The notes below the pieces were generated by a model. That model was not told the origin of the DNA. It did not search any database and saw only the letters and a list, made by a program, of their open reading frames with translations. Of a DNA stretch of 64,000 nucleotides, positions 1 through 64,000 are shown one piece after another (position 1 is the first letter of the stretch; every line of letters begins with the position of its first letter). This stretch comes from an uncultured Bacilli bacterium (GTDB lineage: Bacteria > Bacillota_I > Bacilli_A > RFN20 > CAG-826). Both the position numbers and the translations under genes were made by a program. Location of the stretch: positions 22,836-86,835 of the forward strand of contig CALVHN010000004.1 of assembly GCA_944327845.1 (NCBI GenBank), read 5' to 3'.

Positions 1-1
1 T

Positions 2-1303
2 AATAAAAAGAACGAACCAATCGTGGTTAAGATGTTCCATACAAAAGAAAAAGAAGGAGATTTTGTTGCTAAAACAATTAAAGAATTAAAAAGAACGACA
101 CCTAATTTTAAATATAATGATGTTGCTATTTTATATCGTTCTTCTTATTTATCATTTAAAATTGAAAGTAATTTATTAAAGAATAATATTCCTTATGTTG
201 TTTATGGTGGTATAAGGTTTTTCTCTCGTGCAGAAATTAAAGATTGTTTAGCTTTCTTTAGATTAATATTAAATGAAGATGATGATTTTTCTTTTTTAAG
301 AATAATTAATGTTCCAAAAAGAGGAATAGGTGATAAAACAATAGAAAACTTAAAAAGTGAAGCTAAAGATTTAAATCTTTCTTTAATTAATTATTTAAAG
401 AAAATTCATTTATATAATTCAAAAGTAAAAGGTCAAATTGTTAATCTTTTAATGGATCTTATTTCTAATTTAGATAAAACTAGAGAAAAAATAAAAATTG
501 CAAAAAAGACCGAAATAGCAGGGATTTTAAATGATTTTATCAAAGATATTGGCTATAAAGATTATCTTGCACAAATTAAAAATGAAAAAGAAGAAGATCG
601 CCTTGAAAATGTTCAAGAGTTAATTGAAGATATTACCTCTTACTTTAAAAACGATGAAGAAGCTAGCTTAAATGGATATTTAGAAAATGTTACTTTACTT
701 TCAGCTCAAGATGAGATTACTGATAAAGATGTCGTATCTTTAATGACCGTTCATACAGCTAAAGGACTTGAATTTCCATATGTTTTCCTAATCGGATTTT
801 CTAATGAAACATTTCCTTCATTAAAATCATTACTTGAAAGAAAAGGAGAAGAGGAAGAAAGAAGATTAGCTTATGTTGCTTTTACTCGAGCAAAAGAAAA
901 ACTTTATATAACATGTAATAGTGAATATAGTTATGCTACTGGTCAAAATCAAACACCTTCTAGGTTTATAAAAGAAGCTGAATTAAATATTCAAAGAAAT
1001 GAAAATATCTTATTTAGTGGATTTAATTCAAAAGAACCAAAATATCCTACTTATCGATATGGATATGATTATGTTAAACCAAGATCAACATTTACTTATA
1101 AAGACTTCCAAAAAGAAGACAATGATGTTGTGGAGATTAGACCAAAAAACGATATTAAATGGAATTTAAATGATCGTTGCTATCATGAAACATTTAAAAG
1201 TGGAACAGTTATTGATATAAATGATGATGTTTTAACTATTGAATTTGATGATTTTGGAAGAAAGAAAATTTCTGGAACACATATAAAATTAAAGAAAATT
1301 TAA
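2..1303 (+). CDS. pcrA: ATP-dependent DNA helicase PcrA/UvrD, C-terminal part (5'-truncated by window edge)
   Basis: UvrD C-terminal motifs AILYRS, GGIRFF, INVPKRGIG, MTVHTAKGLEFP, EEERRLAYVAFTRAK and PSRF, plus a Tudor-like tail. Frame is open from position 2. pcrA-ligA synteny. Confidence 0.95.
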   Translation, partial: NKKNEPIVVKMFHTKEKEGDFVAKTIKELKRTTPNFKYNDVAILYRSSYLSFKIESNLLKNNIPYVVYGGIRFFSRAEIKDCLAFFRLILNEDDDFSFLRIINVPKRGIGDKTIENLKSEAKDLNLSLINYLKKIHLYNSKVKGQIVNLLMDLISNLDKTREKIKIAKKTEIAGILNDFIKDIGYKDYLAQIKNEKEEDRLENVQELIEDITSYFKNDEEASLNGYLENVTLLSAQDEITDKDVVSLMTVHTAKGLEFPYVFLIGFSNETFPSLKSLLERKGEEEERRLAYVAFTRAKEKLYITCNSEYSYATGQNQTPSRFIKEAELNIQRNENILFSGFNSKEPKYPTYRYGYDYVKPRSTFTYKDFQKEDNDVVEIRPKNDIKWNLNDRCYHETFKSGTVIDINDDVLTIEFDDFGRKKISGTHIKLKKI

Positions 1304-1313
1304 TTTATTTTAG

Positions 1314-3326
<2,013 letters not shown>

Positions 3327-3348
3327 CAATGTTTTTAGGAGGAAAGAG

Positions 3349-3642
3349 ATGAAAAAAGTTAATAAAGAAATTTTAAAAGATGCTGCAAAAAGATTAATGT
3401 TTGATCTTGAAGATAGTGAATATGAAACTCTTTTAGATGAATTTAAAACAATAAAAGAACAACTTTTATTAATGAACAATGTTCAGGGATTAGATAATGT
3501 TGAACCAATGACTTTTCCTTTTGATTGTTCAATTACTTATTTAAGAGAAGATGTACCTTGTACTCCTTTAACAAATGAAGAAGTTTTAAAAAATGCTAAG
3601 TCAACAAAAGATGGACAAATCAAATTACCAAAGGTTATTTAA
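3349..3642 (+). CDS. gatC: Asp/Glu-tRNA amidotransferase subunit C
   Basis: LREDV...VLKNA...IKLPKVI pattern, upstream of gatA-gatB. Start moved to ATG 3349 behind SD AGGAGG (3337-3342). Confidence 0.9.
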   Translation: MKKVNKEILKDAAKRLMFDLEDSEYETLLDEFKTIKEQLLLMNNVQGLDNVEPMTFPFDCSITYLREDVPCTPLTNEEVLKNAKSTKDGQIKLPKVI

Positions 3643-3643
3643 T

Positions 3644-5116
3644 ATGAAGAAAGATTATTTAAGTTTAACAATTTTAGAAATTCATGATGCTTTAGTTAAC
3701 AAAGAAGTAACACCTTTAGAATTAACTTTAGAAGCTTTAAAAAGAGCTAAAGAAAATAACGATAATGCTTTTGAAATTATTCTTGAAGAAGAAGCAATAA
3801 ATAAAGCAAAATCACTCGAAGGAAAAGAAGTTCCTAAAGATAAATTAATGTTTGGAATTCCTTATGCTGCTAAGGATAATTTTTCAACAAAAGGAATTGA
3901 AACTACTGGTGGTAGCGATATTTTAAATGGATATGTTCCTTTATTTGATGCAACAGTTATTAAATATTTAAATGAACAAGATGCTATTTTAATTGGTAAA
4001 ACTACTTTAGATGAACTTGCAATGGGTGGAACTGGAACTAGTGGTCATAAAGGAATTCAATACAATCCTTATGATTTAACACATAATCATTTAATTGGTG
4101 GTAGTAGTTCTGGAAGTGCAATAAGTGTAGCAAGCGCAATTGTCCCTTTTGCTTTAGGAAGTGATACCGGAGATAGTGTTAGAAAACCAGCAAGTTTTGG
4201 AGGTTTAGTTGGATTTAAACCAACTTGGGGATTAATTTCTCGTTTTGGATTATTTCCTTTTGCACCAAGTTTAGATCATGTTGCTTATTTTACTCGTTCA
4301 ATTGATGATGCTAGTAGTATGTTAGATATCCTTGCTAAATATGATGAAAATGATTCAACTAATACTTATCATAAAAGACCTGAAACATATTTATCCTATG
4401 ATGGAAATGTAAAAGGCAAAAAGATTGCTGTTATTAAAGAAATTATTGATTCAATCAAAGATAAAGATTTATTAAATTCGTTTAATAAATCAATTGAAGA
4501 ATTAAGAAATGATGGTGCAGTAGTTGATTTTGTTTCGATGGATTCAAATTTATTAAAAGCAATCTATCCAGCATATATTGTTATTTCTTCAAGTGAAGCA
4601 ACATCAAATAATGCTAATTTAGATGGAATCAAATTTGGACCTAACTATGGTGGAAATACTTATGAAGAAGTTATGTTTAATGCTCGAACAAAAGGATTTT
4701 CCAATTTAATTAAAAGAAGATTTGTTTTAGGAAGCTATGCTTTAATGAGTGAAAATCAAGAGGAAGTATTTTTAAAAGCTCAAAAAATTAGAAGATTAAT
4801 TGTTGAAGCAACAAATTCTATTTTAAAAGAATATGATGCAATTTATGCTTTAGCTTCTCCAACAACTGCTCCTAAATTTAATGAATCATCTGATAAATTA
4901 TCATCAACCTATTTAATTGCTGATAACTGGTTAGGTATTGGTAATTTTGGTGGATATCCTTCAGTTACTTTACCAATTGGATTTAAGGATGGTTTACCAT
5001 TTGGAGCTAATTTAACATCAAAACCATTTGATGAAATTAATATGTTTAATATTGCTAAATCAATAGAAAATCATACTAATTTAAAGAATGTATCTACATT
5101 AAATTATAAAAAATAG
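3644..5116 (+). CDS. gatA: Asp/Glu-tRNA amidotransferase subunit A
   Basis: Amidase signature (KDN, GGSSSGSA, GSDTGDSVRKPA, KPTWGLISRFG) and IKRRFVLG. Start moved to ATG 3644, just after the gatC stop. Confidence 0.95.
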   Translation: MKKDYLSLTILEIHDALVNKEVTPLELTLEALKRAKENNDNAFEIILEEEAINKAKSLEGKEVPKDKLMFGIPYAAKDNFSTKGIETTGGSDILNGYVPLFDATVIKYLNEQDAILIGKTTLDELAMGGTGTSGHKGIQYNPYDLTHNHLIGGSSSGSAISVASAIVPFALGSDTGDSVRKPASFGGLVGFKPTWGLISRFGLFPFAPSLDHVAYFTRSIDDASSMLDILAKYDENDSTNTYHKRPETYLSYDGNVKGKKIAVIKEIIDSIKDKDLLNSFNKSIEELRNDGAVVDFVSMDSNLLKAIYPAYIVISSSEATSNNANLDGIKFGPNYGGNTYEEVMFNARTKGFSNLIKRRFVLGSYALMSENQEEVFLKAQKIRRLIVEATNSILKEYDAIYALASPTTAPKFNESSDKLSSTYLIADNWLGIGNFGGYPSVTLPIGFKDGLPFGANLTSKPFDEINMFNIAKSIENHTNLKNVSTLNYKK

Positions 5117-5127
5117 GGGGATTTAGA

Positions 5128-6552
5128 ATGAATTTTGAAGCAATTATTGGATTAGAAATCCACGTAGAAATGAAAACTAAATCTAAGATGTTTTCTTTAG
5201 CACCTATTAATTTTGGTGAAGAACCTAATACTGAAGTTACTTTACTTGATTTAGCTTTTCCTGGAACTATGCCTCGAGTTAATAAAGAAGCGGTTAAAAA
5301 TGCTATTAGAGTATGTAATGCTTTACATATGAATATTGACCATGAATTATGGTTTGATCGTAAAAATTATTTTTATAGTGACCTTCCAAAAGGTTATCAA
5401 ATTACTCAACAAAAAAGACCAATAGGAAGTGAAGGATATCTTGAAATTGAAGTTGATGGCAAAAAGAAAAAGTTAGAAATTGAAAGACTACACATGGAAG
5501 AAGATACTTGTATGCAACATCACTTCTCTGATTATACCTTACTTGATTATAACCGTGCTGGTATTCCACTTATTGAAATTGTTTCTAAACCTGTTATGAG
5601 AAGTGGAGAAGAAGCAAGAAAATATGTTGAAAAGATACGTGAAATCGTTACTTTTTCTAATGTTAGTGATGGAAAAATGGAAGAAGGTTCTTTAAGATGC
5701 GATGTTAATATCTCTATCAGACCTTATGGTAGTGACAAGTTTGGAACAAAAGTTGAAGTTAAGAACTTAAATTCTATCTCAAATATTGAAAAAGCTATTG
5801 ATTTTGAAATCAAAAGACAATCTAGACTTTTACTATTAGGACAAGAAATTCAACAAGAAACAAGAAGATTTGATGAATCTAAAAAGGAAACGGTTTTAAT
5901 GAGAGTTAAAACTGATGCAGTTGATTATAAGTACTTTACTGAACCTAATATTCCTCCAATTAAAATCGATGATGAATTTATTAAAGACGCTATTGATACT
6001 TGCCCAGAACTTTATGATTCAAAATTAAATAGATATTTAAATGATTATAAAATAAATGATGTCGATGCAAAAATTTTATTAAATAGTGTGGAATTTGCAG
6101 ACTATTTTGATAAAGTAGCAAGTTTTTCTAATTCATATCAAAATATTGCTAATTTCTTAATTAGTATTGTTCAAAGATATTTAAACAAAGAAAATATTTC
6201 AATTAAAGATTTTAAAGTTGAACCAAAATATATTGCTGAACTTGTTGAACTTTTAAAATCTAAACAAATAAATTCTACTCAAGGTAATGAAATATTTAAT
6301 GAATTATGTGTCTCTAATCGTTCTCCAAAAGAGATTCAAAAAGAAAAAGGTTTTATTTTAATGAATGATGATTCTAAGATTAGAGAAATAGTTAAAGAAA
6401 TTATTGCTTCTGATCCTTCAATTGCTGAAAACTTTAAAGCTGGTAAAACTCGTTCTCAAGGTTTTGTTATGGGACAATTAATGAAAAAGACTGGTGGTAA
6501 AGTAGATCCTGCTAAAGCTAATAAAATAATTGTTGAGGAATTATTAAAATAA
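5128..6552 (+). CDS. gatB: Asp/Glu-tRNA amidotransferase subunit B
   Basis: IGLEIHVE, FDRKNYFYSDLPKGYQITQ, DYNRAGIPLIEIV, GSLRCDVNIS, VEVKNLNS and a YqeY-like tail. Confidence 0.98.
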   Translation: MNFEAIIGLEIHVEMKTKSKMFSLAPINFGEEPNTEVTLLDLAFPGTMPRVNKEAVKNAIRVCNALHMNIDHELWFDRKNYFYSDLPKGYQITQQKRPIGSEGYLEIEVDGKKKKLEIERLHMEEDTCMQHHFSDYTLLDYNRAGIPLIEIVSKPVMRSGEEARKYVEKIREIVTFSNVSDGKMEEGSLRCDVNISIRPYGSDKFGTKVEVKNLNSISNIEKAIDFEIKRQSRLLLLGQEIQQETRRFDESKKETVLMRVKTDAVDYKYFTEPNIPPIKIDDEFIKDAIDTCPELYDSKLNRYLNDYKINDVDAKILLNSVEFADYFDKVASFSNSYQNIANFLISIVQRYLNKENISIKDFKVEPKYIAELVELLKSKQINSTQGNEIFNELCVSNRSPKEIQKEKGFILMNDDSKIREIVKEIIASDPSIAENFKAGKTRSQGFVMGQLMKKTGGKVDPAKANKIIVEELLK

Positions 6553-6556
6553 GTTA

Positions 6557-6934
6557 ATGGCTAAGATACAAATTAAATATATTACAAGAGACAATAACGA
6601 AGTTAAAAACTTTCGTAATTCATTTAAAAATAATGATGAATCTTTTGATGTAACTAAATTTTTAGATGACTTTAACCATTTTGGTTTAATTATTTATAAA
6701 TACTCTAAAGTAAGTGGATTAGTTTTTTTAGAAAATGATGAAGATAAGAAATTATTAACTATAAATAAAATATTTTTTGAGTCTAAAGATGATTTAAAAG
6801 AAGTAATTGATTATTTATACTATAAATTTAATTTTTATCGTTTTATTATCGATGATAAAGAGATAAGACCAAATATTTTAAAAAATTATCAATATAAAAA
6901 AGAAAACAATAAAGTAATCATTTATTTTAACTAA
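6557..6934 (+). CDS. hypothetical protein (possibly degenerate GNAT-like fold)
   Basis: 125-aa ORF tightly packed after gatB; no diagnostic motif. Confidence 0.6.
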   Translation: MAKIQIKYITRDNNEVKNFRNSFKNNDESFDVTKFLDDFNHFGLIIYKYSKVSGLVFLENDEDKKLLTINKIFFESKDDLKEVIDYLYYKFNFYRFIIDDKEIRPNILKNYQYKKENNKVIIYFN

Positions 6935-6964
6935 ATATTTTTATATTAATTTTTACTTGTTATT

Positions 6965-6993
6965 TTGATATCAGTATAAGAAAAAATTATAAT
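6965..6993 (+). promoter_or_regulatory. sigma-A promoter for the prs operon
   Basis: TTGATA-N17-TATAAT, followed by SD AAGGAG and the prs ATG. Confidence 0.75.
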
Positions 6994-7017
6994 AGATAAA
7001 TAAAAGGAGATTTTTAA

Positions 7018-7995
7018 ATGTTAAAAGATATATTGGTTTTCTCTTTATCTTCAAATGTCAAACTTACTAATCAAGTATGTAACATTTTAGGCATTGAAAT
7101 GTCTAAAAGTGAAATACATCATTTTGCTGATGGCGAATGTTTAGCAAAATGTGACTGCGATGTAAGAGGTAAGAAAATTTATATCATTCAATCTACATCT
7201 CGTCCAGTAAATGACAGAATTATGGAAACACTCATTTTTATTGACGGGATTAAAAGAGCAAATTGTAAAGAAATTACTTTGATTACACCTTATTATGGTT
7301 ATGCTCGACAAGATCGTATCGCAAGCATGAATGAGCCAATTTCTGCTCGTCTTGTTGCTGATTTATTTACTTCAGTTGGTGTAAGTAGAGTTATTACAGT
7401 AGAGCTTCATACTCCTCAAATTCAAGGATTTTTTGGCGTCCCTGTCGATAATTGTTCACCTTCTTACATCTTTGCAAAATATTTAAAAAAGAGATTAGCA
7501 AATACTAATGCTTTAGAAAATGGTTCAATCGCTATTGTTGCTCCAGATCATGGTGCAATGTATCGAGCAAGAGATTTAGCTAACGCTATGGGAAGTGGAA
7601 CTTCAATTGTTGTCATTGATAAAAGAAGACCTAGACCAAATGTTGCCGAAATTACTAATATTGTTGGTGATATTGATGGAAAAATTTGCGTTATGGTCGA
7701 TGATATTATTGATACAGGTGGAACTATTTTAGCTGGTGCAAAAGCTTTACATGATAAAGGAGCAAAAGAAGTTTATATTTGTTGTACTCATGCTTTATTT
7801 AATGGTGATGCTTTATCTAAATTTGAAAAAGCAGATTATGTAACAGAATGTATTGTCACTGATACAATCGAACATCCTGAATTTGAAAATAACGCACGTA
7901 TTAAAGTAGTTTCAATTGCTGATATGCTTGCTAATGTTATTAAATCTCATGAATCTCATGAAAAAATAAAAGATCGTTACGTTAGATTCCATTAA
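7018..7995 (+). CDS. prs: ribose-phosphate pyrophosphokinase (PRPP synthetase)
   Basis: FADGE, PYYGYARQDR, ELH..QIQGFF, DKRRP and the PRT motif VDDIIDTGGT. Confidence 0.95.
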   Translation: MLKDILVFSLSSNVKLTNQVCNILGIEMSKSEIHHFADGECLAKCDCDVRGKKIYIIQSTSRPVNDRIMETLIFIDGIKRANCKEITLITPYYGYARQDRIASMNEPISARLVADLFTSVGVSRVITVELHTPQIQGFFGVPVDNCSPSYIFAKYLKKRLANTNALENGSIAIVAPDHGAMYRARDLANAMGSGTSIVVIDKRRPRPNVAEITNIVGDIDGKICVMVDDIIDTGGTILAGAKALHDKGAKEVYICCTHALFNGDALSKFEKADYVTECIVTDTIEHPEFENNARIKVVSIADMLANVIKSHESHEKIKDRYVRFH

Positions 7996-7999
7996 TTTT

Positions 8000-8878
8000 A
8001 TGTTTTTAGAAAATGATTTTTTAAAAATTGAAGTTACCACTAAAGGTGGTAGCTTCACTTCTATTTTTGATAAAACAAAAAATGAAGAATTACTTTATCA
8101 AATTAATAAAGATTCTTGGCAAGGACAAGATATCTTTATTTTTCCATTTATTGCTCGACTCAAGGATGGATATTATCTCAATTTAAATAAAAAGTATGAG
8201 CTTAAAAATCATGGTTTAATTCGTTATATGGAAGGGGTTATTGAATCTTTAAGTAAGGATAAATTAACAATAACTTTTGAATCAAATGAAGAAACATTAG
8301 CTCGTTATCCATTTAAATTTAAAGCTTCAATTACTTATCAAATCATTCAAAAAACTATTGAAATCTCATATAAAATATTAAATCTTAATGAAAATGAGAT
8401 GCCTTTTATGTTAGGTGCTCATCCTGCTTTTAGATTGCCTGGAAAGTTATTAGATAATGAATTTAATATTGATGGAAATTATCTTATTTTTAATAATAAA
8501 GAAAATATTTCTCGAATTAGACAGGATGATAGCTTTTCTTTTTGCATTGATGAAGAACCTGATTTTATTAAAGGAAGTAGATTAGATTTATCTAAGAAAC
8601 TATTTTCAAAAATAGATACAATTATTTTAAAAGCAGATGACTTTAACCAGGTTTTACTTAATAAAACTAATGGTTCTAAATTAAATATTAAAATTGGAAA
8701 CGCTCCTTATGTTGCTTTATGGAGTGATGGATTAAAGGGTGATTTAATATGTATTGAACCTTGGTTTGGTTTGCCTGATTATTTAGAACCAGAAAGAGAA
8801 ATAATAAAGAAAAAAGCAATTAATATTTTAGAATCCTACAAATCATTTAATTATAAATATATTATTGAGGTTAATTAA
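8000..8878 (+). CDS. aldose 1-epimerase family protein (LacX/GalM-like)
   Basis: W.GQ..FIFP, HGLIR, YPFKF, GAHPAF and ICIEPW motifs. Confidence 0.88.
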   Translation: MFLENDFLKIEVTTKGGSFTSIFDKTKNEELLYQINKDSWQGQDIFIFPFIARLKDGYYLNLNKKYELKNHGLIRYMEGVIESLSKDKLTITFESNEETLARYPFKFKASITYQIIQKTIEISYKILNLNENEMPFMLGAHPAFRLPGKLLDNEFNIDGNYLIFNNKENISRIRQDDSFSFCIDEEPDFIKGSRLDLSKKLFSKIDTIILKADDFNQVLLNKTNGSKLNIKIGNAPYVALWSDGLKGDLICIEPWFGLPDYLEPEREIIKKKAINILESYKSFNYKYIIEVN

Positions 8879-8880
8879 TA

Positions 8881-9285
8881 ATGATTACTTTAACTAATAT
8901 GTGTTTGATTATTAATGATAAAAATGAAATATTATTTCAAGATCGTTTAAAAAAAGATTGGCCTGGATTAAATTTACCAGGAGGACATGTTGAAGTTAAT
9001 GAATCAATTACAGATTCAGTAATTAGAGAAATTAAAGAAGAAACAAACTTAACTTTAATTGATTTAGAATTTGTTAATTATTTTGAATGGATTAATACTA
9101 AAACATCTAACAGAGAAATTGTTTTTCTATTCAAATCTAATAACTTTAAAGGTGAAATCATCAACTCTTTAGAAGGAAAATTATATTGGTTAAAAATTGA
9201 AGATTTAAAAGATAAAACTTTATCTCTCGACCTTGATAAAATTTTAAAATTGTACGGATTTGATATAAAATCCCTGCAAAACTAA
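8881..9285 (+). CDS. NUDIX hydrolase (MutT/MutX-like)
   Basis: Nudix box GGHVEVNESITDSVIREIKEETNL; LTNMC...QDR...WPG N-terminus. Confidence 0.9.
   Translation: MITLTNMCLIINDKNEILFQDRLKKDWPGLNLPGGHVEVNESITDSVIREIKEETNLTLIDLEFVNYFEWINTKTSNREIVFLFKSNNFKGEIINSLEGKLYWLKIEDLKDKTLSLDLDKILKLYGFDIKSLQN
9267..9280 (-). repeat. near copy of dispersed motif TTWGCAAGGHTTTT
   Basis: Reverse complement reads TTTGCAGGGATTTT (one mismatch), at the 3' end of the nudix gene. Confidence 0.35.
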
Positions 9286-9313
9286 TATATTTTACAAAAA
9301 TAGGAGGTTTAAA

Positions 9314-10618
9314 ATGGCAAAAAGTCGAAATAATTATATCTTTAGTAAAAAATGTTTATTAATTATCCTTTATTTATTTTATATAAATAATGTTAATTAT
9401 AATGATATTATCTTTCGTTCTTTTGGATTTCATTTTCCTCCAAGTTGTAATTATAAAATTATTGTTAATTCTTTAAAAAATCATACTCATAAATATGCTG
9501 TTAGAATATTTCATTCTTTAAAAGAAGCTGACATTGAAGATTTAGATGTTATGGGAAATATTAATGTTTTAAAAGTTCCTAATATTCATAAAATCACAAA
9601 AATTTACTCCCCAAAACAAGCAATAAATATTTACTTTGATGAAGTAAAATTTATTTCGGAAGGTTTTATTGAAGGAAAGTTTTTTAAATATGAGTTAGAT
9701 GAAACATCAGATTCTTTATTTAAAGATGATTTATTGCATTATTTAAGTAATGATTCAAAAAAATATCGTTCAAAAGACGATGACTCTTTCTTATTATGGC
9801 TTTTAAAGTTATATACTTCTAGACTTTCTACTGACTTAGTATTAGGTGCTGGGATTAATTGTGACTATGGTGCAAAAGATTGGAAAAGCCTGATTACAAC
9901 ATTAAATTCAGATTTTTATAAAAACAATAATCGTGCTCTTAATGAAACTAAACATTATGTTGGAGAAGAGTTATTTGTCTCATCAAAAGTCTTAACTACA
10001 AATGGCTTTGATGTTTATAAATCTTTAAATACTGAACTTTATTTATTTAAAGAAGCTAAGTCTTTTAATGATCAAGATTCTACTTTATATCGTTGTGTCG
10101 ATTATATTGCTAGACATCAAGGAACTAACGTTATTACTTATAATTACGACACTAATCTTGAATATTTATTAAGAAAAAGAAATTTACTATATTCAACAGT
10201 TTATGATGAAAATTCTTTTTTAATTAAAGGAAGTTACTGTAATATTTTTCATGTTCATGGATTACTTCCATATAATAAATATAATGAATCAAGATATACT
10301 GATTCTTTGATTTTTTCAGAAAGTGAATATTTTTATTTATATAATAATCCTTATACATGGAATATTTCTAAGCAACTTCACGATTTTACCTTTAATACAT
10401 GTATTTTTATTGGAATATCTTTAACTGATCCTAATATGAAAAGGTTATTAGAACTTTCTAAAAATCCACTAAAATTCAACTTTATCTTCTTAAAAAAAGA
10501 AAAAGATTACTTAGATTCAACTTTTAAAGACTTAACAAATTACTATTTTACTTATGATTTAATTCCTTTATGGATTGATGATTATCCTGATATTTCAAAT
10601 TGGTTAGATTGTATTTAA
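9314..10618 (+). CDS. SIR2-like (SIR2_2) domain protein with uncharacterised N-terminal region
   Basis: LVLGAGI...DW, ITYNYD, FHVHG, LIFSESEY and FIGISLTDPNMKRLL. SD AGGAGG at 9302-9307. Confidence 0.85.
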   Translation: MAKSRNNYIFSKKCLLIILYLFYINNVNYNDIIFRSFGFHFPPSCNYKIIVNSLKNHTHKYAVRIFHSLKEADIEDLDVMGNINVLKVPNIHKITKIYSPKQAINIYFDEVKFISEGFIEGKFFKYELDETSDSLFKDDLLHYLSNDSKKYRSKDDDSFLLWLLKLYTSRLSTDLVLGAGINCDYGAKDWKSLITTLNSDFYKNNNRALNETKHYVGEELFVSSKVLTTNGFDVYKSLNTELYLFKEAKSFNDQDSTLYRCVDYIARHQGTNVITYNYDTNLEYLLRKRNLLYSTVYDENSFLIKGSYCNIFHVHGLLPYNKYNESRYTDSLIFSESEYFYLYNNPYTWNISKQLHDFTFNTCIFIGISLTDPNMKRLLELSKNPLKFNFIFLKKEKDYLDSTFKDLTNYYFTYDLIPLWIDDYPDISNWLDCI

Positions 10619-10692
10619 AAAAATAAATATAAATTATTTATTTTAAAAAAATCGCAGAAACTATATATTTTTTTCACTATTTTTTTTGAGTA

Positions 10693-10720
10693 TTGACTTT
10701 AAAAAAATAATAGGTATTTT
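10693..10720 (+). promoter_or_regulatory. putative sigma-A promoter of the lipoprotein/ABC operon
   Basis: TTGACT-N16-TATTTT upstream of SD AAGGAG; the -10 element is weak. Confidence 0.4.
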
Positions 10721-10757
10721 ATTATTGTTAAAGCCTTAATTAAAAGGAGAATTATTT

Positions 10758-13394
10758 ATGAAAAAGATTATTAAGATGTTAGGGTTAGCTTTACTTGGAT
10801 TAAGCGCAAGTAGTTTAGTGGTCGGTTGTGGACCAACTGAAAGTTATACAAATGATGATGTTAAATCAATTGCTATTAATGAAAAAACCTTTAATAACAA
10901 TTGGGATTTTACTTTGAATCAAACTGTCAATTATTCGTCTTTGCAAATTGATCTTTTAGATTCAAGCGATAAAGTTCTTGATACATTAAGTTATACTGAA
11001 AATAAAAATAGTATTACTTACACTGAAATTGATACATCTAAATTAGCAACTGGATTAGAATTTACTGTTACTTATACTGATAGCGATGGTAAGAAATTTA
11101 ATGCCACACATGAATATGATGTAGTTGAAACTAATTATATCCTTACAAACTGGGGTGCTTCTGTTGCATATTCTGAATATCAAGAATTAAAAAATGCTGC
11201 CTTAGATAAACAAGAAAATTTATTAACAAATGGGGAATTAGATTATTCAAAAATTAAAACTAATCATGAAGCTTTAGTTGGCGGATCAAATATTAAATCA
11301 GATGGCAAATTTTATGTTGCAAATCATAATGCAGTTAGATTAAGTCCACAAGTTTATGGCTTAAGTGCTGAAGATTTAACTAAGCCTGATGTTTCACCTG
11401 TTCCAATTAATGAATTACCTGAAGATATGACTTTAACTATTTCAAGTCAATCAGCAAAAGAAAATCTTGATGTTGAAGATTATTTTGATGAAGGTGGCCT
11501 TGAAAAAGCTTTAAATACAGGATTAGTTGATTTTAAAGATGATTTAACTGGTCTTGAAACTGATGTTACATTAACTTTCTCTTGTTCATTAGGTTCAAGT
11601 TTTCCTTCTATTTCATTAGATGTAACTATAGTTGATGGATGGAACATTACTGATGCAAAAGAATTAGTTTTATTTGATAATGCAAAATCAACATCTTATC
11701 ATGGATATTCAAGTGAATTATGCCAAAGCTATGTTGATTTAAAGAACGAAGTTTTAGGAACAACTAATGCTACATCAACTACTTCATTTGAAAACTTTGT
11801 TTTATTTAACAATGTTTCAATCGGAGCTGATGATTTACCAACAGGTTTAATTTGGTCAAAAGATGATGAAGAATCTACAAATTATTTAAATGGTTCTTTA
11901 AAAGATTGGCATTTTATTTATGAACATAATGTTGGTAAAGAATGGGATAATTTAGAATCGGATTCATTTAATTTTTATGGAAACTATAACCAATTAAGCT
12001 TAGGAGATGATTTCCCTTGGGTTTTAAGTGAAAGAAGTGATTATGGTGGACATCAAAATGACGAAGAAAAACCTACTAAAATTGATACTCATACAACTTT
12101 ATTTGGTAGCGACCAAGATGATTTCACTCAAAATCAAGATTATCAATATAATTTTGTTGATTTTTCTGCAATTGGAAATCAAGGTGTTGCTGAAAATCAA
12201 TTAGTCGATATTAACGGAACTCCAGAAAATGAAGATGATGATGTTGTTGGTGGTGGAGTTTTATTTGGAAAATTCAGAAGAGATTTAAATTATAATAACT
12301 GCAATATCAATAGTTTCTTTACAGTTAATGTCACTCAAGGTGAAACTAGTGTGAATAATATTAGTAATGAATATCAAATCGCAATTAATGTTAATGATTC
12401 TAAAATTAGTAACTGCTATAGTTCAATGTTTTTTAACTATGGTGAAAGTGACATTTATGTTAATAGATCGATTTTAACTGAAGCTGGTGGGCCTTTAGTT
12501 ATCAACCAAGCTATTCCATACAATGATCCAAATTCTGGATTCCAAGATGTTGACCCTTCTGATATTCAAGGAACAAACTTTTTTGCAGATGATACTTCTA
12601 TTTTATTAAATGTTGTTACTGGTCAAGGTGGATGGTTTGATATTTATGGTGCATCTTCTTCAATTGCTATGATTAGACAAATTTCTGATGGAGCTTTCAA
12701 AAAAGAAAAATATACTTTATTCACAGATAGAGGAGATGGTGAAACTGGTTTGAATTTAGTTGGTATTTCTATGTGCATTCACATGGAATCAGCTGGTGCT
12801 TTAAAACCTGGTATGCATTCTCGTATTGCAATTGGTGGAAGAGATTATATTAATTATGGTGAAGGTGGAGAAGATCAACAAAATATTCAAAAAGCTCTTC
12901 TTGCTTTAAGTGGTGGAGATATGACTCAACTTCCAACTTTAGTTAATTTATTAACAAATACTCCATACGGAAGCCAATTATTATTGAATTTTGCTTCTTC
13001 TTTAGGTGGACAATTTGCTGCAGCTGCCCAATTACCTTTATTTACAACTTATGATGCTAGTGGAAATAGAGTAATTAGTTCTTTACAAGTTACTGATCCA
13101 TCTAACTTAGAAAATTCATCATTAACTACTTTAGATTATTATTTAAATTTAGCTATGGGAAATCAAACTTCTCCTTCAATTCCTGATAATTTTGGAAATC
13201 TTAATGCAAATGGTAGTAATTATATTGGAGCTTATGTTCAATTAGCTGGTGCAGCAACAAATAACTTATCTACATATAATGTTTCTCCTCGAATTGACCA
13301 AACTCAACTTATTACTCGACTTGCTCAATATCTTAAAACTTATAAAGGATCAACTTCATATGGAGTTGTTATGGAGCTTTTCGACTTAGAGTAA
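10758..13394 (+). CDS. large surface lipoprotein (Ig-like N-terminus, probable beta-helix region)
   Basis: Signal peptide with lipobox LVVG-C; Asn/Asp/Ser-rich beta-strand repeats (NNCNINS, NDSKISNCYS, NRSILTEAGG). Confidence 0.75.
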   Translation: MKKIIKMLGLALLGLSASSLVVGCGPTESYTNDDVKSIAINEKTFNNNWDFTLNQTVNYSSLQIDLLDSSDKVLDTLSYTENKNSITYTEIDTSKLATGLEFTVTYTDSDGKKFNATHEYDVVETNYILTNWGASVAYSEYQELKNAALDKQENLLTNGELDYSKIKTNHEALVGGSNIKSDGKFYVANHNAVRLSPQVYGLSAEDLTKPDVSPVPINELPEDMTLTISSQSAKENLDVEDYFDEGGLEKALNTGLVDFKDDLTGLETDVTLTFSCSLGSSFPSISLDVTIVDGWNITDAKELVLFDNAKSTSYHGYSSELCQSYVDLKNEVLGTTNATSTTSFENFVLFNNVSIGADDLPTGLIWSKDDEESTNYLNGSLKDWHFIYEHNVGKEWDNLESDSFNFYGNYNQLSLGDDFPWVLSERSDYGGHQNDEEKPTKIDTHTTLFGSDQDDFTQNQDYQYNFVDFSAIGNQGVAENQLVDINGTPENEDDDVVGGGVLFGKFRRDLNYNNCNINSFFTVNVTQGETSVNNISNEYQIAINVNDSKISNCYSSMFFNYGESDIYVNRSILTEAGGPLVINQAIPYNDPNSGFQDVDPSDIQGTNFFADDTSILLNVVTGQGGWFDIYGASSSIAMIRQISDGAFKKEKYTLFTDRGDGETGLNLVGISMCIHMESAGALKPGMHSRIAIGGRDYINYGEGGEDQQNIQKALLALSGGDMTQLPTLVNLLTNTPYGSQLLLNFASSLGGQFAAAAQLPLFTTYDASGNRVISSLQVTDPSNLENSSLTTLDYYLNLAMGNQTSPSIPDNFGNLNANGSNYIGAYVQLAGAATNNLSTYNVSPRIDQTQLITRLAQYLKTYKGSTSYGVVMELFDLE

Positions 13395-13404
13395 TATTAT
13401 TTAA

Positions 13405-15816
13405 ATGAATTTTTTTAAACAATTATTAAATCTCCCTACATTAATTATTGCTATAGTAGCACTTGTTGCTACTATAGCATTTTATATTGCTTTTCCAAAT
13501 TTAATTGGTGTTTATTCAACAGTTTTTTTAATTTTATTAATATTATTTCTTTTCCTTTTATTTGTTCCAAATTTAATTAAGGATAATGAAGGTGAAAATA
13601 AAATCTCTAAATTTACTTTTATTAATAAAATTAAGGAATATTTTTCAAATAAAGAGAATAAAATTGCTTTAGTTAGACAAATTTTTGCTCTTATTTTATT
13701 TTTCATTTTCTTAACTCGCTTCTTTTTAAATCATGATTATTTAGAAAGTGTGGTTAGTATGGAAAGCGATATTTTATCTCCTGTTGAGATTGTTTTTTCT
13801 ACATTCTTAAATCAATGGTGGATTGGATCAATTATTCTTATTTTAATAAATGAATTTGTTAAAAGTGAGATATTTGAAACGCTTGTTAAATTTATTTCTA
13901 CTCCAATTTTAATCTTATCATTTTTCTTGTTATTTTTAATTATACCAGGGATTTGCGGGGATATTTCTTTAGAAACACTAGATCCTAGAGCATATTTAAT
14001 GGGAGCAGAACTTGGAATTTCTCTTGCTTTTGTTGCCTCTATCTGGTTTAAAAATCATTCATTTAAATTAACAAAGGAGTTAGGAATATCCTTAGGACTT
14101 GGTTATTTTCTTTTAATAATTGCTAATTTTAGTGGATATATTCCTAAAATATTTTTTGGTACAAGTATTGGTGAATTACCTCTTCCTTTAGATTTAAATT
14201 GGACACATCGTGTTTATATTTATATTTTGATTTTATTACCTACTTTATATTTTGTTTTACTTTATCGATATGATTATAAACATCGTCGATATTTTTTAAC
14301 TTATATTTCAATATGTGTTTTATTTTCTTATTTATGTTTAAGAAGATACGAAATTTTTGAAAGCCCAAGAAGCTTACAATTACATCTTTGTAATTTGGCT
14401 ATGTTTATCATTCCAATTACTTTAGTATTTAAAACAACAAAAGTTTTTTACTTTACAATGTTTATTAATGTAATTGGTGCAATTCTTGCTTTCTTAATGC
14501 CAAATTATAATGAAGGTTTAGGTATATTTGATGTATCGGTTATTGAATTCTTTATTAACCATTTATATGCTGCATTTATGCCAATATTGATTGTTTTACT
14601 TGGTGTTTATGAACGACCTAAGATGAAATATTTTATTTATTCAATGGTTGGATTTTTAATTTATTATTTATTTATCTTAGTTTGGAATACATATTTTGGT
14701 ACAGACTATTTCTTTATTAATTCTAACTTTGTTGCTGATAAGCTTGGTGATTGGGCAGAAGATATCTTTAATATTGAAGCCTCATTTGAAATATTTGGAA
14801 AAACATTAACTTTTCATCCGGTTTATCAAATTATCTTCTTTGTTGTTTATGTTATCTTTGCTTTCATCATGTGGTACGTTTATGAGTTATTATTTAAAAT
14901 AGTTGATAATTTAACTTTACTTGTTGAGAAAAATAAAATTGTAAAAAAGAAAAATAATGAATTTATTTTATATTTAAAATCTGTGCGAGGTAAAAGTATG
15001 AAAGAAATTAGAAAAGAAGATTTAAAAATTGATTATGATGAGCTTGAAGCTAATTTAAAAATTGAACATTTAAATAAGCGATATGGTAATGCTAAAAAAG
15101 CAGCGGTAGAAGATTTTTCCTTAACTCTTGAAGGTGGAAAAATATATGGTTTCTTAGGTAAAAATGGTGCTGGTAAATCAACAATTATTAAATCTATTGT
15201 TGGTATGCATACTTTTAATAGCGGTAAAATTACAGTTTGTGGTTTTGATATTAATCATCAACCTGTTGAAGCTAAAAGCCTAATTGGTTTTGTTCCAGAT
15301 CATTATGCTTTATATGAAAATTTAACTGGTAGACAATATATCAATTATATTGCTGATTTATATAATGTTTCAAAAAAAGATCGTGAAGAAAGATTAAAAG
15401 ATTTATTACCTCGTCTTGAACTTGAAGATAAGATTGATAAACAAATTAAAACTTATTCTCATGGTATGAAACAAAAAATTACAATTATTGGTGCTTTAAT
15501 TCATAATCCAAAGATTTGGATTTTAGATGAACCTATGACTGGTGTTGATCCTAATTCGATTTTTCAAATTAAAGAATGTATGAGAGAACATGCTAAAAAA
15601 GGTAATATTGTTTTCTTCTCATCTCACTTAATTGATGTTGTTTCTAACTTATGTGATGAAGTTATTATGATTAAACATGGTGATTTCATTTTAAGAACTT
15701 CTCTTGAAGAATTAAAACAAAATAATGTGGATTTAGAATGGTTATTCTTAGAAAAAACCAAGGATGATGAAGATATCAAAGACAATAATCTTGAAGTAAA
15801 AGGAGCTAATAATTAA
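13405..15816 (+). CDS. YwaF/TMEM164-like integral membrane domain fused to ABC transporter ATPase
   Basis: About 510 aa multi-TM region containing LQLHLCN (C329), FFINH (H386) and TDYFFI. C-terminal NBD with Walker A GKNGAGKST, signature YSHGMKQK, Walker B IWILDE and H-loop SSH. Confidence 0.85.
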   Translation: MNFFKQLLNLPTLIIAIVALVATIAFYIAFPNLIGVYSTVFLILLILFLFLLFVPNLIKDNEGENKISKFTFINKIKEYFSNKENKIALVRQIFALILFFIFLTRFFLNHDYLESVVSMESDILSPVEIVFSTFLNQWWIGSIILILINEFVKSEIFETLVKFISTPILILSFFLLFLIIPGICGDISLETLDPRAYLMGAELGISLAFVASIWFKNHSFKLTKELGISLGLGYFLLIIANFSGYIPKIFFGTSIGELPLPLDLNWTHRVYIYILILLPTLYFVLLYRYDYKHRRYFLTYISICVLFSYLCLRRYEIFESPRSLQLHLCNLAMFIIPITLVFKTTKVFYFTMFINVIGAILAFLMPNYNEGLGIFDVSVIEFFINHLYAAFMPILIVLLGVYERPKMKYFIYSMVGFLIYYLFILVWNTYFGTDYFFINSNFVADKLGDWAEDIFNIEASFEIFGKTLTFHPVYQIIFFVVYVIFAFIMWYVYELLFKIVDNLTLLVEKNKIVKKKNNEFILYLKSVRGKSMKEIRKEDLKIDYDELEANLKIEHLNKRYGNAKKAAVEDFSLTLEGGKIYGFLGKNGAGKSTIIKSIVGMHTFNSGKITVCGFDINHQPVEAKSLIGFVPDHYALYENLTGRQYINYIADLYNVSKKDREERLKDLLPRLELEDKIDKQIKTYSHGMKQKITIIGALIHNPKIWILDEPMTGVDPNSIFQIKECMREHAKKGNIVFFSSHLIDVVSNLCDEVIMIKHGDFILRTSLEELKQNNVDLEWLFLEKTKDDEDIKDNNLEVKGANN

Positions 15817-15820
15817 CTTT

Positions 15821-17530
15821 ATGGAAACTAAATCTATAAAGAAAAAAATGTTTGATAAAGATTATCTTAAAGAAAGATATGGCTTTAATTTTGCTCACTT
15901 TTTAACTCTGGTTAAAATGCTTTTGCAAGATAAATTAAAGATATCTTTTAAAGCTAATAAAAAACAATCAATTATTAAGATTATATCTTTTGTTGTTGGT
16001 TTTATTGTTTTAACAGCGGCTAGCTGGCTTTTATATTATATTGTTCAACTTTTACACTTATTTTCTGTTTTAAGTTATATTCCTTTAACTGTTCCTTCAC
16101 TTATTTCAACAGTTATATTTGTTTTAGCTTTTTTAGGAGCAATTTTTGGTTTAACTAGAACTTTATATTATAGTAATGATAATCGATTGATGATTACATA
16201 TCCTTGTAATGGTAATACAATCTTTTTAGCGAGGTTATTTGTTTATTTTGTAAATGAAGTTATCCGAAATTCAGTAATTCAAATTCCTTTGTTTTTAGGC
16301 TATATGATTGTTATGAATTTTCCTTTATATATGGTTATATGGCTAATAATTGGAATTGTTTTAGTTACTTTTGTTGAAGTATTACTCGCAAGTTTAATTT
16401 CTATTCCAGTATATTATGCCAATCGTTTTTTAGAAAAATTTTCATTAATAAAGTCATTTATAAGTTTATTTATTATTTTTATAATTGTTGGTGGAATATC
16501 TTATATTGTTTATCTTATTCCTGAAAGTATTGATATTTTTACTAATTGGGGACCATATTTTAGAAGAATTCAAGCTTTTTTAAATGGCTATGGAACTTAT
16601 TGTTCTCCATTTTATTTTCTTACTCAATTTTTAATTGGGAATTTAAATGGTTTTGTTGTTCAACCTTTTACTTTAACAACTTTATATGTTGGCTTAGTTT
16701 TAATTGGCTCTATTGCTTTATTGTTTGGTTTATGTTTATTAGTTGTTAATCCAATATATTTTAAACTTGCTAGTGAATCTTTTGAATTTGAAAGTGATAC
16801 TACCTTTATTTCAAAAAGAGTTAAGAAAAGAAGATATGTTAATTCTCAAATTCATAAAGAATTACTCCTTTTCTTAAAAGATCCAAATTATTCTACTTCA
16901 ATTATTGGTTCGTTTATTTTCTTACCTATTATTCTTACTTTAATGAATAAATTATATGGTGCAATGAATGTTAATCATTTTGGAGATTATATTGTTTCTT
17001 GTGTAAATGTTTTAGTAATTTTAATTATTGCTTTAAATTCTAATTCTGTTGTTGCTAAATCTTATTCTGATGAAGGAAATGCTTTTAAATATAATTTAGT
17101 TTATCCTAAAAATAGTTATTTCCTTTTGTTTTCAAAAAATATTATTCCATTTAGTATTGGTGCAGTTTCAATTTTAATTTCTTGTTGTTTATTTGGATTT
17201 TTAAAAGATTATGGTGCAGTTGAAGTAACTTTAATGTTTTTTGGAATAATTTTTATTTATTTAGCTCATATGTTATTTGCTTCTCAACTTGATTTTTGTT
17301 CGATTACATCGCAATTTTCTCGTTCTTCAGCCCAAACTAAAGCTCAAAGAGTTATTTCAATTACTGCGTTTGTTATTCCTATAATTTTAGTTTTACTTTT
17401 CTTCTTATATCTTAATGACAATATTTTAACGGCCTATATTAAATTATTAGTTCTTGGAATTATTATCTTTGCTATTTCCTTATGGATTTATATTTTAAGG
17501 GTAAAATTAGTTTATCAGGAGGGAAATTAA
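15821..17530 (+). CDS. ABC exporter-type permease (ABC-2-like, about 12-14 TM)
   Basis: Two multi-TM halves with YYSNDNRLMITYP...IFLARL and KELLLFLKD...SDEG..F motifs; directly after the ATPase gene. Confidence 0.8.
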   Translation: METKSIKKKMFDKDYLKERYGFNFAHFLTLVKMLLQDKLKISFKANKKQSIIKIISFVVGFIVLTAASWLLYYIVQLLHLFSVLSYIPLTVPSLISTVIFVLAFLGAIFGLTRTLYYSNDNRLMITYPCNGNTIFLARLFVYFVNEVIRNSVIQIPLFLGYMIVMNFPLYMVIWLIIGIVLVTFVEVLLASLISIPVYYANRFLEKFSLIKSFISLFIIFIIVGGISYIVYLIPESIDIFTNWGPYFRRIQAFLNGYGTYCSPFYFLTQFLIGNLNGFVVQPFTLTTLYVGLVLIGSIALLFGLCLLVVNPIYFKLASESFEFESDTTFISKRVKKRRYVNSQIHKELLLFLKDPNYSTSIIGSFIFLPIILTLMNKLYGAMNVNHFGDYIVSCVNVLVILIIALNSNSVVAKSYSDEGNAFKYNLVYPKNSYFLLFSKNIIPFSIGAVSILISCCLFGFLKDYGAVEVTLMFFGIIFIYLAHMLFASQLDFCSITSQFSRSSAQTKAQRVISITAFVIPIILVLLFFLYLNDNILTAYIKLLVLGIIIFAISLWIYILRVKLVYQEGN

Positions 17531-17532
17531 TT

Positions 17533-18018
17533 ATGAAGAAAAGTGTTATATTATTAATTTCTTGTATTTGTATAATTTCGATTGTTATTGTTGCTTTTTT
17601 TGGAGTTAGTGCACAAAACATTTCACCTATTATTTATATTACCTCTGTTGAAATTTTAGATATGGATGGAAATGAAATTCCTGAAAATGTGACCAATCCT
17701 GATGCAAAATCATTTAATATTACATTTAATCCTACTTTTGAAAATGAAGGTGTTCAATATATGGAATATGTTTTTTCAACAAAAATTCTTCCTGATAACG
17801 CAACGAATAATAGTATTTTATATTCATGTGATTCAACTGATGGAACTGTTGAATGTTTAAATGCTCAAGGCGGTGGATTTGTTTTTAGAGAAATTAATAA
17901 TCCTAGTGTTCCTTTTTATGTTACCAGAGTTAATTGTCGTTCTAATGATGGCGGAAGACAAGTTAATGACACTATATTGTTATTAGTTGATTATCGTGAA
18001 TATCTTGACATTATTTAA
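17533..18018 (+). CDS. small membrane-anchored Ig-like protein
   Basis: N-terminal TM helix, then IYITSVEI...ILPDNATNNSILY (Big_2-like). Start moved to ATG 17533 behind SD AGGAGG. Confidence 0.7.
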   Translation: MKKSVILLISCICIISIVIVAFFGVSAQNISPIIYITSVEILDMDGNEIPENVTNPDAKSFNITFNPTFENEGVQYMEYVFSTKILPDNATNNSILYSCDSTDGTVECLNAQGGGFVFREINNPSVPFYVTRVNCRSNDGGRQVNDTILLLVDYREYLDII

Positions 18019-18076
18019 TTAAAATTATTTAATTTGACTAATTTAAAATTTACTCGATAATAAATAAATTTTTAAT

Positions 18077-18094
18077 TTGGTAAAAAAATACTGA
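18077..18094. promoter_or_regulatory. operator-like 7-4-7 inverted repeat, copy 1 (candidate Rex box)
   Basis: TTGGTAA-AAAA-ATACTGA; near-identical copy at 18153-18170. Confidence 0.6.
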
Positions 18095-18140
18095 ATTGTT
18101 TAATAATTTTTATTTTTAATCTTGTTTTTTGATGTGGACT

Positions 18141-18170
18141 TGTTATAATTAATCGGTAAAAAATTACTGA
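18141..18170 (+). promoter_or_regulatory. extended -10 promoter of rex-adhE overlapped by operator copy 2
   Basis: TGTTATAAT (18141-18149), then TCGGTAA-AAAA-TTACTGA (18153-18170) over the expected transcription start. Confidence 0.65.
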
Positions 18171-18173
18171 ATT

Positions 18174-18821
18174 ATGTCAAAGAACCTTTCAAAGAATCAA
18201 TTAAGAAGATTACCTGAGTATCTAACTTTATTAAGAAACTTGAAGCAAAATGGCATCAAGTATATTTCTTGTCAAACAATTGCAGATTGTTTAAATCTTA
18301 ATAAAGAACTTGTTAGAAAAGATATTGCAGCTGTTTCTTCATATGATGGTGTTCCTAATAAAGGAAGGGACATTGTTTTATTGATCAAAGATTTTGAAAA
18401 AATTCTTGGATATGATTCTTCACACAACGCAGTATTAGTTGGAGTTGGAAGTTTAGGCAAAGCCCTTTTATGTTATGATGGCTTTTCTACTTATGGATTA
18501 AAAATTGTTGGAGCTTTTGATAGAAATCCTGAATTAATTGGAAGAACTATTAATGACATCCATATTTATGATTCAAGAAGAATGTTTGGAACTTTATCAA
18601 CTTTGAACGCTAATATTGGAATTATTTGTGTACCATCGGGCTTTGCTCAAGAAGTTGCAAATGATTTAGTTGATAGTGGAATTGAAGCAATTTGGAATTT
18701 TGCTCCAACAAAAATTGAGGTTAAAAAAGATGTAATTTTATCCAATATGGATATGGCAACATCTTTAGCTGTTTTATCTCATCAATTGTATTTAAAAAAG
18801 AACAAAAGGAAGGAGAATTAA
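18174..18821 (+). CDS. rex: redox-sensing transcriptional repressor Rex
   Basis: RRLPEY, winged-HTH VRKDI, Rossmann VGVGSLGKAL, AQEVA.DL...GIEAIWNFAP. Confidence 0.93.
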   Translation: MSKNLSKNQLRRLPEYLTLLRNLKQNGIKYISCQTIADCLNLNKELVRKDIAAVSSYDGVPNKGRDIVLLIKDFEKILGYDSSHNAVLVGVGSLGKALLCYDGFSTYGLKIVGAFDRNPELIGRTINDIHIYDSRRMFGTLSTLNANIGIICVPSGFAQEVANDLVDSGIEAIWNFAPTKIEVKKDVILSNMDMATSLAVLSHQLYLKKNKRKEN

Positions 18822-21437
18822 ATGGAAGAGTATACTTATCCAAAAGAAGTCGTTACTGAAATTGATGCTTTAGTCGATAAAGCAACAGTTTGCTTAAATG
18901 AATTTAGAAATTTAAATCAAGAACAAGTTGATTATATTGTTGCTAAAGTTTCTTGTGCTGTCTTAGATCATCACGAATATCTTGCACGTTTAGCACTTGA
19001 AGAAACAAAAAGAGGTGTTTTTGAAGATAAATGTACTAAAAACCTTTTTGCTTGTGAATATGTCGTTAACAATATGAGACATTTAAAAACTTGTGGAATT
19101 ATTTCTGAAGATCCTGTTACTGGAATTACAGAAGTTGCAGATCCTTTAGGAGTAATTGCTGGTGTTACTCCTGTTACTAATCCAACAAGTACAGTTATTT
19201 TTAAATGTTTAATTTGTTTAAAAACAAGAAATCCAATTATTTTTGGTTTTCATCCAAATGCTCAAAAATGCTGTGTTGAAACTGCAAAAATTATTGAAGA
19301 AGCTGCTGTTAAAGCTGGTGCACCTAAAAATTGTGTTCAATATATTTCAAATCCATCCCTTGATGCAACTAAGTATTTAATGCATCATCCAGGAGTTGCT
19401 TCAATTTTAGCTACTGGTGGTAATTCAATGGTAAGAGAAGCATATAGTTGTGGAAAACCTGCGCTTGGAGTTGGTGCTGGAAATGTTCCTGCATATGTTG
19501 AAAAAACATGTAATGTTGCTCAAGCAGCAAATGATATTTTAATGTCAAAAGCATTTGATAATGGTATGGTTTGTGCTTCTGAGCAAGTTGCAATCGTTGA
19601 TAAAGAAGTATATGACGAATTCTTAAAAGATTTAGAAAAATATGGTGCATATATTTGTAATGATGAAGAAAAGAAACTTCTTGAAAAATATATGTTTAGA
19701 CCTACAAAAGATGGAAAATCCACTGCTTTATTCTCAGGTCTTGTTGGTCATCCAGCATATGAAATTGCACATGAAGCAGGATTTGAAGTTCCTGAAAAAA
19801 CCCCTATTTTAGTCGCTAAAATTTCAAAAATTGGAATGGAAGAACCTTTATCAAGAGAAAAACTTTCACCAGTACTAGGTATTTTAAAAGTTAAATCTAA
19901 TGAAGAAGGTTTAAATGCTGCTGAACAAATGGTTGAGCTTGGTGGATTAGGACATTCTGCTTGTATTCATTCAACAAATGAAGAATTAGTTAAACAATTT
20001 GGTGAAAAATTAAAAGCTTGCAGAATCATTTGGAATTCTCCTACATCTTTCGGTGGAATCGGTAATATTTATAATTCCTTTATACCATCTATGACTTTAG
20101 GTTGTGGTTCATATGGTCATAACTCAGTTAGTGGAAACGTTGGTGCTATTAACTTAATTAATATTAAGAAGATTGGAAAAAGGAGAAATAATATGCAATG
20201 GTTTAAACTTCCAAGCAAGATTTACTTTGAAAGAAATTCAATTCAATATTTAATTGATTGTAAAAATGTAGAAAAAGTATTTATTGTTACTGATAAATCT
20301 ATGGTTCAACTTGGATTTATGAATAAGATTGTCGATCAATTAAAATTAAGAAGAAACGAAGTTAGTATCCAATTATTTACTGATGTTGAACCAGATCCAG
20401 ATATTAAGACAGTTAGAGCTGGTGCTAAATTAATGGATTCATTTAAACCTGATACAATCATCGCTTTAGGTGGTGGTTCGGTTATGGATGCTGCAAAAGG
20501 TATGTGGTTATTCTATGAAAATCCTGAAGTTAATTTTGATGATTTAAAACAAAAATTCATGGATATTAGAAAAAGAGCATTCAGATTCCCTCAATTAGGT
20601 AGAAAAACAAAATTAATTTGTATTCCTACAACTAGTGGAACAGGTAGTGAAGTTACTCCATTTGCTGTCATTTCTGATCATGAAAATCAAAAGAAATATC
20701 CTTTAACTGATTATTCTTTAACTCCAACAATTGCTATTGTTGATCCAGAATTTACTACAAACTTACCTCCTCAAGTTACTGCAGATACTGGAATGGATGT
20801 TTTATGTCACGCAGTTGAAGCTTATGTTTCAATGTTAGCAAGCGACTTTACAGATGGTTTAGCAAAACAAGCAATTGAACTTGTTTTTGGATATTTAGAA
20901 AGAGCTGTAAAAGATGGAAAACATGATTTAGAAGCTAGAGAAAAGATTCATAATGCAGCTACAATTGCTGGTATGGCTTTTGCTAATGCTTTCTTAGGTA
21001 TGTGTCACTCTATGGCTCATAAAGTTGGTGGTTTCTTTGCACTTCCTCATGGAAGAATTATTGGAATCTTATTACCTTATGTTATTAGATATAACGGACA
21101 AATTCCTCAAAAATTAGGAACATGGCCAAAATATAAAGTTTATGATGCAGATAAACGTTATGCTAAACTTGCTCATCTTTTAGGTTTAAAAGCTAAAAAT
21201 GATGCAGAAGGAGTTGAAGCATTTGCTAATGCTGTCTATGATTTAAGTATGAGAATCGGTGAAAAACCATCATTCAAAGATTGGGGAATCGATGAAAAAG
21301 AATTTATGGATCATGTTGAAGAAATTGCATATCTTGCTTATGAAGATCAATGTACTCCAGCAAATCCAAGAATTCCTCTTGTTCAAGATATGATTCAAAT
21401 CTTAAAAGACGCATATTACGGAAATTTTAAAAAATAA
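18822..21437 (+). CDS. adhE: bifunctional acetaldehyde-CoA/alcohol dehydrogenase
   Basis: ALDH part: GVFEDK, TPVTNPTST, GMVCASEQ, LGCGSYG. Linker RRNNMQWF. Fe-ADH part: GGGS, HAVE, HSMAH, PHG. Confidence 0.98.
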   Translation: MEEYTYPKEVVTEIDALVDKATVCLNEFRNLNQEQVDYIVAKVSCAVLDHHEYLARLALEETKRGVFEDKCTKNLFACEYVVNNMRHLKTCGIISEDPVTGITEVADPLGVIAGVTPVTNPTSTVIFKCLICLKTRNPIIFGFHPNAQKCCVETAKIIEEAAVKAGAPKNCVQYISNPSLDATKYLMHHPGVASILATGGNSMVREAYSCGKPALGVGAGNVPAYVEKTCNVAQAANDILMSKAFDNGMVCASEQVAIVDKEVYDEFLKDLEKYGAYICNDEEKKLLEKYMFRPTKDGKSTALFSGLVGHPAYEIAHEAGFEVPEKTPILVAKISKIGMEEPLSREKLSPVLGILKVKSNEEGLNAAEQMVELGGLGHSACIHSTNEELVKQFGEKLKACRIIWNSPTSFGGIGNIYNSFIPSMTLGCGSYGHNSVSGNVGAINLINIKKIGKRRNNMQWFKLPSKIYFERNSIQYLIDCKNVEKVFIVTDKSMVQLGFMNKIVDQLKLRRNEVSIQLFTDVEPDPDIKTVRAGAKLMDSFKPDTIIALGGGSVMDAAKGMWLFYENPEVNFDDLKQKFMDIRKRAFRFPQLGRKTKLICIPTTSGTGSEVTPFAVISDHENQKKYPLTDYSLTPTIAIVDPEFTTNLPPQVTADTGMDVLCHAVEAYVSMLASDFTDGLAKQAIELVFGYLERAVKDGKHDLEAREKIHNAATIAGMAFANAFLGMCHSMAHKVGGFFALPHGRIIGILLPYVIRYNGQIPQKLGTWPKYKVYDADKRYAKLAHLLGLKAKNDAEGVEAFANAVYDLSMRIGEKPSFKDWGIDEKEFMDHVEEIAYLAYEDQCTPANPRIPLVQDMIQILKDAYYGNFKK

Positions 21438-21468
21438 TAACTCTCATAAATAAATCCCATAAATCTTC

Positions 21469-21510
21469 AAGAAAACTCTAAAGTGATTTACACTTTAGAG
21501 TTTTCTTTTT
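21469..21510 (+). terminator. intrinsic terminator after adhE
   Basis: Perfect 17-bp stem AAGAAAACTCTAAAGTG/CACTTTAGAGTTTTCTT, 5-nt loop, T tail. Confidence 0.9.
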
Positions 21511-21666
21511 AATAAAATCATTGCAAAACCTCAATATTTTTTAAAATAATTTTAAAATTTATCTATTAATCATGTTTATTTTTTCTTAAAAATTTATTAG
21601 AATTATTAAAAAAATTATTTAAGTGAAGTAATTTTAATTATAATTAATCAATCGGAGATAATTTAT

Positions 21667-23502
21667 ATGGCACTTAATGGAATGGAGTACGATCCTTATG
21701 ATTTATATTATAAGGGTGGATTAAAAAATCAATTTAGAGAAAATACAACTAATTTTTATGAAAAATTAGCTAAAGAAGCTAACATTGATAAAGAAAGAAA
21801 TAAGGAAATAGTTAATCAAGTAAATAAATTACAAAAGAAAATAGATGATGTTAGTGGAAAATTAGGTATTTTTAAGTTTTTAAAAGTTTTATTAATTATT
21901 CTTATTATTGGAAGTGCAGTTTCAATAATTATTGGAATATTTGCTTTTTATAATGAGGCTAAAAATTCCTTATTAGTAGGTGGATTATGTTTAGGAATAG
22001 GAATTGCAGTTTTAATTATCTCACTTTTACTTTTATTCTTAGTTGTAAATAAAAAATGTAAAAATTTAAATAATTCTCTTCAAAAATTAGAAGATAAAAA
22101 AAATAGTGCAATAAATGAAGGTAGAATGCAATTATTACCTCTTTTAGGGCGTTTTTCTTTTAAAGATTTTATTAATTTAGTTAACGGAATGAATATCAAT
22201 ATTAAATTAGATGATAAAGTTGATCAAAAGAAACTTTTACTTTTATCAAACTTATTTCATTATAATTCAAATTTAAATATTGATGAATGTGTCTTTGACT
22301 GTATATCAGGAAATATTGATGATAATCCATTTTTAAGAGTTCAATTATTTAATCGTAATATCATTAATAAAACTTATACCGGAACTAGAGTTATAACTTG
22401 GACTGAAACTTATCGAGATGGTCAAGGTAACTTACAAGTAAGAACGGAAAGTGATACACTCGTTGCTCATTACACTGCTCCAGCCGCAGTATTTTATAAA
22501 AACTCTTTTGTAATTTATGGAAATGAAGCTGCTCCTAATTTATCTTTTTTAAGAACTCCATCTGGATTAGAGTTAATTCATGATAAAAAAGATGTTGAAA
22601 AAATAATAAATAAAAATTATAAAAAATTAAAGAGTTTAAGTGAAAAAACCTCGCTAAAAGGCAATAAAATTACTCTTTTAGCTAATGAAGATTTTGAAGG
22701 ATTATTTAACTGCAACGATAGAGACAATGAAGTAGAATATCGTTTACTTTTCACTCCTCTTGCTCAACAAAATTTACTTGAAGTAATAACTTCAGCTACT
22801 CCATATGGAGATGATTTTTCATTTAAAAAGATGAAAAAATTAAACATTGTTAGTGCAAAACATTCTCAACATTTAATTAATTTTGATTATCAATCTGAAT
22901 TATTCTTCTTTGAATATGATTATGAAAGATTGACTACAAATTATATTAATAAAATGTGTGAAGCTTTTGAAAGCTTATATTTTGATTTAATTCCTTTACT
23001 TTGTATTCCTTTATATCAAATGAGTGAACCTGAAGTTTATGATCCAATTCAAAATTCAAGAAACGTTTCAGATTATGAAGCTGAAAGCTTAGTTAATCAC
23101 TCTTCACCTGAATTATTTAGAAATCCTAATGCTAATACTGAACAAATTTTGAAGGTTAAATATCTTGATTCTATCGATGGGAGCGATATTTTTAGCGTTA
23201 ATTCCCAATCTTATAATAAGGTGAGAAGAGTTGAACAAATTCCTTGTTTATGTAGAAATGGACAAACTTATTTAGTTCCTGTTGTTTGGTATGAATTCAT
23301 CCCATTTAATAGAGATACTAAAATCGCTATTCGTAACATAAATGATAATAATCTCGCTTCAAATAATAATCAAAACAATAATCAAAATATTTATCGCTAT
23401 AAAAACTTTGCAGCATATTATTTAAATCAAAATAATTTAAATGAAGAAGAAAATAAATTATTTAAAGAAACAAGCGATAAATCATATACTTTTTATAAAT
23501 AA
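21667..23502 (+). CDS. MAG1210-like membrane protein (LemA-associated)
   Basis: Two N-terminal TMs flanked by coiled coils; GNEAAPNLSF.R, EVEYRLLFTPLAQQN, GDDFSF.K and VPV.WYEF; adjacent to lemA as in Mollicutes. Confidence 0.7.
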   Translation: MALNGMEYDPYDLYYKGGLKNQFRENTTNFYEKLAKEANIDKERNKEIVNQVNKLQKKIDDVSGKLGIFKFLKVLLIILIIGSAVSIIIGIFAFYNEAKNSLLVGGLCLGIGIAVLIISLLLLFLVVNKKCKNLNNSLQKLEDKKNSAINEGRMQLLPLLGRFSFKDFINLVNGMNINIKLDDKVDQKKLLLLSNLFHYNSNLNIDECVFDCISGNIDDNPFLRVQLFNRNIINKTYTGTRVITWTETYRDGQGNLQVRTESDTLVAHYTAPAAVFYKNSFVIYGNEAAPNLSFLRTPSGLELIHDKKDVEKIINKNYKKLKSLSEKTSLKGNKITLLANEDFEGLFNCNDRDNEVEYRLLFTPLAQQNLLEVITSATPYGDDFSFKKMKKLNIVSAKHSQHLINFDYQSELFFFEYDYERLTTNYINKMCEAFESLYFDLIPLLCIPLYQMSEPEVYDPIQNSRNVSDYEAESLVNHSSPELFRNPNANTEQILKVKYLDSIDGSDIFSVNSQSYNKVRRVEQIPCLCRNGQTYLVPVVWYEFIPFNRDTKIAIRNINDNNLASNNNQNNNQNIYRYKNFAAYYLNQNNLNEEENKLFKETSDKSYTFYK

Positions 23503-23592
23503 TAAGATTTTAAAGTTTATTATTTACATTAATTTTAATTTAATAAATGTAGAGATATAGTATAATAAAGTATCGATTAGGAGGATATCTAT

Positions 23593-24258
23593 ATGGCTAA
23601 TCAATTAGATGAAATGACTGGACCTATTAACGAACAAGGAAAAGATGTTAATGTTATTCAAAAGCAAATTCCTGTTAAAGTTGGAGTAGGTTCAACAATT
23701 TTTGAAGTAATTCTTTGGGTTTTAGGAATTATTCCTGGTGTTATTTTCTTATTTATGAAAATTAAAGCTGGAACTTATTTAAGAAGCTTAGAACAAAAAA
23801 TTCAACATGATGCTTCTCAAATTGATAATTATCTTGAACAAAGAGTTATGATTTTACAAAACGCAGCTAAATTATTGGATAAAGCTATTGATTTAGATAA
23901 AGATGTAATGAAAAGCGTTGCAATGTATCGTGGTGGTGGAAATCATACCGATGTTGAAAGAAATAATGCAAGCCAATCATTAGATCGTTTATTTAGAGAT
24001 GTAAATGTTGCTTTTGAACAATATCCAAATCTTCAAGCACATAATGAAATTGAAGATTGCTTAAAACAAAATAGTTATCTTCAAAAAGAAATTACTGCTG
24101 CTAGAGAGCTTTATAACGATACTGTTTTTGAATGGAATAGTGCTATTCAACAATGGCCAACAAAAATGATTGTTGCTGCTAAAAATGGTTATACTACAAG
24201 AATTCCATTTACAACTTCTCAAGAAATTAAAGAAAAGGCTCGTGACGTTTTCTTTTAA
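23593..24258 (+). CDS. lemA: LemA family protein
   Basis: N-terminal TM; IDNYLEQR, FEQYPNLQA, ITAARELYNDTV..WN..IQQWP. Confidence 0.9.
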   Translation: MANQLDEMTGPINEQGKDVNVIQKQIPVKVGVGSTIFEVILWVLGIIPGVIFLFMKIKAGTYLRSLEQKIQHDASQIDNYLEQRVMILQNAAKLLDKAIDLDKDVMKSVAMYRGGGNHTDVERNNASQSLDRLFRDVNVAFEQYPNLQAHNEIEDCLKQNSYLQKEITAARELYNDTVFEWNSAIQQWPTKMIVAAKNGYTTRIPFTTSQEIKEKARDVFF

Positions 24259-24282
24259 ATCTTAAATAATTAAAAATCTTTA

Positions 24283-24310
24283 AAAAAAGGCTACTTAAAT
24301 AGCCTTTTTT
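24283..24310 (+). terminator. intrinsic terminator after lemA
   Basis: AAAAAAGGCTA-loop-TAGCCTTTTTT. Confidence 0.8.
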
Positions 24311-24353
24311 ATTCGTTTTTATGATAAGATAAATACACTTAAAAGGATTAATT

Positions 24354-25685
24354 ATGGAAATTAAAATTTATAACTCACTAACAAATAAATTAGAAGTATT
24401 TAAACCAATTAAAGAAAAAGAGGTTTCAATGTATGTATGCGGACCAACAGTTTATAATGATCCACATATTGGAAATATGCGACCAGCAGTAGTTTTTGAT
24501 ACTTTTGTTCGCTTTTTAACTTATTTAGGATATAAGGTTAAATATGTTAGTAATTTTACTGATGTTGACGATAAAATTATTAATAAAGCTCTTGAATTAA
24601 ATAAAACTGAAAAAGAACTTACTGATTATTATATTGATGAATATAAAAAAGTTTTAAATAGTTTAAATATCTTACCTCAATATAAAAATCCTCGAGTAAC
24701 AGAATATATGGATGAAATTATTAATTATATTGATAATTTAGTTAAAACTGGACATGCATATGTTGTTGATGGAGAGGTATTTTTTGATGTAAATTCTGTG
24801 CAAAACTACGGTATTTTATCAAATTTAAAGAAAGATGAACTTATTAGTGGAGCAAGAGTTGAACAAAATACTAAAAAGAAAAATCCTCTTGATTTCTTAT
24901 TATGGAAAAAAACTGATAAGGGAATTAAATGGCACACTAAATGGTGCGATGGAAGACCTGGATGGCATACTGAATGTTGTGTAATGATCGATTCAATTTT
25001 TAATGGAATTATTGATATTCATGGGGGAGGAATCGATTTAAAATTTCCTCATCACGAAAATGAAATTGCTCAAAGCTATGCAACTCATCAAAATTATTTA
25101 GCAAATTATTGGATGCATAATGCGATGATGAATATTAATGGTGATAAGATGTCTAAATCATTAGGCAATGTCATCTTAGCAAAAGACGCTATTAAAGAAT
25201 ATGGTGGAGATATTATTCGTTTATTTTTAATTAATGCTCCATATCGTAGTGTAATTAATTTAAATGATGAAACTATTAAAGATAATGCTTCAATTATTAA
25301 TAAAATTTCATCAGTTTATAAACAACTTAATTTGAAATTAGGCATGGAAAATATTAACTTAAATGAAAAAAGTGCTGATTTAGCAGAGTTTTTATCATGT
25401 TTAGCTGATGATTTAAATGTCCCAAATGCTATTACTTATTTATTAAATATTATTAAAAAAGCTAATCAAGATTTACGTAATAAATCTATAGATCTAGCTA
25501 TTTTAAAAGAAGAATTCTTAAAAATTAATGATATCTGTTATATCCTTGGTTTAAGTTTTAAAGTTAAAGAATATACTCAAGAAGAAAAAATATTATATAA
25601 TAAGTACATAGAAGCAAAGAATAATAAAGATTTTAATTTATCTGATACTTTAAGAACAAAATTAATTGAATTAAATATCCTTTAA
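24354..25685 (+). CDS. cysS: cysteine--tRNA ligase
   Basis: CGPTVY..PHIGN, GRPGWHTEC, HGGGIDL.FPHHENE and KMSKS. Confidence 0.98.
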   Translation: MEIKIYNSLTNKLEVFKPIKEKEVSMYVCGPTVYNDPHIGNMRPAVVFDTFVRFLTYLGYKVKYVSNFTDVDDKIINKALELNKTEKELTDYYIDEYKKVLNSLNILPQYKNPRVTEYMDEIINYIDNLVKTGHAYVVDGEVFFDVNSVQNYGILSNLKKDELISGARVEQNTKKKNPLDFLLWKKTDKGIKWHTKWCDGRPGWHTECCVMIDSIFNGIIDIHGGGIDLKFPHHENEIAQSYATHQNYLANYWMHNAMMNINGDKMSKSLGNVILAKDAIKEYGGDIIRLFLINAPYRSVINLNDETIKDNASIINKISSVYKQLNLKLGMENINLNEKSADLAEFLSCLADDLNVPNAITYLLNIIKKANQDLRNKSIDLAILKEEFLKINDICYILGLSFKVKEYTQEEKILYNKYIEAKNNKDFNLSDTLRTKLIELNIL

Positions 25686-25711
25686 TCTTTTTATTCTTTT
25701 AAGAGGTATAT

Positions 25712-26479
25712 ATGGCTAATTTTATTTCTACATTAACAGATGTTGCAAATATCCAATCCGCTGATGGGATTATTGTTCAATGGTTTAATTCCGGATTTAA
25801 TGGATCTATTCCTGAATGGGTTGGAAACTTAATTTTAATTTTATTATCATTATTTGCTGCGACATTATGTGGTGGATTAATTGGTTATCAAAGAGAAATT
25901 AATGGCCATTCTGCAGGGTTTAGAACTCATATTCTTATTTCTTTAGGTAGCGCATTAATTATGATTTTATCAGTTTATGGAATAAGCAATGAGATTACTC
26001 GAGATCCAATGAGACTTGCTGCAGCTGGAGTTACTGGAGCTGGATTTTTAGGAGCAGGAACGATTATTCAAAATGGATTTAATGTTAAAGGTTTGACAAC
26101 CGCTGCTTCAATTTGGGTGACTGTTGCAATAGGAATGTGCACTGGATGTGGATATTTTGTAATTGGAATATTAGGAACATTAATTACTTTACTTTGCTTA
26201 GGAATGTTTAGAAGAATTGAAATGAGAGCTTCAAGGAGAAATTCAAATGTTTTATTAATTGCTGATTCGAATTTACCTTTGCTCTCAATGATTTTAGATT
26301 TAGCTGAAAAACATGACGTAGCAATTAAAGATATTTCTTCTTCACTTGTTAAATATGGCGATAATCAATATTTAAGAGTTGTTTTTAAATTAACGACTCA
26401 AAATACTAAAGCAATTCAAGCTTTTCTAGATGAGTTAAAACAAATTACTTCACCTGTTGAATTAAAGGTTTTGAATTAA
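25712..26479 (+). CDS. MgtC/SapB family membrane protein with C-terminal ACT-like domain
   Basis: IG.QRE, AGFRTH.L, DPMRLAA...GAGFLGAG and GLTTAASIW. Confidence 0.9.
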   Translation: MANFISTLTDVANIQSADGIIVQWFNSGFNGSIPEWVGNLILILLSLFAATLCGGLIGYQREINGHSAGFRTHILISLGSALIMILSVYGISNEITRDPMRLAAAGVTGAGFLGAGTIIQNGFNVKGLTTAASIWVTVAIGMCTGCGYFVIGILGTLITLLCLGMFRRIEMRASRRNSNVLLIADSNLPLLSMILDLAEKHDVAIKDISSSLVKYGDNQYLRVVFKLTTQNTKAIQAFLDELKQITSPVELKVLN

Positions 26480-26568
26480 TTTTTATAAATAATTTATTAT
26501 TTATAAATATTAGTAAAAGAGATTAAATTTAGAAAATATATAAATAGAGAAAAAAGAGGTTATTTGGG

Positions 26569-27279
26569 ATGAGTATAATTTATGGCAATAACACTGTTAA
26601 GAATGCTTTAATTAACAATCGAGTTATTAAACTTTATAAGCTTGAAACTTTTAATAATAAAGAAGTTTTAGAACTTGCTAAAAAGTTTTCCGTAAAAGTT
26701 GTTACGATTACAAAACAAGAGATTGATTCTTTTTGTAAAAACAAGAATCATCAAGGCATTATTGCTGAAGTTAAACCATATCAAACATATCAATTTGAAC
26801 CAATATTAGCTAAGTTAAAAAATAAAAGTAATTCATTATTAGTTATTCTTGATGAATTAAACGATCCACATAATTTAGGAGCTATTTTAAGAAGTAGTGA
26901 TGTATTTGGTGTCGATGGAATTATCTATAAAAAAAATGGTCAAGTAGGTTTAAATGATACAGTAAGTAAAGTATCAACTGGAGCTATTGACTATGTTCCA
27001 TGTATCGAAGTTACGAATCTTTCAATGACTATCGAAAAATTAAAGAAAGAAGGTTTTTGGGTTATCGGATTAGCTGGTGAAGCTAAAAGTGATCTAAAAA
27101 GCATTCCAAAGGATGTTAAGCTTGCAGTTGTTATCGGAAGTGAGGGCAAGGGGATCTCTCAACTTGTTAGAAAACATTGCGATTTATTAGTTAAAATACC
27201 GATGTTAGGTCATGTTAGTTGTTTAAATGCTTCCGTTGCTGCAGGAATAGTTTTGTATCATATTAGAAATAATATGTAA
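26569..27279 (+). CDS. rlmB: 23S rRNA (Gm2251) 2'-O-methyltransferase
   Basis: HQGI, DPHNLGAILRS, GSEGKG and IPM.G.VSCLNASVA (SPOUT motifs); cysS-rlmB synteny. Confidence 0.93.
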   Translation: MSIIYGNNTVKNALINNRVIKLYKLETFNNKEVLELAKKFSVKVVTITKQEIDSFCKNKNHQGIIAEVKPYQTYQFEPILAKLKNKSNSLLVILDELNDPHNLGAILRSSDVFGVDGIIYKKNGQVGLNDTVSKVSTGAIDYVPCIEVTNLSMTIEKLKKEGFWVIGLAGEAKSDLKSIPKDVKLAVVIGSEGKGISQLVRKHCDLLVKIPMLGHVSCLNASVAAGIVLYHIRNNM

Positions 27280-27283
27280 ATAA

Positions 27284-27946
27284 ATGGATAATTTAATTTT
27301 TAATGATGAAGTTGCTTTTTCATTATATTTAAAAGCTAAAGATGGAAATAAACAAAAACAAACTGAGCTGTTAAAATTGCTAATAATAGAGACGAAAACT
27401 ATTAGATATCAATATTTAAATCGAGCTAAGAAAGTAGGTCTTTCACTAGAGGATTTAGAGGATGATGTTGTTCATGCATTATATATTCTCTTTGCAAAAA
27501 AACTTGATGTGATCAAAGAAAATACCTTTCTTAGCTTTTTTAAATATATTTATTTAAGAACGATTCAACAAAATATTCGTAACAAATTTAGAAAACGAGA
27601 AATAAGTTTAACTGATTATTTGTCGATTAAAGATGATCCATTTTTTCAAACTGATCGATTAATAATTTTTGCTGATAGTGAAGAAAAAGAACAAACTCAC
27701 TTTATAGAAAATGAAATGACTCATAAATTTATTTATGAAAATGCTTGTGATTTATCAAGAGATGAACAAGATGTAATGATTTTATTTATTAATGGATATA
27801 ATTTATTTGAACAAGCAAAAAGATTAAAAATACCAAACTCAACAATTTATAATCGCTTTAATTCTGGACTTAAAAAGATAAGAAACTACATTATTAAAAA
27901 TAAAATATTTGAACTAGATTGTATTGGCAATATTGTTCATCAATAA
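27284..27946 (+). CDS. SigH/ComX-like alternative sigma-70 factor
   Basis: Region 2 (GLSLEDLEDD, FLSFFKYIY.R) and region 4 HTH (GYNLFEQAKRL...TIYNR..SGLKKIR); sits at the sigH position after rlmB. Confidence 0.7.
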   Translation: MDNLIFNDEVAFSLYLKAKDGNKQKQTELLKLLIIETKTIRYQYLNRAKKVGLSLEDLEDDVVHALYILFAKKLDVIKENTFLSFFKYIYLRTIQQNIRNKFRKREISLTDYLSIKDDPFFQTDRLIIFADSEEKEQTHFIENEMTHKFIYENACDLSRDEQDVMILFINGYNLFEQAKRLKIPNSTIYNRFNSGLKKIRNYIIKNKIFELDCIGNIVHQ

Positions 27947-28037
27947 GCTCTATTTTGAGATAGAATTTATAATATAAATATTATAAATACTTTAAATTTA
28001 TATTGATTTATAACATCAATTCTATAAAATATAACGC

Positions 28038-28113
28038 ATGGGGAGTAGCGAAGCACATATTTCGTCAACACGGATTTATCCCGGATATGTGCAATATAGA
28101 TTAGCCAGACCAT
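28038..28113 (+). ncRNA. yybP-ykoY (Mn2+-sensing) riboswitch
   Basis: P1 ATGG/CCAT, GGGAGTAGC, P3 GCACATAT/ATATGTGC enclosing TCGTCAACA...CCGG, and 3' AGC.AGACC. Lies upstream of a P-type ATPase; candidate promoter TTGATT-N16-TAAAAT at 28003-28030. Confidence 0.88.
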
Positions 28114-28147
28114 TAATTTTCTATAATGTTAAAAGGAGGAAAAGCTA

Positions 28148-31000
28148 ATGGCAAATAAAAATAAAAATAATGCCACTTTAACAGAAAAAGAAGTAAAAGA
28201 AAAAGTAGCTTTTGAAACTTTAACTATCTCTCAAACTGAAGAAGCATTGCAAACAAATGTTAAAACAGGTTTAAGTGAAGCTGAAGCTCAAGCACGTCTT
28301 GAAAAGTATGGTAAAAATGCTTTACAAGAAAAGAAAAAGAAAACTTGGTTTAGAATTTTCTTAGAACAAATGAATAACCCAATGATTTTCGTATTATTTG
28401 CTGCAATTATTGTTACATTAGGAATCTCTATTTTTGAAACAATAAACGCTGCTAATGCTGGATGGATTGGAGAAAATGGTCAAGTGATAACCAATGCATT
28501 TTTAGAAGTTGGCGATTGGCCTGATGTTATTATTATTCTTGCAGTTATCCTTTTAAATGCGGTTATTGGTACTGTTCAAGAAGTTAAAGCTCAAAATTCT
28601 CTTGAAGCTTTAAAGAAATTATCATCCCCTGAATCTACTGTAATTCGTGATGGAAAAAGAATGAAAATTAAATCTTCAGATTTAGTTATAGGTGATGTAA
28701 TTGTTTTAGAAGAGGGCGATACCATTGGTGCTGACATTCGTCTTATTGAAACAATTAATCTTAAAGCTAATGAATCTAGTTTAACTGGTGAATCAGTTCC
28801 AGTTGAAAAGAATTGTGATTTAGTATTTTCTAAAAAAGCTCCAATTGGAGATCGAGTTAATATGGCTTATATGTCTACTCCAGTTACATATGGTCGTGGT
28901 AAAGGTATTGTTACTTCAACTGGTATGGATACTGAGATTGGTACTATAGCTCACGCTTTAGATAGTGAAGAAGAACAAGAGACTCCTTTACAAAAAAACC
29001 TTGCTAAACTCTCAAAATTATTAGGAATTTTAGCTTTAGGTATTGTTATTTTAGTTTTAATTGCTGATATTATTTGGATTTTCGTTGATGGCAATGCTAG
29101 TAAAATCGACACATGGCTTGATGCAGTAATTTCGGCAATTGCTTTAGCAGTTGCGGCAATTCCTGAAGGTTTACCAGCTGTTGTTACTATAGTTTTAGCA
29201 ATTGGTGTTAGAAGAATGGTTAAAGCTAATACTGTTGTTAGAAAATTAAATAGCGTTGAAACTTTAGGTGCAGTAAGTATTGTTTGTTCTGATAAAACAG
29301 GTACTTTAACTCAAAATAAAATGACTGTTGTTGAAGCTTATGTTGATGATACCTATTTTACTAGTGAAGAATTTAATATAAATCAAGAAAATGAAGATAT
29401 AAAACTTTTAGCTAAAGGTATGTCTTTATGTTCAAATGCAACAGTTGATGAAGGATTATATGGTGATCCTACTGAAATTGCTTTAGTTGTTTTTGGAAAT
29501 CAATTTGAATTAAATAAGAGTAAGATTGAAGAAATTACTCCAAGGATTGATGAATTACCTTTTGATAGTGTTAGAAAGATGATGTCGACAAAACATAGAA
29601 TTAACGACAATGAAACTATCACTTATACAAAAGGAGCACTTGATAGTATTTTAAAACGTACTACTAAAATATTAATTAAGGGTGAAGTTAGAGACATTAC
29701 TCAAGAAGATATTGATAGCATCTATAAAGCTAATACATATTTCTCTAATAAAGCTTTAAGAGTTCTTGCATTAGCTTATAACAATAAAGATAAAATTGAT
29801 GAAAATGATCTTGTTTTTGTTGGTTTAACGGCAATGATTGATCCTGCTAGACCTGAAGCAAAACCAGCTGTAGCTAAATTTAAAGTTGCTGGTATTACAA
29901 CTATTATGATTACTGGTGATCATAAAGATACAGCATTTTCTATTGCTAAAGATTTAGGTATTGCTAGTGATCCATCTCAATGTGTAATGGGTGAAGAAAT
30001 TGATGGATTAAGTGAAAGTGAATTGCAAGAATTATGTAAAACTGTAAGAGTTTTCGCCCGTGTTTCTCCTGAAAATAAAGTTTCTATTGTTAAAGCTTTT
30101 GAAGCTAATGGAAATATCTGCGCTATGACTGGAGATGGAGTTAATGATGCTCCAAGTTTAAAGGCTGCTGATATTGGAATTGCTATGGGTATTACTGGAA
30201 CTGATGTTGCAAAAGGTGCAGCAGATATGGTTTTAACTGATGATAATTTTGCTAGTATTGAAAAAGCAGTTGAAGAAGGTAGAGGAATTTATGCCAATAT
30301 CAAAAAGACTGTTGTTTTCTTACTTTCAAGTAATATTGCTGAAATCCTTACAATGTTTATTATCATTTGTATCGGTTTCCCAACACCATTTATTGCTATT
30401 CACTTATTATGGGTTAATTTAATTACTGACTCTCTTCCAGCAATTGCTCTTGGTATGGATCCTAAAGATCCTAAAATTATGGAAGAAAAACCTCGTAATC
30501 CAAAAGATGGTATTTTAGCTAATGGTGGATTTAAAAATACTTTCTTATTTGGCGCTGTGATTACAGTTGCAGTTTTAATTGCTTATTTTGTTGCAGCACT
30601 TGTTTCTCCAGAATTCTGGGGAGAATATTCTCAACAAGGTTTCCTTGGAATTAAAGCTTTCTATGAATCTCATCCACTTGAACTTCATCAAGCTCAAACT
30701 ATGGCATTCACTACCTTAGCTGTTTCTGAATTATTCCATATGGTTGGTATGTCTAATCTTGATCGTTCATTTATCCATGTATTTAAGAATAAGAATTGGA
30801 TGATGCTTGTGGCTTTTGCTACAGGTTTAGTCTTACAATTATTTGTTATCATGACTCCTGGTGTTCAAGAAGTATTCTCAACTACTTCATTAACATGGCT
30901 TGAATGGATAATTACTTGTGTATTAGCTGTATTACCTTTAATTGCTCATGAAATTTATGTTTTAGTGAAGTGGATTATAAAGAAAAAAAGAGTTCAATAA
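28148..31000 (+). CDS. P2A-type cation (Ca2+/Mn2+) translocating P-type ATPase
   Basis: TGES, IPEGLP, DKTGTLT, KGA, MITGD and TGDGVNDAP; about 10 TMs. Confidence 0.95.
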   Translation: MANKNKNNATLTEKEVKEKVAFETLTISQTEEALQTNVKTGLSEAEAQARLEKYGKNALQEKKKKTWFRIFLEQMNNPMIFVLFAAIIVTLGISIFETINAANAGWIGENGQVITNAFLEVGDWPDVIIILAVILLNAVIGTVQEVKAQNSLEALKKLSSPESTVIRDGKRMKIKSSDLVIGDVIVLEEGDTIGADIRLIETINLKANESSLTGESVPVEKNCDLVFSKKAPIGDRVNMAYMSTPVTYGRGKGIVTSTGMDTEIGTIAHALDSEEEQETPLQKNLAKLSKLLGILALGIVILVLIADIIWIFVDGNASKIDTWLDAVISAIALAVAAIPEGLPAVVTIVLAIGVRRMVKANTVVRKLNSVETLGAVSIVCSDKTGTLTQNKMTVVEAYVDDTYFTSEEFNINQENEDIKLLAKGMSLCSNATVDEGLYGDPTEIALVVFGNQFELNKSKIEEITPRIDELPFDSVRKMMSTKHRINDNETITYTKGALDSILKRTTKILIKGEVRDITQEDIDSIYKANTYFSNKALRVLALAYNNKDKIDENDLVFVGLTAMIDPARPEAKPAVAKFKVAGITTIMITGDHKDTAFSIAKDLGIASDPSQCVMGEEIDGLSESELQELCKTVRVFARVSPENKVSIVKAFEANGNICAMTGDGVNDAPSLKAADIGIAMGITGTDVAKGAADMVLTDDNFASIEKAVEEGRGIYANIKKTVVFLLSSNIAEILTMFIIICIGFPTPFIAIHLLWVNLITDSLPAIALGMDPKDPKIMEEKPRNPKDGILANGGFKNTFLFGAVITVAVLIAYFVAALVSPEFWGEYSQQGFLGIKAFYESHPLELHQAQTMAFTTLAVSELFHMVGMSNLDRSFIHVFKNKNWMMLVAFATGLVLQLFVIMTPGVQEVFSTTSLTWLEWIITCVLAVLPLIAHEIYVLVKWIIKKKRVQ

Positions 31001-31036
31001 TTTAGTAATTTAATTAAAAAGTGTTTTTAAAATTAT

Positions 31037-31060
31037 GCTCCTTCATTTGAAGGAGCTTTT
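31037..31060 (+). terminator. intrinsic terminator between convergent genes
   Basis: GCTCCTTCA/TGAAGGAGC stem plus TTTT. Confidence 0.8.
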
Positions 31061-31120
31061 ATTATTTAATTTAAGAATGAAGTAGTGGCAGTGTAATTTT
31101 TGGTTAATTTTTAAATAAGT

Positions 31121-31834
31121 CTATTCTAAACTTATCTCTTCTTTAACATCTTCATTTTTACTAAATAAAGTAAAGCTATAAAGGATTAAAAGTAGAATAA
31201 CTATTAATAATATAAAGAAATTAACGTATTCAATATCAATAAAGAATTTATATGGAAGATAAAAAGCAATAATACCAATAATAAAACATAAAACAATTAA
31301 TAATGTTTCAGAAGCAATACATAAACATTTTCTATCTTTATTTTTAATAGCTAAAAAATAATTCGCACTAATTTGTTTAATCATCGCAGTAATCATAGTA
31401 GTAGTTGAAGGATGATTATTAATAGTTGAAAAGATATGAGATTGCATTGCACCAAATAATGCTAAACATATAACACTAAATATATTTAAAGGATCAAGTA
31501 TTTCTAAATGAGGATCAATAACTAAAGTAGGTATTAATAATATAATCATTAAAGGAAAAACAATATGTTCATAATTAAATTTAAATTTATGACCAATAAC
31601 AAAAATAACTTCGCTTAAAATAACTCCTAAAATAAAAGAAATAAGAATAATAAATCTAAATAAAGCTAAAGAATAATTATTATCAATTAAATCAGTAAAT
31701 AAATTCATCAAATTACCAGTTTGCATACCAGTAAAAGCACCTCTAACTGATAAAGAATATAATTCTAAGAATCCACCAATAAATCCAAGAATTAATCCCT
31801 TAATTAAATCTAAATTAAAATACTCTTTTTTCAT
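31121..31834 (-). CDS. YoaK/DUF1275 family membrane protein
   Basis: GGFLELYS....GAFTGMQTGN, GAMQ...F and TTTMIT; about 6-7 TMs; SD GAGG. Confidence 0.85.
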   Translation of the reverse strand: MKKEYFNLDLIKGLILGFIGGFLELYSLSVRGAFTGMQTGNLMNLFTDLIDNNYSLALFRFIILISFILGVILSEVIFVIGHKFKFNYEHIVFPLMIILLIPTLVIDPHLEILDPLNIFSVICLALFGAMQSHIFSTINNHPSTTTMITAMIKQISANYFLAIKNKDRKCLCIASETLLIVLCFIIGIIAFYLPYKFFIDIEYVNFFILLIVILLLILYSFTLFSKNEDVKEEISLE

Positions 31835-31847
31835 AAAATATCCTCGT

Positions 31848-31860
31848 TTTGCAGGCTTTT
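31848..31860 (+). repeat. near copy of dispersed motif TTWGCAAGGHTTTT
   Basis: TTTGCA-GGCTTTT (one base shorter). Confidence 0.35.
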
Positions 31861-32039
31861 TAAAAATTTAATGAAGTATTTAGTAATAAATATAATCTAA
31901 AATACACAATATTATATAATAAATACATTCTTGATATAAACTACATTATTTTTAAAATACATTATTTTTTAGTTAGGTCTTTAAAGTATTTAATGATATT
32001 AGATATAATTTATTAGAATTTCTTAAGTAGGAGAAAAAT

Positions 32040-33659
32040 ATGATTAAAAGTAAAGATTGGATTAAAGATTTAGTTGTTTATCAAATTTACCCAAGAAGTT
32101 TTAAAGATTCTAATAATGATGGAATCGGAGATATTAAAGGAATAATTGAAAAATTAGATTATCTTGAATATTTAGGGATAAATGCAATATGGTTATCACC
32201 AATTTATAAATCTCCAATGATTGATAATGGCTATGATATTGAAGATTATTATGCTATTAATGAAGAATTTGGAACAATGGAAGATTTTGACAATTTATTA
32301 AGCGAAGCTAAAAAAAGAAATATCATAATTATTATGGATCTTGTTTTAAATCATACATCTAATAAACATCAATGGTTTATTGAAGCTTCTAAAAGTAAGA
32401 ATAATAAATATTCTAATTATTATATCTTTAAAGATGGGAAGAATAATAAAGAACCTAATAATTGGGGTTCAACTTTTGGAGGAAGTGCTCGGACATATGT
32501 AAAAGAAAGAGATCAATACTATCTCCATCTATTTGCTAAAGAACAGCCTGATTTAAATTGGAGCAATGTTGAAGTTAGAGAAGAAATATATAAAATGATT
32601 AACTTTTGGATTGATAAGGGCGTTAAAGGATTTAGAGTCGATGCAATAAGCTATTTAGATAAAACAAAAGAAATGTTAGATGCTCCATATCCTTTAAATA
32701 ATGAAGGATATTCTCCATGCAAAGCTTTTATTGCTGGAAATGAAACAACCCATAACTATATCAAAGAATTAGGAAATATCTTTAATTCAAGAAATATTTT
32801 TTCAGTAGGAGAATGTTTTATTCAAAGTGATGAAGATTTTAAAAAATATGTATTAACTGAATCTAATGAATTTGATATGGCTATTCCTTTTATTCCACCT
32901 GTTGTAGAAATTAAAAATATTTCTCCAAATTATTTAAAAAATACTTTTAAACATCGATATGAAATATTGAAAAATGGTGGCTGGCGGGCTAATTTCTTAT
33001 CAAATCATGATAAGCCAAGACAAATTTCTTTGTATGGTAATGATTCAATTGAATCTGGTAAGATGCTAGCAACTTTACTTCATACTCTTCCTGGAACACC
33101 TTTTGTTTATCAAGGCGAAGAGATTGGAATGACAAATGTTTATTATGATAGTATTGATGAATATAACGATCTTGATACAAAAAATTATTATTCTTATTTA
33201 TTAAAATCTAATAAATCAAAGGAAGAAGCTTTAAAAGAAATTCACCTTACTTCAAGAGATAATGCTCGTTCTCCTATGCAATGGGACAATAGTGAATTTA
33301 GTGGATTTTCTAAAGTTAAACCTTGGTTAAATGTTAATCCTAATTACTTAAAGATTAATGTTAAAAGTGAATTAAATAATCCTAATTCTATTTTTAATTA
33401 TTATAAAAAGTTAATTTCTTTAAGAAAAAATAACGATATTTTAAAATATGGGGATTTAGAGTTTATCGATTCAAGTGATGGAACAATAGTTTATTTAAGA
33501 AAATATAAAGAAATTAAATGGTTAGTTGTTCTCTCTTTTTTAGATAAAGAAATTGATTTTAAAATCGATTATAAAATTAAAAAAGTTATTTTAGAAAACT
33601 ATCCATTAAAAGAAAATAAATTAGGTAGTTATCAAGCTTTAATTTTAGAAATTGAATAA
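32040..33659 (+). CDS. GH13 alpha-glucosidase / oligo-1,6-glucosidase (two in-frame CGG codons, probably Trp)
   Basis: YQIYPRSF.DSN.DG.GD, DNGYD, DLVLNHTS, QPDLNW, catalytic GFRVDA, VGE and NHD, YQGEEIGM, RDNARSPMQW. Confidence 0.95.
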   Translation: MIKSKDWIKDLVVYQIYPRSFKDSNNDGIGDIKGIIEKLDYLEYLGINAIWLSPIYKSPMIDNGYDIEDYYAINEEFGTMEDFDNLLSEAKKRNIIIIMDLVLNHTSNKHQWFIEASKSKNNKYSNYYIFKDGKNNKEPNNWGSTFGGSARTYVKERDQYYLHLFAKEQPDLNWSNVEVREEIYKMINFWIDKGVKGFRVDAISYLDKTKEMLDAPYPLNNEGYSPCKAFIAGNETTHNYIKELGNIFNSRNIFSVGECFIQSDEDFKKYVLTESNEFDMAIPFIPPVVEIKNISPNYLKNTFKHRYEILKNGGWRANFLSNHDKPRQISLYGNDSIESGKMLATLLHTLPGTPFVYQGEEIGMTNVYYDSIDEYNDLDTKNYYSYLLKSNKSKEEALKEIHLTSRDNARSPMQWDNSEFSGFSKVKPWLNVNPNYLKINVKSELNNPNSIFNYYKKLISLRKNNDILKYGDLEFIDSSDGTIVYLRKYKEIKWLVVLSFLDKEIDFKIDYKIKKVILENYPLKENKLGSYQALILEIE

Positions 33660-33670
33660 AATATAAGGAT

Positions 33671-33684
33671 TTTGCAAGGATTTT
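33671..33684 (+). repeat. dispersed motif TTWGCAAGGHTTTT
   Basis: TTTGCAAGGATTTT, 11 nt after the GH13 stop. Confidence 0.5.
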
Positions 33685-33757
33685 TATATAAAAAAAAGAA
33701 TTTTAAAGATAATTTTATATAATTAAAAAAATAATAGTTCTTTTATTTAAAAAATAT

Positions 33758-33794
33758 TTCCAATAAAATCTAATTATAAATCGTATTTATGGTG
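33758..33794 (+). promoter_or_regulatory. candidate ECF-sigma promoter, copy 1
   Basis: TTCCAATAA-N12-AATCGTATTTATGGTG; same two blocks with identical spacing at 35470-35506. Confidence 0.75.
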
Positions 33795-33800
33795 TGAATA

Positions 33801-34322
33801 ATGGAAGAGAGTTTATTAAAAAGTTACGTCACGGAAATGCAAAAAGGCAATATGGAATACTTTAATGCTTTTTATGAAGAAACAAAAAAAGCTGTTTTTT
33901 ATAATATCTTCGCTTTAACCAAATCTCATGAAATAAGCGAAGATCTTTTGCATGATACTTATGTTAAATTTTTAAAAGAAATTAAAAATATTGATTTAAA
34001 TAAATCAATAGGTGGATATTTAATGATGATTTCTAAAAATATTACCTTAGATTATTTTAAAAAGAATAATCGAATCGAATTAAATGATGAAGAAAATAAA
34101 TATGTAGAAAAAGAAAATAAGAATGAATTAGATCAAAATTTATTACTTGAAAAAATTAAAGAAATTTTAAAAGAAAAAGAGTTCCAGATTTTTGTTCTTC
34201 ATGCCTTAAACGATTTAACTTTTGAAGAGATAGCTAAAATTATTAAAAGACCACTAGGAACAGTAATTTGGTCTTACAATAATTCAATTAAAAAAATTAA
34301 AAAGGAGGTGGAAATTTTATGA
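33801..34322 (+). CDS. ECF-type RNA polymerase sigma factor
   Basis: 173 aa with regions 2 and 4 only (SEDLLHDTYVK, YLMMISKN..LD, LTFEEIA..IKRPLGTV). TGA stop overlaps the next ATG. Confidence 0.92.
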   Translation: MEESLLKSYVTEMQKGNMEYFNAFYEETKKAVFYNIFALTKSHEISEDLLHDTYVKFLKEIKNIDLNKSIGGYLMMISKNITLDYFKKNNRIELNDEENKYVEKENKNELDQNLLLEKIKEILKEKEFQIFVLHALNDLTFEEIAKIIKRPLGTVIWSYNNSIKKIKKEVEIL

Positions 34323-35464
34323 AAAGAATAGATGATAAAAAGATAATTGAACAAGTAAAAAAAGAAGAATCTAATTATCAAATAAAATTAACAAGTCAAG
34401 AAATTTTAAATTCCTACTATGCTTTAAATGAAATTGAACCTCAAAAAGAAAAAGAAAATAAAAAAAGAAATAGGAAAACAATAGGTTTTTCTATTTTAGG
34501 TAGTGCTTTATTAGTTGGAGCTTTATCAGCAATTATCGTTATAATTCCTAAAAATAGTAACCATAATAATCCAAATGAAGTTAATTTTATTACCCCAAAC
34601 AGTTCTAAAACTTTAACTACTGAGCTCTTAACTTTTGCAAGTTTTAATAATGATAATATTTCTAAAGACACAAGAATTTTAAATAAAATATTTAAGTTTA
34701 GAAGGGATTTTAACTTAAATTCAAGAGAAAATTCAAATTTAAGTGAAGAAACATTAAGAAATATTGTTCAAGGATATGACAAAATAAGTTTAGGAATAAA
34801 TAATTTATTTAATTTAGAGAATAATTTAACTCATAAAGATTATGCTGAAACATTTAAATATAAAGATAAAGAATATTTATATCGAACAGATTATTTTTTA
34901 GATAATCAAATTATTTCAACATTATACTATAATGATTTATCTAGTTTTGATGATGGAGATGAATTAAATAATTATTTAAATGCTTTATATTTAGTTAATA
35001 ATAAATATTATGAAGTATATATAAATCAAGAAATAGAAAAAGAAGATAATGATGAGATCGAAAATGAAATTGAAGCAATTTTTATTGGTGAAGATGAATT
35101 TTATAAAGTAAATAAAGAAGAAGAAGTTGAAGGTAATGAAAGTGAAAATAATTTTACTTATACTCAATATGATTCAATAAACGATGCTTTTTTAGATGAT
35201 GATAATTATATTTACCAGGTTGAATATAATTATGAAGTAGAAGGAAATAAAGGGGAAATTGAACTTTCTATTGATGATAAATTAAACAATTTAGAATACC
35301 AATATCAACACATCACTAAATTAAGTGAAAATCATTATCGTTTTTATTATGAATATGAAGATGATAGTTCAGATCAAGAATTTGAAGGCTATATTGAATT
35401 AGTAATAAATATCGATAATTCCCGTACTTATAGTGCAAATGGAACAACAATAAAAATTATTTAA
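34319..35464 (+). CDS. putative transmembrane anti-sigma factor with acidic extracellular domain
   Basis: ATGA-coupled to the ECF gene; about 54-aa cytoplasmic N-terminus, single TM, Glu/Asp-rich ectodomain. Confidence 0.7.
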   Translation: MKRIDDKKIIEQVKKEESNYQIKLTSQEILNSYYALNEIEPQKEKENKKRNRKTIGFSILGSALLVGALSAIIVIIPKNSNHNNPNEVNFITPNSSKTLTTELLTFASFNNDNISKDTRILNKIFKFRRDFNLNSRENSNLSEETLRNIVQGYDKISLGINNLFNLENNLTHKDYAETFKYKDKEYLYRTDYFLDNQIISTLYYNDLSSFDDGDELNNYLNALYLVNNKYYEVYINQEIEKEDNDEIENEIEAIFIGEDEFYKVNKEEEVEGNESENNFTYTQYDSINDAFLDDDNYIYQVEYNYEVEGNKGEIELSIDDKLNNLEYQYQHITKLSENHYRFYYEYEDDSSDQEFEGYIELVINIDNSRTYSANGTTIKII

Positions 35465-35469
35465 AAAAA

Positions 35470-35506
35470 TTCCAATAATTTAAATCTCTTAATCGTATTT
35501 ATGGTG
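35470..35506 (+). promoter_or_regulatory. candidate ECF-sigma promoter, copy 2
   Basis: TTCCAATAA-N12-AATCGTATTTATGGTG, upstream of the acidic lipoprotein gene. Confidence 0.75.
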
Positions 35507-35533
35507 AAGTTAATAAAAAAGGAGATTAAGAAT

Positions 35534-36415
35534 ATGAAAAAAACAAAATTATTATTAGGATTAGTACTTGGCGTTACAGTTACTATTGGTCTTGCAAGTT
35601 GTGTTGATACTAAGTTACCAACTCACATTAATGATGGAAAATTATCAAGCAGTGAAAAATTAACAATGCAAGCTGCTACTGGTATTAAATTATTAAGTGA
35701 AACTTCATCTGTTCTAACAAATAATATGAGAATGAAAAGAAGTATGAGCGAAGATCAAATTAATGTAGTAACTAAAATTTTACCTCAACTTGATTTAATG
35801 TTTGAAAATGATAATGCTTTTATTGGCATGGTTGAAGAAGGTGAATTTAGTATTAATGAAACTAATTACCAATATAAAGAAACTATCACTTTTAAAGATA
35901 TTAATTTAGAAGACGTAAGTTATGTTATGTATTATAACGTTGATGCTAAATTTGAAGAGCATGATGATAAAGATGAAGTTGAAACATTTTCTCGAATAAG
36001 TGGTGTTGTAAGTTATGATAATGAAACCTACTTTAACTTTGTATCATTTACTGAAACTGAAACTGAAGAAGATGAATTTGAAGAAGAAAGAACATTTAGA
36101 ATCAATGTTTCTAACGAAAGCTACGTTTTAATTGAAGAATCTAAAGAACAAGAAGGTAATGAATCAGAAACTAATTTTGAGTATACTCTTGTTGAAAATA
36201 GGAAAAAAGTCTTAAATTATTCAATTGAAGTTGAATCTGAAGGACATAAAGATAGTATTGAATATGAAATAAATGACCAAGAATATGAAGTTACTAAAAG
36301 AGATGATCTTTATATAGTTAAAATTGGTGAAGATGATGATTTTAACGAAGAAGTCGGAAGATTTAAGAAAGTAATCGATGAAAATAACAATGTTACTTTC
36401 CAATATATTGTTTAA
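35534..36415 (+). CDS. acidic lipoprotein, similar to the anti-sigma ectodomain
   Basis: Start moved to ATG 35534 behind SD AAGGAG; lipobox LAS-C. EGNESETNFEY matches EGNESENNFTY of the upstream protein. Confidence 0.8.
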   Translation: MKKTKLLLGLVLGVTVTIGLASCVDTKLPTHINDGKLSSSEKLTMQAATGIKLLSETSSVLTNNMRMKRSMSEDQINVVTKILPQLDLMFENDNAFIGMVEEGEFSINETNYQYKETITFKDINLEDVSYVMYYNVDAKFEEHDDKDEVETFSRISGVVSYDNETYFNFVSFTETETEEDEFEEERTFRINVSNESYVLIEESKEQEGNESETNFEYTLVENRKKVLNYSIEVESEGHKDSIEYEINDQEYEVTKRDDLYIVKIGEDDDFNEEVGRFKKVIDENNNVTFQYIV

Positions 36416-36444
36416 ATAAAATTGGTAATCCATTATTAATTAAT

Positions 36445-36480
36445 AAGGTTAAGTTAAAAAACTTAACCTTTTCTATTTTT
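36445..36480 (+). terminator. intrinsic terminator of the ECF module
   Basis: AAGGTTAAGTT/AACTTAACCTT stem plus T-rich tail. Confidence 0.8.
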
Positions 36481-36508
36481 ATTAAGAAAAACTTTGTAAA
36501 ATAATTAT

Positions 36509-37177
36509 ATGAAAAAAATTGATGAAAATTATTTTATAAAAAAAGATAAGGTTAATTTTGAACCAACCATTGAAGAAAGTTTATACGAAAATGAAACTAT
36601 TTTATGGAAAGGAAAACCAAAAAAGAATTCATATATTTGGAATTCAATTTTAAAGTTTTTACCTTTTGCTTTGATTTGGCTAGTTTTTGATGGTTTTATG
36701 ATCGGGATGATGTGTTCTTTTACTGAAGGAATACCTCTTCCTTTATTAATCTTTTTAATATTCTTTTTCATATTTCATTTATTACCTGTTTGGATTTGGG
36801 TTAGTAATATTGTCACAGTTTCTAAAAGATTAAAAATAGAAGAATATGCTTTTACTGAACAAAGAATAATTATTAAAAGAGGATTTATTGGAGCAAATAT
36901 TGTTTCGATTAATTATTCTTCTTTAGTTAGTGTTAATTTAAGAATTGGATTAATTGAAAGAATATGTAAAGTTGGTGATATTTATCTAGTTTCTGGTGAT
37001 AAACAAAAAAATGTTTTGGAAGATATCAGCGATCCTTATTTTATTTATAATAAATTACAAAAAATTGCTAATGATATTAAAGCTGATATTTTATATCCAA
37101 ATAATTTAAGACCAGAAGAAAATAAGGGATATAAAACTAGCTATAAAGGTGATGTAAATTTTAAAGATAAGAAATGA
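36509..37177 (+). CDS. bacterial PH-domain (bPH_2-like) membrane protein
   Basis: E.ILWKGKP, two TMs, YAFTEQRIIIKRGFIG...GLIERICKVGDI. Confidence 0.85.
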   Translation: MKKIDENYFIKKDKVNFEPTIEESLYENETILWKGKPKKNSYIWNSILKFLPFALIWLVFDGFMIGMMCSFTEGIPLPLLIFLIFFFIFHLLPVWIWVSNIVTVSKRLKIEEYAFTEQRIIIKRGFIGANIVSINYSSLVSVNLRIGLIERICKVGDIYLVSGDKQKNVLEDISDPYFIYNKLQKIANDIKADILYPNNLRPEENKGYKTSYKGDVNFKDKK

Positions 37178-38081
37178 TTCTTTTTGTTAGTAGAAGAACT
37201 ATATATTAAGTTATTATCCTAAATAGTTTATAAATAGAGTTAAAGAAGGTTTTCTTGGTATAAAAAATCCTTTTAATAATAAATTAGTATTTTGAATATA
37301 TTTTAAAGATGTTGATTTAATTTTATTTTGTTTTAAAAATCCTCATTTATTTTTAATATATTTAAATGAATTAGATTCTTTATTAAATATTCCTAAAGTT
37401 TTCATATCACATTAACTCCATATAAAGAAGATATTGTGACTAGTATTGCTAAAATTAAAAAAGCGTAATTGAAGATATCAAGTATTTAGCAAAAAGATAT
37501 GGAAAAACATATGTTTTTTAAGATATGAAATATTTAAAAAATAAAAAATATAATTTAAATTATCATTTAAAAGCTTTTAGTAAATTAATTGATTTTACTC
37601 ATCATTCTATTAGTAATATAGTAATTTCTTTTATTGATTTATATAAAAATGTTAAGAAAAATAATGAAAAAATATTTAAGAATAGAAACTTTTTGCCTAA
37701 AGAAATCGATATTTTAGCTAAAGAATTTAAAAATATAACAGATAAATATAATTTAAATATTTTTACATGTTGCAAAAAAGATGAACTATTAAGATAAGAC
37801 TTTAATAAAGGAGCATATTTATTTTTCGAATATGCTTCTAAATTATTAAATATAATCGAAGTTATAAATTAAAAAGACAAACAGTAAGAAAAGAGGAAAA
37901 TATTGCATGTAATTGTGTAAAAATGTGTGATATTTGCGCTTATAATTCTTATTTATCGAAATGTCGATATTGTTATGCTAATTTTAATGAAGATAATGTA
38001 AATAATGATTATTTAATGCATGATGATTCTATTTTATTAATTGGGAAGCAAGAAAAGGATGATATTACAAAGATTAGATGA
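37174..38081 (+). pseudogene. DUF1848 family (radical-SAM-like) pseudogene
   Basis: Fragments across frames: MILFVSRRT, YYPK*FINRVKEGF..KNPF, VDLILFCFKNP, ITLTPYKEDI, ISFIDLYK, IFTCC, CNCVKMCDICAYNS..SKCRYCYAN. Multiple stops and frameshifts; ATGA overlap with the upstream gene. Confidence 0.85.
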
Positions 38082-38146
38082 AAATAATAATTATTTACTG
38101 TATTATTTTCATGTAAAACATTTAAGTCTAATAAGGAAACCTTTTT

Positions 38147-39508
38147 ATGAAAATAAGAAAATTATTCGTTATCCCGATATCTATTTCTTTATTATTATTA
38201 ACTTCATGTAATCAAGAACCAGAAAAAACTTATTCTTATCAATTAATGTTAAAAGCATCATCAACTTATTTAGATGATACAAGGTATTCTGATATTAATT
38301 ATAGTTTTTTAATTGATAAAGGAACTATTATTCAAGAGGGCTATCATGATTTAAAAGCAATTTTATGTGAAACTTCTACTTTTTTAAAACCTGTTGCGAT
38401 TGAATATATTACTGTTGATGGGAAAATTACTAAAAATAAAGAATTAAGCTATGAAGAGACAATTGAAAAATTAAATCCTGTTATTGAATTTTCTGATTAA
38501 TTTTTTGGAGCGAAAAATTTTGATATTAATCTTTATTCAACTCCTCAACAAAGAACACTAAAGGTCACTTCTAATGAAGCAAACGTGAAAGAATCAGAAT
38601 TATATAATATACAAATTTCAATTAATGATGATATTCCTCCTGAATTTGATAATAATGAATATTCTTTTGAAAGTGAAGTTGGTTATGATGGTTGGTGGGA
38701 TTTTTCATCATCTGCTCAAGACGCTAAAAAAGAAATAAGAGAATATATTTTAAGTAAAGTAAATGACAATAACTTAGAAAGCGAAATAACTTTACATTAT
38801 TTTATGGATGAAAATTGTAATCAAGAATCAAGCTTTGATGAAATGATTAAAAGTGTAAGAGCTAATCCTAATTTAATTAAAAATAATAAGATACAACCAA
38901 TTACAATTTATATAAAAGCAGAAGATAACAACAACAATTTTTCAGATGTTATTAAATTTAATCTAACATTAAGAGATAATGTTGCACCTTATTTATGTGA
39001 TGAGAATTTTGAGGAAATAAAAGATCCGACACTTGGATTTAACGAAGAAAGACAATATTATCCTGATATTTATGATGATTTAGAAAAAGCTTTTAGATCA
39101 TATAATTATAAAGCTTATGATGAAGTTGAAGGTGAAATTAAACTTATTGAAGGAAACTATTCATTACATATAAGTACTAATGGAACAATATTAAATATTT
39201 ATTCAAAAAATCGTGGTACTTCGGCTAGTATTAGTGATCGTATCTCTAAAATGGTAGGAGATAAGGATGCAAGTTTTGTTTATTATCCTGAAGGATCAAG
39301 TGTATCCAAAAATCCTGAAAGAGGAATTAAATATCTTTTTATTAATACAAATGAAATTTCTTTAACTACACCTAATATTGAAGATGTATCAGAATGGAAA
39401 GGTACTGATGGAAAAGGAAATGTCATACTTCCAACAGAGATAATCTTATATGGCCATACATATAAAGTAACAAAAGTTTCAAGTTTATTAGAAAGCTATA
39501 TAAATTAA
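38147..39508 (+). pseudogene. lipoprotein gene interrupted by one in-frame TAA
   Basis: ORFs 38147-38500 (lipobox LTS-C) and 38585-39508 share a frame; only TAA 38498-38500 separates them. Confidence 0.75.
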
Positions 39509-39521
39509 AAAATAATTAAGA

Positions 39522-39535
39522 TTAGCAAGGCTTTT
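39522..39535 (+). repeat. dispersed motif TTWGCAAGGHTTTT
   Basis: TTAGCAAGGCTTTT, 13 nt after the stop at 39508. Confidence 0.5.
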
Positions 39536-39565
39536 AATTATAAAATAGACAAATTTTTTAAGTTT

Positions 39566-39612
39566 AAAACAAGCGTTTTGTTGTAAAAACGCTTGTTTTT
39601 TTTTTTTTTTTT
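39566..39612 (+). terminator. intrinsic terminator with T17 tail
   Basis: 14-bp stem AAAACAAGCGTTTT/AAAACGCTTGTTTT running into 17 T (39596-39612). Confidence 0.75.
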
Positions 39613-39736
39613 CACTAAACTTAATACTTAGAAGTAAGAATTGCTTATGAATTGCCAAATTATGTTATTTGAAATAAGTCTATTAATTCGTCGATAAGAA
39701 TAATTTTCATTTATTTCATATATTTTTTAGCGAGTT

Positions 39737-39750
39737 AGTAAGCGCTTACA
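39737..39750. promoter_or_regulatory. LacI-family / cre-like operator
   Basis: Perfect 12-bp palindrome GTAAGCGCTTAC (TGTAAGCGCTTACT on the minus strand), upstream of the glycosidase operon. Confidence 0.75.
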
Positions 39751-39780
39751 TCTTACATATTATTTAGAGGAGAAAGAAAT

Positions 39781-40089
39781 ATGAAAAAACATATTGTTCG
39801 ATTTTTAGTGGCCTCAATGATGTTTAACTTTGGTTTTGTTGGAATGGTTGGATATGAATAACGCCACTCAAGAAGTAAAGCCAAAAGAAGCTACTTTAGA
39901 ATCAATTAGTGTTATAACAACTCCTACAAAAGTTACCTATAAAAAGGTGAATCTTTTAAAAGAGGTGGAATGGTTGTAAATGAAGAGCGGAATGTTAGTC
40001 AAATAGTTGATAAAAGTGAATATAGAAACTATATGGGTAATCTAAGCTCTATTAATTTAGATAATATTAACGTTGAATTTGGGGAATAA
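39781..40089 (+). pseudogene. remnant of a secreted Ig-like (Big_3-type) protein gene
   Basis: SD GAGGAG; signal peptide MKKHIVRF...; frameshift; TLESISVITTPTKVTYK; frameshift; GESFKRGGMVVN... ending 2 nt before the GH3 ATG. Apparent large internal deletion. Confidence 0.7.
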
Positions 40090-40091
40090 TT

Positions 40092-43088
40092 ATGAAATTA
40101 AAAGTAAATAAATTAACAATTGGTAGAATCGCTCAACTTATCGGAGCAACAGTAATTACTGGGGCTGCTATTGCTGGAACTTGTGTTGCCGCTTTTTTCG
40201 CTCCATATATTACAACCTTTTTAAGCGGAACAGGTGCTGGCAACTTTGAAAGCGACGAGTATAAACAAGCTGCTGCATTATCCGATGAACTTTGTCAAAA
40301 AGTTGAGGAAGAAGGCGTAGTTTTACTTAAAAACAAAAATAATGCTTTACCTCTTGATACTGATAAAGTAAATCTTTTTGGATGGAGAAGCACAGATCAA
40401 GGTTTCCATCTTTCAGGTATTGGAAGTGGAGCATCAACAATTAATGAAAATAAGAAAGTAACATTACTTGATGCTTTTGAAAAAGAAGATATTCAATATA
40501 ATCAAGAATTAATCGATTTTTATAATGATTATGATGACTTTGAAGGTGGTTATGGCACTGGAACAAGTAACAGAATGCCTTTTAGAGAACCTTCACTTAA
40601 TGAATATAGTGATGACTTGATTAATAACGCTATTGAATTTTCAGATGTAGCTATTGTTACTATTTCTCGTGTTAGTGGAGAAAACGTTGGAGAAATTCCA
40701 ATGACTCAAGATAAGATTCATCAAAACGATGATTCTTCAAGACATTATCTTGAATTAACCACTGAAGAAGAAGATTTACTTAAAATGTGTAGAGAAAACT
40801 TCTCTAAAGTCATTGTTCTTTTAAATACTTCTAATCAGATGGAATTAGGTTTCTTAGAAGATTTAGACATTGATGCTGCTTTACTTGTTGGTTTAACTGG
40901 CCAATCTGGTGCTTTAGCTATTCCTCGTATTTTAAAAGGAGATATTAATCCATCTGGTAGAACTGCTGATATTTTCCCATACGATTTAACAAATGATCCT
41001 ACATTTAATAACTATGCTAGAAGTTGGGATAATGTTACTTATGCAGAAGATATTTATTATGGATATAAATACTATGAAACTGCAGATAATATCGGTAATT
41101 TTAGTTCTGTTAATAATGAATATGGTGAAGGATATAATGGAGTTATTCAATATCCATTTGGATATGGTTTAAGCTATTCAGAATTTGAATGGGGTATTGA
41201 AAAAATTGATGTTAATGGCACTGAATACTCTAAGGATGAAGATATTCCTTTAACTAAAGATAGCGAAGTTACTATTACATTAAGATGTACTAATATAGGT
41301 TCAGTTGCTGGGAAAGATGTTATGCAACTTTATGTAAGCGCTCCTTATACTCAAGGTGAAATTGAAAAACCTTCTATTAAATTAATAGATTTTGAAAAGA
41401 CTACTGATATAAATGGTGGCTTGACACAAAGTGAAATTAATTTATCATTTAACGCTTATGATTTAGCTTCTTATGATTGCTATGATGCTAATGATAATGG
41501 CAGTGCAACTTGGGAATTAGATGCTGGTGAATATGAAATTAAATTCATGGAAAATTCTCATTTTAGTAAAGCAATGGTTGAGGGAGATCCAACTTCTTTA
41601 ACTTTTGTTGTAGGAAATGGAACAACTGCAAATGCTCAAGATATTATTTTTGATAAAGATTCTGTTAGCGGACATACTGTTGAAAATGTTTTTACTGGAG
41701 ATACAGCTATAGCTGAAGTTCCAATAGATGGAAGTACAGTTTTTGAAAATGGCGTTGATTATTTTTCAAGATCAGATAATTTTTCAAAAATTCCTGAAAA
41801 TCAAGGCTCACCAGATGTTTCAAGCGAAGTATCAAAAGCAAATAATTATGAAAATACAGGATTTAATCAAGACACAATGCCTACATTAAATCAAAATCAC
41901 GGTCATTACTTAAATACTTATTCTGATGGAAGCCAACCAAGCTTAACAGATTTAAGAAATAACATTCGTGACGAAAACAATCCAAATAGACTTGTATATA
42001 ATGAAGAATTAATTTACACAATTGGTGAAAATTATAATTCTGACGAACTTAATGAAATTGTAGATCAATTAAGCGCGGATGAAGCTTGTCAAATTGTTGA
42101 AGATTCTGGATTTGGTACGCCTGCAATCGAATCGATTGGAAAAACTAGAAGTTATGATTTTGATGGTCCTGCTGGATTTAACACTAACACTCAAACCGGT
42201 ATTACTTCTGGAGAATGGACAGCTTATCCAAATCAAACATTAATTGGACAAACATTCTCAAAACGTATTGCTAAAGAAATCGGTTTATCAATGGGTGCAG
42301 AAGGTAGACTTACTGGTTTACAAGGTTGGTATGCTCCTGTTGTTAATTTACATCGTTCTCCATTTAATGGTAGAAACTATGAAATGTATTCTGAAGATCC
42401 AGTTTTATCAGGCTTATTAGCTGCAGAAACTATTGATGGAGCTAAAGCTAATGGAGTTTATTGTTATGTCAAACACTTTGGTCCAACTGAACCTGGTCAA
42501 AACTCAAGAAATTTAAATACTTGGTTAACTGAACAAAACTTAAGAGAAAATTACTTTAAAGCTTTTGAAATTGCTATTAAAGAAGGTGAAGCTGTTGCTG
42601 TTATGTCTTCATTTAGTTCAATTGGTGGTGTTTGGAGTGGTGCTAATAATGGCGCTAATATCACAATTTTAAGAGATGAATGGGGCTTTAAAGGTTCTGT
42701 TCTTACTGACTGGAGTGATGGTGGTGGAAATATGAATCCTCATGATGGTGTAAGAGGTGGAAATGATATTTGGTTAAATCCAAATGTTGGTAATAACGCT
42801 AATAAATTAAATAGAAGTAATGCTACTGATGTATATTGTGCAAAAATGGCAGCTAAGAATGTAATTTATACTTACTGCAATACAAAATATTATTCAGAAG
42901 TAGCTTATGATCATGATCAAGACGATGTTTCTTATCCAATTGGCGAATATAATATTACTCCTCCATTCCCATGGTGGATTCCATTACTTGCTGCACTTGA
43001 CGTTGTTTTAATTGGTGGTTCACTTACTTGGGCAGGATTTACTTTATTCTATCCAGGAAAGAAAAAACCTGAAGGCACAGATTTATAG
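40092..43088 (+). CDS. membrane-anchored GH3 beta-glucosidase (order GH3_C - Fn3 - GH3_N)
   Basis: EGVVLLKN, NPSGRTAD, YPFGYGLSY, then DGPAG, HRSPFNGRNYE, KHF and nucleophile VLTDW. N- and C-terminal TM helices. Confidence 0.93.
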   Translation: MKLKVNKLTIGRIAQLIGATVITGAAIAGTCVAAFFAPYITTFLSGTGAGNFESDEYKQAAALSDELCQKVEEEGVVLLKNKNNALPLDTDKVNLFGWRSTDQGFHLSGIGSGASTINENKKVTLLDAFEKEDIQYNQELIDFYNDYDDFEGGYGTGTSNRMPFREPSLNEYSDDLINNAIEFSDVAIVTISRVSGENVGEIPMTQDKIHQNDDSSRHYLELTTEEEDLLKMCRENFSKVIVLLNTSNQMELGFLEDLDIDAALLVGLTGQSGALAIPRILKGDINPSGRTADIFPYDLTNDPTFNNYARSWDNVTYAEDIYYGYKYYETADNIGNFSSVNNEYGEGYNGVIQYPFGYGLSYSEFEWGIEKIDVNGTEYSKDEDIPLTKDSEVTITLRCTNIGSVAGKDVMQLYVSAPYTQGEIEKPSIKLIDFEKTTDINGGLTQSEINLSFNAYDLASYDCYDANDNGSATWELDAGEYEIKFMENSHFSKAMVEGDPTSLTFVVGNGTTANAQDIIFDKDSVSGHTVENVFTGDTAIAEVPIDGSTVFENGVDYFSRSDNFSKIPENQGSPDVSSEVSKANNYENTGFNQDTMPTLNQNHGHYLNTYSDGSQPSLTDLRNNIRDENNPNRLVYNEELIYTIGENYNSDELNEIVDQLSADEACQIVEDSGFGTPAIESIGKTRSYDFDGPAGFNTNTQTGITSGEWTAYPNQTLIGQTFSKRIAKEIGLSMGAEGRLTGLQGWYAPVVNLHRSPFNGRNYEMYSEDPVLSGLLAAETIDGAKANGVYCYVKHFGPTEPGQNSRNLNTWLTEQNLRENYFKAFEIAIKEGEAVAVMSSFSSIGGVWSGANNGANITILRDEWGFKGSVLTDWSDGGGNMNPHDGVRGGNDIWLNPNVGNNANKLNRSNATDVYCAKMAAKNVIYTYCNTKYYSEVAYDHDQDDVSYPIGEYNITPPFPWWIPLLAALDVVLIGGSLTWAGFTLFYPGKKKPEGTDL

Positions 43089-43091
43089 TTT

Positions 43092-44447
43092 ATGAAACAT
43101 CCATTCATTAAAAAAATAATTATCTCTTTATCTATTTTAATGATCGGTTCATTATCTCTTGTTTCTTGTAATCCTAATGAAGAGGAAGGTAAAACTCCCT
43201 CTTCATATGATAAATTTTTTACTTATTCTGGGAAATTTGATGAAAAAGATTATTTAAAAGTCTTTGATGATAAAGTTAAAAAAGTTGGAAACGATAATAA
43301 TGGCGGAGAGGAAGTTATATTAAGGGGATTTAATGCCGGAGGATATCTTATTATTGAACATTGGATGTCTGCTTTTCAACCTTTTAGTCCAAATCCTGAT
43401 GAAAATGGAGATCGATTTGATCATGAAACTGTGACAAATATCTTTACAAGAAGATTTGGAAAAGAAAGAACCGTTGAACTATGGAGCCATTATCGCGACT
43501 CTTTTTGGACTAATAATGATTATTTAAATGCTAAGGAAATGGGTGTTAATTCTATTAGATTACCTTTTTCTTATATGAGTATTGATCCTGAATACAATAA
43601 TGTTTATGAGATTGAAGGAGAAAAATATAATTTCGAAGTCCTTGATAATTTCATCAAAAACTGTGCAGATCAAGGGATTTATGTAATTTTAGATCTTCAT
43701 GGGGCTTATGGTTCTCAAAATGGTCAAGACCATTCTGGAACTGAACTTGGAAGTGCAAGCGAGGTTGATTTTTATACGAACGAAGAGAAGCAGCAAAAAA
43801 CCATTGATTTATGGGTTGAAATAACTAAAAGATATAAAGATAATCCAGCGATTGCTTGCTTCGATTTATTAAATGAACCAGGAGAGAAAGCTAATCAAAC
43901 AGGAGAATTGCATTGGGAATTTTATGATAAATTAACTAAAGCAATTAGAGAAGTCGATACTGACCGTATATTAATGTATGAATCTTGTTGGGATGGAAAA
44001 AATCTTCCAGATCCTAGCTTATATAACTGGGATAACTGCATATATTCATATCATAACTATACAAATACAGAAGATATCAATAGCCATTTAAATAGTTTCA
44101 GAAATAAGTTAAATGGAATTGACTATGAAACTTTTGATGGTCCATATAATATGGGTGAATTTACTTGTTATGGGAATAAAGATAGCTGGAACCAGACATT
44201 AGATTTTTTAAATGATAATGGTTGGTCATGGCATACATGGACTTATAAATTAAATATTAAACCAAATGGATATAACTATCCTGGATGGGGGATTTATTAC
44301 ACACATGCAAATCCAGTCGATCCTTTAACTGATAGTTATGATGAAATTTGGAATAAGTTTGATGAAGTTAATACTTTAAAAGGCGAAGATATGAGATTTA
44401 ATGACGGAACACCATTAAGATCAATCATTCGAAATCACATTAATTAG
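43092..44447 (+). CDS. GH5 glycoside hydrolase lipoprotein (exo-beta-1,3-glucanase-like)
   Basis: Lipobox LVS-C; LRGFNAGG.L..E.WM, NSIRLPF, DLHGAYGSQNGQDHSG, acid/base LLNEP, HNY and nucleophile MGEF. Confidence 0.92.
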   Translation: MKHPFIKKIIISLSILMIGSLSLVSCNPNEEEGKTPSSYDKFFTYSGKFDEKDYLKVFDDKVKKVGNDNNGGEEVILRGFNAGGYLIIEHWMSAFQPFSPNPDENGDRFDHETVTNIFTRRFGKERTVELWSHYRDSFWTNNDYLNAKEMGVNSIRLPFSYMSIDPEYNNVYEIEGEKYNFEVLDNFIKNCADQGIYVILDLHGAYGSQNGQDHSGTELGSASEVDFYTNEEKQQKTIDLWVEITKRYKDNPAIACFDLLNEPGEKANQTGELHWEFYDKLTKAIREVDTDRILMYESCWDGKNLPDPSLYNWDNCIYSYHNYTNTEDINSHLNSFRNKLNGIDYETFDGPYNMGEFTCYGNKDSWNQTLDFLNDNGWSWHTWTYKLNIKPNGYNYPGWGIYYTHANPVDPLTDSYDEIWNKFDEVNTLKGEDMRFNDGTPLRSIIRNHIN

Positions 44448-44503
44448 ATATAAAATTCGTAAAGAATTTATATAAAGAATTTGAATAATAGGAGGAAAAA
44501 AAT

Positions 44504-46669
44504 ATGAAATTATTCAAAAAAACAAAATTATTTGTTTCATTATTAAGCTTACCTATTTTAGCAAGCGTATCATATGGCTTAGTTAGCTGTGGAGAAAGTG
44601 TTGTTAATCATTCAATAACTTGGGAATATGATAAAGATAAGGTAAGTGTAACTGTAAGTGAAGGAGAACTTCCAACAACATTTGCTGAAGGAGAAGAACT
44701 TACATTTACTGTTAAGCCAAATAAAGGCTATGAAATTTTAAGAGTTTCAAAAAATGGCACAAGAATTTCAGGTAGAAATGGAACTTATACAACTGTAATT
44801 GAAGAAGATAGTACTATTTCTATTACACTTGAAGAAGTTATTAGCGGACTTACCATTACTAAGAATCCTGATAAACTTGATTATTTAGATGGTGAAGAAG
44901 TTGATGTCACTGGAATGGAAGTTACAGTAAATTATGAAACTGGAAGAAGTGAAGAAATTGAATATGGTGGAAGTAATGGATATTCTGTTTCTCCTTCTAC
45001 TTTAAGTGGTGGTGATACTTCTTTTAGAGTTGTCTATGAAGATGTATCTACTACTGTTATGCTTGATGATGTTGTTCAATTTAGGGTTAGTGTTGGATTT
45101 AGTGGAGCAACTGTTGCTGAAGAATATAAAACATATCTTGAAGGGTTAGATCTTGATAATTTCACATATGCTGACACAGTTGGCTTTACTTTTACTTATT
45201 ATAATAACTTACCTGAAGAAGGTGTTTTATTACCTACAAAAGAACAAATGACTAGAGAAAATAGTAATTTTATTAATTGGAGTGGTGCAACTGACGGAAA
45301 AATTACTAATGATTCTGGTAGTGTAGAAATAACTGCAAATTGGGAATATAACCTTGTTATTCCTGAATCAATCAATTTTGAAGTTGTTGAAGGTGTTCCT
45401 TATCTTGTATTTAATGGCCAATTTGGAATCGATGATGTTTCACTTTCCTTGTATCTTTATGAAGGCAATGATAAAGTAGAACTTCGTACTGAACAAATAG
45501 TTTCTGGAAAAGCAGGAGATGATTTTACTTATCGATTTGATTTAAGAGAACTTTCTGGTCATAATGAAGGCGCATATAAGGGTAAATGGATGGACATTAA
45601 ATTCTTAGCTGAAATTGGTGATAGAGAAGAAGTTCAAGATATCAGAGTAGATGAAATTGAAGTTGATTTAAATAACAAGATTAGAGCTGGCGGATATACT
45701 TATCGTTTTGAAACCTATACAGCTGGCGGAGTTACATCATTAAAAGTAGTTTTTGAAGAAAACCACTATACTTATAATATTAGTTTCAGCACTGAAGAAA
45801 ACATTACATATTTAGATATTAATGGTGCTGTTTCTCGTGAAGAATATTATGGAAAATATCTTGAAATTTCTTGGTATCAAAATGGTAATGGTGAATTTAA
45901 TCAAGCTGGTTCTTTAATTAATGTAACTGATGGAACCTTTAATGTTAGCGTTGATTTAAGTAAATTTAATTTTGGCAATATGGCTTATGCTCATGTCACT
46001 ATTAGAGAAAGTGAAGATAGTACTAGTGCAATCTTATTTGGTGGAACAAATATAAATCTTGCAACCGGAGATTGTTTAACAGCATTTAATCCATTTGATG
46101 AAAGAGTCGGTGAAATTTCTAGCGGTATTACAACTAATAAAGAAGGCATTCATTATTTTGTTGGAAGCTCAAATGGTTTAGCTTTATATGTTAAAGATGA
46201 AAGAATCAAAGTTTCTTCAATTACCCTTAGTCAAAATGAAGGAGTAGTTTACTATAATTTAACTCTTTCTTATCTTTTCTATGAAGAAAGTTACATGGTT
46301 AATCCTTGGTTAGATTTCCAAACTGTTAATGGAAATTGGGCAAGACATTTATTAGGGAGACCAGGAGATGAAAATTCTACAATTATTGTTGATTCAAAAG
46401 CTGATGAAAATTTAGTTACATTTAGTATCCCAGTAAGCAATAATTCTTCTATTTTAAATGCTGTTGGTGATGCTGGTGCATGTTTTATGGGACATTATTC
46501 ATATAAAGACACTCAACCTGAAGGAGATGGTGATTGGACAAATTCAGAAATAGCTACATTTGATTCTACAAGTATTACAAATAATGGTTATGTATTTAAA
46601 CTTGTTGGTCAGGCTGAAGCTGGTGTTAATTGGGGTAATGCTTTCCTTAATATAACTAAAGCTGCATAA
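44504..46669 (+). CDS. multi-domain Ig-like lipoprotein (candidate glycan-binding protein)
   Basis: Lipobox LVS-C; B-repeat-like LTFTVKPNKGY; Big_3-like PDKLDY.DGE.VDVTGMEV; three similar beta-sandwich starts (GVPYLVFNG, NITYLDING, GVVYYNLTL). Confidence 0.75.
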   Translation: MKLFKKTKLFVSLLSLPILASVSYGLVSCGESVVNHSITWEYDKDKVSVTVSEGELPTTFAEGEELTFTVKPNKGYEILRVSKNGTRISGRNGTYTTVIEEDSTISITLEEVISGLTITKNPDKLDYLDGEEVDVTGMEVTVNYETGRSEEIEYGGSNGYSVSPSTLSGGDTSFRVVYEDVSTTVMLDDVVQFRVSVGFSGATVAEEYKTYLEGLDLDNFTYADTVGFTFTYYNNLPEEGVLLPTKEQMTRENSNFINWSGATDGKITNDSGSVEITANWEYNLVIPESINFEVVEGVPYLVFNGQFGIDDVSLSLYLYEGNDKVELRTEQIVSGKAGDDFTYRFDLRELSGHNEGAYKGKWMDIKFLAEIGDREEVQDIRVDEIEVDLNNKIRAGGYTYRFETYTAGGVTSLKVVFEENHYTYNISFSTEENITYLDINGAVSREEYYGKYLEISWYQNGNGEFNQAGSLINVTDGTFNVSVDLSKFNFGNMAYAHVTIRESEDSTSAILFGGTNINLATGDCLTAFNPFDERVGEISSGITTNKEGIHYFVGSSNGLALYVKDERIKVSSITLSQNEGVVYYNLTLSYLFYEESYMVNPWLDFQTVNGNWARHLLGRPGDENSTIIVDSKADENLVTFSIPVSNNSSILNAVGDAGACFMGHYSYKDTQPEGDGDWTNSEIATFDSTSITNNGYVFKLVGQAEAGVNWGNAFLNITKAA

Positions 46670-46683
46670 TTTAAAAAAATAAA

Positions 46684-46720
46684 AGTTAAGTGATCTTATT
46701 TTGGTTAAGATCACTTAACT
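46684..46720. other. intra-operon stem-loop without a sense-strand U tract
   Basis: Perfect 15-bp stem AGTTAAGTGATCTTA/TAAGATCACTTAACT with a 7-nt loop. Confidence 0.75.
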
Positions 46721-46743
46721 ACAATAAATAACGAGGATAATAT

Positions 46744-49700
46744 ATGACAAAAAAAGGAAAAATAATAAATTTTGCTGCAATAGGAGTTGTAGCTGCAATT
46801 GTTGTTACTCTTAATGTTTTATGTTTATCTACTTTTAGAGATCAAATTCAAACTTTTCTTATAGGTGGAGGAACAGCAAATCAAGAAACTATTACTCAAA
46901 GTAAGGAAGAAGGCGAAGCTCTTGCAGAAGATATTGTTGATGAAGGTTCAGTATTAGTTAAAAATGAAAATAATACTTTACCTTTAAGCAAACAAGCAAA
47001 TAATAAAGTTAATGTATTTGGTTGGGGTTCATCTTATTGGATTACTGGTGGAAGTGGTAGCGGACGTGTCGTTAATACCGCTGGAAACTTAAAAGCTGAA
47101 ACCGATCTTTTAAAAGCCTTAGAAAATGAAAATATTGAATACAATACAGATTTAACAGATTTTTATGTTAATTATGAAGCTAATAGACCACATTATTCAA
47201 CAAGTGAAGGAACATTAAATGCTTATGATTACGAGTATTATCGTATTATTGAGCCTTCAATGGATGAATATGGCGATAATTTATTAGCAGATGCTGAAGA
47301 GTTTTCTGATACTGCAATTGTTGTTATAGGTAGGGCAGCAGGTGAATCTAGTGATGCTCCAAAAGTTCAATATAAAGGAAATAGTACAAATTCAAGAGTT
47401 GATGATTCAACAAGACATTATTTAGAAATTTCGACCGAAGAAGAAGATTTACTTGAATATGTTGGTTCTACTTTTGAAAATGTTGTAGTAGTGATTAATT
47501 CAACAAATACTATGGAACTTGGATTTCTCGATACAATCGAAGGAATTGATTCTTGTTTAATTGTTGGTGCAACTGGTATTAATGCTGCTAGTGGTGTTGT
47601 TAATGTTTTATACGGAGATGCAAATCCTAGTGGAAAATTAACTGATACTTATGCTTATGATATGTCAACTGCTGCAAGTTATATCAATGCAGGTATAGAA
47701 GGAGAAAATTTCTATACAAATGGCAATGGATTATATCCTGCAGATGGAACAACTCAAGGTAATCTTGGACATGATGGAGTAAGATATCCTGGTGTTGCTT
47801 ATGTTGATTATCAAGAAAGTATTTATGTTGGATATAAGTGGTATGAAACTGCTAATACAGAAGGTTTTTGGGATGATGTTGATAACGAATATGGAGTAGG
47901 TTATGAAGGTGTAGTTCAATATCCTTTTGGATATGGGTTATCTTATACCGAAAACTTTTTATGGAATATAACTGATATTTCTCTTCCTTCTGGAAGTAAT
48001 TTAACAAGAGACAGTGAAATAGAAATTGAAGTTACTGTTACTAATGATGGAACAGTTGCAGGTGCTGATGTTGTTGAACTTTATTACACCGCACCTTATT
48101 ATGATGGCGAAATTGAAAAATCTAGCGTTAATCTTATAGATTTTGCAAAAACTCCAGTTCTTCAACCTGATCAATCTGTTGCATTAACTTTGTCAGTAAG
48201 TGCTTATGATATGGCAAGTTATGATTGCTACGATTTAAATGAAAATGATGCAACAACTTATGAATTAGATCAAGGTGAATATCAATTATCATTAAGAACT
48301 GATGCTCATACTATTAAAGAGGAATTAGAAGTTAATGGATTAAGTGCAGAAGAAGAACCAGTTTTAACTTACAATTTAGCTCAAACAGAAATATTTGATA
48401 CTGATCCTTACACAGAAAATAAAGTAACAAATCATTTTACTGGTGAAAATGCAACAGATGGATGTTCAATTGATGGCAATAGTGATACAACTAATGTTGA
48501 ATATTTATCACGTGCTGATTTTGAAAGAACTTTCCCTGATGAACTTAATAGTGCTCGTGCTTTAGATGATTCTCAAAAAGAATATAATTTATATACTTCA
48601 AATCATGCAAATGATTTTATTAATCCTGATGATGAGCCAGTTACATTTAATTCTGATGAAACAGAACATATGCTTTATGATCCTGCTAAAAATTATGAAA
48701 TTACTGAACTTGGCTTGGAACTTGGCAAAAATTATGATGATCCAAGATGGGATGAAGTTCTTGATCAAATGAGTCAAGATGAAATGAGAAATCTTGTTTT
48801 ACATGGATATGTTGGAACAAGACCAGTCGGTAGTGTTGGTAAACCTCAATTTACCGATGTTGATGGTCCTGCACAATTTGGTTCATTTAATCTTCCTAGA
48901 AGGGGAGTTGGCTATCCTAATGCTACAGTTTTAGCTCAAACATGGTCTAAGTCTCTTGCTTATAACTATGGTATTGCAATGGGTGAAATTGCTCGTAACC
49001 TTGGATATGATGGATGGTATGGACCTGGAATGAATTTACATCGTTCTCCTTTTGGTGGAAGAAACTATGAATATTATAGTGAAGATCCAATTTTATCTGG
49101 AATTATGGGTGCTAACTCTGTTAGAGGTGCAAAGAACCGTGGTGTTTATTCTTATTTAAAACATTTAGCTGTTTATGATCAAGAATCATATCGTGATGGT
49201 TTATATACTTGGTTAACAGAACAAGCATTTAGAGAAAACTTCCTTAAACCTTTCCAAATGACCGTTCAAGAAGGTGGAGCATCTGGAATCATGACTTCTT
49301 ATAATAGAGTTGGTGGAGTTTGGGCTGGTGGAAGCTATGCTTTACTTACTGAAGTTGTTAAAGAAGAATGGGGCTTTAAAGGTACAATTCTTACCGACTA
49401 TGCAGATCATCATTCATTTATGAATATGGACCATGCTTTAAGAGCTGGTGGAGATTTATGGATGGATGGTTTTCAAAGTAATGGTCAATTTAGATTTGAA
49501 ACTCAATCTAACACTTTCTGGCAAAATATGAGGAGAGCATCTAAGAATATTCTTTATACCGGAGTTAATGCAATTTATACTGCTGCAAATCCAGTTGGTG
49601 ATAATGAAGAATCATTTATTATTGGTGGTAGATATGTTCCTAATACTTCTTGGATGATTGCTTTCTATGTTTTAGATCCAGTTATCTTCATTGGATTAGG

Positions 49701-49779
49701 AGCATGGGGAGTATTTGTATTTTTAAGTAAAGATAAAACCAAAGAACCTAAAAAAGAAGAAGAAGTTTCATCAAATTAA
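46744..49779 (+). CDS. membrane-anchored GH3 beta-glucosidase, paralogue 2 (same permuted order)
   Basis: EGSVLVKN, NPSGKLTD, YPFGYGLSY, DGPA, HRSPFGGRNYE, KHL and nucleophile ILTDY. N- and C-terminal TMs. Confidence 0.93.
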   Translation: MTKKGKIINFAAIGVVAAIVVTLNVLCLSTFRDQIQTFLIGGGTANQETITQSKEEGEALAEDIVDEGSVLVKNENNTLPLSKQANNKVNVFGWGSSYWITGGSGSGRVVNTAGNLKAETDLLKALENENIEYNTDLTDFYVNYEANRPHYSTSEGTLNAYDYEYYRIIEPSMDEYGDNLLADAEEFSDTAIVVIGRAAGESSDAPKVQYKGNSTNSRVDDSTRHYLEISTEEEDLLEYVGSTFENVVVVINSTNTMELGFLDTIEGIDSCLIVGATGINAASGVVNVLYGDANPSGKLTDTYAYDMSTAASYINAGIEGENFYTNGNGLYPADGTTQGNLGHDGVRYPGVAYVDYQESIYVGYKWYETANTEGFWDDVDNEYGVGYEGVVQYPFGYGLSYTENFLWNITDISLPSGSNLTRDSEIEIEVTVTNDGTVAGADVVELYYTAPYYDGEIEKSSVNLIDFAKTPVLQPDQSVALTLSVSAYDMASYDCYDLNENDATTYELDQGEYQLSLRTDAHTIKEELEVNGLSAEEEPVLTYNLAQTEIFDTDPYTENKVTNHFTGENATDGCSIDGNSDTTNVEYLSRADFERTFPDELNSARALDDSQKEYNLYTSNHANDFINPDDEPVTFNSDETEHMLYDPAKNYEITELGLELGKNYDDPRWDEVLDQMSQDEMRNLVLHGYVGTRPVGSVGKPQFTDVDGPAQFGSFNLPRRGVGYPNATVLAQTWSKSLAYNYGIAMGEIARNLGYDGWYGPGMNLHRSPFGGRNYEYYSEDPILSGIMGANSVRGAKNRGVYSYLKHLAVYDQESYRDGLYTWLTEQAFRENFLKPFQMTVQEGGASGIMTSYNRVGGVWAGGSYALLTEVVKEEWGFKGTILTDYADHHSFMNMDHALRAGGDLWMDGFQSNGQFRFETQSNTFWQNMRRASKNILYTGVNAIYTAANPVGDNEESFIIGGRYVPNTSWMIAFYVLDPVIFIGLGAWGVFVFLSKDKTKEPKKEEEVSSN

Positions 49780-49808
49780 AATAGATAAATTTTCTTCCTA
49801 AAATAAGT

Positions 49809-49844
49809 CCTCTTACCTAGGTGTTCTAGGTAAGAGGTTTTTTT
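49809..49844 (+). terminator. intrinsic terminator of the glycosidase operon
   Basis: CCTCTTACCTAG/CTAGGTAAGAGG stem plus T7. Confidence 0.9.
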
Positions 49845-50118
49845 ATAATAAGAATGTAAATGTTAGTAAAATTCCACCTGAAATAATGATTTAAGATTTA
49901 TAAAAAGGATTAATAAATTATAAATATATATTAGATTAGAAGCTTTATTTTTAAAAAATATGTTAATTTAGCAAGCTTTATTTCATTAATTCTAAGAAAA
50001 ATTTATTTATTAACCTTAATTTAGTTTAAAAATTTTTAAAAATTAATTCTTAATATTTAAAATTTTAATATATTCTATTTTTCTTTAATTAAATTTATTT
50101 AATGTTTAAAATAATTCT

Positions 50119-50943
50119 ATGAAAAATATAAATGATTTTGATAAATTAATTTATTCTATTATTGGTACTGCTTTATTTTTTAGTTTACTTGTTTATGAAA
50201 GTTATGAAAATAGCGGAAAAGGATATGATTCAATTGGTTTTATTTTACCAACAATTATTGTTATTCTTTCTTTTATTGCTTTATTTGGTTTTGAAATATA
50301 TAAGGCTATAAAGAAAAATAATGAAAGGAAAAAAGAATTAAATAAATTAAATTTAGGAAGTTATGGACATAATAAAAATATAAAAATAAAAGAAATAGCT
50401 GGAAGTAAACAACTTTTTATTATGCTATATCTTTTTATATTTTTAACTATTGTAATGGGGATTATAATTCCTTTAGCAATAAATTATATGAATATAGCTT
50501 TAGGAGTAATTTCTTGCATTTTGTTTTTTGCTTGGTTTATTTTATTTTTAATTTTAATTTTATATCTTCAACAATATTATTATCTTAAGAAAAATATCTT
50601 AGATAATTCTGGAGATAAAATATATCGAGTTAGAATTAAAAATGTTCAATTGTTTAGCTATAACTTCAAGAAAAAGAATCGTAAAAATGACCTTGCTCTT
50701 ATGGTAGATTTTGTTAATAATGGTAAACCATTTTATTATTATGATGATTTTATTACTGGAGAAATAATTGATATCGATAATGAAATAAATGAAGAAGAGA
50801 ATGAATTTAGAATATTTACTTTATTTCCATTTAGAACTAAGAAAGTAAAAGAGCTATTATTTAAAGAAGGAAATGAAATTAGTTGTCGTTTAGTAAAATT
50901 AAACGATGGAAGATCTATTTTATTTATGATTTATGAAAAATAA
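50119..50943 (+). CDS. hypothetical membrane protein (4 TM plus soluble C-terminal domain)
   Basis: 274-aa ORF with four hydrophobic helices; no recognised motif. Confidence 0.7.
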   Translation: MKNINDFDKLIYSIIGTALFFSLLVYESYENSGKGYDSIGFILPTIIVILSFIALFGFEIYKAIKKNNERKKELNKLNLGSYGHNKNIKIKEIAGSKQLFIMLYLFIFLTIVMGIIIPLAINYMNIALGVISCILFFAWFILFLILILYLQQYYYLKKNILDNSGDKIYRVRIKNVQLFSYNFKKKNRKNDLALMVDFVNNGKPFYYYDDFITGEIIDIDNEINEEENEFRIFTLFPFRTKKVKELLFKEGNEISCRLVKLNDGRSILFMIYEK

Positions 50944-50950
50944 TTAAAAA

Positions 50951-50964
50951 TTAGCAAGGTTTTT
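50951..50964 (+). repeat. dispersed motif TTWGCAAGGHTTTT
   Basis: TTAGCAAGGTTTTT, 7 nt after the stop at 50943. Confidence 0.5.
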
Positions 50965-51022
50965 TATAAAAAATACTAAATTTAAAAAGATAAATTTCAA
51001 TATTAAAATTAATAAAGAAAAT

Positions 51023-51059
51023 AAAAAAGGCGAAGCTTATTAACTTCGCCCTTTTCTTT
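51023..51059. terminator. bidirectional intrinsic terminator
   Basis: A-run, GGCGAAG/CTTCGCC stem, T-run, between convergent genes. Confidence 0.8.
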
Positions 51060-51074
51060 ACTTTAATTATTCTT

Positions 51075-53894
51075 TTATAAAGTAAAATCACCTAAAGAGG
51101 TTGTAGTGTAGCTACCTTTATTAATTGTAAATGTTGCTCGATATTGATTACCACTTGTTCCATAAGGTTGAATACTAATATTGGTAATATAATTGTTTTG
51201 AGAAACAACATTACTTATTGTAATTGGATTATATAATTCAGGATTATATTGATAAGTATAATTAAATGTTAAATTATCTAAAACTGATCCATCATAATTT
51301 GTAATTACTGCTTTAGCATCAGTTTCATTAAAGGTGATATTAGCTGATTTTCTTGAACCATCATAGAAATCGATATTAACAGATCTTCCATTTAATGAAG
51401 TAACATCTACATCTTTAGTAAAGGTGAAATAATTAAATAAGAATTCATTATCATCTGGATTACTTTCATCACCTTTACTAGGCCTAATTCTTAAATTAAG
51501 TTGAATATTTGCAAAATCTTTATCAAATAAGATATCCCCTTCATGTAACGCATCAAAGTAGAAGTTTTCATTTTGGAAGGTATGTCTATTTTCAAGATAA
51601 ATTCGACCATCAGCAAGTTTATATTCAACTTGTTCAGTGATAGTTTCTCCTAAAGAATCTGTAGCAGTAAGGTTAAAGATTGCATCATTAATAAATTCAA
51701 CTTCGAAGTTATTAGTTCCTGTATGATAAGTGAAAGTTTCTCCAACAATATTTTCTTCAATTTCTTGAGGAGGTAATAAATCTAAAACATTTAAAGTATA
51801 AGTCCCAGTATATAATGTTTCATTTGATTCATATCCAACAATACCAAATCTAAAAGTATAAGAACCAACATTGTTAGCAGTTAAAATATAAGAACCTTCT
51901 GGATAATCATAATCAACAGTATCTGAACCTTCTTTATAAACAATTTTAACTAAATTTAATCCGTTTTCTGGGCCGTTTATAATATCAATAAAATATGTAT
52001 AAGTTAAATCATCTGGTTCAGTATTTAACCAGAAGTAAGAAGTATGACCATTTAAGAAAATATCCGGGAATTGGTTAGTATTTATTAAATTTGCATTAGT
52101 TGTATCAATGATAATACTTTCTAAAGTTGTTTTAGTCCAATTGATAACTATTTGATAAGTAAAGTTATTTTCATTTGATCCTTGCGAGCTAAAAGTAATG
52201 GTTTCTGTTGTTGCAATATAAGTTCCTTCTATGTTTTGAGGAGCATTAATTGAAACAATTCCATTTATTGGATGAGAAGTTAATGTCTTATCATTTGTTA
52301 CTGTTTGATCTTCAAAGTTTCTTGTACCAACTATTGGATCAAATTGGAATGATCCGGTTGTAGGTGCAAAATCAGAAACTTGTAAAGGGATAGATTTTGA
52401 ATAAGGGACAGTATAAACTGTTCTTCCCTCATCATCTATTGAAACTTCATTCGGTAAAGCTCCACCATATTTAGTTGTATTAGTGAAGTCATAACCATCT
52501 CCAGAAGTTCCACTAATACATCTCATAGTAAATGAATTAATATAATATTTATTTAAATCCATTGTTCCTTCATCAGGAGTTTTTGTACCATAAGTAAAAT
52601 CTGAACCAACTTCTTGATAGATTATTGTTTCGTTTTCTGAATATGTATACTCATAACTTGTTAATTGATAGTTTGAATTGTATTCAATATTAAGAGTAAG
52701 TGTACAATTTTCTTCTTGATTAGTATAATCAGCAAAATTTGAAGTTAAATTCATTGAACTATCGTTAAAAGTAAAGATAGTATTTGCTCTAACATCAAAA
52801 TTACCAAACGCAACATTACCTTGATATACATCAGATGTAATCATTGATAGCAATTTAGCATTTGCTAAACCATAATGAGCAGTATAATCATAGTAAAAAT
52901 GAGGTCTAGAAGCTTTTGTTTTAATTGATTCTAAATCAGTATAAGTTGAAGAATCATATAAAGTTTCAAGGTTTCCTGTAGTTTCATCATAACTAAAATA
53001 ATAAAATTTATTAATATTTTGATCTAATCCAGCATAAGTTGAAGTAGTAACACCATTAGAAATATTTTGGTGATATGTACTATTTTCATAAACTTGGAAT
53101 GTATCAGTTGAAGTTAAAGAATTAGATCTAGTAGTAGTAATAGTTGCTGATAAAAGATTTGCTTCAGCATCATCAATATTAGTAATTGTTTCTTGAGCTT
53201 CAGCAAATTTTTCTTCGTTTAAATCATAAGAAGTTACGGTAATTGAAGTTCTTAAAGAATTAGTAGCTGAAGCTTCATAATATGCAGTAAGAGTTAAAAG
53301 GAATTTTTCAAATGTTTTAGTAGTAGTGATATCTGCATAAGTCATATCGTCACTATATTCAATTTGAGCAACACTTCCCAATCCTTCTTCATCAGGGAAA
53401 GCAAAAGCAATTGAAGAAGGTTTACTTGCATCATTTGGAGATAATGAATAACTAACTCTAAAAGTTTGACCAGCTGGAATATTATATGTTCCATCTTCAC
53501 TTTGATAGATATTTTCATTTTGATTAGTATCTAAAACGATACTAATTCCTGTTGCATTATTTCCTCTAACTTCAATTTCCCAAGTTCCTTTAATATTTGA
53601 ATCACTTAATAAAGAAGCAGTTATTGTTACTTTTCCTGCAGAAACTCCAGTTACAACACCATTTAAATCAACAGTAGCAACACTTGAATCGCTACTTAAC
53701 CAACTTAAAGGTTCAGTGGTATTAGTTGTTAAAGGAATTGTTGCACCAACTCTAACTGTTCTTGGACCAGAGATAGTAATACTTGTTGGAGTAGATGGTG
53801 TTTCAGTTTCATTGTTATCACAAGCAACTACAGCAAAACCAAACGAAGTGATACATGCTATACTTAAAGCAAATAATAATCCTCTTTTTTTCAT
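51075..53894 (-). CDS. large lipoprotein with Big_2 Ig-like domain
   Basis: Lipobox VVA-C; WLSSDSSVATVDLNGVVTGVSAGKVTITA; SD GGAGG. Confidence 0.8.
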   Translation of the reverse strand: MKKRGLLFALSIACITSFGFAVVACDNNETETPSTPTSITISGPRTVRVGATIPLTTNTTEPLSWLSSDSSVATVDLNGVVTGVSAGKVTITASLLSDSNIKGTWEIEVRGNNATGISIVLDTNQNENIYQSEDGTYNIPAGQTFRVSYSLSPNDASKPSSIAFAFPDEEGLGSVAQIEYSDDMTYADITTTKTFEKFLLTLTAYYEASATNSLRTSITVTSYDLNEEKFAEAQETITNIDDAEANLLSATITTTRSNSLTSTDTFQVYENSTYHQNISNGVTTSTYAGLDQNINKFYYFSYDETTGNLETLYDSSTYTDLESIKTKASRPHFYYDYTAHYGLANAKLLSMITSDVYQGNVAFGNFDVRANTIFTFNDSSMNLTSNFADYTNQEENCTLTLNIEYNSNYQLTSYEYTYSENETIIYQEVGSDFTYGTKTPDEGTMDLNKYYINSFTMRCISGTSGDGYDFTNTTKYGGALPNEVSIDDEGRTVYTVPYSKSIPLQVSDFAPTTGSFQFDPIVGTRNFEDQTVTNDKTLTSHPINGIVSINAPQNIEGTYIATTETITFSSQGSNENNFTYQIVINWTKTTLESIIIDTTNANLINTNQFPDIFLNGHTSYFWLNTEPDDLTYTYFIDIINGPENGLNLVKIVYKEGSDTVDYDYPEGSYILTANNVGSYTFRFGIVGYESNETLYTGTYTLNVLDLLPPQEIEENIVGETFTYHTGTNNFEVEFINDAIFNLTATDSLGETITEQVEYKLADGRIYLENRHTFQNENFYFDALHEGDILFDKDFANIQLNLRIRPSKGDESNPDDNEFLFNYFTFTKDVDVTSLNGRSVNIDFYDGSRKSANITFNETDAKAVITNYDGSVLDNLTFNYTYQYNPELYNPITISNVVSQNNYITNISIQPYGTSGNQYRATFTINKGSYTTTSLGDFTL

Positions 53895-53910
53895 AAAAAT
53901 CCTCCTAAAA

Positions 53911-55929
53911 TTAAATATTTTGTGAAATATAGTTTTCTAAATACTCAAAAGATGTGTTTCCAATATCATAGAAAGTTGATCTAATTGCACTTTCTTGTAA
54001 GCTTGATGTTATAAATGAAACAACTAAACTTACTCTAGTATCATAAGGATCTTCTCCATCTGAAACAATAAATCCAGATCCTAAAGCTCTTAAACTTGAA
54101 TCGCTTGGATAGAAATAATTTAACATATTTGTTCCAAATGAATCAGAAGTATTTCTCCAATAATTTACTGTATCAAGAGCAGTTGCGATTTGATAATTAT
54201 CATAGTTATAAATATCATCTGTTTTATGAGAGACATAGAATAAATCATTGCTTGCACCTTGATAAGTTCCACATCCTGGAAGAGTCATTGGATTAGTACC
54301 AGTTGCATGGTCAATTGAACGATCAATATTGATTTCTGAAGGATCGGTTGAATTTTCAGGATATGTTAAATTAAATTCATAGATATGGTTATCGATTTTA
54401 ATATAACCATAATTTTGATTTTTATAATATTGGCTATAAGGTTCAACATAATAATAATCAGGAGTATAATAAACTTTAGCGTGACCATAACCAGTCATTG
54501 TATCCATTGAATAATTACCTGCTTTAAATTTCTCTAAAACAGTTTCTAATACTTCTTTATTTTGAGTAGTTGGATCTTCACCAATATTTAAATAACGATC
54601 AACTGCTTTAAAACTAATTTCATTTACATTACTGAAAGAAGCTTTAAATATTCCTTTATCATAATTTGTTGTACGATCGATTATATGGAAATTTAAATCG
54701 AATTCATGTTTTTCTAAATCGGTTATTTCTAATTCTAAACGATCGCAATATCTTGTTTCAGTATCAGTTTCAAAGAAACAAATATATGAAAGAACATATA
54801 TTAAATAAGAATCAGTAAGAATATAAGTATTTTCTTTTGTATCATCTTTATATCCAATAAAGGAAGAGAAATTTAAAGAACTCATAGGATAAGCAAAATA
54901 ATTTCCATATAAACTTTGAATTGCATTCATTTCTTCATCCATTGGAGTAGAAGTAATTTCAAGTTTATCATAATTTATTGAATCTAACGAAAATTGAGCA
55001 ACGCCATATCCTGTTTGCATTTGTCCATAAGTTGAACCTGCATTTGCTCCACTAATATTGTCATAAACAATTGCATTTTCTGTAAAATATTGGTCAAAAA
55101 TAACATCAGAATATCCACTTTGTGCACTGTCTCGATAATTAGTTGCATCAAGATGTGTTTTAAAATTATTATTAGCTAAATAAGGAGCAATAGTAGTATA
55201 AAAAGTACGATCTAAAGGATCTTTTGCACCTTTTCCTGAATCTAAATAAGATTTAATTTTAGCATTATTTGTTGAATTAATACCATAAATTGTAACTGAA
55301 ACGGCATCGTAAATATTTTCACCATAAACTGTAAGTAAACTTTCAACTTGAATAGTATTATTAACTATTTCAAATGTTAAGGATTCTGGTTGAACTAAAG
55401 GATCGGGGTTATAAGTTTTTCTTAATAAAACTTCATTTATTAATCGATCATTATTTTTATTACCTTCAACATTAAATTCGTAATGATAAAGTCCATCATT
55501 ACTTGGCGTAGTTGGTAATTTTGTATAATCAAAATCTTCAAATCCATTTCTTAGATCATAAACTGATTCATATCTCACCCCAGTTTCTTGATTAATTAAA
55601 GGAGAAGAAGATACGATTTGATCATCAACAATGTTATAAGAAAATATAAGATCACCTTTTTGAGCATAGCCATTAAAACCTAAATCTCCATCTGATTCTA
55701 AAGAATAAGGAGTGTAAAAAGTATCTTGATGTCTTTCTACTCCATTATTTGCATAATAATCATCATAAGATAATGAGAAATTATTATTAGTTAATTCTTT
55801 AAATAATGTTTGAAGTTCTCCAACTGGATCAGGCATAGTATTTTCTGTTTCTTTAGTTGCATTATCACATCCAATTAAAGTTAAAGTAATTGTTGTTAAA
55901 CTTAATAAAGTAAGAAGTTTTCTTTTCAT
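53911..55929 (-). CDS. lipoprotein with three ~210-aa repeated domains
   Basis: Lipobox LIG-C; recurring N(F/Y)(S/K)...(F/Y)(Y/F)T...G-aromatic starts and similar domain ends. Confidence 0.8.
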   Translation of the reverse strand: MKRKLLTLLSLTTITLTLIGCDNATKETENTMPDPVGELQTLFKELTNNNFSLSYDDYYANNGVERHQDTFYTPYSLESDGDLGFNGYAQKGDLIFSYNIVDDQIVSSSPLINQETGVRYESVYDLRNGFEDFDYTKLPTTPSNDGLYHYEFNVEGNKNNDRLINEVLLRKTYNPDPLVQPESLTFEIVNNTIQVESLLTVYGENIYDAVSVTIYGINSTNNAKIKSYLDSGKGAKDPLDRTFYTTIAPYLANNNFKTHLDATNYRDSAQSGYSDVIFDQYFTENAIVYDNISGANAGSTYGQMQTGYGVAQFSLDSINYDKLEITSTPMDEEMNAIQSLYGNYFAYPMSSLNFSSFIGYKDDTKENTYILTDSYLIYVLSYICFFETDTETRYCDRLELEITDLEKHEFDLNFHIIDRTTNYDKGIFKASFSNVNEISFKAVDRYLNIGEDPTTQNKEVLETVLEKFKAGNYSMDTMTGYGHAKVYYTPDYYYVEPYSQYYKNQNYGYIKIDNHIYEFNLTYPENSTDPSEINIDRSIDHATGTNPMTLPGCGTYQGASNDLFYVSHKTDDIYNYDNYQIATALDTVNYWRNTSDSFGTNMLNYFYPSDSSLRALGSGFIVSDGEDPYDTRVSLVVSFITSSLQESAIRSTFYDIGNTSFEYLENYISQNI

Positions 55930-55943
55930 ATAATTTCTCCTTT

Positions 55944-57614
55944 TTAAATATAATCTGCAAGGAAATCACTTGTATTTTGGTGATTTGTTACTCCAAAATT
56001 ATCAAAATTATAAGCAACATTATGAATTCCCGTAACACCTTTTAAAGTACCAAAAACATCCAAAGATAAAGTAATTGAGTTAACTATAGAGTTATCATAA
56101 GTAAAATCAAGATTAGCTTGTAAAATATCATCCATCCAAGTAGTTGTAGGTTGGAATCCCCAACCAAAAATTCCATTAGCTAAGGCACTAATTATATCTG
56201 AATTTGTTGAATGGTAACTTGTTGTTTCAGCTAAGCTCATATCATCTTTTTCAAAAAGCATGCTTCCAAATATTGGTAAAATTGTAGCAGATGGATAGAA
56301 AGTTGCGCCGGTATTATAAACATAAAAATCTCCGATGCTATCGTACCAATCTTGAATAAAGGTGAAAGAATATGAACCTCCAGTTGTTTCTAAATATTCA
56401 TAAACATCATATCCACCATTTTCATTATCTGGAACGATATAAAGAACATTAGTTTCTCCAGTTGCTGGTAATTTCTCAACACACATATAATCAGTTGTTT
56501 CGCTTTCAAGAGGTCCGATAATATTTACAAAATGATAGTTTCCATCTGGATCAATTTGAAATTCATAAGCAGCATCATAATCTAAAGTTGAAACTCTTGA
56601 ATTTTCATAAGTTCCATCTTGATTTATTGTTTCAATTTGAACTGGTTTATTTCTTTTAACAAAAGCAAAACCAAAATCATTGTAACCAGATGCATTATTT
56701 TCACTAGAATAATCATATAAAAAGTAATCGTTAGTACAATAAATTGTTGTATTTTGATTTTCTACTTGATTATTTGAATAAGTAATTGTTAATCCATGAA
56801 TTGTAAAGTTATTTGAATTGAATTGATTTAATGCTGATTGAACATTACTATAACTTGCAACACCTTTTAAAGTTCCATTTTTAGCTTCTTCACTAACAAA
56901 ATCAATTTTAGTTTCATTAAGTGCATTAAATGTTCCAGTGATTGAACCATAACCCCCTAAATCTAATGTTGTATTAAAAATAAGATCATCTAAGCTAACA
57001 ATTTCAATGGTAAATGTTTGAATATAACTCGCAATTGATGAACCATAAGTCGACATATATTGAAAAACAGACATAACATTGGAGTCGGTAATAATATATG
57101 TATTAATTCCGGTTTGAACGTATTCTAAGTTATTTAAAACATTCTTTAAAATGTTGATATTTGCAATAGTTGCAGCAGAATATAAACCTTCAACTGGTCT
57201 AAGTTCGTTATACCCAGAATATTCATAAATTGATGGATAAGCATTATTTTCATCTTCGGAAAGATAATATTTAAACATATAATTTGTTGAAATTTCTTCG
57301 GCATAACCGAAAGAATTTTGAGAATCTTCATATTCTACATACCAGGCTTTTGGAGCAAAGTATTGAGTGAAGTTTTCTTGAGTTGAACCAACATTTACCT
57401 CAACTTCATAAGAATATTTTGTTAAATCTTTAACGGAGTTTAATAATTCAGGTAAATGATCTTCATAGGTAACTTGAAAGTCATCTTCACTGGCATTACC
57501 TTCTAAGCCTCCTCCATAAGAAGGAGATTCTGGATCTAAAGTAACAGTAGTTGTATTACATCCTGTAAGTAAAAGTAATAAAGAAGAGACAAGTAAATAT
57601 TTTAATTTTTTCAT
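55944..57614 (-). CDS. lipoprotein with two repeated domains (related to the neighbour)
   Basis: Lipobox LTG-C; FTQYFAPKAWY...SFGYAE and NNFTI...IYCTNDYF...DFGFAF units. Confidence 0.8.
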   Translation of the reverse strand: MKKLKYLLVSSLLLLLTGCNTTTVTLDPESPSYGGGLEGNASEDDFQVTYEDHLPELLNSVKDLTKYSYEVEVNVGSTQENFTQYFAPKAWYVEYEDSQNSFGYAEEISTNYMFKYYLSEDENNAYPSIYEYSGYNELRPVEGLYSAATIANINILKNVLNNLEYVQTGINTYIITDSNVMSVFQYMSTYGSSIASYIQTFTIEIVSLDDLIFNTTLDLGGYGSITGTFNALNETKIDFVSEEAKNGTLKGVASYSNVQSALNQFNSNNFTIHGLTITYSNNQVENQNTTIYCTNDYFLYDYSSENNASGYNDFGFAFVKRNKPVQIETINQDGTYENSRVSTLDYDAAYEFQIDPDGNYHFVNIIGPLESETTDYMCVEKLPATGETNVLYIVPDNENGGYDVYEYLETTGGSYSFTFIQDWYDSIGDFYVYNTGATFYPSATILPIFGSMLFEKDDMSLAETTSYHSTNSDIISALANGIFGWGFQPTTTWMDDILQANLDFTYDNSIVNSITLSLDVFGTLKGVTGIHNVAYNFDNFGVTNHQNTSDFLADYI

Positions 57615-57617
57615 AAA

Positions 57618-59123
57618 TTAATTTACCTCCACGACATAGGAAAATTCTTTTCCGTTATTGAGTTTTTCATCTAAAAACCATGCAGAATGCGTTTTAATTG
57701 AAAAATTATCTCCTGGTTTAAATAAAGTTTTATCTTTAAAAATTCCACCATAAGATAAAGTATCTCTTCCATCAGATTCAATTAATCTTATTTCATCATA
57801 AAGATTATTTAAAATATCAAAATTAAAATAAATATTGTAATTATCTTGATCTCGACTGTTAGTAATTGGTGTAGCTAAACCATTATCTTCATTTAATTCT
57901 TGGTTAGTATAAGGAACAATAGTTTGAGAAACACTATCCATTAAATAAACTCTTTTATCAATGTGATAGATTTTAACTCCATCTTCAGTTGGTGCTTTAA
58001 CAAAATCATAAAGAGTAGTGGAATCTAAGTTATTTAATCCTTCATTGGTATAATATTCAATTAAAATATATTCATCAAAAGGATTAAATTTATTTGATAC
58101 TTCTTTATCATCAGGTAGTAAAACAATTAATGAATTTTCATTTACCACTGATTTTAAATCAATTTCAGCATTACCATAAACTAAATAAGGTTTAGTCCAA
58201 CCAAGTATCATCTTAGTATAAGAATTATGGTCGATAATATTTGCATCCATCATATCAACTTTACCAAGAGGAGAATAACTAGAACCATTAGCATCAGTAG
58301 AATAATAATCATTTAATCCTAAGAAATGTCCAGTTTCATGAATATAAGTATGCGAATCTAACTTATTTTCATATTTTCCATACATAAAGTCATATGATGC
58401 CCAACCATATAAATTAATAATTGGAGCATTAATATCGCCATCTCGATTATCTTGATTCATCCATCCTGTATAAGCCCAGTAATTATTATCATCAAGAATT
58501 AAACCACCATTTGTATAATTTGGTGAAGAATAAACTAACCAAACACCATCAATAAATCCATCTTTATCTGAATCATATCCAGTTAAAGTGGAAGTATTTC
58601 TTAAATTATCGATAGCTTTTTGGGCAATTTCTTGAGTAACACTAGAAGTTATTTGACCTGCTTTGGTATAGCCTAATTCTTTTTCTACATCAAACCATTC
58701 TGTGACATTGCCACTAATATTTAATTTATTAAAACTTGATTTTTGATAAAAAGTTTTAACTGATTCAAAACCAAGTTGTGTTTCGTCTTCTCCAAAAAAT
58801 GCTGTATATATATCTTGTCTAACTTTGTCGTTATCATTAACTCCATCATTATTTAAATCAATATTGTTAAATTCTGGAATTAAAACAGGAACTACTAAAA
58901 GATTGACATTACCAATTGATGGCATGACTTGTAAGTTATAGTATTGTTTTTCTTCAAAAGAATGTAAAGTTTCGGTCACTTCAACATTTTCAGGAGTATA
59001 AATAGTTGAATTAGCTATATTATTATTTGAGATTTTTACTTTAATTTGCTGAGCATTTGGTGCACAAGAAAATAAAGCAAATAGTGGTAAAGAAACTAAT
59101 ATTCCTAATTTATTTTTATTCAT
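57618..59123 (-). CDS. M6 (immune inhibitor A-like) zinc metalloprotease lipoprotein
   Basis: Lipobox LFS-C; PSIGNVNLLVVPV, SVKTFYQKSSF, YDSDKDGFIDG, HETGHFLGLNDYY and Met-turn DMMD. Confidence 0.9.
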   Translation of the reverse strand: MNKNKLGILVSLPLFALFSCAPNAQQIKVKISNNNIANSTIYTPENVEVTETLHSFEEKQYYNLQVMPSIGNVNLLVVPVLIPEFNNIDLNNDGVNDNDKVRQDIYTAFFGEDETQLGFESVKTFYQKSSFNKLNISGNVTEWFDVEKELGYTKAGQITSSVTQEIAQKAIDNLRNTSTLTGYDSDKDGFIDGVWLVYSSPNYTNGGLILDDNNYWAYTGWMNQDNRDGDINAPIINLYGWASYDFMYGKYENKLDSHTYIHETGHFLGLNDYYSTDANGSSYSPLGKVDMMDANIIDHNSYTKMILGWTKPYLVYGNAEIDLKSVVNENSLIVLLPDDKEVSNKFNPFDEYILIEYYTNEGLNNLDSTTLYDFVKAPTEDGVKIYHIDKRVYLMDSVSQTIVPYTNQELNEDNGLATPITNSRDQDNYNIYFNFDILNNLYDEIRLIESDGRDTLSYGGIFKDKTLFKPGDNFSIKTHSAWFLDEKLNNGKEFSYVVEVN

Positions 59124-60861
59124 TAATCACAGCCTCCTTAAGTGTATTAACTTTAATTTTAAATGGAAGATTTTGACCTTCATTAAATGAATAATTTCCA
59201 TTAAAGAATTGATATCCGAATTTTGTTATATCAAATGGTGCTGATTCTTCTGTCCATAAAGTTGAACTTGATGCAGGATAACCTAAATCAAAAGTATTTG
59301 TACCATTTGCTTCTAATAATCTAATTTGTTCAAGATAATCATATTCTTGTTCTAATTGGAAAGAACTACTTTCGATTCGACTATTTGAAATTGGCATTAA
59401 AATAGCTTCATCATTATTTAATCGACCATCTCCATCCCAACTTCTATCTAAATAAGTGAAAAGTTGTCCACCTTCATAATTTGTAATTTTTATTTTCATG
59501 ATTCTTGAATCAACGTGATAAATTCTTACACCAGTTGTTTCAATACAACTATCTCTTCCAGAAATTAATGTTCCGTATGTTTCTGTATCTTTTGTGTTAT
59601 TTCCAGTAGGAGCATATAAATCAATCATGATATATTCACTAAATGGATTAAACTGGTAATAAAAATTATTGATAGTTTCAGATTTATTTGCTGATTCAAT
59701 AGCTTGAGAAATTTCTTGATAATTTGCAGGAATTACTATGACACTATGATCATTAAATGTTGAATGAGGAAGTAAAATTTCACTTGAACCATAAACAATA
59801 TAAGGAGTAATCCAACCAAGTAACATTTTAGAATAGCTATCTAAATCACCAACATTTTGATCCATCATGGTTGATTTTCCAGTTGGAGAAAGACTACTTG
59901 GATTAGAAACATAATAATCATCAAGACCTAATAAATGTCCTGTTTCATGAATATAAGTATGGGAATCTAAACTAATATTCTCTAAATTATCTTCAATTAA
60001 AGGATTATTATTTAAATCATAGTCTGCATAACCTAAATACATTTGATCAAAACTTGCCCAAGAAAATCCACTAGTTGTTGGTTTATCAACATTTGGTACA
60101 GTATTCCAATCCCATGAAGTATAGTTCCAAAAAGCGGAGTTATATCGATCTAAATCATCACCTGCTACAGGAGTGTAATTATTTTTTTGATCTAAAGCAT
60201 ATTGAGTAAAGTAATTATAATGGTCATAAACTAACCAAACTCCATCAATTGAACCATCATTATTTTTATCATAATCTTTTAAATTTATATCGTATTTATT
60301 AACTGCCCAATCAACAGCTTTTCTAAAAATTTCATTAATGATAGTTCCACTTAAACCTTGAGTAATTTGAGAATTCTCTTTAACATTAGTATTTTCTCTA
60401 ACATCAAACCAATCAGTAACCATCCCTGTAAAATTTAATTTTGAAAAACTTGAGTCATAATAATATTCAGTTAATGATTTGTAGCCATTTTGTTCATCAT
60501 CATGACCAAAAAATGTTGTTTCTAAATCATCTTTAACTAGATTTCTTTCTTCATCAGTTAAACTTGAATTAGGAAGATGTACTGGAATAACAAGAAGATT
60601 AACATCTCCTATGGATGGACAAACATTTTCATTATTAGATAAAGTTCCACTTAAATCATTATATGTAAGTTTAATATTTACATTTCTTGGAGAAATATAA
60701 CGATTTTTTAAGTTAGTTTCAGAATCATTTTTATAGATTCTTATAGTTGCTGTTCCAGGATCTTCAGGTGTTAATATGTGTTGTTCATAATTTGTTTTTG
60801 ATGAACAAGCGGTTAAAGCTAGCAATGGTAAGAAGCTAATCCAAATTAATTTTCTTTTCAT
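59116..60861 (-). CDS. M6 (immune inhibitor A-like) zinc metalloprotease lipoprotein, paralogue
   Basis: Lipobox LTA-C; PSIGDVNLLVIPV, YDKNNDGSIDG, HETGHLLGLDDYY and TMMD; overlaps the next gene by 8 bp. Confidence 0.9.
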   Translation of the reverse strand: MKRKLIWISFLPLLALTACSSKTNYEQHILTPEDPGTATIRIYKNDSETNLKNRYISPRNVNIKLTYNDLSGTLSNNENVCPSIGDVNLLVIPVHLPNSSLTDEERNLVKDDLETTFFGHDDEQNGYKSLTEYYYDSSFSKLNFTGMVTDWFDVRENTNVKENSQITQGLSGTIINEIFRKAVDWAVNKYDINLKDYDKNNDGSIDGVWLVYDHYNYFTQYALDQKNNYTPVAGDDLDRYNSAFWNYTSWDWNTVPNVDKPTTSGFSWASFDQMYLGYADYDLNNNPLIEDNLENISLDSHTYIHETGHLLGLDDYYVSNPSSLSPTGKSTMMDQNVGDLDSYSKMLLGWITPYIVYGSSEILLPHSTFNDHSVIVIPANYQEISQAIESANKSETINNFYYQFNPFSEYIMIDLYAPTGNNTKDTETYGTLISGRDSCIETTGVRIYHVDSRIMKIKITNYEGGQLFTYLDRSWDGDGRLNNDEAILMPISNSRIESSSFQLEQEYDYLEQIRLLEANGTNTFDLGYPASSSTLWTEESAPFDITKFGYQFFNGNYSFNEGQNLPFKIKVNTLKEAVINE

Positions 60862-60881
60862 TTTCCCTCCTCATTAGTAAT

Positions 60882-60921
60882 AAAAAAGTTTAGAATTTCG
60901 GTAAAAACCTTTCTAAACTTT
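60882..60921 (-). terminator. terminator-like hairpin just upstream of the first M6 gene SD
   Basis: Minus strand AAAGTTTAGAA...TTCTAAACTTT plus T-run, then GAGGAGG; AT-rich stem with a large loop. Confidence 0.5.
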
Positions 60922-60938
60922 ATTATTTTTTTATTTTT

Positions 60939-63845
60939 TTAGTTATTTTCTGCAGGTGATATAGTGATAGTCAAATCATCTGTAACAGTAAATGTTTCAG
61001 ATTGATAATTACTTACGTTAGCTGCAGAATAAATAACTTCATCCCCTATTTCTATAGTTACATTAAAATTAATTGAAGTATAACTATAGACGATAAAGTA
61101 TACACTAGTATTCTCTAATATGCTATTACCAGATGAATAAGAATTGTAGGTTTGTTTATCATATAAAGTAGCAGAAGTTCCACTTACTTGATTATTTAAA
61201 GTATAAGTATAAGCAGTTAATAAGGAAACATTAATTGAGAAATCTCCACTAATTAAATAACTTTTAGTATACCTTTGATAAGTTACATTTCCTTCTAAAG
61301 TAATGCTTAATGTTTTACCATCAATTGGAGTTGATAAACTTCCACTAACACTAACCGTATCTCCTGGATAGAAGTTAATTTTTGAATAATCAGTTTCTTC
61401 ACTTACTACTCCATTAATGGTATAAGTTAATGAAAGATTAGAAGGATCAATTTCTTCTGAAATATTTTGAGTTACCTTAACTGGATTTAAATCTTCAAAG
61501 ACAATTCTAATAGATTTAACTTCTTCAGTAACTTGGAAATTGAAATTGTAATTAGTTTGAGAAATATTTGATGGGGTAATACTTTTTGTTTCATCATTTC
61601 CATTAACATATTCAAAGCGGACTGAAACTCCTTGAGCTAATTGAGTATTAAATGAAACATAATTACTTTCAATTAAAGTTACTTTTTGTCCTTCTTGATA
61701 AGTTGAATTCGAAACATAATTCGTACCATATGATAATGACCAATTATTAAATGCAGGATTTTCTTTGTTGCTACGATTATCGAGAATTAATAAGTCTGCT
61801 TCATATTTAGGTAAAGCTTCAACAATTGGGGTTAAAGTAACATTTTTTGCAGGCATAGTGAATGTTCCTCTAAAGATATTATTTGATACAGAGCCTGTAA
61901 TAACAATTTCTTCTCCATCGCTTGTTTCACATCTTACACCAGTAATTTTATATTCTTGATTAATTGCACGAGCTTCAACGTTAATAACACTTCCTGCTGT
62001 TACAAGAGATTTACCACCATAAGAAACTGTTGCAAGGTCATTATTTTCTTCAGATACAGAGATTGAATAGCCTTGAGCAGTAGTTAAAGTGATTTCTAAG
62101 TTAGATCCATCAACTGGCATCGTAAATTGATTAAAGTAAGTATAAGTTGAACCTTTATATTCTAATGTTCCTTCAACGTTATATTCTCCACTAGCAGTGG
62201 TTGCTTTTGAGAATAATAAGGATGAATCAGTAGTTTTTGCTAATAAATAGAATGTTGTACCAGGTTTAATTTGATCTGGTTGATATTGAGTTGCATATGC
62301 ATTAGCATAATTTAAAAGGACAAAATCAGTTGTATTAACATTATCTCCATTTAAAGAAACAACACCACAATCAGCTAAAGTGAAAGTGATAGTTATATCA
62401 CTATTTGGCATTACAAAATTAATACTTGTATCTGAAATATTAGCGCCGCTTACATTATTACCTTCACTATCAGTAACAGTAATTTCTTCAATGTATTTTG
62501 TTGGATCTTTTGGTGAGAAATTATAAATATTTACTTGTTCACCGACAATAGAAGTTGTTGGAAGTGTTGAATTAATATTTAACAAATCATCACCAACATA
62601 ACTAATATTTTTAACATCTTTAACTTCACCAGTTAAATTAATTGTTAAAGAATCGTGATTTTGATAAGAAGGATCATTTAAATATAAATTAAAATAACCA
62701 ATGTTTCCTGAAAAAATTAATTGATATTGACTTATAGTTAAAAGAGTATCTCCAGTAGTTGTATCAGTAATTGTTCCACCAGTAAAAACAAAACCTGGAT
62801 TTGTTTTAATAATTGTGAAATCTGCTGAATTAATATAGGAATCATTTTCACTATAACCATAAACTTCAATTCCTGAAGGTAATTCACCAAAAGTAAGATT
62901 CTTTGAATTTGTTGTCCCTTTATTAACTGTGCCACCATTTTGAGCAAGAATTAAAGTAGTATCGCTCTTTAACATATTGAAGGTATAAGTAATTACTCCT
63001 TCAACTAAATTTTCTTCGGTTGGATGGGACATTTTACCATTTACATAAATATAAAATTTATTTAAATCAGTTTCAGCAATTTGAGAATAAGTTGAAGTTA
63101 TTTCAACACTTATTTCGGTATTAAATGGAAGTTCAATTGTATCTGTAAGTTCTTGATCGTTAGCTAAAACTTCAACAGAATAGTTACTTCTTAAATAATT
63201 ATTTAAAGAAAAAGAATAGGTTTTTGCAAGGTAATTGATAGAAATAACATAGTTTTGTCCAGTTGTTTCAAAGGTATAACCTCCTTCAACATAATTAACT
63301 TCTTCTTCATTTATAGTTAAAGATTTTACTTCATAGCCTTCAAGTGGAGTTACAACAAGTTTAAACTTATCGCCTTTATTAAAGGTTAAATCCGTAGTTT
63401 CTGTTTCGTTATTATTTTCAATTTTAAATAAGGTATAAGACCCACATTCTTCATCGTTATTTATTGAAAAAGTATATGTTTTTTCAGTGTAATTTATAGT
63501 TATTGAATAATTTTGTTTAGCAACACTAAATTGATAACCTTCTTCATGATAAGCAACGCTTGTCCCATTAATGGTTAAGTTATTTACAAGATAATCTGCT
63601 TTAGGATTAACTACTAACTTTAAAGTTTCTCCTCCAAGAATTTTATTATCATTTTTAACTTCTTCTTTTCCGTCATTAATAGTGTATAAAGTATATTCAC
63701 CTTTTGTTTCATCATTAGTTATATTAACACTATAAGTAGTATCTTCTTTTTCTGGCGGAGTATTGTTATCACAAGAAGCTAATGATAAGGTTAAACCAAC
63801 TAAAACAAAGCTAGTTAGAGCAAAAAAATTGATTTTTTTCTTCAT
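60939..63845 (-). CDS. large lipoprotein with tandem InlB-B/Flg_new-like beta-sandwich repeats
   Basis: Lipobox LAS-C; repeated units LKLVVNPKADY/FKLVVTPLEGY, YHEEGYQF/YVEGGYTF, FVMPNSDITI/FTMPAKNVTL; SD GGAGG. Confidence 0.8.
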   Translation of the reverse strand: MKKKINFFALTSFVLVGLTLSLASCDNNTPPEKEDTTYSVNITNDETKGEYTLYTINDGKEEVKNDNKILGGETLKLVVNPKADYLVNNLTINGTSVAYHEEGYQFSVAKQNYSITINYTEKTYTFSINNDEECGSYTLFKIENNNETETTDLTFNKGDKFKLVVTPLEGYEVKSLTINEEEVNYVEGGYTFETTGQNYVISINYLAKTYSFSLNNYLRSNYSVEVLANDQELTDTIELPFNTEISVEITSTYSQIAETDLNKFYIYVNGKMSHPTEENLVEGVITYTFNMLKSDTTLILAQNGGTVNKGTTNSKNLTFGELPSGIEVYGYSENDSYINSADFTIIKTNPGFVFTGGTITDTTTGDTLLTISQYQLIFSGNIGYFNLYLNDPSYQNHDSLTINLTGEVKDVKNISYVGDDLLNINSTLPTTSIVGEQVNIYNFSPKDPTKYIEEITVTDSEGNNVSGANISDTSINFVMPNSDITITFTLADCGVVSLNGDNVNTTDFVLLNYANAYATQYQPDQIKPGTTFYLLAKTTDSSLLFSKATTASGEYNVEGTLEYKGSTYTYFNQFTMPVDGSNLEITLTTAQGYSISVSEENNDLATVSYGGKSLVTAGSVINVEARAINQEYKITGVRCETSDGEEIVITGSVSNNIFRGTFTMPAKNVTLTPIVEALPKYEADLLILDNRSNKENPAFNNWSLSYGTNYVSNSTYQEGQKVTLIESNYVSFNTQLAQGVSVRFEYVNGNDETKSITPSNISQTNYNFNFQVTEEVKSIRIVFEDLNPVKVTQNISEEIDPSNLSLTYTINGVVSEETDYSKINFYPGDTVSVSGSLSTPIDGKTLSITLEGNVTYQRYTKSYLISGDFSINVSLLTAYTYTLNNQVSGTSATLYDKQTYNSYSSGNSILENTSVYFIVYSYTSINFNVTIEIGDEVIYSAANVSNYQSETFTVTDDLTITISPAENN

Positions 63846-63861
63846 AAAAAACCTCCAAAAT

Positions 63862-63893
63862 AAAAAAAGTAAATTAACTTAATAATTTACTTT
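63862..63893 (-). terminator. terminator-like hairpin just upstream of the operon's first SD
   Basis: Minus strand AAAGTAAATTA-loop-TAATTTACTTT plus T-run, then GGAGG. Confidence 0.5.
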
Positions 63894-64000
63894 AAAATTC
63901 CATAGAAAAGACAATTATTAAAATAATTACTAGAACTAGTATTAAAATAAAATCCGACGTTGTTATCTAGTAAAAATTCAGTTTTCAAGTTAATATTTCC

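Follow-up and report, generated by a model that had tools for sequence, protein, structure and literature searches.

What kind of machine is encoded where a membrane acyltransferase-like domain is joined in frame to an ABC ATPase? We asked this of four adjacent genes in a 64,000-nt window of DNA from an uncultured Bacilli bacterium, the window being the whole stretch analysed. The locus touches on two long-standing questions: how the outer side of a membrane, where ATP and CoA are lacking, receives its acyl groups, and how lipoproteins, which innate immunity reads via TLR2, are modified in wall-less or Lnt-less Firmicutes. To our knowledge, the bacterial YwaF/TMEM164-type proteins have no known function. 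In the cassette, an enzyme of this type shares its polypeptide chain with an ATP motor and its gene cluster with one lipoprotein, making the whole a compact four-gene system for direct testing, and the cassette may bear on how poorly known gut commensals build and present their surfaces.

Results

The four genes lie tightly packed on the forward (+) strand and encode a large surface lipoprotein of 878 aa (10758..13394), a fusion protein of 803 aa (13405-15816), a permease of 569 aa (15821..17530) and a small membrane-anchored protein of 161 aa (17533..18018). The ORFs confirm the spacers of 10, 4 and 2 nt that had been reported for this locus, the last of which assumes that the small protein begins at an MKK start at 17533; its ORF has alternative starts at 17482 and 17533 and ends at 18018, giving 178 or 161 aa. 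All four ORF calls were identical with table 11 and with table 4. Scans for promoter-like sites (54 seen versus 55.4 expected) and terminator-like sites (1 seen versus 1.9 expected) were uninformative. Short contigs from one gut metatranscriptome run, 90–99% alike to the window, map to 11124-11629 and 12258-13259 within the lipoprotein gene and to 15039-15277 in the ATPase region; none spans two genes, the contigs are strandless, and DNA can occur in an RNA library.

The membrane domain of the fusion protein was modelled with 14 helices, the last six of which form a TMEM164/YwaF-type, acyltransferase-like core (residues 265-497; 14197..14895). The Pfam family TMEM164 (PF14808) matched residues 265-489 with 76.9 bits against a cut-off of 25 (E 2.1e-21), and the match spans positions 3-216 of the 217 in the profile. 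The NCBIfam model TIGR02206, ‘TMEM164-related integral membrane acyltransferase’, scored 56 bits (E 3.3e-15) where its cut-off is 75; judged by these scores, the domain is related to this subfamily model yet outside it. Alignment of the AF2 model with human TMEM164 (9lw1_A) using VIA-align gave Z 11.2 and rmsd 3.2, with 183 of 258 residues aligned (model 290-501, chain 85-280). This was the sole chain with Z ≥ 8 among 48,161 chains, the runner-up reaching Z 6.3, and in a separate fold comparison the chain next after 9lw1_A stood at Z 5.2. Foldseek matched the fusion model to TMEM164 with a probability of 0.99 but an E of 0.42. Sequence searches of the Protein Data Bank, either with an N-terminal profile or with residues 255-500 alone, found no TMEM164 chain, so that the chain was found there by fold comparison only. 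The TMEM164/YwaF assignment of the original prediction is thus upheld by both the HMM search and the superposition.

The core is preceded by an N-terminal extension of about eight membrane helices (residues 1-264; 13405..14196), modelled with an AF2 pLDDT of 86.4. Fold comparison of the extension gave no solved chain above Z 6.3, and only generic four-helix bundles. The idea that its residues 70-262 are a degenerate second copy of the core was rejected (hhalign probability 0.4%). The extension is conserved along with the core in both fused (700-830 aa) and unfused (450-500 aa) forms.

Within the core, the motif LQLHLC holds C329, the putative nucleophile (codon 14389-14391), and FFINH holds H386, the putative base (codon 14560-14562). 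Both residues are invariant in an alignment of 25/25 homologues and are kept in 28/30 fused homologues of a second set, and the pair and its surroundings (P-L-H-L-C-N-T-A-M and N-H) rank with the best-conserved positions anywhere in the fusion protein. A Cys-to-His spacing similar to that of human TMEM164 had been suggested in the original prediction, and the two are indeed close: 57 in the fusion versus 58 for C123/H181 of the human protein. The available text on human TMEM164 describes an acyl-Cys intermediate formed by C123/H181 (bioRxiv 10.1101/2022.07.06.498872; PMC12830759). Using the offset of the structural alignment (model 290 versus chain 85), H386 coincides with H181, and C329 comes to within a residue of C123; C329/H386 may therefore be equivalent to the human pair, on the basis of that linear offset and the spacing only. 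The same linear offset, which is not an alignment, takes the human metal-site residues H124 to N330 and Y177 to F382, and leaves E106 without a clear equivalent.

With the ATPase taken as cytoplasmic, K/R and D/E number 13 and 6 in the inside loops (58 aa) and 5 and 20 in the outside loops (124 aa). Counted from the outer helix ends, C329 is the fourth residue and H386 the tenth, which would put the pair at the outer leaflet. Acyl transfer through C329/H386 is the putative activity of the core. The His is lost in 2/30 fused homologues, L036 and L040, both from Acholeplasmataceae MAGs; L040 also lacks the nucleophile, and L036 retains the entire cassette. Given these losses and the intact cassette of L036, the domain may also, or only, be structural.

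An ABC nucleotide-binding domain of the DrrA/GldA (ABC-2) type follows the membrane domain (residues 551-803; 15055..15816). Pfam ABC_tran matched residues 569-711 (E 1.4e-26), and the ATPase motifs are intact and conserved: Walker A GKNGAGKS, the signature YSHGMKQ, Walker B ILDEP with the catalytic Glu E709, and the H-loop SSH (H741). The separate permease, modelled with an AF2 pLDDT of 85.7, aligned almost end to end (residues 21-567, 431 aligned) with 8k1o_A at Z 12.8, and the top Foldseek matches were likewise chains of the Rv1217c-1218c pump. VIA-align scores were higher for shorter stretches: NosY gave Z 15.9 (residues 338-564), ABCA1 14.7 and ABCG2 14.6 (residues ~335-569). The best 50 fold matches listed are all type V chains, and transporters of lipids and sterols (ABCA1, ABCG1 and ABCG5/8) are among the structural neighbours. 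PF16949 (ABC_tran_2) is matched by 19/33 permease homologues (best E 3.5e-16); the copy in the window has no Pfam match. On the model and its fold matches, we conclude that the permease forms a full type V ABC membrane domain, with its two halves in tandem. It follows that the fused 14-helix domain is an add-on not needed as a channel, in agreement with the earlier suspicion that it is probably not one.

These likenesses also invite another reading of the locus, in which an ordinary ABC-2 exporter of a drug, bacteriocin or metabolite happens to have an incidental membrane domain on its ATPase. DrrA-type models are indeed the closest to the ATPase, homologues are annotated in their sources as ‘ABC-2 type transport system ATP-binding protein’, and the full-length permease alignment is to a rifampicin-resistance pump. 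However, every NCBIfam match of the ATPase falls under its family cut-off, including the best two (drrA, 202.6 against 312.45; GldA, 197.4 against 402.6), and an efflux pump leaves unexplained the conserved catalytic pair and the constant presence of both the small anchored protein and the large lipoprotein. We consider it very unlikely that the cassette is such a pump.

That constancy, which the original prediction had made a test of itself, is evident across genomes. The fusion arrangement recurs in 39 fused loci of other genomes and is thus no chance product. Among loci with enough DNA, the permease follows the fusion in 33/34 and the small anchored protein comes after the permease in 31/31; a large neighbouring protein, mostly lipobox-bearing, is present at 29/29. 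One locus (L063) has the same gene set in split form, with a 487-aa membrane protein followed by a separate ATPase, a permease and a lipoprotein, and stand-alone forms of the membrane domain of 450-500 aa also occur. Many of the carriers are uncultured gut Bacillota with small genomes. The cassette is patchy, being found in 35/300 genomes of the class, 8/27 of the window's family and 0/2 other genomes of the genus; lipoprotein maturation in these bacteria therefore cannot in general depend on it.

The large lipoprotein begins MKKIIKMLGLALLGLSASSLVVGC, with a lipobox LVVGC and its Cys at position 24, and the genome has an Lgt match (E 1.7e-41). An Ig-like N-terminal region (residues ~30-140) precedes a conserved core (residues ~140-720). 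Profile searches found no Pfam or NCBIfam family, and a weak Pfam Latrotoxin_C match (17.7 bits, cut-off 25) was set aside as chance. A profile search of the PDB matched the N-terminal Ig-like region only (best 2l7y_A, E 1.4e-4, profile positions 30-111), and two look-ups in the Atlas yielded no more than leads scoring 0.88 or lower (Big_2, HL_N-beta, Glug, Peptidase_M26_N, BACON). An iterative search within the set found core homology common to 30/33 large neighbours of fused loci, and the N-termini of the homologues vary in their repeats (Big_3, Big_2 or Flg_new); a wide search returned just 10 homologues, none of them named. The core is single-copy in the window's genome. Alignment of the lipoproteins showed no conservation after the lipobox Cys.

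Alignment of the small proteins shows that they share the motif P-x-N-A-T/S and a conserved anchor at the N-terminus. The original label of ‘Ig protein’ is less secure: 4/32 homologues match Big_2 (PF02368; best E 2.2e-5), whereas the copy in the window has no Pfam match. By homology, the small protein probably carries a Big_2-like Ig domain. Complex prediction of the small protein with the permease gave an ipSAE of 0.33 versus 0.01 for the best control, three runs sharing at least 92% of contacts with a partner pLDDT of at least 70. The mark used for such predictions is reached by 116/157 solved complexes and 2/215 mismatched pairs, and marks at 0.60 or under comprise just 18 of the 157 solved complexes plus both passing mismatches. 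The prediction lends weak support to binding of the permease by the small protein.

A transporter always encoded with two extracytoplasmic partners might transport nothing. ATP drives conformational change in outer partners of NosDFY, FtsEX and YbbAP-TesA, and the cassette could likewise use ATP to move a surface lipoprotein, be it an enzyme or an adhesin, with the TMEM164-like domain as scaffold or lipid sensor. The best fit of a permease half is to NosY of NosDFY(L), although ABCA/ABCG chains come within about 1 of its Z. The same genome also holds a paralogous module that lacks a TMEM164 domain: its ATPase is unfused (40% identical), its permease is homologous (E 4.4e-54) and its surface protein, of 844 aa, is membrane-anchored, so the ABC part can pair with a surface protein alone. 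A coupling of an ABC transporter to an outer hydrolase has a precedent in YbbAP-TesA, as described in the available text of PMC12646458, and two fused homologues have lost one or both residues of the catalytic pair. Against this, the place of the Cys/His pair and its neighbouring motif among the top conserved columns argues for catalysis, and the known mechanotransmitters named above are type VII, not type V, save NosDFY. We regard mechanical transmission without transport as rather improbable. When the neighbours of the other loci were searched, no relatives were detected of either the 844-aa or the 466-aa protein encoded in the paralogous module; the 844-aa protein showed no detectable relation to the lipoprotein (hhalign probability 1.4%, a 25-column local motif only).

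The window's genome (completeness 96.85%) has no match to a ketoacyl synthase, and none to Lnt, Lit or LhaT. It encodes three DegV/FakB-type fatty-acid binding proteins and PlsY. With this gene content, and no ketoacyl synthase match, the bacterium probably depends on outside fatty acids. Such dependence would suit a cassette for lipid scavenging or remodelling, the first role offered by the original prediction. Here the outward-facing Cys/His enzyme would strip acyl groups from exogenous or host phospholipids and deliver them to lysolipids of the cell itself or to water; lipids would be moved by the ABC part and their source captured by the lipoprotein. Human TMEM164 is a CoA-independent transacylase acting from phospholipid to lysophospholipid, the putative active site is placed at the outer leaflet, and the lipid and sterol transporters among the permease's neighbours fit as well.

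The original prediction had proposed a correlation of the cassette with loss of fatty-acid synthesis. The window's genome agrees with this, but the correlation is not strict, and a strict form was rejected, since 9/35 carrier genomes in the class-wide sample keep a strong ketoacyl synthase match. In one family (f21) both are common, the cassette in 6/15 genomes and PF00109 in 14/15. Conversely, many synthase-less genomes have no cassette: another family (f9) has 0/34 for both, and the cassette is absent from both other genomes of the genus. No lipid-binding family was detected in the large partner protein, and scavenging leaves unexplained the constant company of a single dedicated lipoprotein. 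We therefore think it unlikely that the cassette serves lipid scavenging or remodelling.

Discussion

We favour, tentatively and by analogy, the reading that ATP powers a flippase or extractor of lipids, which feeds outward-facing acyl transfer onto the cassette's own lipoprotein; this reading is a distinct possibility, short of an even chance. Weighing against it are the patchy distribution, the loss of the His in two homologues, the lack of conservation past the lipobox Cys, the metal-site residues of human TMEM164, which are not evidently retained, the TIGR02206 score under its cut-off, and the pumping of drugs by other type V exporters. On the favoured reading, the four gene products would form one envelope machine, modelled as a whole on Bacillus LhaT. 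One tandem type V permease would bind two 803-aa subunits through their ATPase domains, a stoichiometry that we infer, and each copy would bring a 14-helix domain containing an acyl-transfer enzyme with Cys329/His386 at its outer-leaflet end. Powered by ATP hydrolysis, the permease would bring a lipid to the outer leaflet by flipping or lifting it; at a guess, this lipid is either an acyl donor or the lipid anchor of a protein. Cys329 would take the acyl group as a thioester and hand it over to an acceptor on the outer face. As acceptor or partner, our likeliest guess is the large lipoprotein dedicated to the cassette, which the small Ig-like anchor protein would keep in position. Flipping and transfer would be coupled.

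We think it doubtful that the cassette is a ‘flip-and-transfer’ machine of an undescribed kind in the stricter sense, in which the ABC flippase brings a lipid-linked donor and the fused ATGY enzyme acylates or remodels the anchor of one dedicated lipoprotein. If this were true, it would fill in the flippase logic that is missing from the LhaT pathway, and it would give the bacterial YwaF-type proteins a first function, in bacteria without Lnt, Lit and LhaT matches.

The literature searched contained no paper on an acyltransferase-fused ABC transporter, and to that extent the claim that no characterised system has this architecture still holds; YbbAP-TesA and LhaT are partial precedents. Human TMEM164 (9lw1), a member of the ATGY superfamily (AIG1/ADTRP, TMEM164, GPC1, YwaF, YpjA), shares with the fusion its Pfam family, the six-helix core and a Cys...His pair on core helices 2 and 4, where the family has a nucleophile (Cys, Ser or Thr) and an invariant His. 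Unlike it, the fusion has about eight additional helices at its N-terminus and an ABC ATPase at its C-terminus, and the residues around the cysteine are HLCN in the fusion as opposed to N121-P122-C123-H124 in the human protein, as given in the available text on it.

The transporter part resembles in layout Rv1217c-Rv1218c of Mycobacterium tuberculosis (PDB 8k1m-8k1p), which also combines one tandem type V permease of about 550 aa with separate ATPase subunits. Identity is 11-12%, and the mycobacterial ATPase has no membrane enzyme domain. The available text of PMC11406275 describes this system as a type V drug pump.

NosDFY(L) (PDB 7o0y, 7znq) is an ABC half-transporter that works with an extracytoplasmic partner protein and a lipoprotein. 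It resembles the cassette in having a type V half-transporter, a large extracytoplasmic partner and a lipoprotein; unlike the cassette, it has no acyltransferase.

TesA belongs to the SGNH hydrolase family. In Escherichia coli YbbAP-TesA, as described in the available text of PMC12646458, an ABC transporter is physically coupled to an outer-side acyl (thio)esterase, and it is proposed to lift hydrophobic molecules from the membrane for the enzyme. It differs from the cassette in that the transporter is of type VII (MacB/FtsX-like) and the enzyme is soluble, periplasmic and unfused.

LhaT (formerly YpjA) of Bacillus subtilis is a lipoprotein heptaprenylglyceryl N-acetyltransferase of the ATGY superfamily (PMC12345273). 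In that paper, LhaT acetylates lipoprotein N-termini, an activity proposed to take place on the membrane's outer side, and draws on a lipid-linked donor that needs flipping; the flippase for this donor is given as not identified (PMC12345273). LhaT is a stand-alone six-helix protein of a different ATGY branch (DUF1405, PF07187), a family without a match anywhere in the window's genome, where the fused domain matches PF14808 instead; unlike the cassette, it has neither a fused ATPase nor a dedicated lipoprotein gene adjoining it. We infer that the cassette resembles LhaT in its way of working, not in family membership.

Gene organization of the cassette

The cassette consists of four open reading frames on the plus strand of the window, encoding an 878-aa lipoprotein (10758–13394), an 803-aa fusion protein (13405–15816), a 569-aa permease (15821–17530) and a small anchored protein of 161 aa, counted from its MKK start (17533–18018). 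For the last of these, an alternative upstream ATG at 17482 would overlap the permease gene. The intergenic gaps are 10, 4 and 2 nt; hence, the four packed genes of the original prediction are borne out, and the LQLHLC (C329) and FFINH (H386) motifs that it placed in the 803-aa protein are both present as written. The G+C content of the window is ~26%, and its ORFs are the same under translation tables 11 and 4, indicating that none contains an internal TGA codon. An inverted repeat of 13 pairs with a T-rich tail lies at 13449–13479 (+), within the first membrane helix of the fusion gene. This is the sole terminator-like match in the region, but since 1.9 such matches are expected by chance, it is probably meaningless. 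Short contigs from one gut metatranscriptome, 90–99% alike, cover segments of both the lipoprotein gene and the ATPase region, which falls short of showing operon transcription.

Directly upstream of the cassette, and outside the conserved gene set, is a gene for a 434-aa SIR2_2-domain protein (9314–10618, +; E 6.6e-12); domains of this type are found in anti-phage defence proteins. Positions 18174–21437 (+) encode the redox-sensing repressor Rex and, immediately after it, the bifunctional acetaldehyde-CoA/alcohol dehydrogenase AdhE (1373.8 bits), a classic regulator-target pair. The 611-aa protein encoded at 21667–23502 (+) belongs to the NCBIfam 'MAG1210 family' (500 bits), which is named for a Mycoplasmopsis agalactiae gene, yet the ORFs checked in this genome have no internal TGA. 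Gene orientation switches within about 50900–54000, with plus-strand genes up to 50943 and minus-strand genes from 51075, and the cumulative GC skew of the window peaks at about 52–54 kb; together, these look like a replication terminus or strand-switch point.

The fused domain belongs to the TMEM164 family

Residues 265–489 of the fusion protein match the TMEM164 family (Pfam PF14808; E 2.1e-21; 76.9 bits, cut-off 25), and residues 569–711 match ABC_tran (Pfam). The NCBIfam model TIGR02206, 'TMEM164-related integral membrane acyltransferase', gives 56 bits, under its cut-off of 75. The ATPase is nearest the DrrA and GldA NCBIfam models, under both cut-offs, and has all of its motifs: Walker A, the signature YSHGMKQ, ILDEP and the H-loop. 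We compared an AlphaFold2 model of residues 1–548 (30 homologues; pLDDT 86.4, pTM 0.84) with known structures. VIA-align placed model residues 290–501 on residues 85–280 of 9lw1_A, the human TMEM164 cryo-EM chain, with Z 11.2 (183 residues aligned, rmsd 3.2); the next chain in this comparison had Z 5.2. In a Foldseek-independent search of 48,161 representative chains, only 9lw1_A was found at a Z of at least 8, the next chain having Z 6.3.

Human TMEM164 is described as using C123 as its acyl-accepting nucleophile, together with H181; the two lie 58 residues apart, in helices 2 and 4 of a six-helix core, and the protein is grouped with AIG1/ADTRP, GPC1, YwaF and YpjA in an 'ATGY' superfamily (bioRxiv 10.1101/2022.07.06.498872; PMC12830759). 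In the fusion protein, C329 and H386 are 57 residues apart. When positions are carried over by the constant shift of the structural alignment (a linear offset of 205), H386 coincides with H181 and C329 falls no more than one residue away from C123, from which we infer that C329 and H386 are the likely equivalents of C123 and H181. C329, H386, H327 and N385 are unchanged in all 25 of 25 homologues with 41–67% identity; of 30 homologues in a wider set, 28 have the Cys and 28 have the His. We conclude from HMM, fold and catalytic pair that the fused domain is a TMEM164/YwaF family member, as originally proposed, and that it lies outside LhaT/DUF1405 and outside the TIGR02206 subfamily.

Two loci from MAGs labelled Acholeplasmataceae depart from this pattern. 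In one (L036:2683–4815), Ser occupies the nucleophile position and the catalytic His is lost, although permease, small protein and lipoprotein (924 aa) are all retained; in the other (L040:1580–3772), nucleophile and catalytic His are both lost. These may be pseudo-enzyme versions of the cassette.

Predicted topology of the fusion protein

The N-terminal extension of the fusion protein (residues 1–264) comprises about eight additional membrane helices. It was not detectable as a repeat of the core on comparison, and fold comparison, including that with the 48,161 representative chains, gave no informative match. When residues 1–548 were compared with 1.84 billion representative proteins, only 192 clusters matched at E ≤0.001, mainly fused forms of 700–830 aa and unfused forms of 450–500 aa with the same extension.

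Because the ATPase must be cytoplasmic, the last core helix would run from outside to inside, and counting back through 14 helices predicts an N-in, C-in topology. Inside loops would then contain 13 K/R and 6 D/E in a total of 58 residues, and outside loops 5 K/R and 20 D/E in a total of 124 residues, a distribution consistent with the positive-inside rule. C329 would thereby be the fourth and H386 the tenth residue from the outer helix ends, so the putative active site would be within the outer leaflet.

A separate permease is predicted to supply both halves of the transport unit

The window permease has no Pfam match; PF16949 is matched by 19 of 33 homologues. For its AlphaFold2 model (pLDDT 85.7), the best Foldseek matches are chains of the mycobacterial pump Rv1217c-1218c. 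VIA-align of residues about 335–569 gave Z 15.9 with NosY, 14.7 with ABCA1 and 14.6 with ABCG2, and 8k1o_A aligned with 431 residues across permease positions 21–567 (Z 12.8). Given that all of the best 50 structural matches listed are type V ABC exporters, we conclude that the permease, as modelled, is a tandem type V membrane domain giving both halves of the transport unit; Rv1217c is likewise described as supplying both halves (PMC11406275). This supports the earlier suggestion that transport does not run through the fused membrane domain. A permease with both halves would pair with two fusion subunits, suggesting a stoichiometry of two fusion subunits to one permease.

The surface proteins

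The lipoprotein begins with a signal peptide and the lipobox LVVGC, and has no family match in Pfam or NCBIfam. Its relatives have N-terminal Big_3, Big_2 or Flg_new repeats, which vary, and have in common a core of about 560 residues. Iterative searching inside the set ties 30 of 33 large neighbours to this core, with E-values that come from a tiny database and coverage that is long. The core is single-copy in the genome, where eleven further matches span the signal and Ig part only, and a wide database search returned only 10 relatives, all without a name. Among the lipoproteins, no conservation was found after the lipobox Cys.

Alignment of the small proteins revealed a conserved N-terminal membrane anchor and P-x-N-A-T/S motif. 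Big_2 is matched by 4 of 32 homologues and not by the window protein. Complex prediction for the small protein and the permease gave ipSAE 0.33 (runs 0.36, 0.30 and 0.33; best control 0.01), with at least 92% contact agreement and partner pLDDT of at least 70, hinting at a contact between the two. Of 157 solved complexes, 116 reach the mark used for such predictions, as do 2 of 215 mismatched pairs, and those reaching it at 0.60 or under comprise only 18 of the 157 solved complexes together with both of the mismatches that passed.

The cassette is conserved as a unit but patchily distributed

The best 120 of 2,539 database matches all have PF14808 and PF00005. We fetched 80 loci from genome assemblies, of which 39 have a fused ORF of >600 aa. 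In 34 loci the downstream sequence is 1,700 nt or longer, and in 32 of these a homologous permease directly follows the fusion; L033 is a 33rd, overlooked only through overlap of called ORFs, and L024 has no permease after the fusion. A small ORF with an N-terminal anchor comes next in all 31 loci whose downstream sequence is 2,400 nt or longer. A large ORF, mostly with a lipobox, adjoins in every locus with sufficient DNA (29/29), on the downstream side in 26 and on the upstream side in three. The upstream position sets apart the window and its closest relatives (L002, L003 and L005), along with L012, where the fusion gene is split. The gene set is retained despite a split in L063, which encodes a 487-aa membrane protein followed by a separate ATPase, a permease, a 311-aa anchored protein and a 1,537-aa lipoprotein. 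Thus, the conservation of fusion and operon on which the original prediction depended is found, with a permease in 33/34 loci. The MAGs are labelled, roughly, as Bacilli, Clostridia/Christensenellaceae, Acholeplasmataceae and Izemoplasmatales.

Fused-size open frames are found in 35 of 300 genomes sampled evenly across the window's class. The cassette is in 8 of 27 genomes of the window's family and in neither of the two further members of its genus; for family f19 the figure is 16 of 18 with a match. Because this distribution is patchy, we conclude that the cassette is an accessory system rather than a housekeeping one. Its parts make it an ABC exporter that carries a fused membrane enzyme and is accompanied by two dedicated surface proteins; that it works as a plain efflux pump, as its pump-like permease might suggest, we consider very unlikely.

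Relatives with an unfused ATPase in Clostridia-labelled MAGs (L042, L044, L054, L056, L058, L069 and L080) have another recurring order, often a soluble ORF of ~430 aa, ATPase, permease of 550–600 aa and an ORF of ~140 aa, with proteins of >2,000 aa sometimes upstream (L050, L055 and L058). This may be a sister cassette.

A paralogous module lacks the TMEM164 domain

Another contig of the genome contains a paralogous module without a TMEM164 domain (L082; G000:C2:41000-53000). Its ORFs encode a soluble protein of 466 aa with a Cys-rich motif at its end (2672–4072), an unfused ABC ATPase that shares 40% identity with the fused one (4069–4881), a homologous 537-aa permease (4881–6494; E 4.4e-54), an 844-aa membrane-anchored surface protein (6497–9031) and a 369-aa Flg_new-repeat protein (9052–10161). 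A 25-column motif, VV-D/E-G-x-N-V-Y...DL, is common to this module and the start of the lipoprotein core, in a match that is not significant. Unfused ATPase-permease pairs are present also in Clostridia and Bacillus. From these pairs and the paralogous module, we conclude that the ABC part exists independently alongside surface proteins, and that the acyltransferase-like domain is an addition. The module, and the two lineages without the catalytic pair, would fit a mechanotransmission device with the enzyme-like domain serving as a scaffold, a reading that we regard as quite improbable.

Lipid metabolism in the window's genome

The genome (1.135 Mb, 96.85% complete) has no match for a ketoacyl synthase. 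It encodes three DegV-type proteins, PlsY and Lgt, and the bacterium probably depends on fatty acids from its surroundings. A search of the same 96.85% complete genome for three known enzymes that modify lipoprotein N-termini, Lnt, Lit and LhaT/DUF1405, returned no match to any of them. The predicted link between the cassette and fatty-acid auxotrophy holds for the window genome but is not strict: 9 of 35 carriers, counted with relatives that are not independent, have a strong PF00109 match (E <1e-20) and one more has a weak, partial match; in the whole sample, a match is present in 136 of 301 genomes. In one family (f21), cassette and PF00109 are both present. Scavenging or remodelling of outside lipids, one of the roles first proposed for the cassette, would suit a bacterium fed in this way, but the carriers with PF00109 count against it; we consider it unlikely.

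A possible mechanism and comparison with known systems

Type V ABC transporters are a class that moves lipid-linked molecules. The nearest functional precedent that we found for the cassette is LhaT (YpjA), an ATGY member in Bacillus subtilis, which is proposed to acetylate lipoprotein N-termini at the membrane's outer face; its donor, acetyl-heptaprenylglycerol, is described as being loaded in the cytosol, such that it must cross the membrane (PMC12345273). By a similar logic, the type V ABC transporter of the cassette would be the flip component, the ATGY enzyme, predicted to face outward and covalently tied to the transporter's motor, would be the transfer component, and the one dedicated lipoprotein, or its anchor, would be the target. 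Because the cassette unites these three elements, we tentatively read it as a possible flip-and-transfer machine whose substrate would be its own lipoprotein or the anchor of that lipoprotein. However, this reading is weakened by the cassette's patchy occurrence, by the absence of conserved sequence beyond the lipobox Cys and by the 2/30 homologues that no longer have the catalytic pair.

A full-text literature search, with subscription journals outside its coverage, returned no paper on a YwaF/TMEM164-ABC fusion or on the cassette. Two known systems resemble it in part. Like Rv1217c-1218c, the cassette transporter is a type V ABC exporter, and the two have the same layout. YbbAP-TesA, like the cassette, is described as coupling an ABC transporter to an acyl hydrolase, but its transporter is of type VII and its enzyme is described as soluble and unfused (PMC12646458).

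Follow-up and report, generated by a model that had tools for sequence, protein, structure and literature searches.

CGG Codons in a GH13 Gene

The window analysed here (the whole stretch of DNA, 64,000 nucleotides, from an uncultured Bacilli bacterium) carries on its forward strand a 539-codon open reading frame (ORF; 32040..33659) for a GH13 oligo-1,6-glucosidase or alpha-glucosidase-like enzyme, and this gene holds both in-frame CGG codons that the window has in ORFs of at least 100 aa. The product is similar over its full length to solved members of the oligo-1,6-glucosidase type, the best being 1uok (E 9.6e-156, residues 4-526), with the GSAW block aligned free of gaps and the NHD motif region covered; it is placed in the family by this overall similarity and the two motif regions. 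Twenty-nine homologues, one from each of 29 related genomes, were aligned with it.

The first CGG (32490..32492, + strand, in the context “gct cgg aca”) is codon 151 and falls where the GSAW motif has its almost invariant Trp; we read it as Trp. A preliminary description of the window had expected a conserved Trp at this position, and the alignments agree: 27 of the 29 relatives have TGG in this column, the remaining two (L018 and L021) have W one column to the left through a local alignment slip, and all five PDB alignments shown (1uok, 2ze0 and the 5zcb group, all “GSAW”) have W. The second CGG (32985..32987, + strand, “tgg cgg gct”) is codon 316, in a variable column just 5' of the NHD motif (I in 10 relatives, N in 10, C in 4, L in 2, V and M in one each, a gap in one, and neither R nor W in any of the 29 rows). 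At the level of the family this site is not diagnostic, as the same description had said, and a Trp at this position would follow from the genome-wide code.

The description had also held that these were the only in-frame CGG codons in intact genes of the window. This stands for ORFs of at least 100 aa, while two more occur in ORFs of 50 and 51 aa that are probably not genes; the third CGG that it had put in a pseudogene near 39988 does exist, but the site is intergenic and has only ORFs shorter than 60 aa. The scarcity of in-frame CGG in the window is real, since the trinucleotide occurs there, in any frame, 102 times on the + strand and 57 times on the - strand.

Strains of the species differ at both of these codons. 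In strain contigs of about 97% identity (depth 4 to 6), from runs X6, X8 and X13 of three other studies, position 32490 is T (CGG to TGG), and in the X8 contig position 32985 is T as well, again turning CGG into TGG; the C is retained at 32490 in X10 and at 32985 in X6, which covers that site. Among the 40 differences listed, 26 are synonymous and 12 others are conservative replacements (E/K, I/V, T/A, E/D, N/D, H/Q, V/I and N/H); read with table 11, only the two CGG/TGG changes would count as radical. CGG and TGG thus alternate at both sites of the gene in contigs from three other studies, and the CGG at codon 151, which on its own might have been a lone error, is not one.

Codon-to-Residue Alignment Across the Genome

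The assembly (1.135 Mb, 96.85% complete, 26-28% GC, or 0.263-0.281 per contig, which lies within the published low-GC range of 0.26-0.38) contains 33 in-frame CGG codons against 2046 TGG, so that CGG would make up 1.6% of the Trp codons. This corresponds to 0.97 per 10,000 ORF codons, well below the published bound of <6 per 10,000, although that bound counts Pfam-aligned codons and the two denominators are not identical.

ORFs of at least 100 aa were aligned, with CGG masked as X, to those of two fully fetched relatives: a congener (G006) and an outgroup from another genus of the same family (G041; 36.5% GC, with an Arg-type tRNA-CCG and a tRNA-UCG). Throughout the genome, the columns in which CGG fell were those of Trp rather than of Arg. 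Against the outgroup, the 16 alignable CGG sites faced W at 7, F at 3 and L, K, R, E, I and G at one each; against the congener, 20 sites faced W at 12, V and I at 2 each, C, K, M and T at one each, and R at none. When both relatives were pooled, 21 of the 33 sites could be aligned, with W in at least one relative at 14 (in 13 different proteins) and R at 1. In the same alignments TGG was 66% W, while CGA, CGT, CGC, AGA and AGG were 49-66% R and 0.00 W; CGA (n=483; 53-55% R, the lower figure for this n) and AGG (n=278; 49% R) are therefore Arg codons genome-wide, as had been read from the window, and TGA is a stop, ending 69 of the 869 ORFs.

The residue that best fits the CGG sites is W, with lnL(W)-lnL(R) at +39.6 against the outgroup and +81.1 against the congener; the next-best residues, F or Y, lie 19 to 52 lnL units below W, and Q and A fit far worse. 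Two controls bear on the method. All 58 other testable codons received their table-11 meaning (leave-one-out gives no call for ATG and TGG, because each is the sole codon for its residue), and the 132 aligned CGG codons of the outgroup itself were called Arg (R 54, K 27, W 2; lnL(W)-lnL(R) -248.8). The congener has 74 in-frame CGG codons, and the 37 of these that could be set against residues of the genome under study faced W at 24, F at 5 and R at none, with an lnL difference of +175.9.

Seven of the 21 alignable sites have neither W nor another aromatic residue in either relative (e.g., codon 338 of MgsA, K/K, and codon 211 of a TrxB-like protein, E/V); this share is as expected for a Trp codon, since even TGG faces W at only 66% of its sites, and these seven sites add no support to the Trp reading. 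The single R-aligned CGG is codon 45 of a C-5 DNA methylase (G000:C5:11243-12484), in a poorly aligned stretch of 34% identity. Of the 12 sites that could not be aligned to either relative, four fall among codons 1 to 12 of the longest ORF and may lie upstream of the true start.

Several of the CGG codons stand at positions that are conserved or invariant in conserved proteins, among them Der, GlpK, Glf, MalQ (at codon 259), an RseP-like protease, TrmD and DnaA. Codon 296 of Der is W in the B. subtilis EngA structure, and among 45 named relatives that column has TGG in 35, Cys in 9, CGG in 1 and a standard Arg codon in none. Codon 107 of Glf faces W, W, F and F in four solved-structure alignments. 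Codon 285 of GlpK was considered as a strict Trp site and rejected: W is present in both relatives, and the Enterococcus structures carry Y, so the site is an aromatic one.

A Dedicated tRNA for CGG

We detected 43 tRNAs in the genome, including Arg tRNAs with anticodons ACG, CCT and TCT and one tRNA with the anticodon CCG. A tRNA-UCG is probably absent: none was found among these 43, in an assembly that is 96.85% complete; a tRNA-ACG together with no detected tRNA-UCG is the combination by which CGG can be split from CGA. The tRNA-CCG (G000:C1:352690-352764, - strand, outside the window) is the sole CGG-reading tRNA detected. It is 75 nt long, scores 62.4 bits on RF00005 (gathering score 29), and has a short D loop, AAUCGGUA, with U20 in place of A20, and G73. 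This is the kind of tRNA for which the preliminary description had called: a CCG anticodon with G73 and without the Arg identity element A20. The three Arg tRNAs of the genome have GGAUA (with A20) and are 77 nt long, and the true Arg tRNAs of three genomes have A20 in 11 of 11 cases at 77-78 nt; the tRNA-Trp(CCA) of the genome has AAUGGUA, with U20 and G73, in 74 nt. There is one trpS gene, at G000:C9:14571-15545.

By a published rule, a provisional Trp acceptor has G73 and no A20, with A/G1:U72 supportive but not required (PMC8629427). The tRNA-CCG follows the rule in its two main elements; its 1:72 pair is G1:C72 rather than the supportive weak element, and it has G36 where the Trp identity base is A36. 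In overall sequence it does not group with tRNA-Trp: the closest Arg tRNA matches it better (0.73 identity) than the closest Trp tRNA does (0.64). Among 29 tRNA-CCG copies from the genus, the nearest tRNA was Gly-TCC for 10, Trp-CCA for 6 and others for 13, so that overall identity points to no single parent tRNA: the nearest ones, at about 70% identity, belong to several types.

Distribution in the Genus and Order

A BLAST search with the 75-nt tRNA-CCG in 201 genomes of the order returned one full-length relative, in the congener, and most of the other matches were T-arms of ordinary Arg, Lys or Val tRNAs. BLAST was too insensitive for fast-evolving tRNAs and was therefore dropped for patterns running from the anticodon to the T-loop, with which the genus and the order were searched. 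Of 60 species genomes in the genus, 36 had a match to the CCG-anticodon pattern; none was found in the other 24, several of which are at least 94% complete. From 30 loci we recovered 29 tRNA-CCG genes, all 29 with U20 and G73, and their 1:72 pair was A:U in 22, G:U in 2 and G:C in 5 (A:U or G:U in 24 of 29). G015 has both of two sequence lineages of the Trp-type tRNA-CCG.

The order-wide scan covered 401 genomes (70 genera sampled). Among the matches listed, the U20 type occurred in this genus and in one genome of another genus, and the other genera had GGATAGAG, the Arg type; a further 37 matches lie outside those listed. The relatives are filed under “Candidatus Onthovivens,” which we take to be a member of RFN20, or as uncultured Mollicutes, Bacillales or Bacilli, and the U20-type tRNA-CCG is also present in the records UMGS238 and UMGS732. 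One close relative, the record UBA6877, keeps an Arg-type tRNA-UCG and has CGG at an invariant Arg.

The Meaning of CGG

Table 11 does not describe the use of CGG in this genome: the codon does not lie on Arg columns, and the tRNA that decodes it lacks A20. The recoding to Trp suggested in the preliminary description is favored alike by the genome-wide alignment, the features of the tRNA-CCG and the strain contigs. Thus, judging from sequence comparison, this genome very probably reads CGG as Trp and not as Arg and, because it would do so, table-11 translations would be wrong at all 33 in-frame CGG codons.

A mechanism can be proposed from the tRNA set and the base composition. Extreme AT pressure (26-28% GC) may have driven CGG nearly out of use, and the tRNA that reads both CGA and CGG (anticodon UCG) would have been lost, leaving CGU, CGC and CGA to the tRNA-Arg(ACG), presumably modified to ICG. 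CGG would then be decoded only by the dedicated tRNA with the anticodon CCG, which the single tryptophanyl-tRNA synthetase, and not the arginyl enzyme, is predicted to charge, and the codon would return at low frequency via silent TGG-to-CGG changes, if the events took place in this order.

The alternative that survives best, improbable as we consider it, is that CGG is ambiguous or inefficient: the tRNA-CCG would be in part a Trp and in part an Arg (or other) tRNA, or simply a poor substrate, and CGG a nearly unassigned codon at a few dozen sites. The extreme rarity of the codon (0.097 per 1000 codons) would agree with this, as would the G36 and G1:C72 of the tRNA and the 24 genomes of the genus in which no CCG-anticodon match was found. 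No CGG position is common to the genome and its congener (0/20 and 0/37 aligned sites), which points to fast turnover rather than settled use of CGG, and the 2021 paper that predicted such reassignments says that its approach cannot detect ambiguous decoding (PMC8629427). However, the profile of the CGG sites is like that of TGG (44-60% W vs 66%, with R at 0-6%), and frequent insertion of Arg would be costly, because CGG stands at invariant Trp sites of essential or conserved proteins (Der, the RseP-like protease, TrmD and DnaA, and also GlpK, if its aromatic site is counted with them). Further, A20, the main element for ArgRS, is missing from every one of the 29 tRNA-CCG genes of the genus.

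Considerably less probable is that the code is standard; the CGG at codon 151 would then have arisen from TGG by a missense mutation, in a gene that tolerates it or is decaying, and the tRNA-CCG would be an unusual tRNA-Arg. Taken alone, the single diagnostic site of the window is compatible with such a change, and one CGG site in the genome does align to R; against this, relatives have W at 14 of the 21 alignable sites, the likelihoods favor W with both relatives, the same method calls the CGG of the outgroup as Arg, and the 11 true Arg tRNAs differ from the tRNA-CCG in both nucleotide 20 and length. An origin of the CGG codons in sequencing or assembly errors, or their correction to UGG by C-to-U editing of the RNA, is hardly credible: TGG versions do exist, in the strain contigs from other samples with T at 32490 and 32985, but the C is kept at the first site in X10 (which belongs to a different study than the likely source) and at the second in X6, the 74 CGG codons of the congener show the same Trp profile, at least 29 species retain a dedicated and well-formed tRNA-CCG that would be superfluous under either errors or editing, and bacteria are not known to edit C to U in mRNA in this way.

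Reading CGG as Trp has practical consequences. Table-11 translations give Arg at positions where Trp is most likely incorporated, 33 of them here and 74 in the congener, and the same error probably extends across the whole genus of 60 species, so that annotation pipelines and structure predictions will be slightly wrong at CGG sites. The conserved CGG sites supply concrete peptides for metaproteomics of chicken-gut samples. The silent CGG/TGG polymorphism within the species is itself a prediction of the codon-capture model.

Relation to Known Reassignments

Sense-codon reassignments in bacteria are very rare and were first reported only in 2021, when CGG-to-Trp was predicted in a clade of uncultivated Bacilli of the GTDB order RFN20 (Shulgina and Eddy, 2021, eLife 10:e71402, PMC8629427), the only match to our literature search on RFN20, CGG and the genetic code. 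None of the CGG reassignments is experimentally confirmed according to that paper, whose main text gives the clade no genus name; the published tree has about five recoded species, and the example tRNA comes from an “uncultured Mollicutes bacterium” (bioRxiv version, legend of Figure 4-figure supplement 2). The change seen here is of a kind known since 2021, and the genome probably extends the known clade. As described for that clade, the codon and its new meaning are the same, the GC content is low, CGG is far below 6 per 10,000 codons, tRNA-UCG is missing while tRNA-ACG is kept, and a dedicated tRNA-CCG has G73 without A20; in both cases the bacteria are uncultured Bacilli from the gut whose NCBI entries read “uncultured Mollicutes” or “Bacillales,” and the same type of tRNA is present in named relatives of this genome that bear such titles. 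The genome thus probably belongs to the same group, although the lineage may have a parallel origin outside the published clade.

Some differences are also apparent. In place of about five recoded species, we find a genus of 60 in which every tRNA-CCG gene recovered, 29 in all, is Trp-type; the tRNA-CCG of this genome has G1:C72 instead of the supportive A/G1:U72; and this assembly is apparently later than the published screen, the likely source runs being dated 2022. It is possible, though we hold it to be doubtful, that the recoding is a genus-wide state in flux (or of parallel origin) and not a small five-species clade. The two lineages of tRNA-CCG, the members in which none was detected, the close relative with a tRNA-UCG, the lack of CGG positions common to congeners and the CGG/TGG polymorphism within one species would all be features of such a state. 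Were such flux real, this gut genus would be a natural time series of sense-codon capture, with stages of loss, of capture and possibly of retention or reversion, and a single TrpRS would have to accept both A36 and G36.

Other bacteria have freed the same codon. In Mycoplasma capricolum (Oba et al., 1991, cited in PMC8629427), likewise AT-rich and of the Bacilli type, CGG has fallen out of use and the Arg tRNA for it has been lost; its unassigned CGG is presumed to be an intermediate stage, with no tRNA that reads the codon, in contrast to the dedicated tRNA-CCG and the CGG at Trp sites found here. Two other low-GC Bacillota, Peptacetobacter (CGG to Gln) and the genus RGIG3102 (CGG to Ala), have freed the codon as well, and their tRNA-CCG likewise has no A20 (PMC8629427; bioRxiv 10.64898/2026.04.02.715157), but there the codon passed to other amino acids, whereas here the fit of Q and A is far below that of W and the tRNA-CCG is without G3:U70. 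In the Absconditabacteria (SR1), Arg-box codons of low-GC genomes have also been taken by Trp (PMC8629427); there both CGA and CGG change, via tRNA-UCG and tRNA-CCG, and UGA goes to Gly, whereas in this genome CGA stays Arg and TGA is a stop. Anaerococcus shares the CGG-to-Trp change itself and, like this genome, is low in GC, uses CGG very rarely and has a Trp-like tRNA-CCG, but belongs to another class (Clostridia, according to PMC8629427), and CGG is described as too rare there to provide supporting conserved positions, as compared with the 14 supporting sites in this genome.

CGG codons in the GH13 gene

The genome under study (G000; 1,135,094 bases in 9 contigs, 26.3-28.1% GC per contig) very probably uses CGG as a tryptophan codon, by the mechanism already published. 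The preliminary description had proposed this reading, and both the codon statistics and a Trp-type tRNA-CCG support it. The GH13 gene (32040-33659, plus strand) is a 539-codon ORF whose best solved relative is the Bacillus cereus oligo-1,6-glucosidase (1uok, E 9.6e-156), and it carries two in-frame CGG codons: codon 151 (32490-32492) and codon 316 (32985-32987). The first was said to occupy a conserved Trp site, and it does: the column is TGG in 27 of 29 homologues from related genomes, with W displaced by one column in the other two, and W (“GSAW”) in 5/5 of the solved structures shown. Codon 316, rightly described as not diagnostic, lies in a variable column (I 10, N 10, C 4, L 2, V 1, M 1, gap 1) with neither R nor W among the 29.

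That these are the only in-frame CGG codons in genes of the window, G000:C4:22836-86835, holds for ORFs of at least 100 aa; in any frame, the trinucleotide occurs 102 times on one strand and 57 times on the other. The CGG near 39988 is intergenic, with only ORFs <60 aa around it; the whole interval between a 307-aa and a 998-aa ORF (39509-40091), described earlier as a pseudogene, holds only such short ORFs on both strands. A 51-aa ORF (47852-48007, minus strand) and a 50-aa ORF (54666-54818, plus strand) have one in-frame CGG each and are probably not genes.

Lone mutation or sequencing error was the alternative to be weighed, and we compared GH13-gene contigs from four public sequencing runs, belonging to four studies, none of them the likely source study. 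Position 32490 is T, giving TGG, in runs X6, X8 and X13 and remains C in X10; position 32985 is T in X8 and C in X6. The strain contigs have a depth of 4-6; nonetheless, the same change at 32490 appears in three studies, and CGG and TGG thus alternate among strains, which argues against an isolated event. Among 40 of the 55 strain differences in this gene, 26 are synonymous, 12 are conservative replacements and two are CGG/TGG exchanges, the latter being the sole radical changes (R/W) under the standard bacterial code (table 11); if CGG encodes Trp, both are silent.

The closest homologue of the GH13 gene (59% identity) is in G028, from another family of the order, and the best same-genus homologues reach just 40-46% (alignment of window 32040-33659 with loci L002-L030); possibly, it is a paralogue gained by horizontal transfer.

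Genome-wide reading of CGG

Gene calling was crude (longest ORFs of at least 100 aa, overlaps resolved) and gave 869 ORFs and 341,149 codons, with CGG 33 times (in 32 ORFs), TGG 2046, CGT 1597, CGA 820, CGC 286, AGA 6805 and AGG 601. CGG was masked as X; top-scoring blastp hits then gave 184,794 aligned codon pairs with G041, an outgroup of the same family and another genus (whole genome, 0.976 Mb, 36.5% GC, with Arg-type tRNA-CCG and tRNA-UCG), and 226,281 with the congener G006 (16 contigs used, 1.145 Mb, 27.7% GC). CGG aligned with W 7, F 3 and L, K, R, E, I and G once each in G041 (n=16), and with W 12, V 2, I 2 and C, K, M and T once each in G006 (n=20). TGG, as a control, was 66% W against both; the five Arg codons gave R at 49-66% and W at 0.00 in the same alignments, bearing out the earlier assignment of CGA and AGG to Arg.

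A Codetta-like likelihood, which takes as its reference the residue profiles observed for every other codon, picked W for CGG: lnL(W)-lnL(R) was +39.6 against G041 and +81.1 against G006. In a leave-one-out control every other callable codon agreed with table 11 (ATG and TGG, each being the sole codon of its residue, are not callable); the same likelihood called the outgroup’s own CGG as Arg (n=132: R 54, K 27, W 2). Pooled over both relatives, 21 of the 33 CGG sites align, 14 of them with W in one or both relatives and one with R, so that Trp rather than Arg columns predominate genome-wide; seven alignable sites have neither W nor another aromatic residue and add no support.

The proteins concerned are ordinary by Pfam (Der, GlpK, MalQ, an M50 protease, TrmD, DnaA, a flavodiiron-type protein, an ECF S component, HAD hydrolases and a P-type ATPase). 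At Der codon 296, B. subtilis EngA has W, and 45 named relatives have TGG in 35 cases, Cys in nine, CGG in one and a standard Arg codon in none. Glf codon 107 corresponds to W, W, F and F in solved structures; GlpK codon 285 is Y in Enterococcus structures and adds no support. The one site aligned with R belongs to a C-5 DNA methylase, where the alignment is poor (34%). This gene adjoins a PRiA4_ORF3-like gene outside the window (G000:C5:10614-12484), each with one CGG, and the segment may be recently acquired mobile DNA in the standard code. The nine Der relatives with Cys (TGC or TGT) at the otherwise invariant Trp of the NKWD motif (loci L229-L237, G006) form one block with 67-69% identity to G000.

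Decoding apparatus

Aragorn found 43 tRNAs in G000, including Arg tRNAs ACG, CCT and TCT, one CCG and Trp CCA, with no tRNA-UCG among the 43. The tRNA-CCG (G000:C1:352690-352764, minus strand, 75 nt) is well formed, scoring 62.4 bits with RF00005 (gathering score 29); it has U20 in the D loop (AAUCGGUA), G73 and G1:C72. Each of the three Arg tRNAs has 77 nt and GGAUA (A20, the main Arg identity element); tRNA-Trp has 74 nt, AAUGGUA, U20 and G73. In the scheme of Shulgina and Eddy (2021; PMC8629427), A20 with A/G73 denotes Arg and G73 without A20 a provisional Trp acceptor. By this rule the tRNA-CCG is Trp-type in sequence, with the G73 and the lack of A20 that the preliminary description had named as signs of a Trp-identity tRNA; the supportive 1:72 pair of the rule is absent (G1:C72). 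There is a single trpS gene, whose product would thus need to serve two anticodons, CCA and CCG, and we infer that this TrpRS charges the tRNA-CCG. Overall sequence similarity did not reveal its parent tRNA. Aragorn places a tRNA-Thr(GGT) about 0.8 kb away, and an Rfam gathering scan of the locus (L264, G000:C1:351205-354232) returned the tRNA-CCG alone. Directly after trpS (G000:C9:14571-16365) is a HAD-family hydrolase gene with its own CGG, codon 186, at a Trp or Phe column.

Relation to the published clade and distribution

Shulgina and Eddy describe CGG-to-Trp in a clade of uncultivated Bacilli of the GTDB order RFN20, with a signature of low GC, CGG below 6 per 10,000, no tRNA-UCG and a Trp-featured tRNA-CCG; G000 shares the low GC, the scarcity of CGG (33 in 341,149 ORF codons), the tRNA-CCG and, among the tRNAs found, the lack of tRNA-UCG. 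A figure legend of the bioRxiv version (Figure 4-figure supplement 2) names species #1 as “uncultured Mollicutes bacterium,” among about five recoded species. Relatives of G000 include Candidatus Onthovivens and uncultured Mollicutes, Bacillales and Bacilli, and two “uncultured Mollicutes bacterium UMGS...” records carry its tRNA type. Onthovivens probably belongs to RFN20. The probable source runs, from chicken-gut metagenomes, date from 2022, after the published screen. Most likely G000 is one more member of that clade, and its recoding is not a new kind; what is added is the strain-level CGG/TGG alternation at both GH13 sites, an overview of the Trp-type tRNA across the 60 species of the genus, and some indications of several codon states within that genus.

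In the congener G006, 37 alignable CGG codons gave W 24, F 5 and R 0 (lnL difference +175.9). The two genomes have no CGG position in common among aligned sites, and CGG codons therefore turn over fast. An anticodon-to-T-loop pattern matched in 36 of 60 species genomes of the genus, against 5 with a reversed control pattern; all 29 tRNA-CCG recovered (30 loci) have U20 and G73, with 1:72 pairs A:U 22, G:U 2 and G:C 5. The congener G015 has two tRNA-CCG genes of two sequence types (G000-like GAGCC... and AGGGGC...), and thus two lineages of recoding tRNA coexist in the genus.

A survey of the order covered 401 genomes in 70 genera, with all but 37 matches listed. Among the matches listed, U20-type tRNA-CCG is confined to this genus apart from a single genome of another, and the tRNA-like matches from the other genera are of the Arg type, with GGATAGAG or something close to it. 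The relative Bacillales bacterium UBA6877 (L228/G421; Der 71% identical) has an Arg-type tRNA-UCG and, among the 32 of its 41 tRNAs recovered, no tRNA-CCG; the invariant Arg in the G2 motif of its Der (“GVTRDR”) is encoded by CGG. This codon and the tRNA-UCG indicate that the standard reading persists nearby.

A few of the listed matches are unlike tRNA-CCG, among them the GGAAAGCTC matches of genus g30, where nine genomes fit the pattern with “GGAAAGCTC...TCCGAAAGGGG...GTTCAAATC”. The U20-type segment outside the genus (GGTA..., G385:C113:1619-1661, genus g66 of the same family) may have come about by a second origin or by transfer, or the genome may be misplaced.
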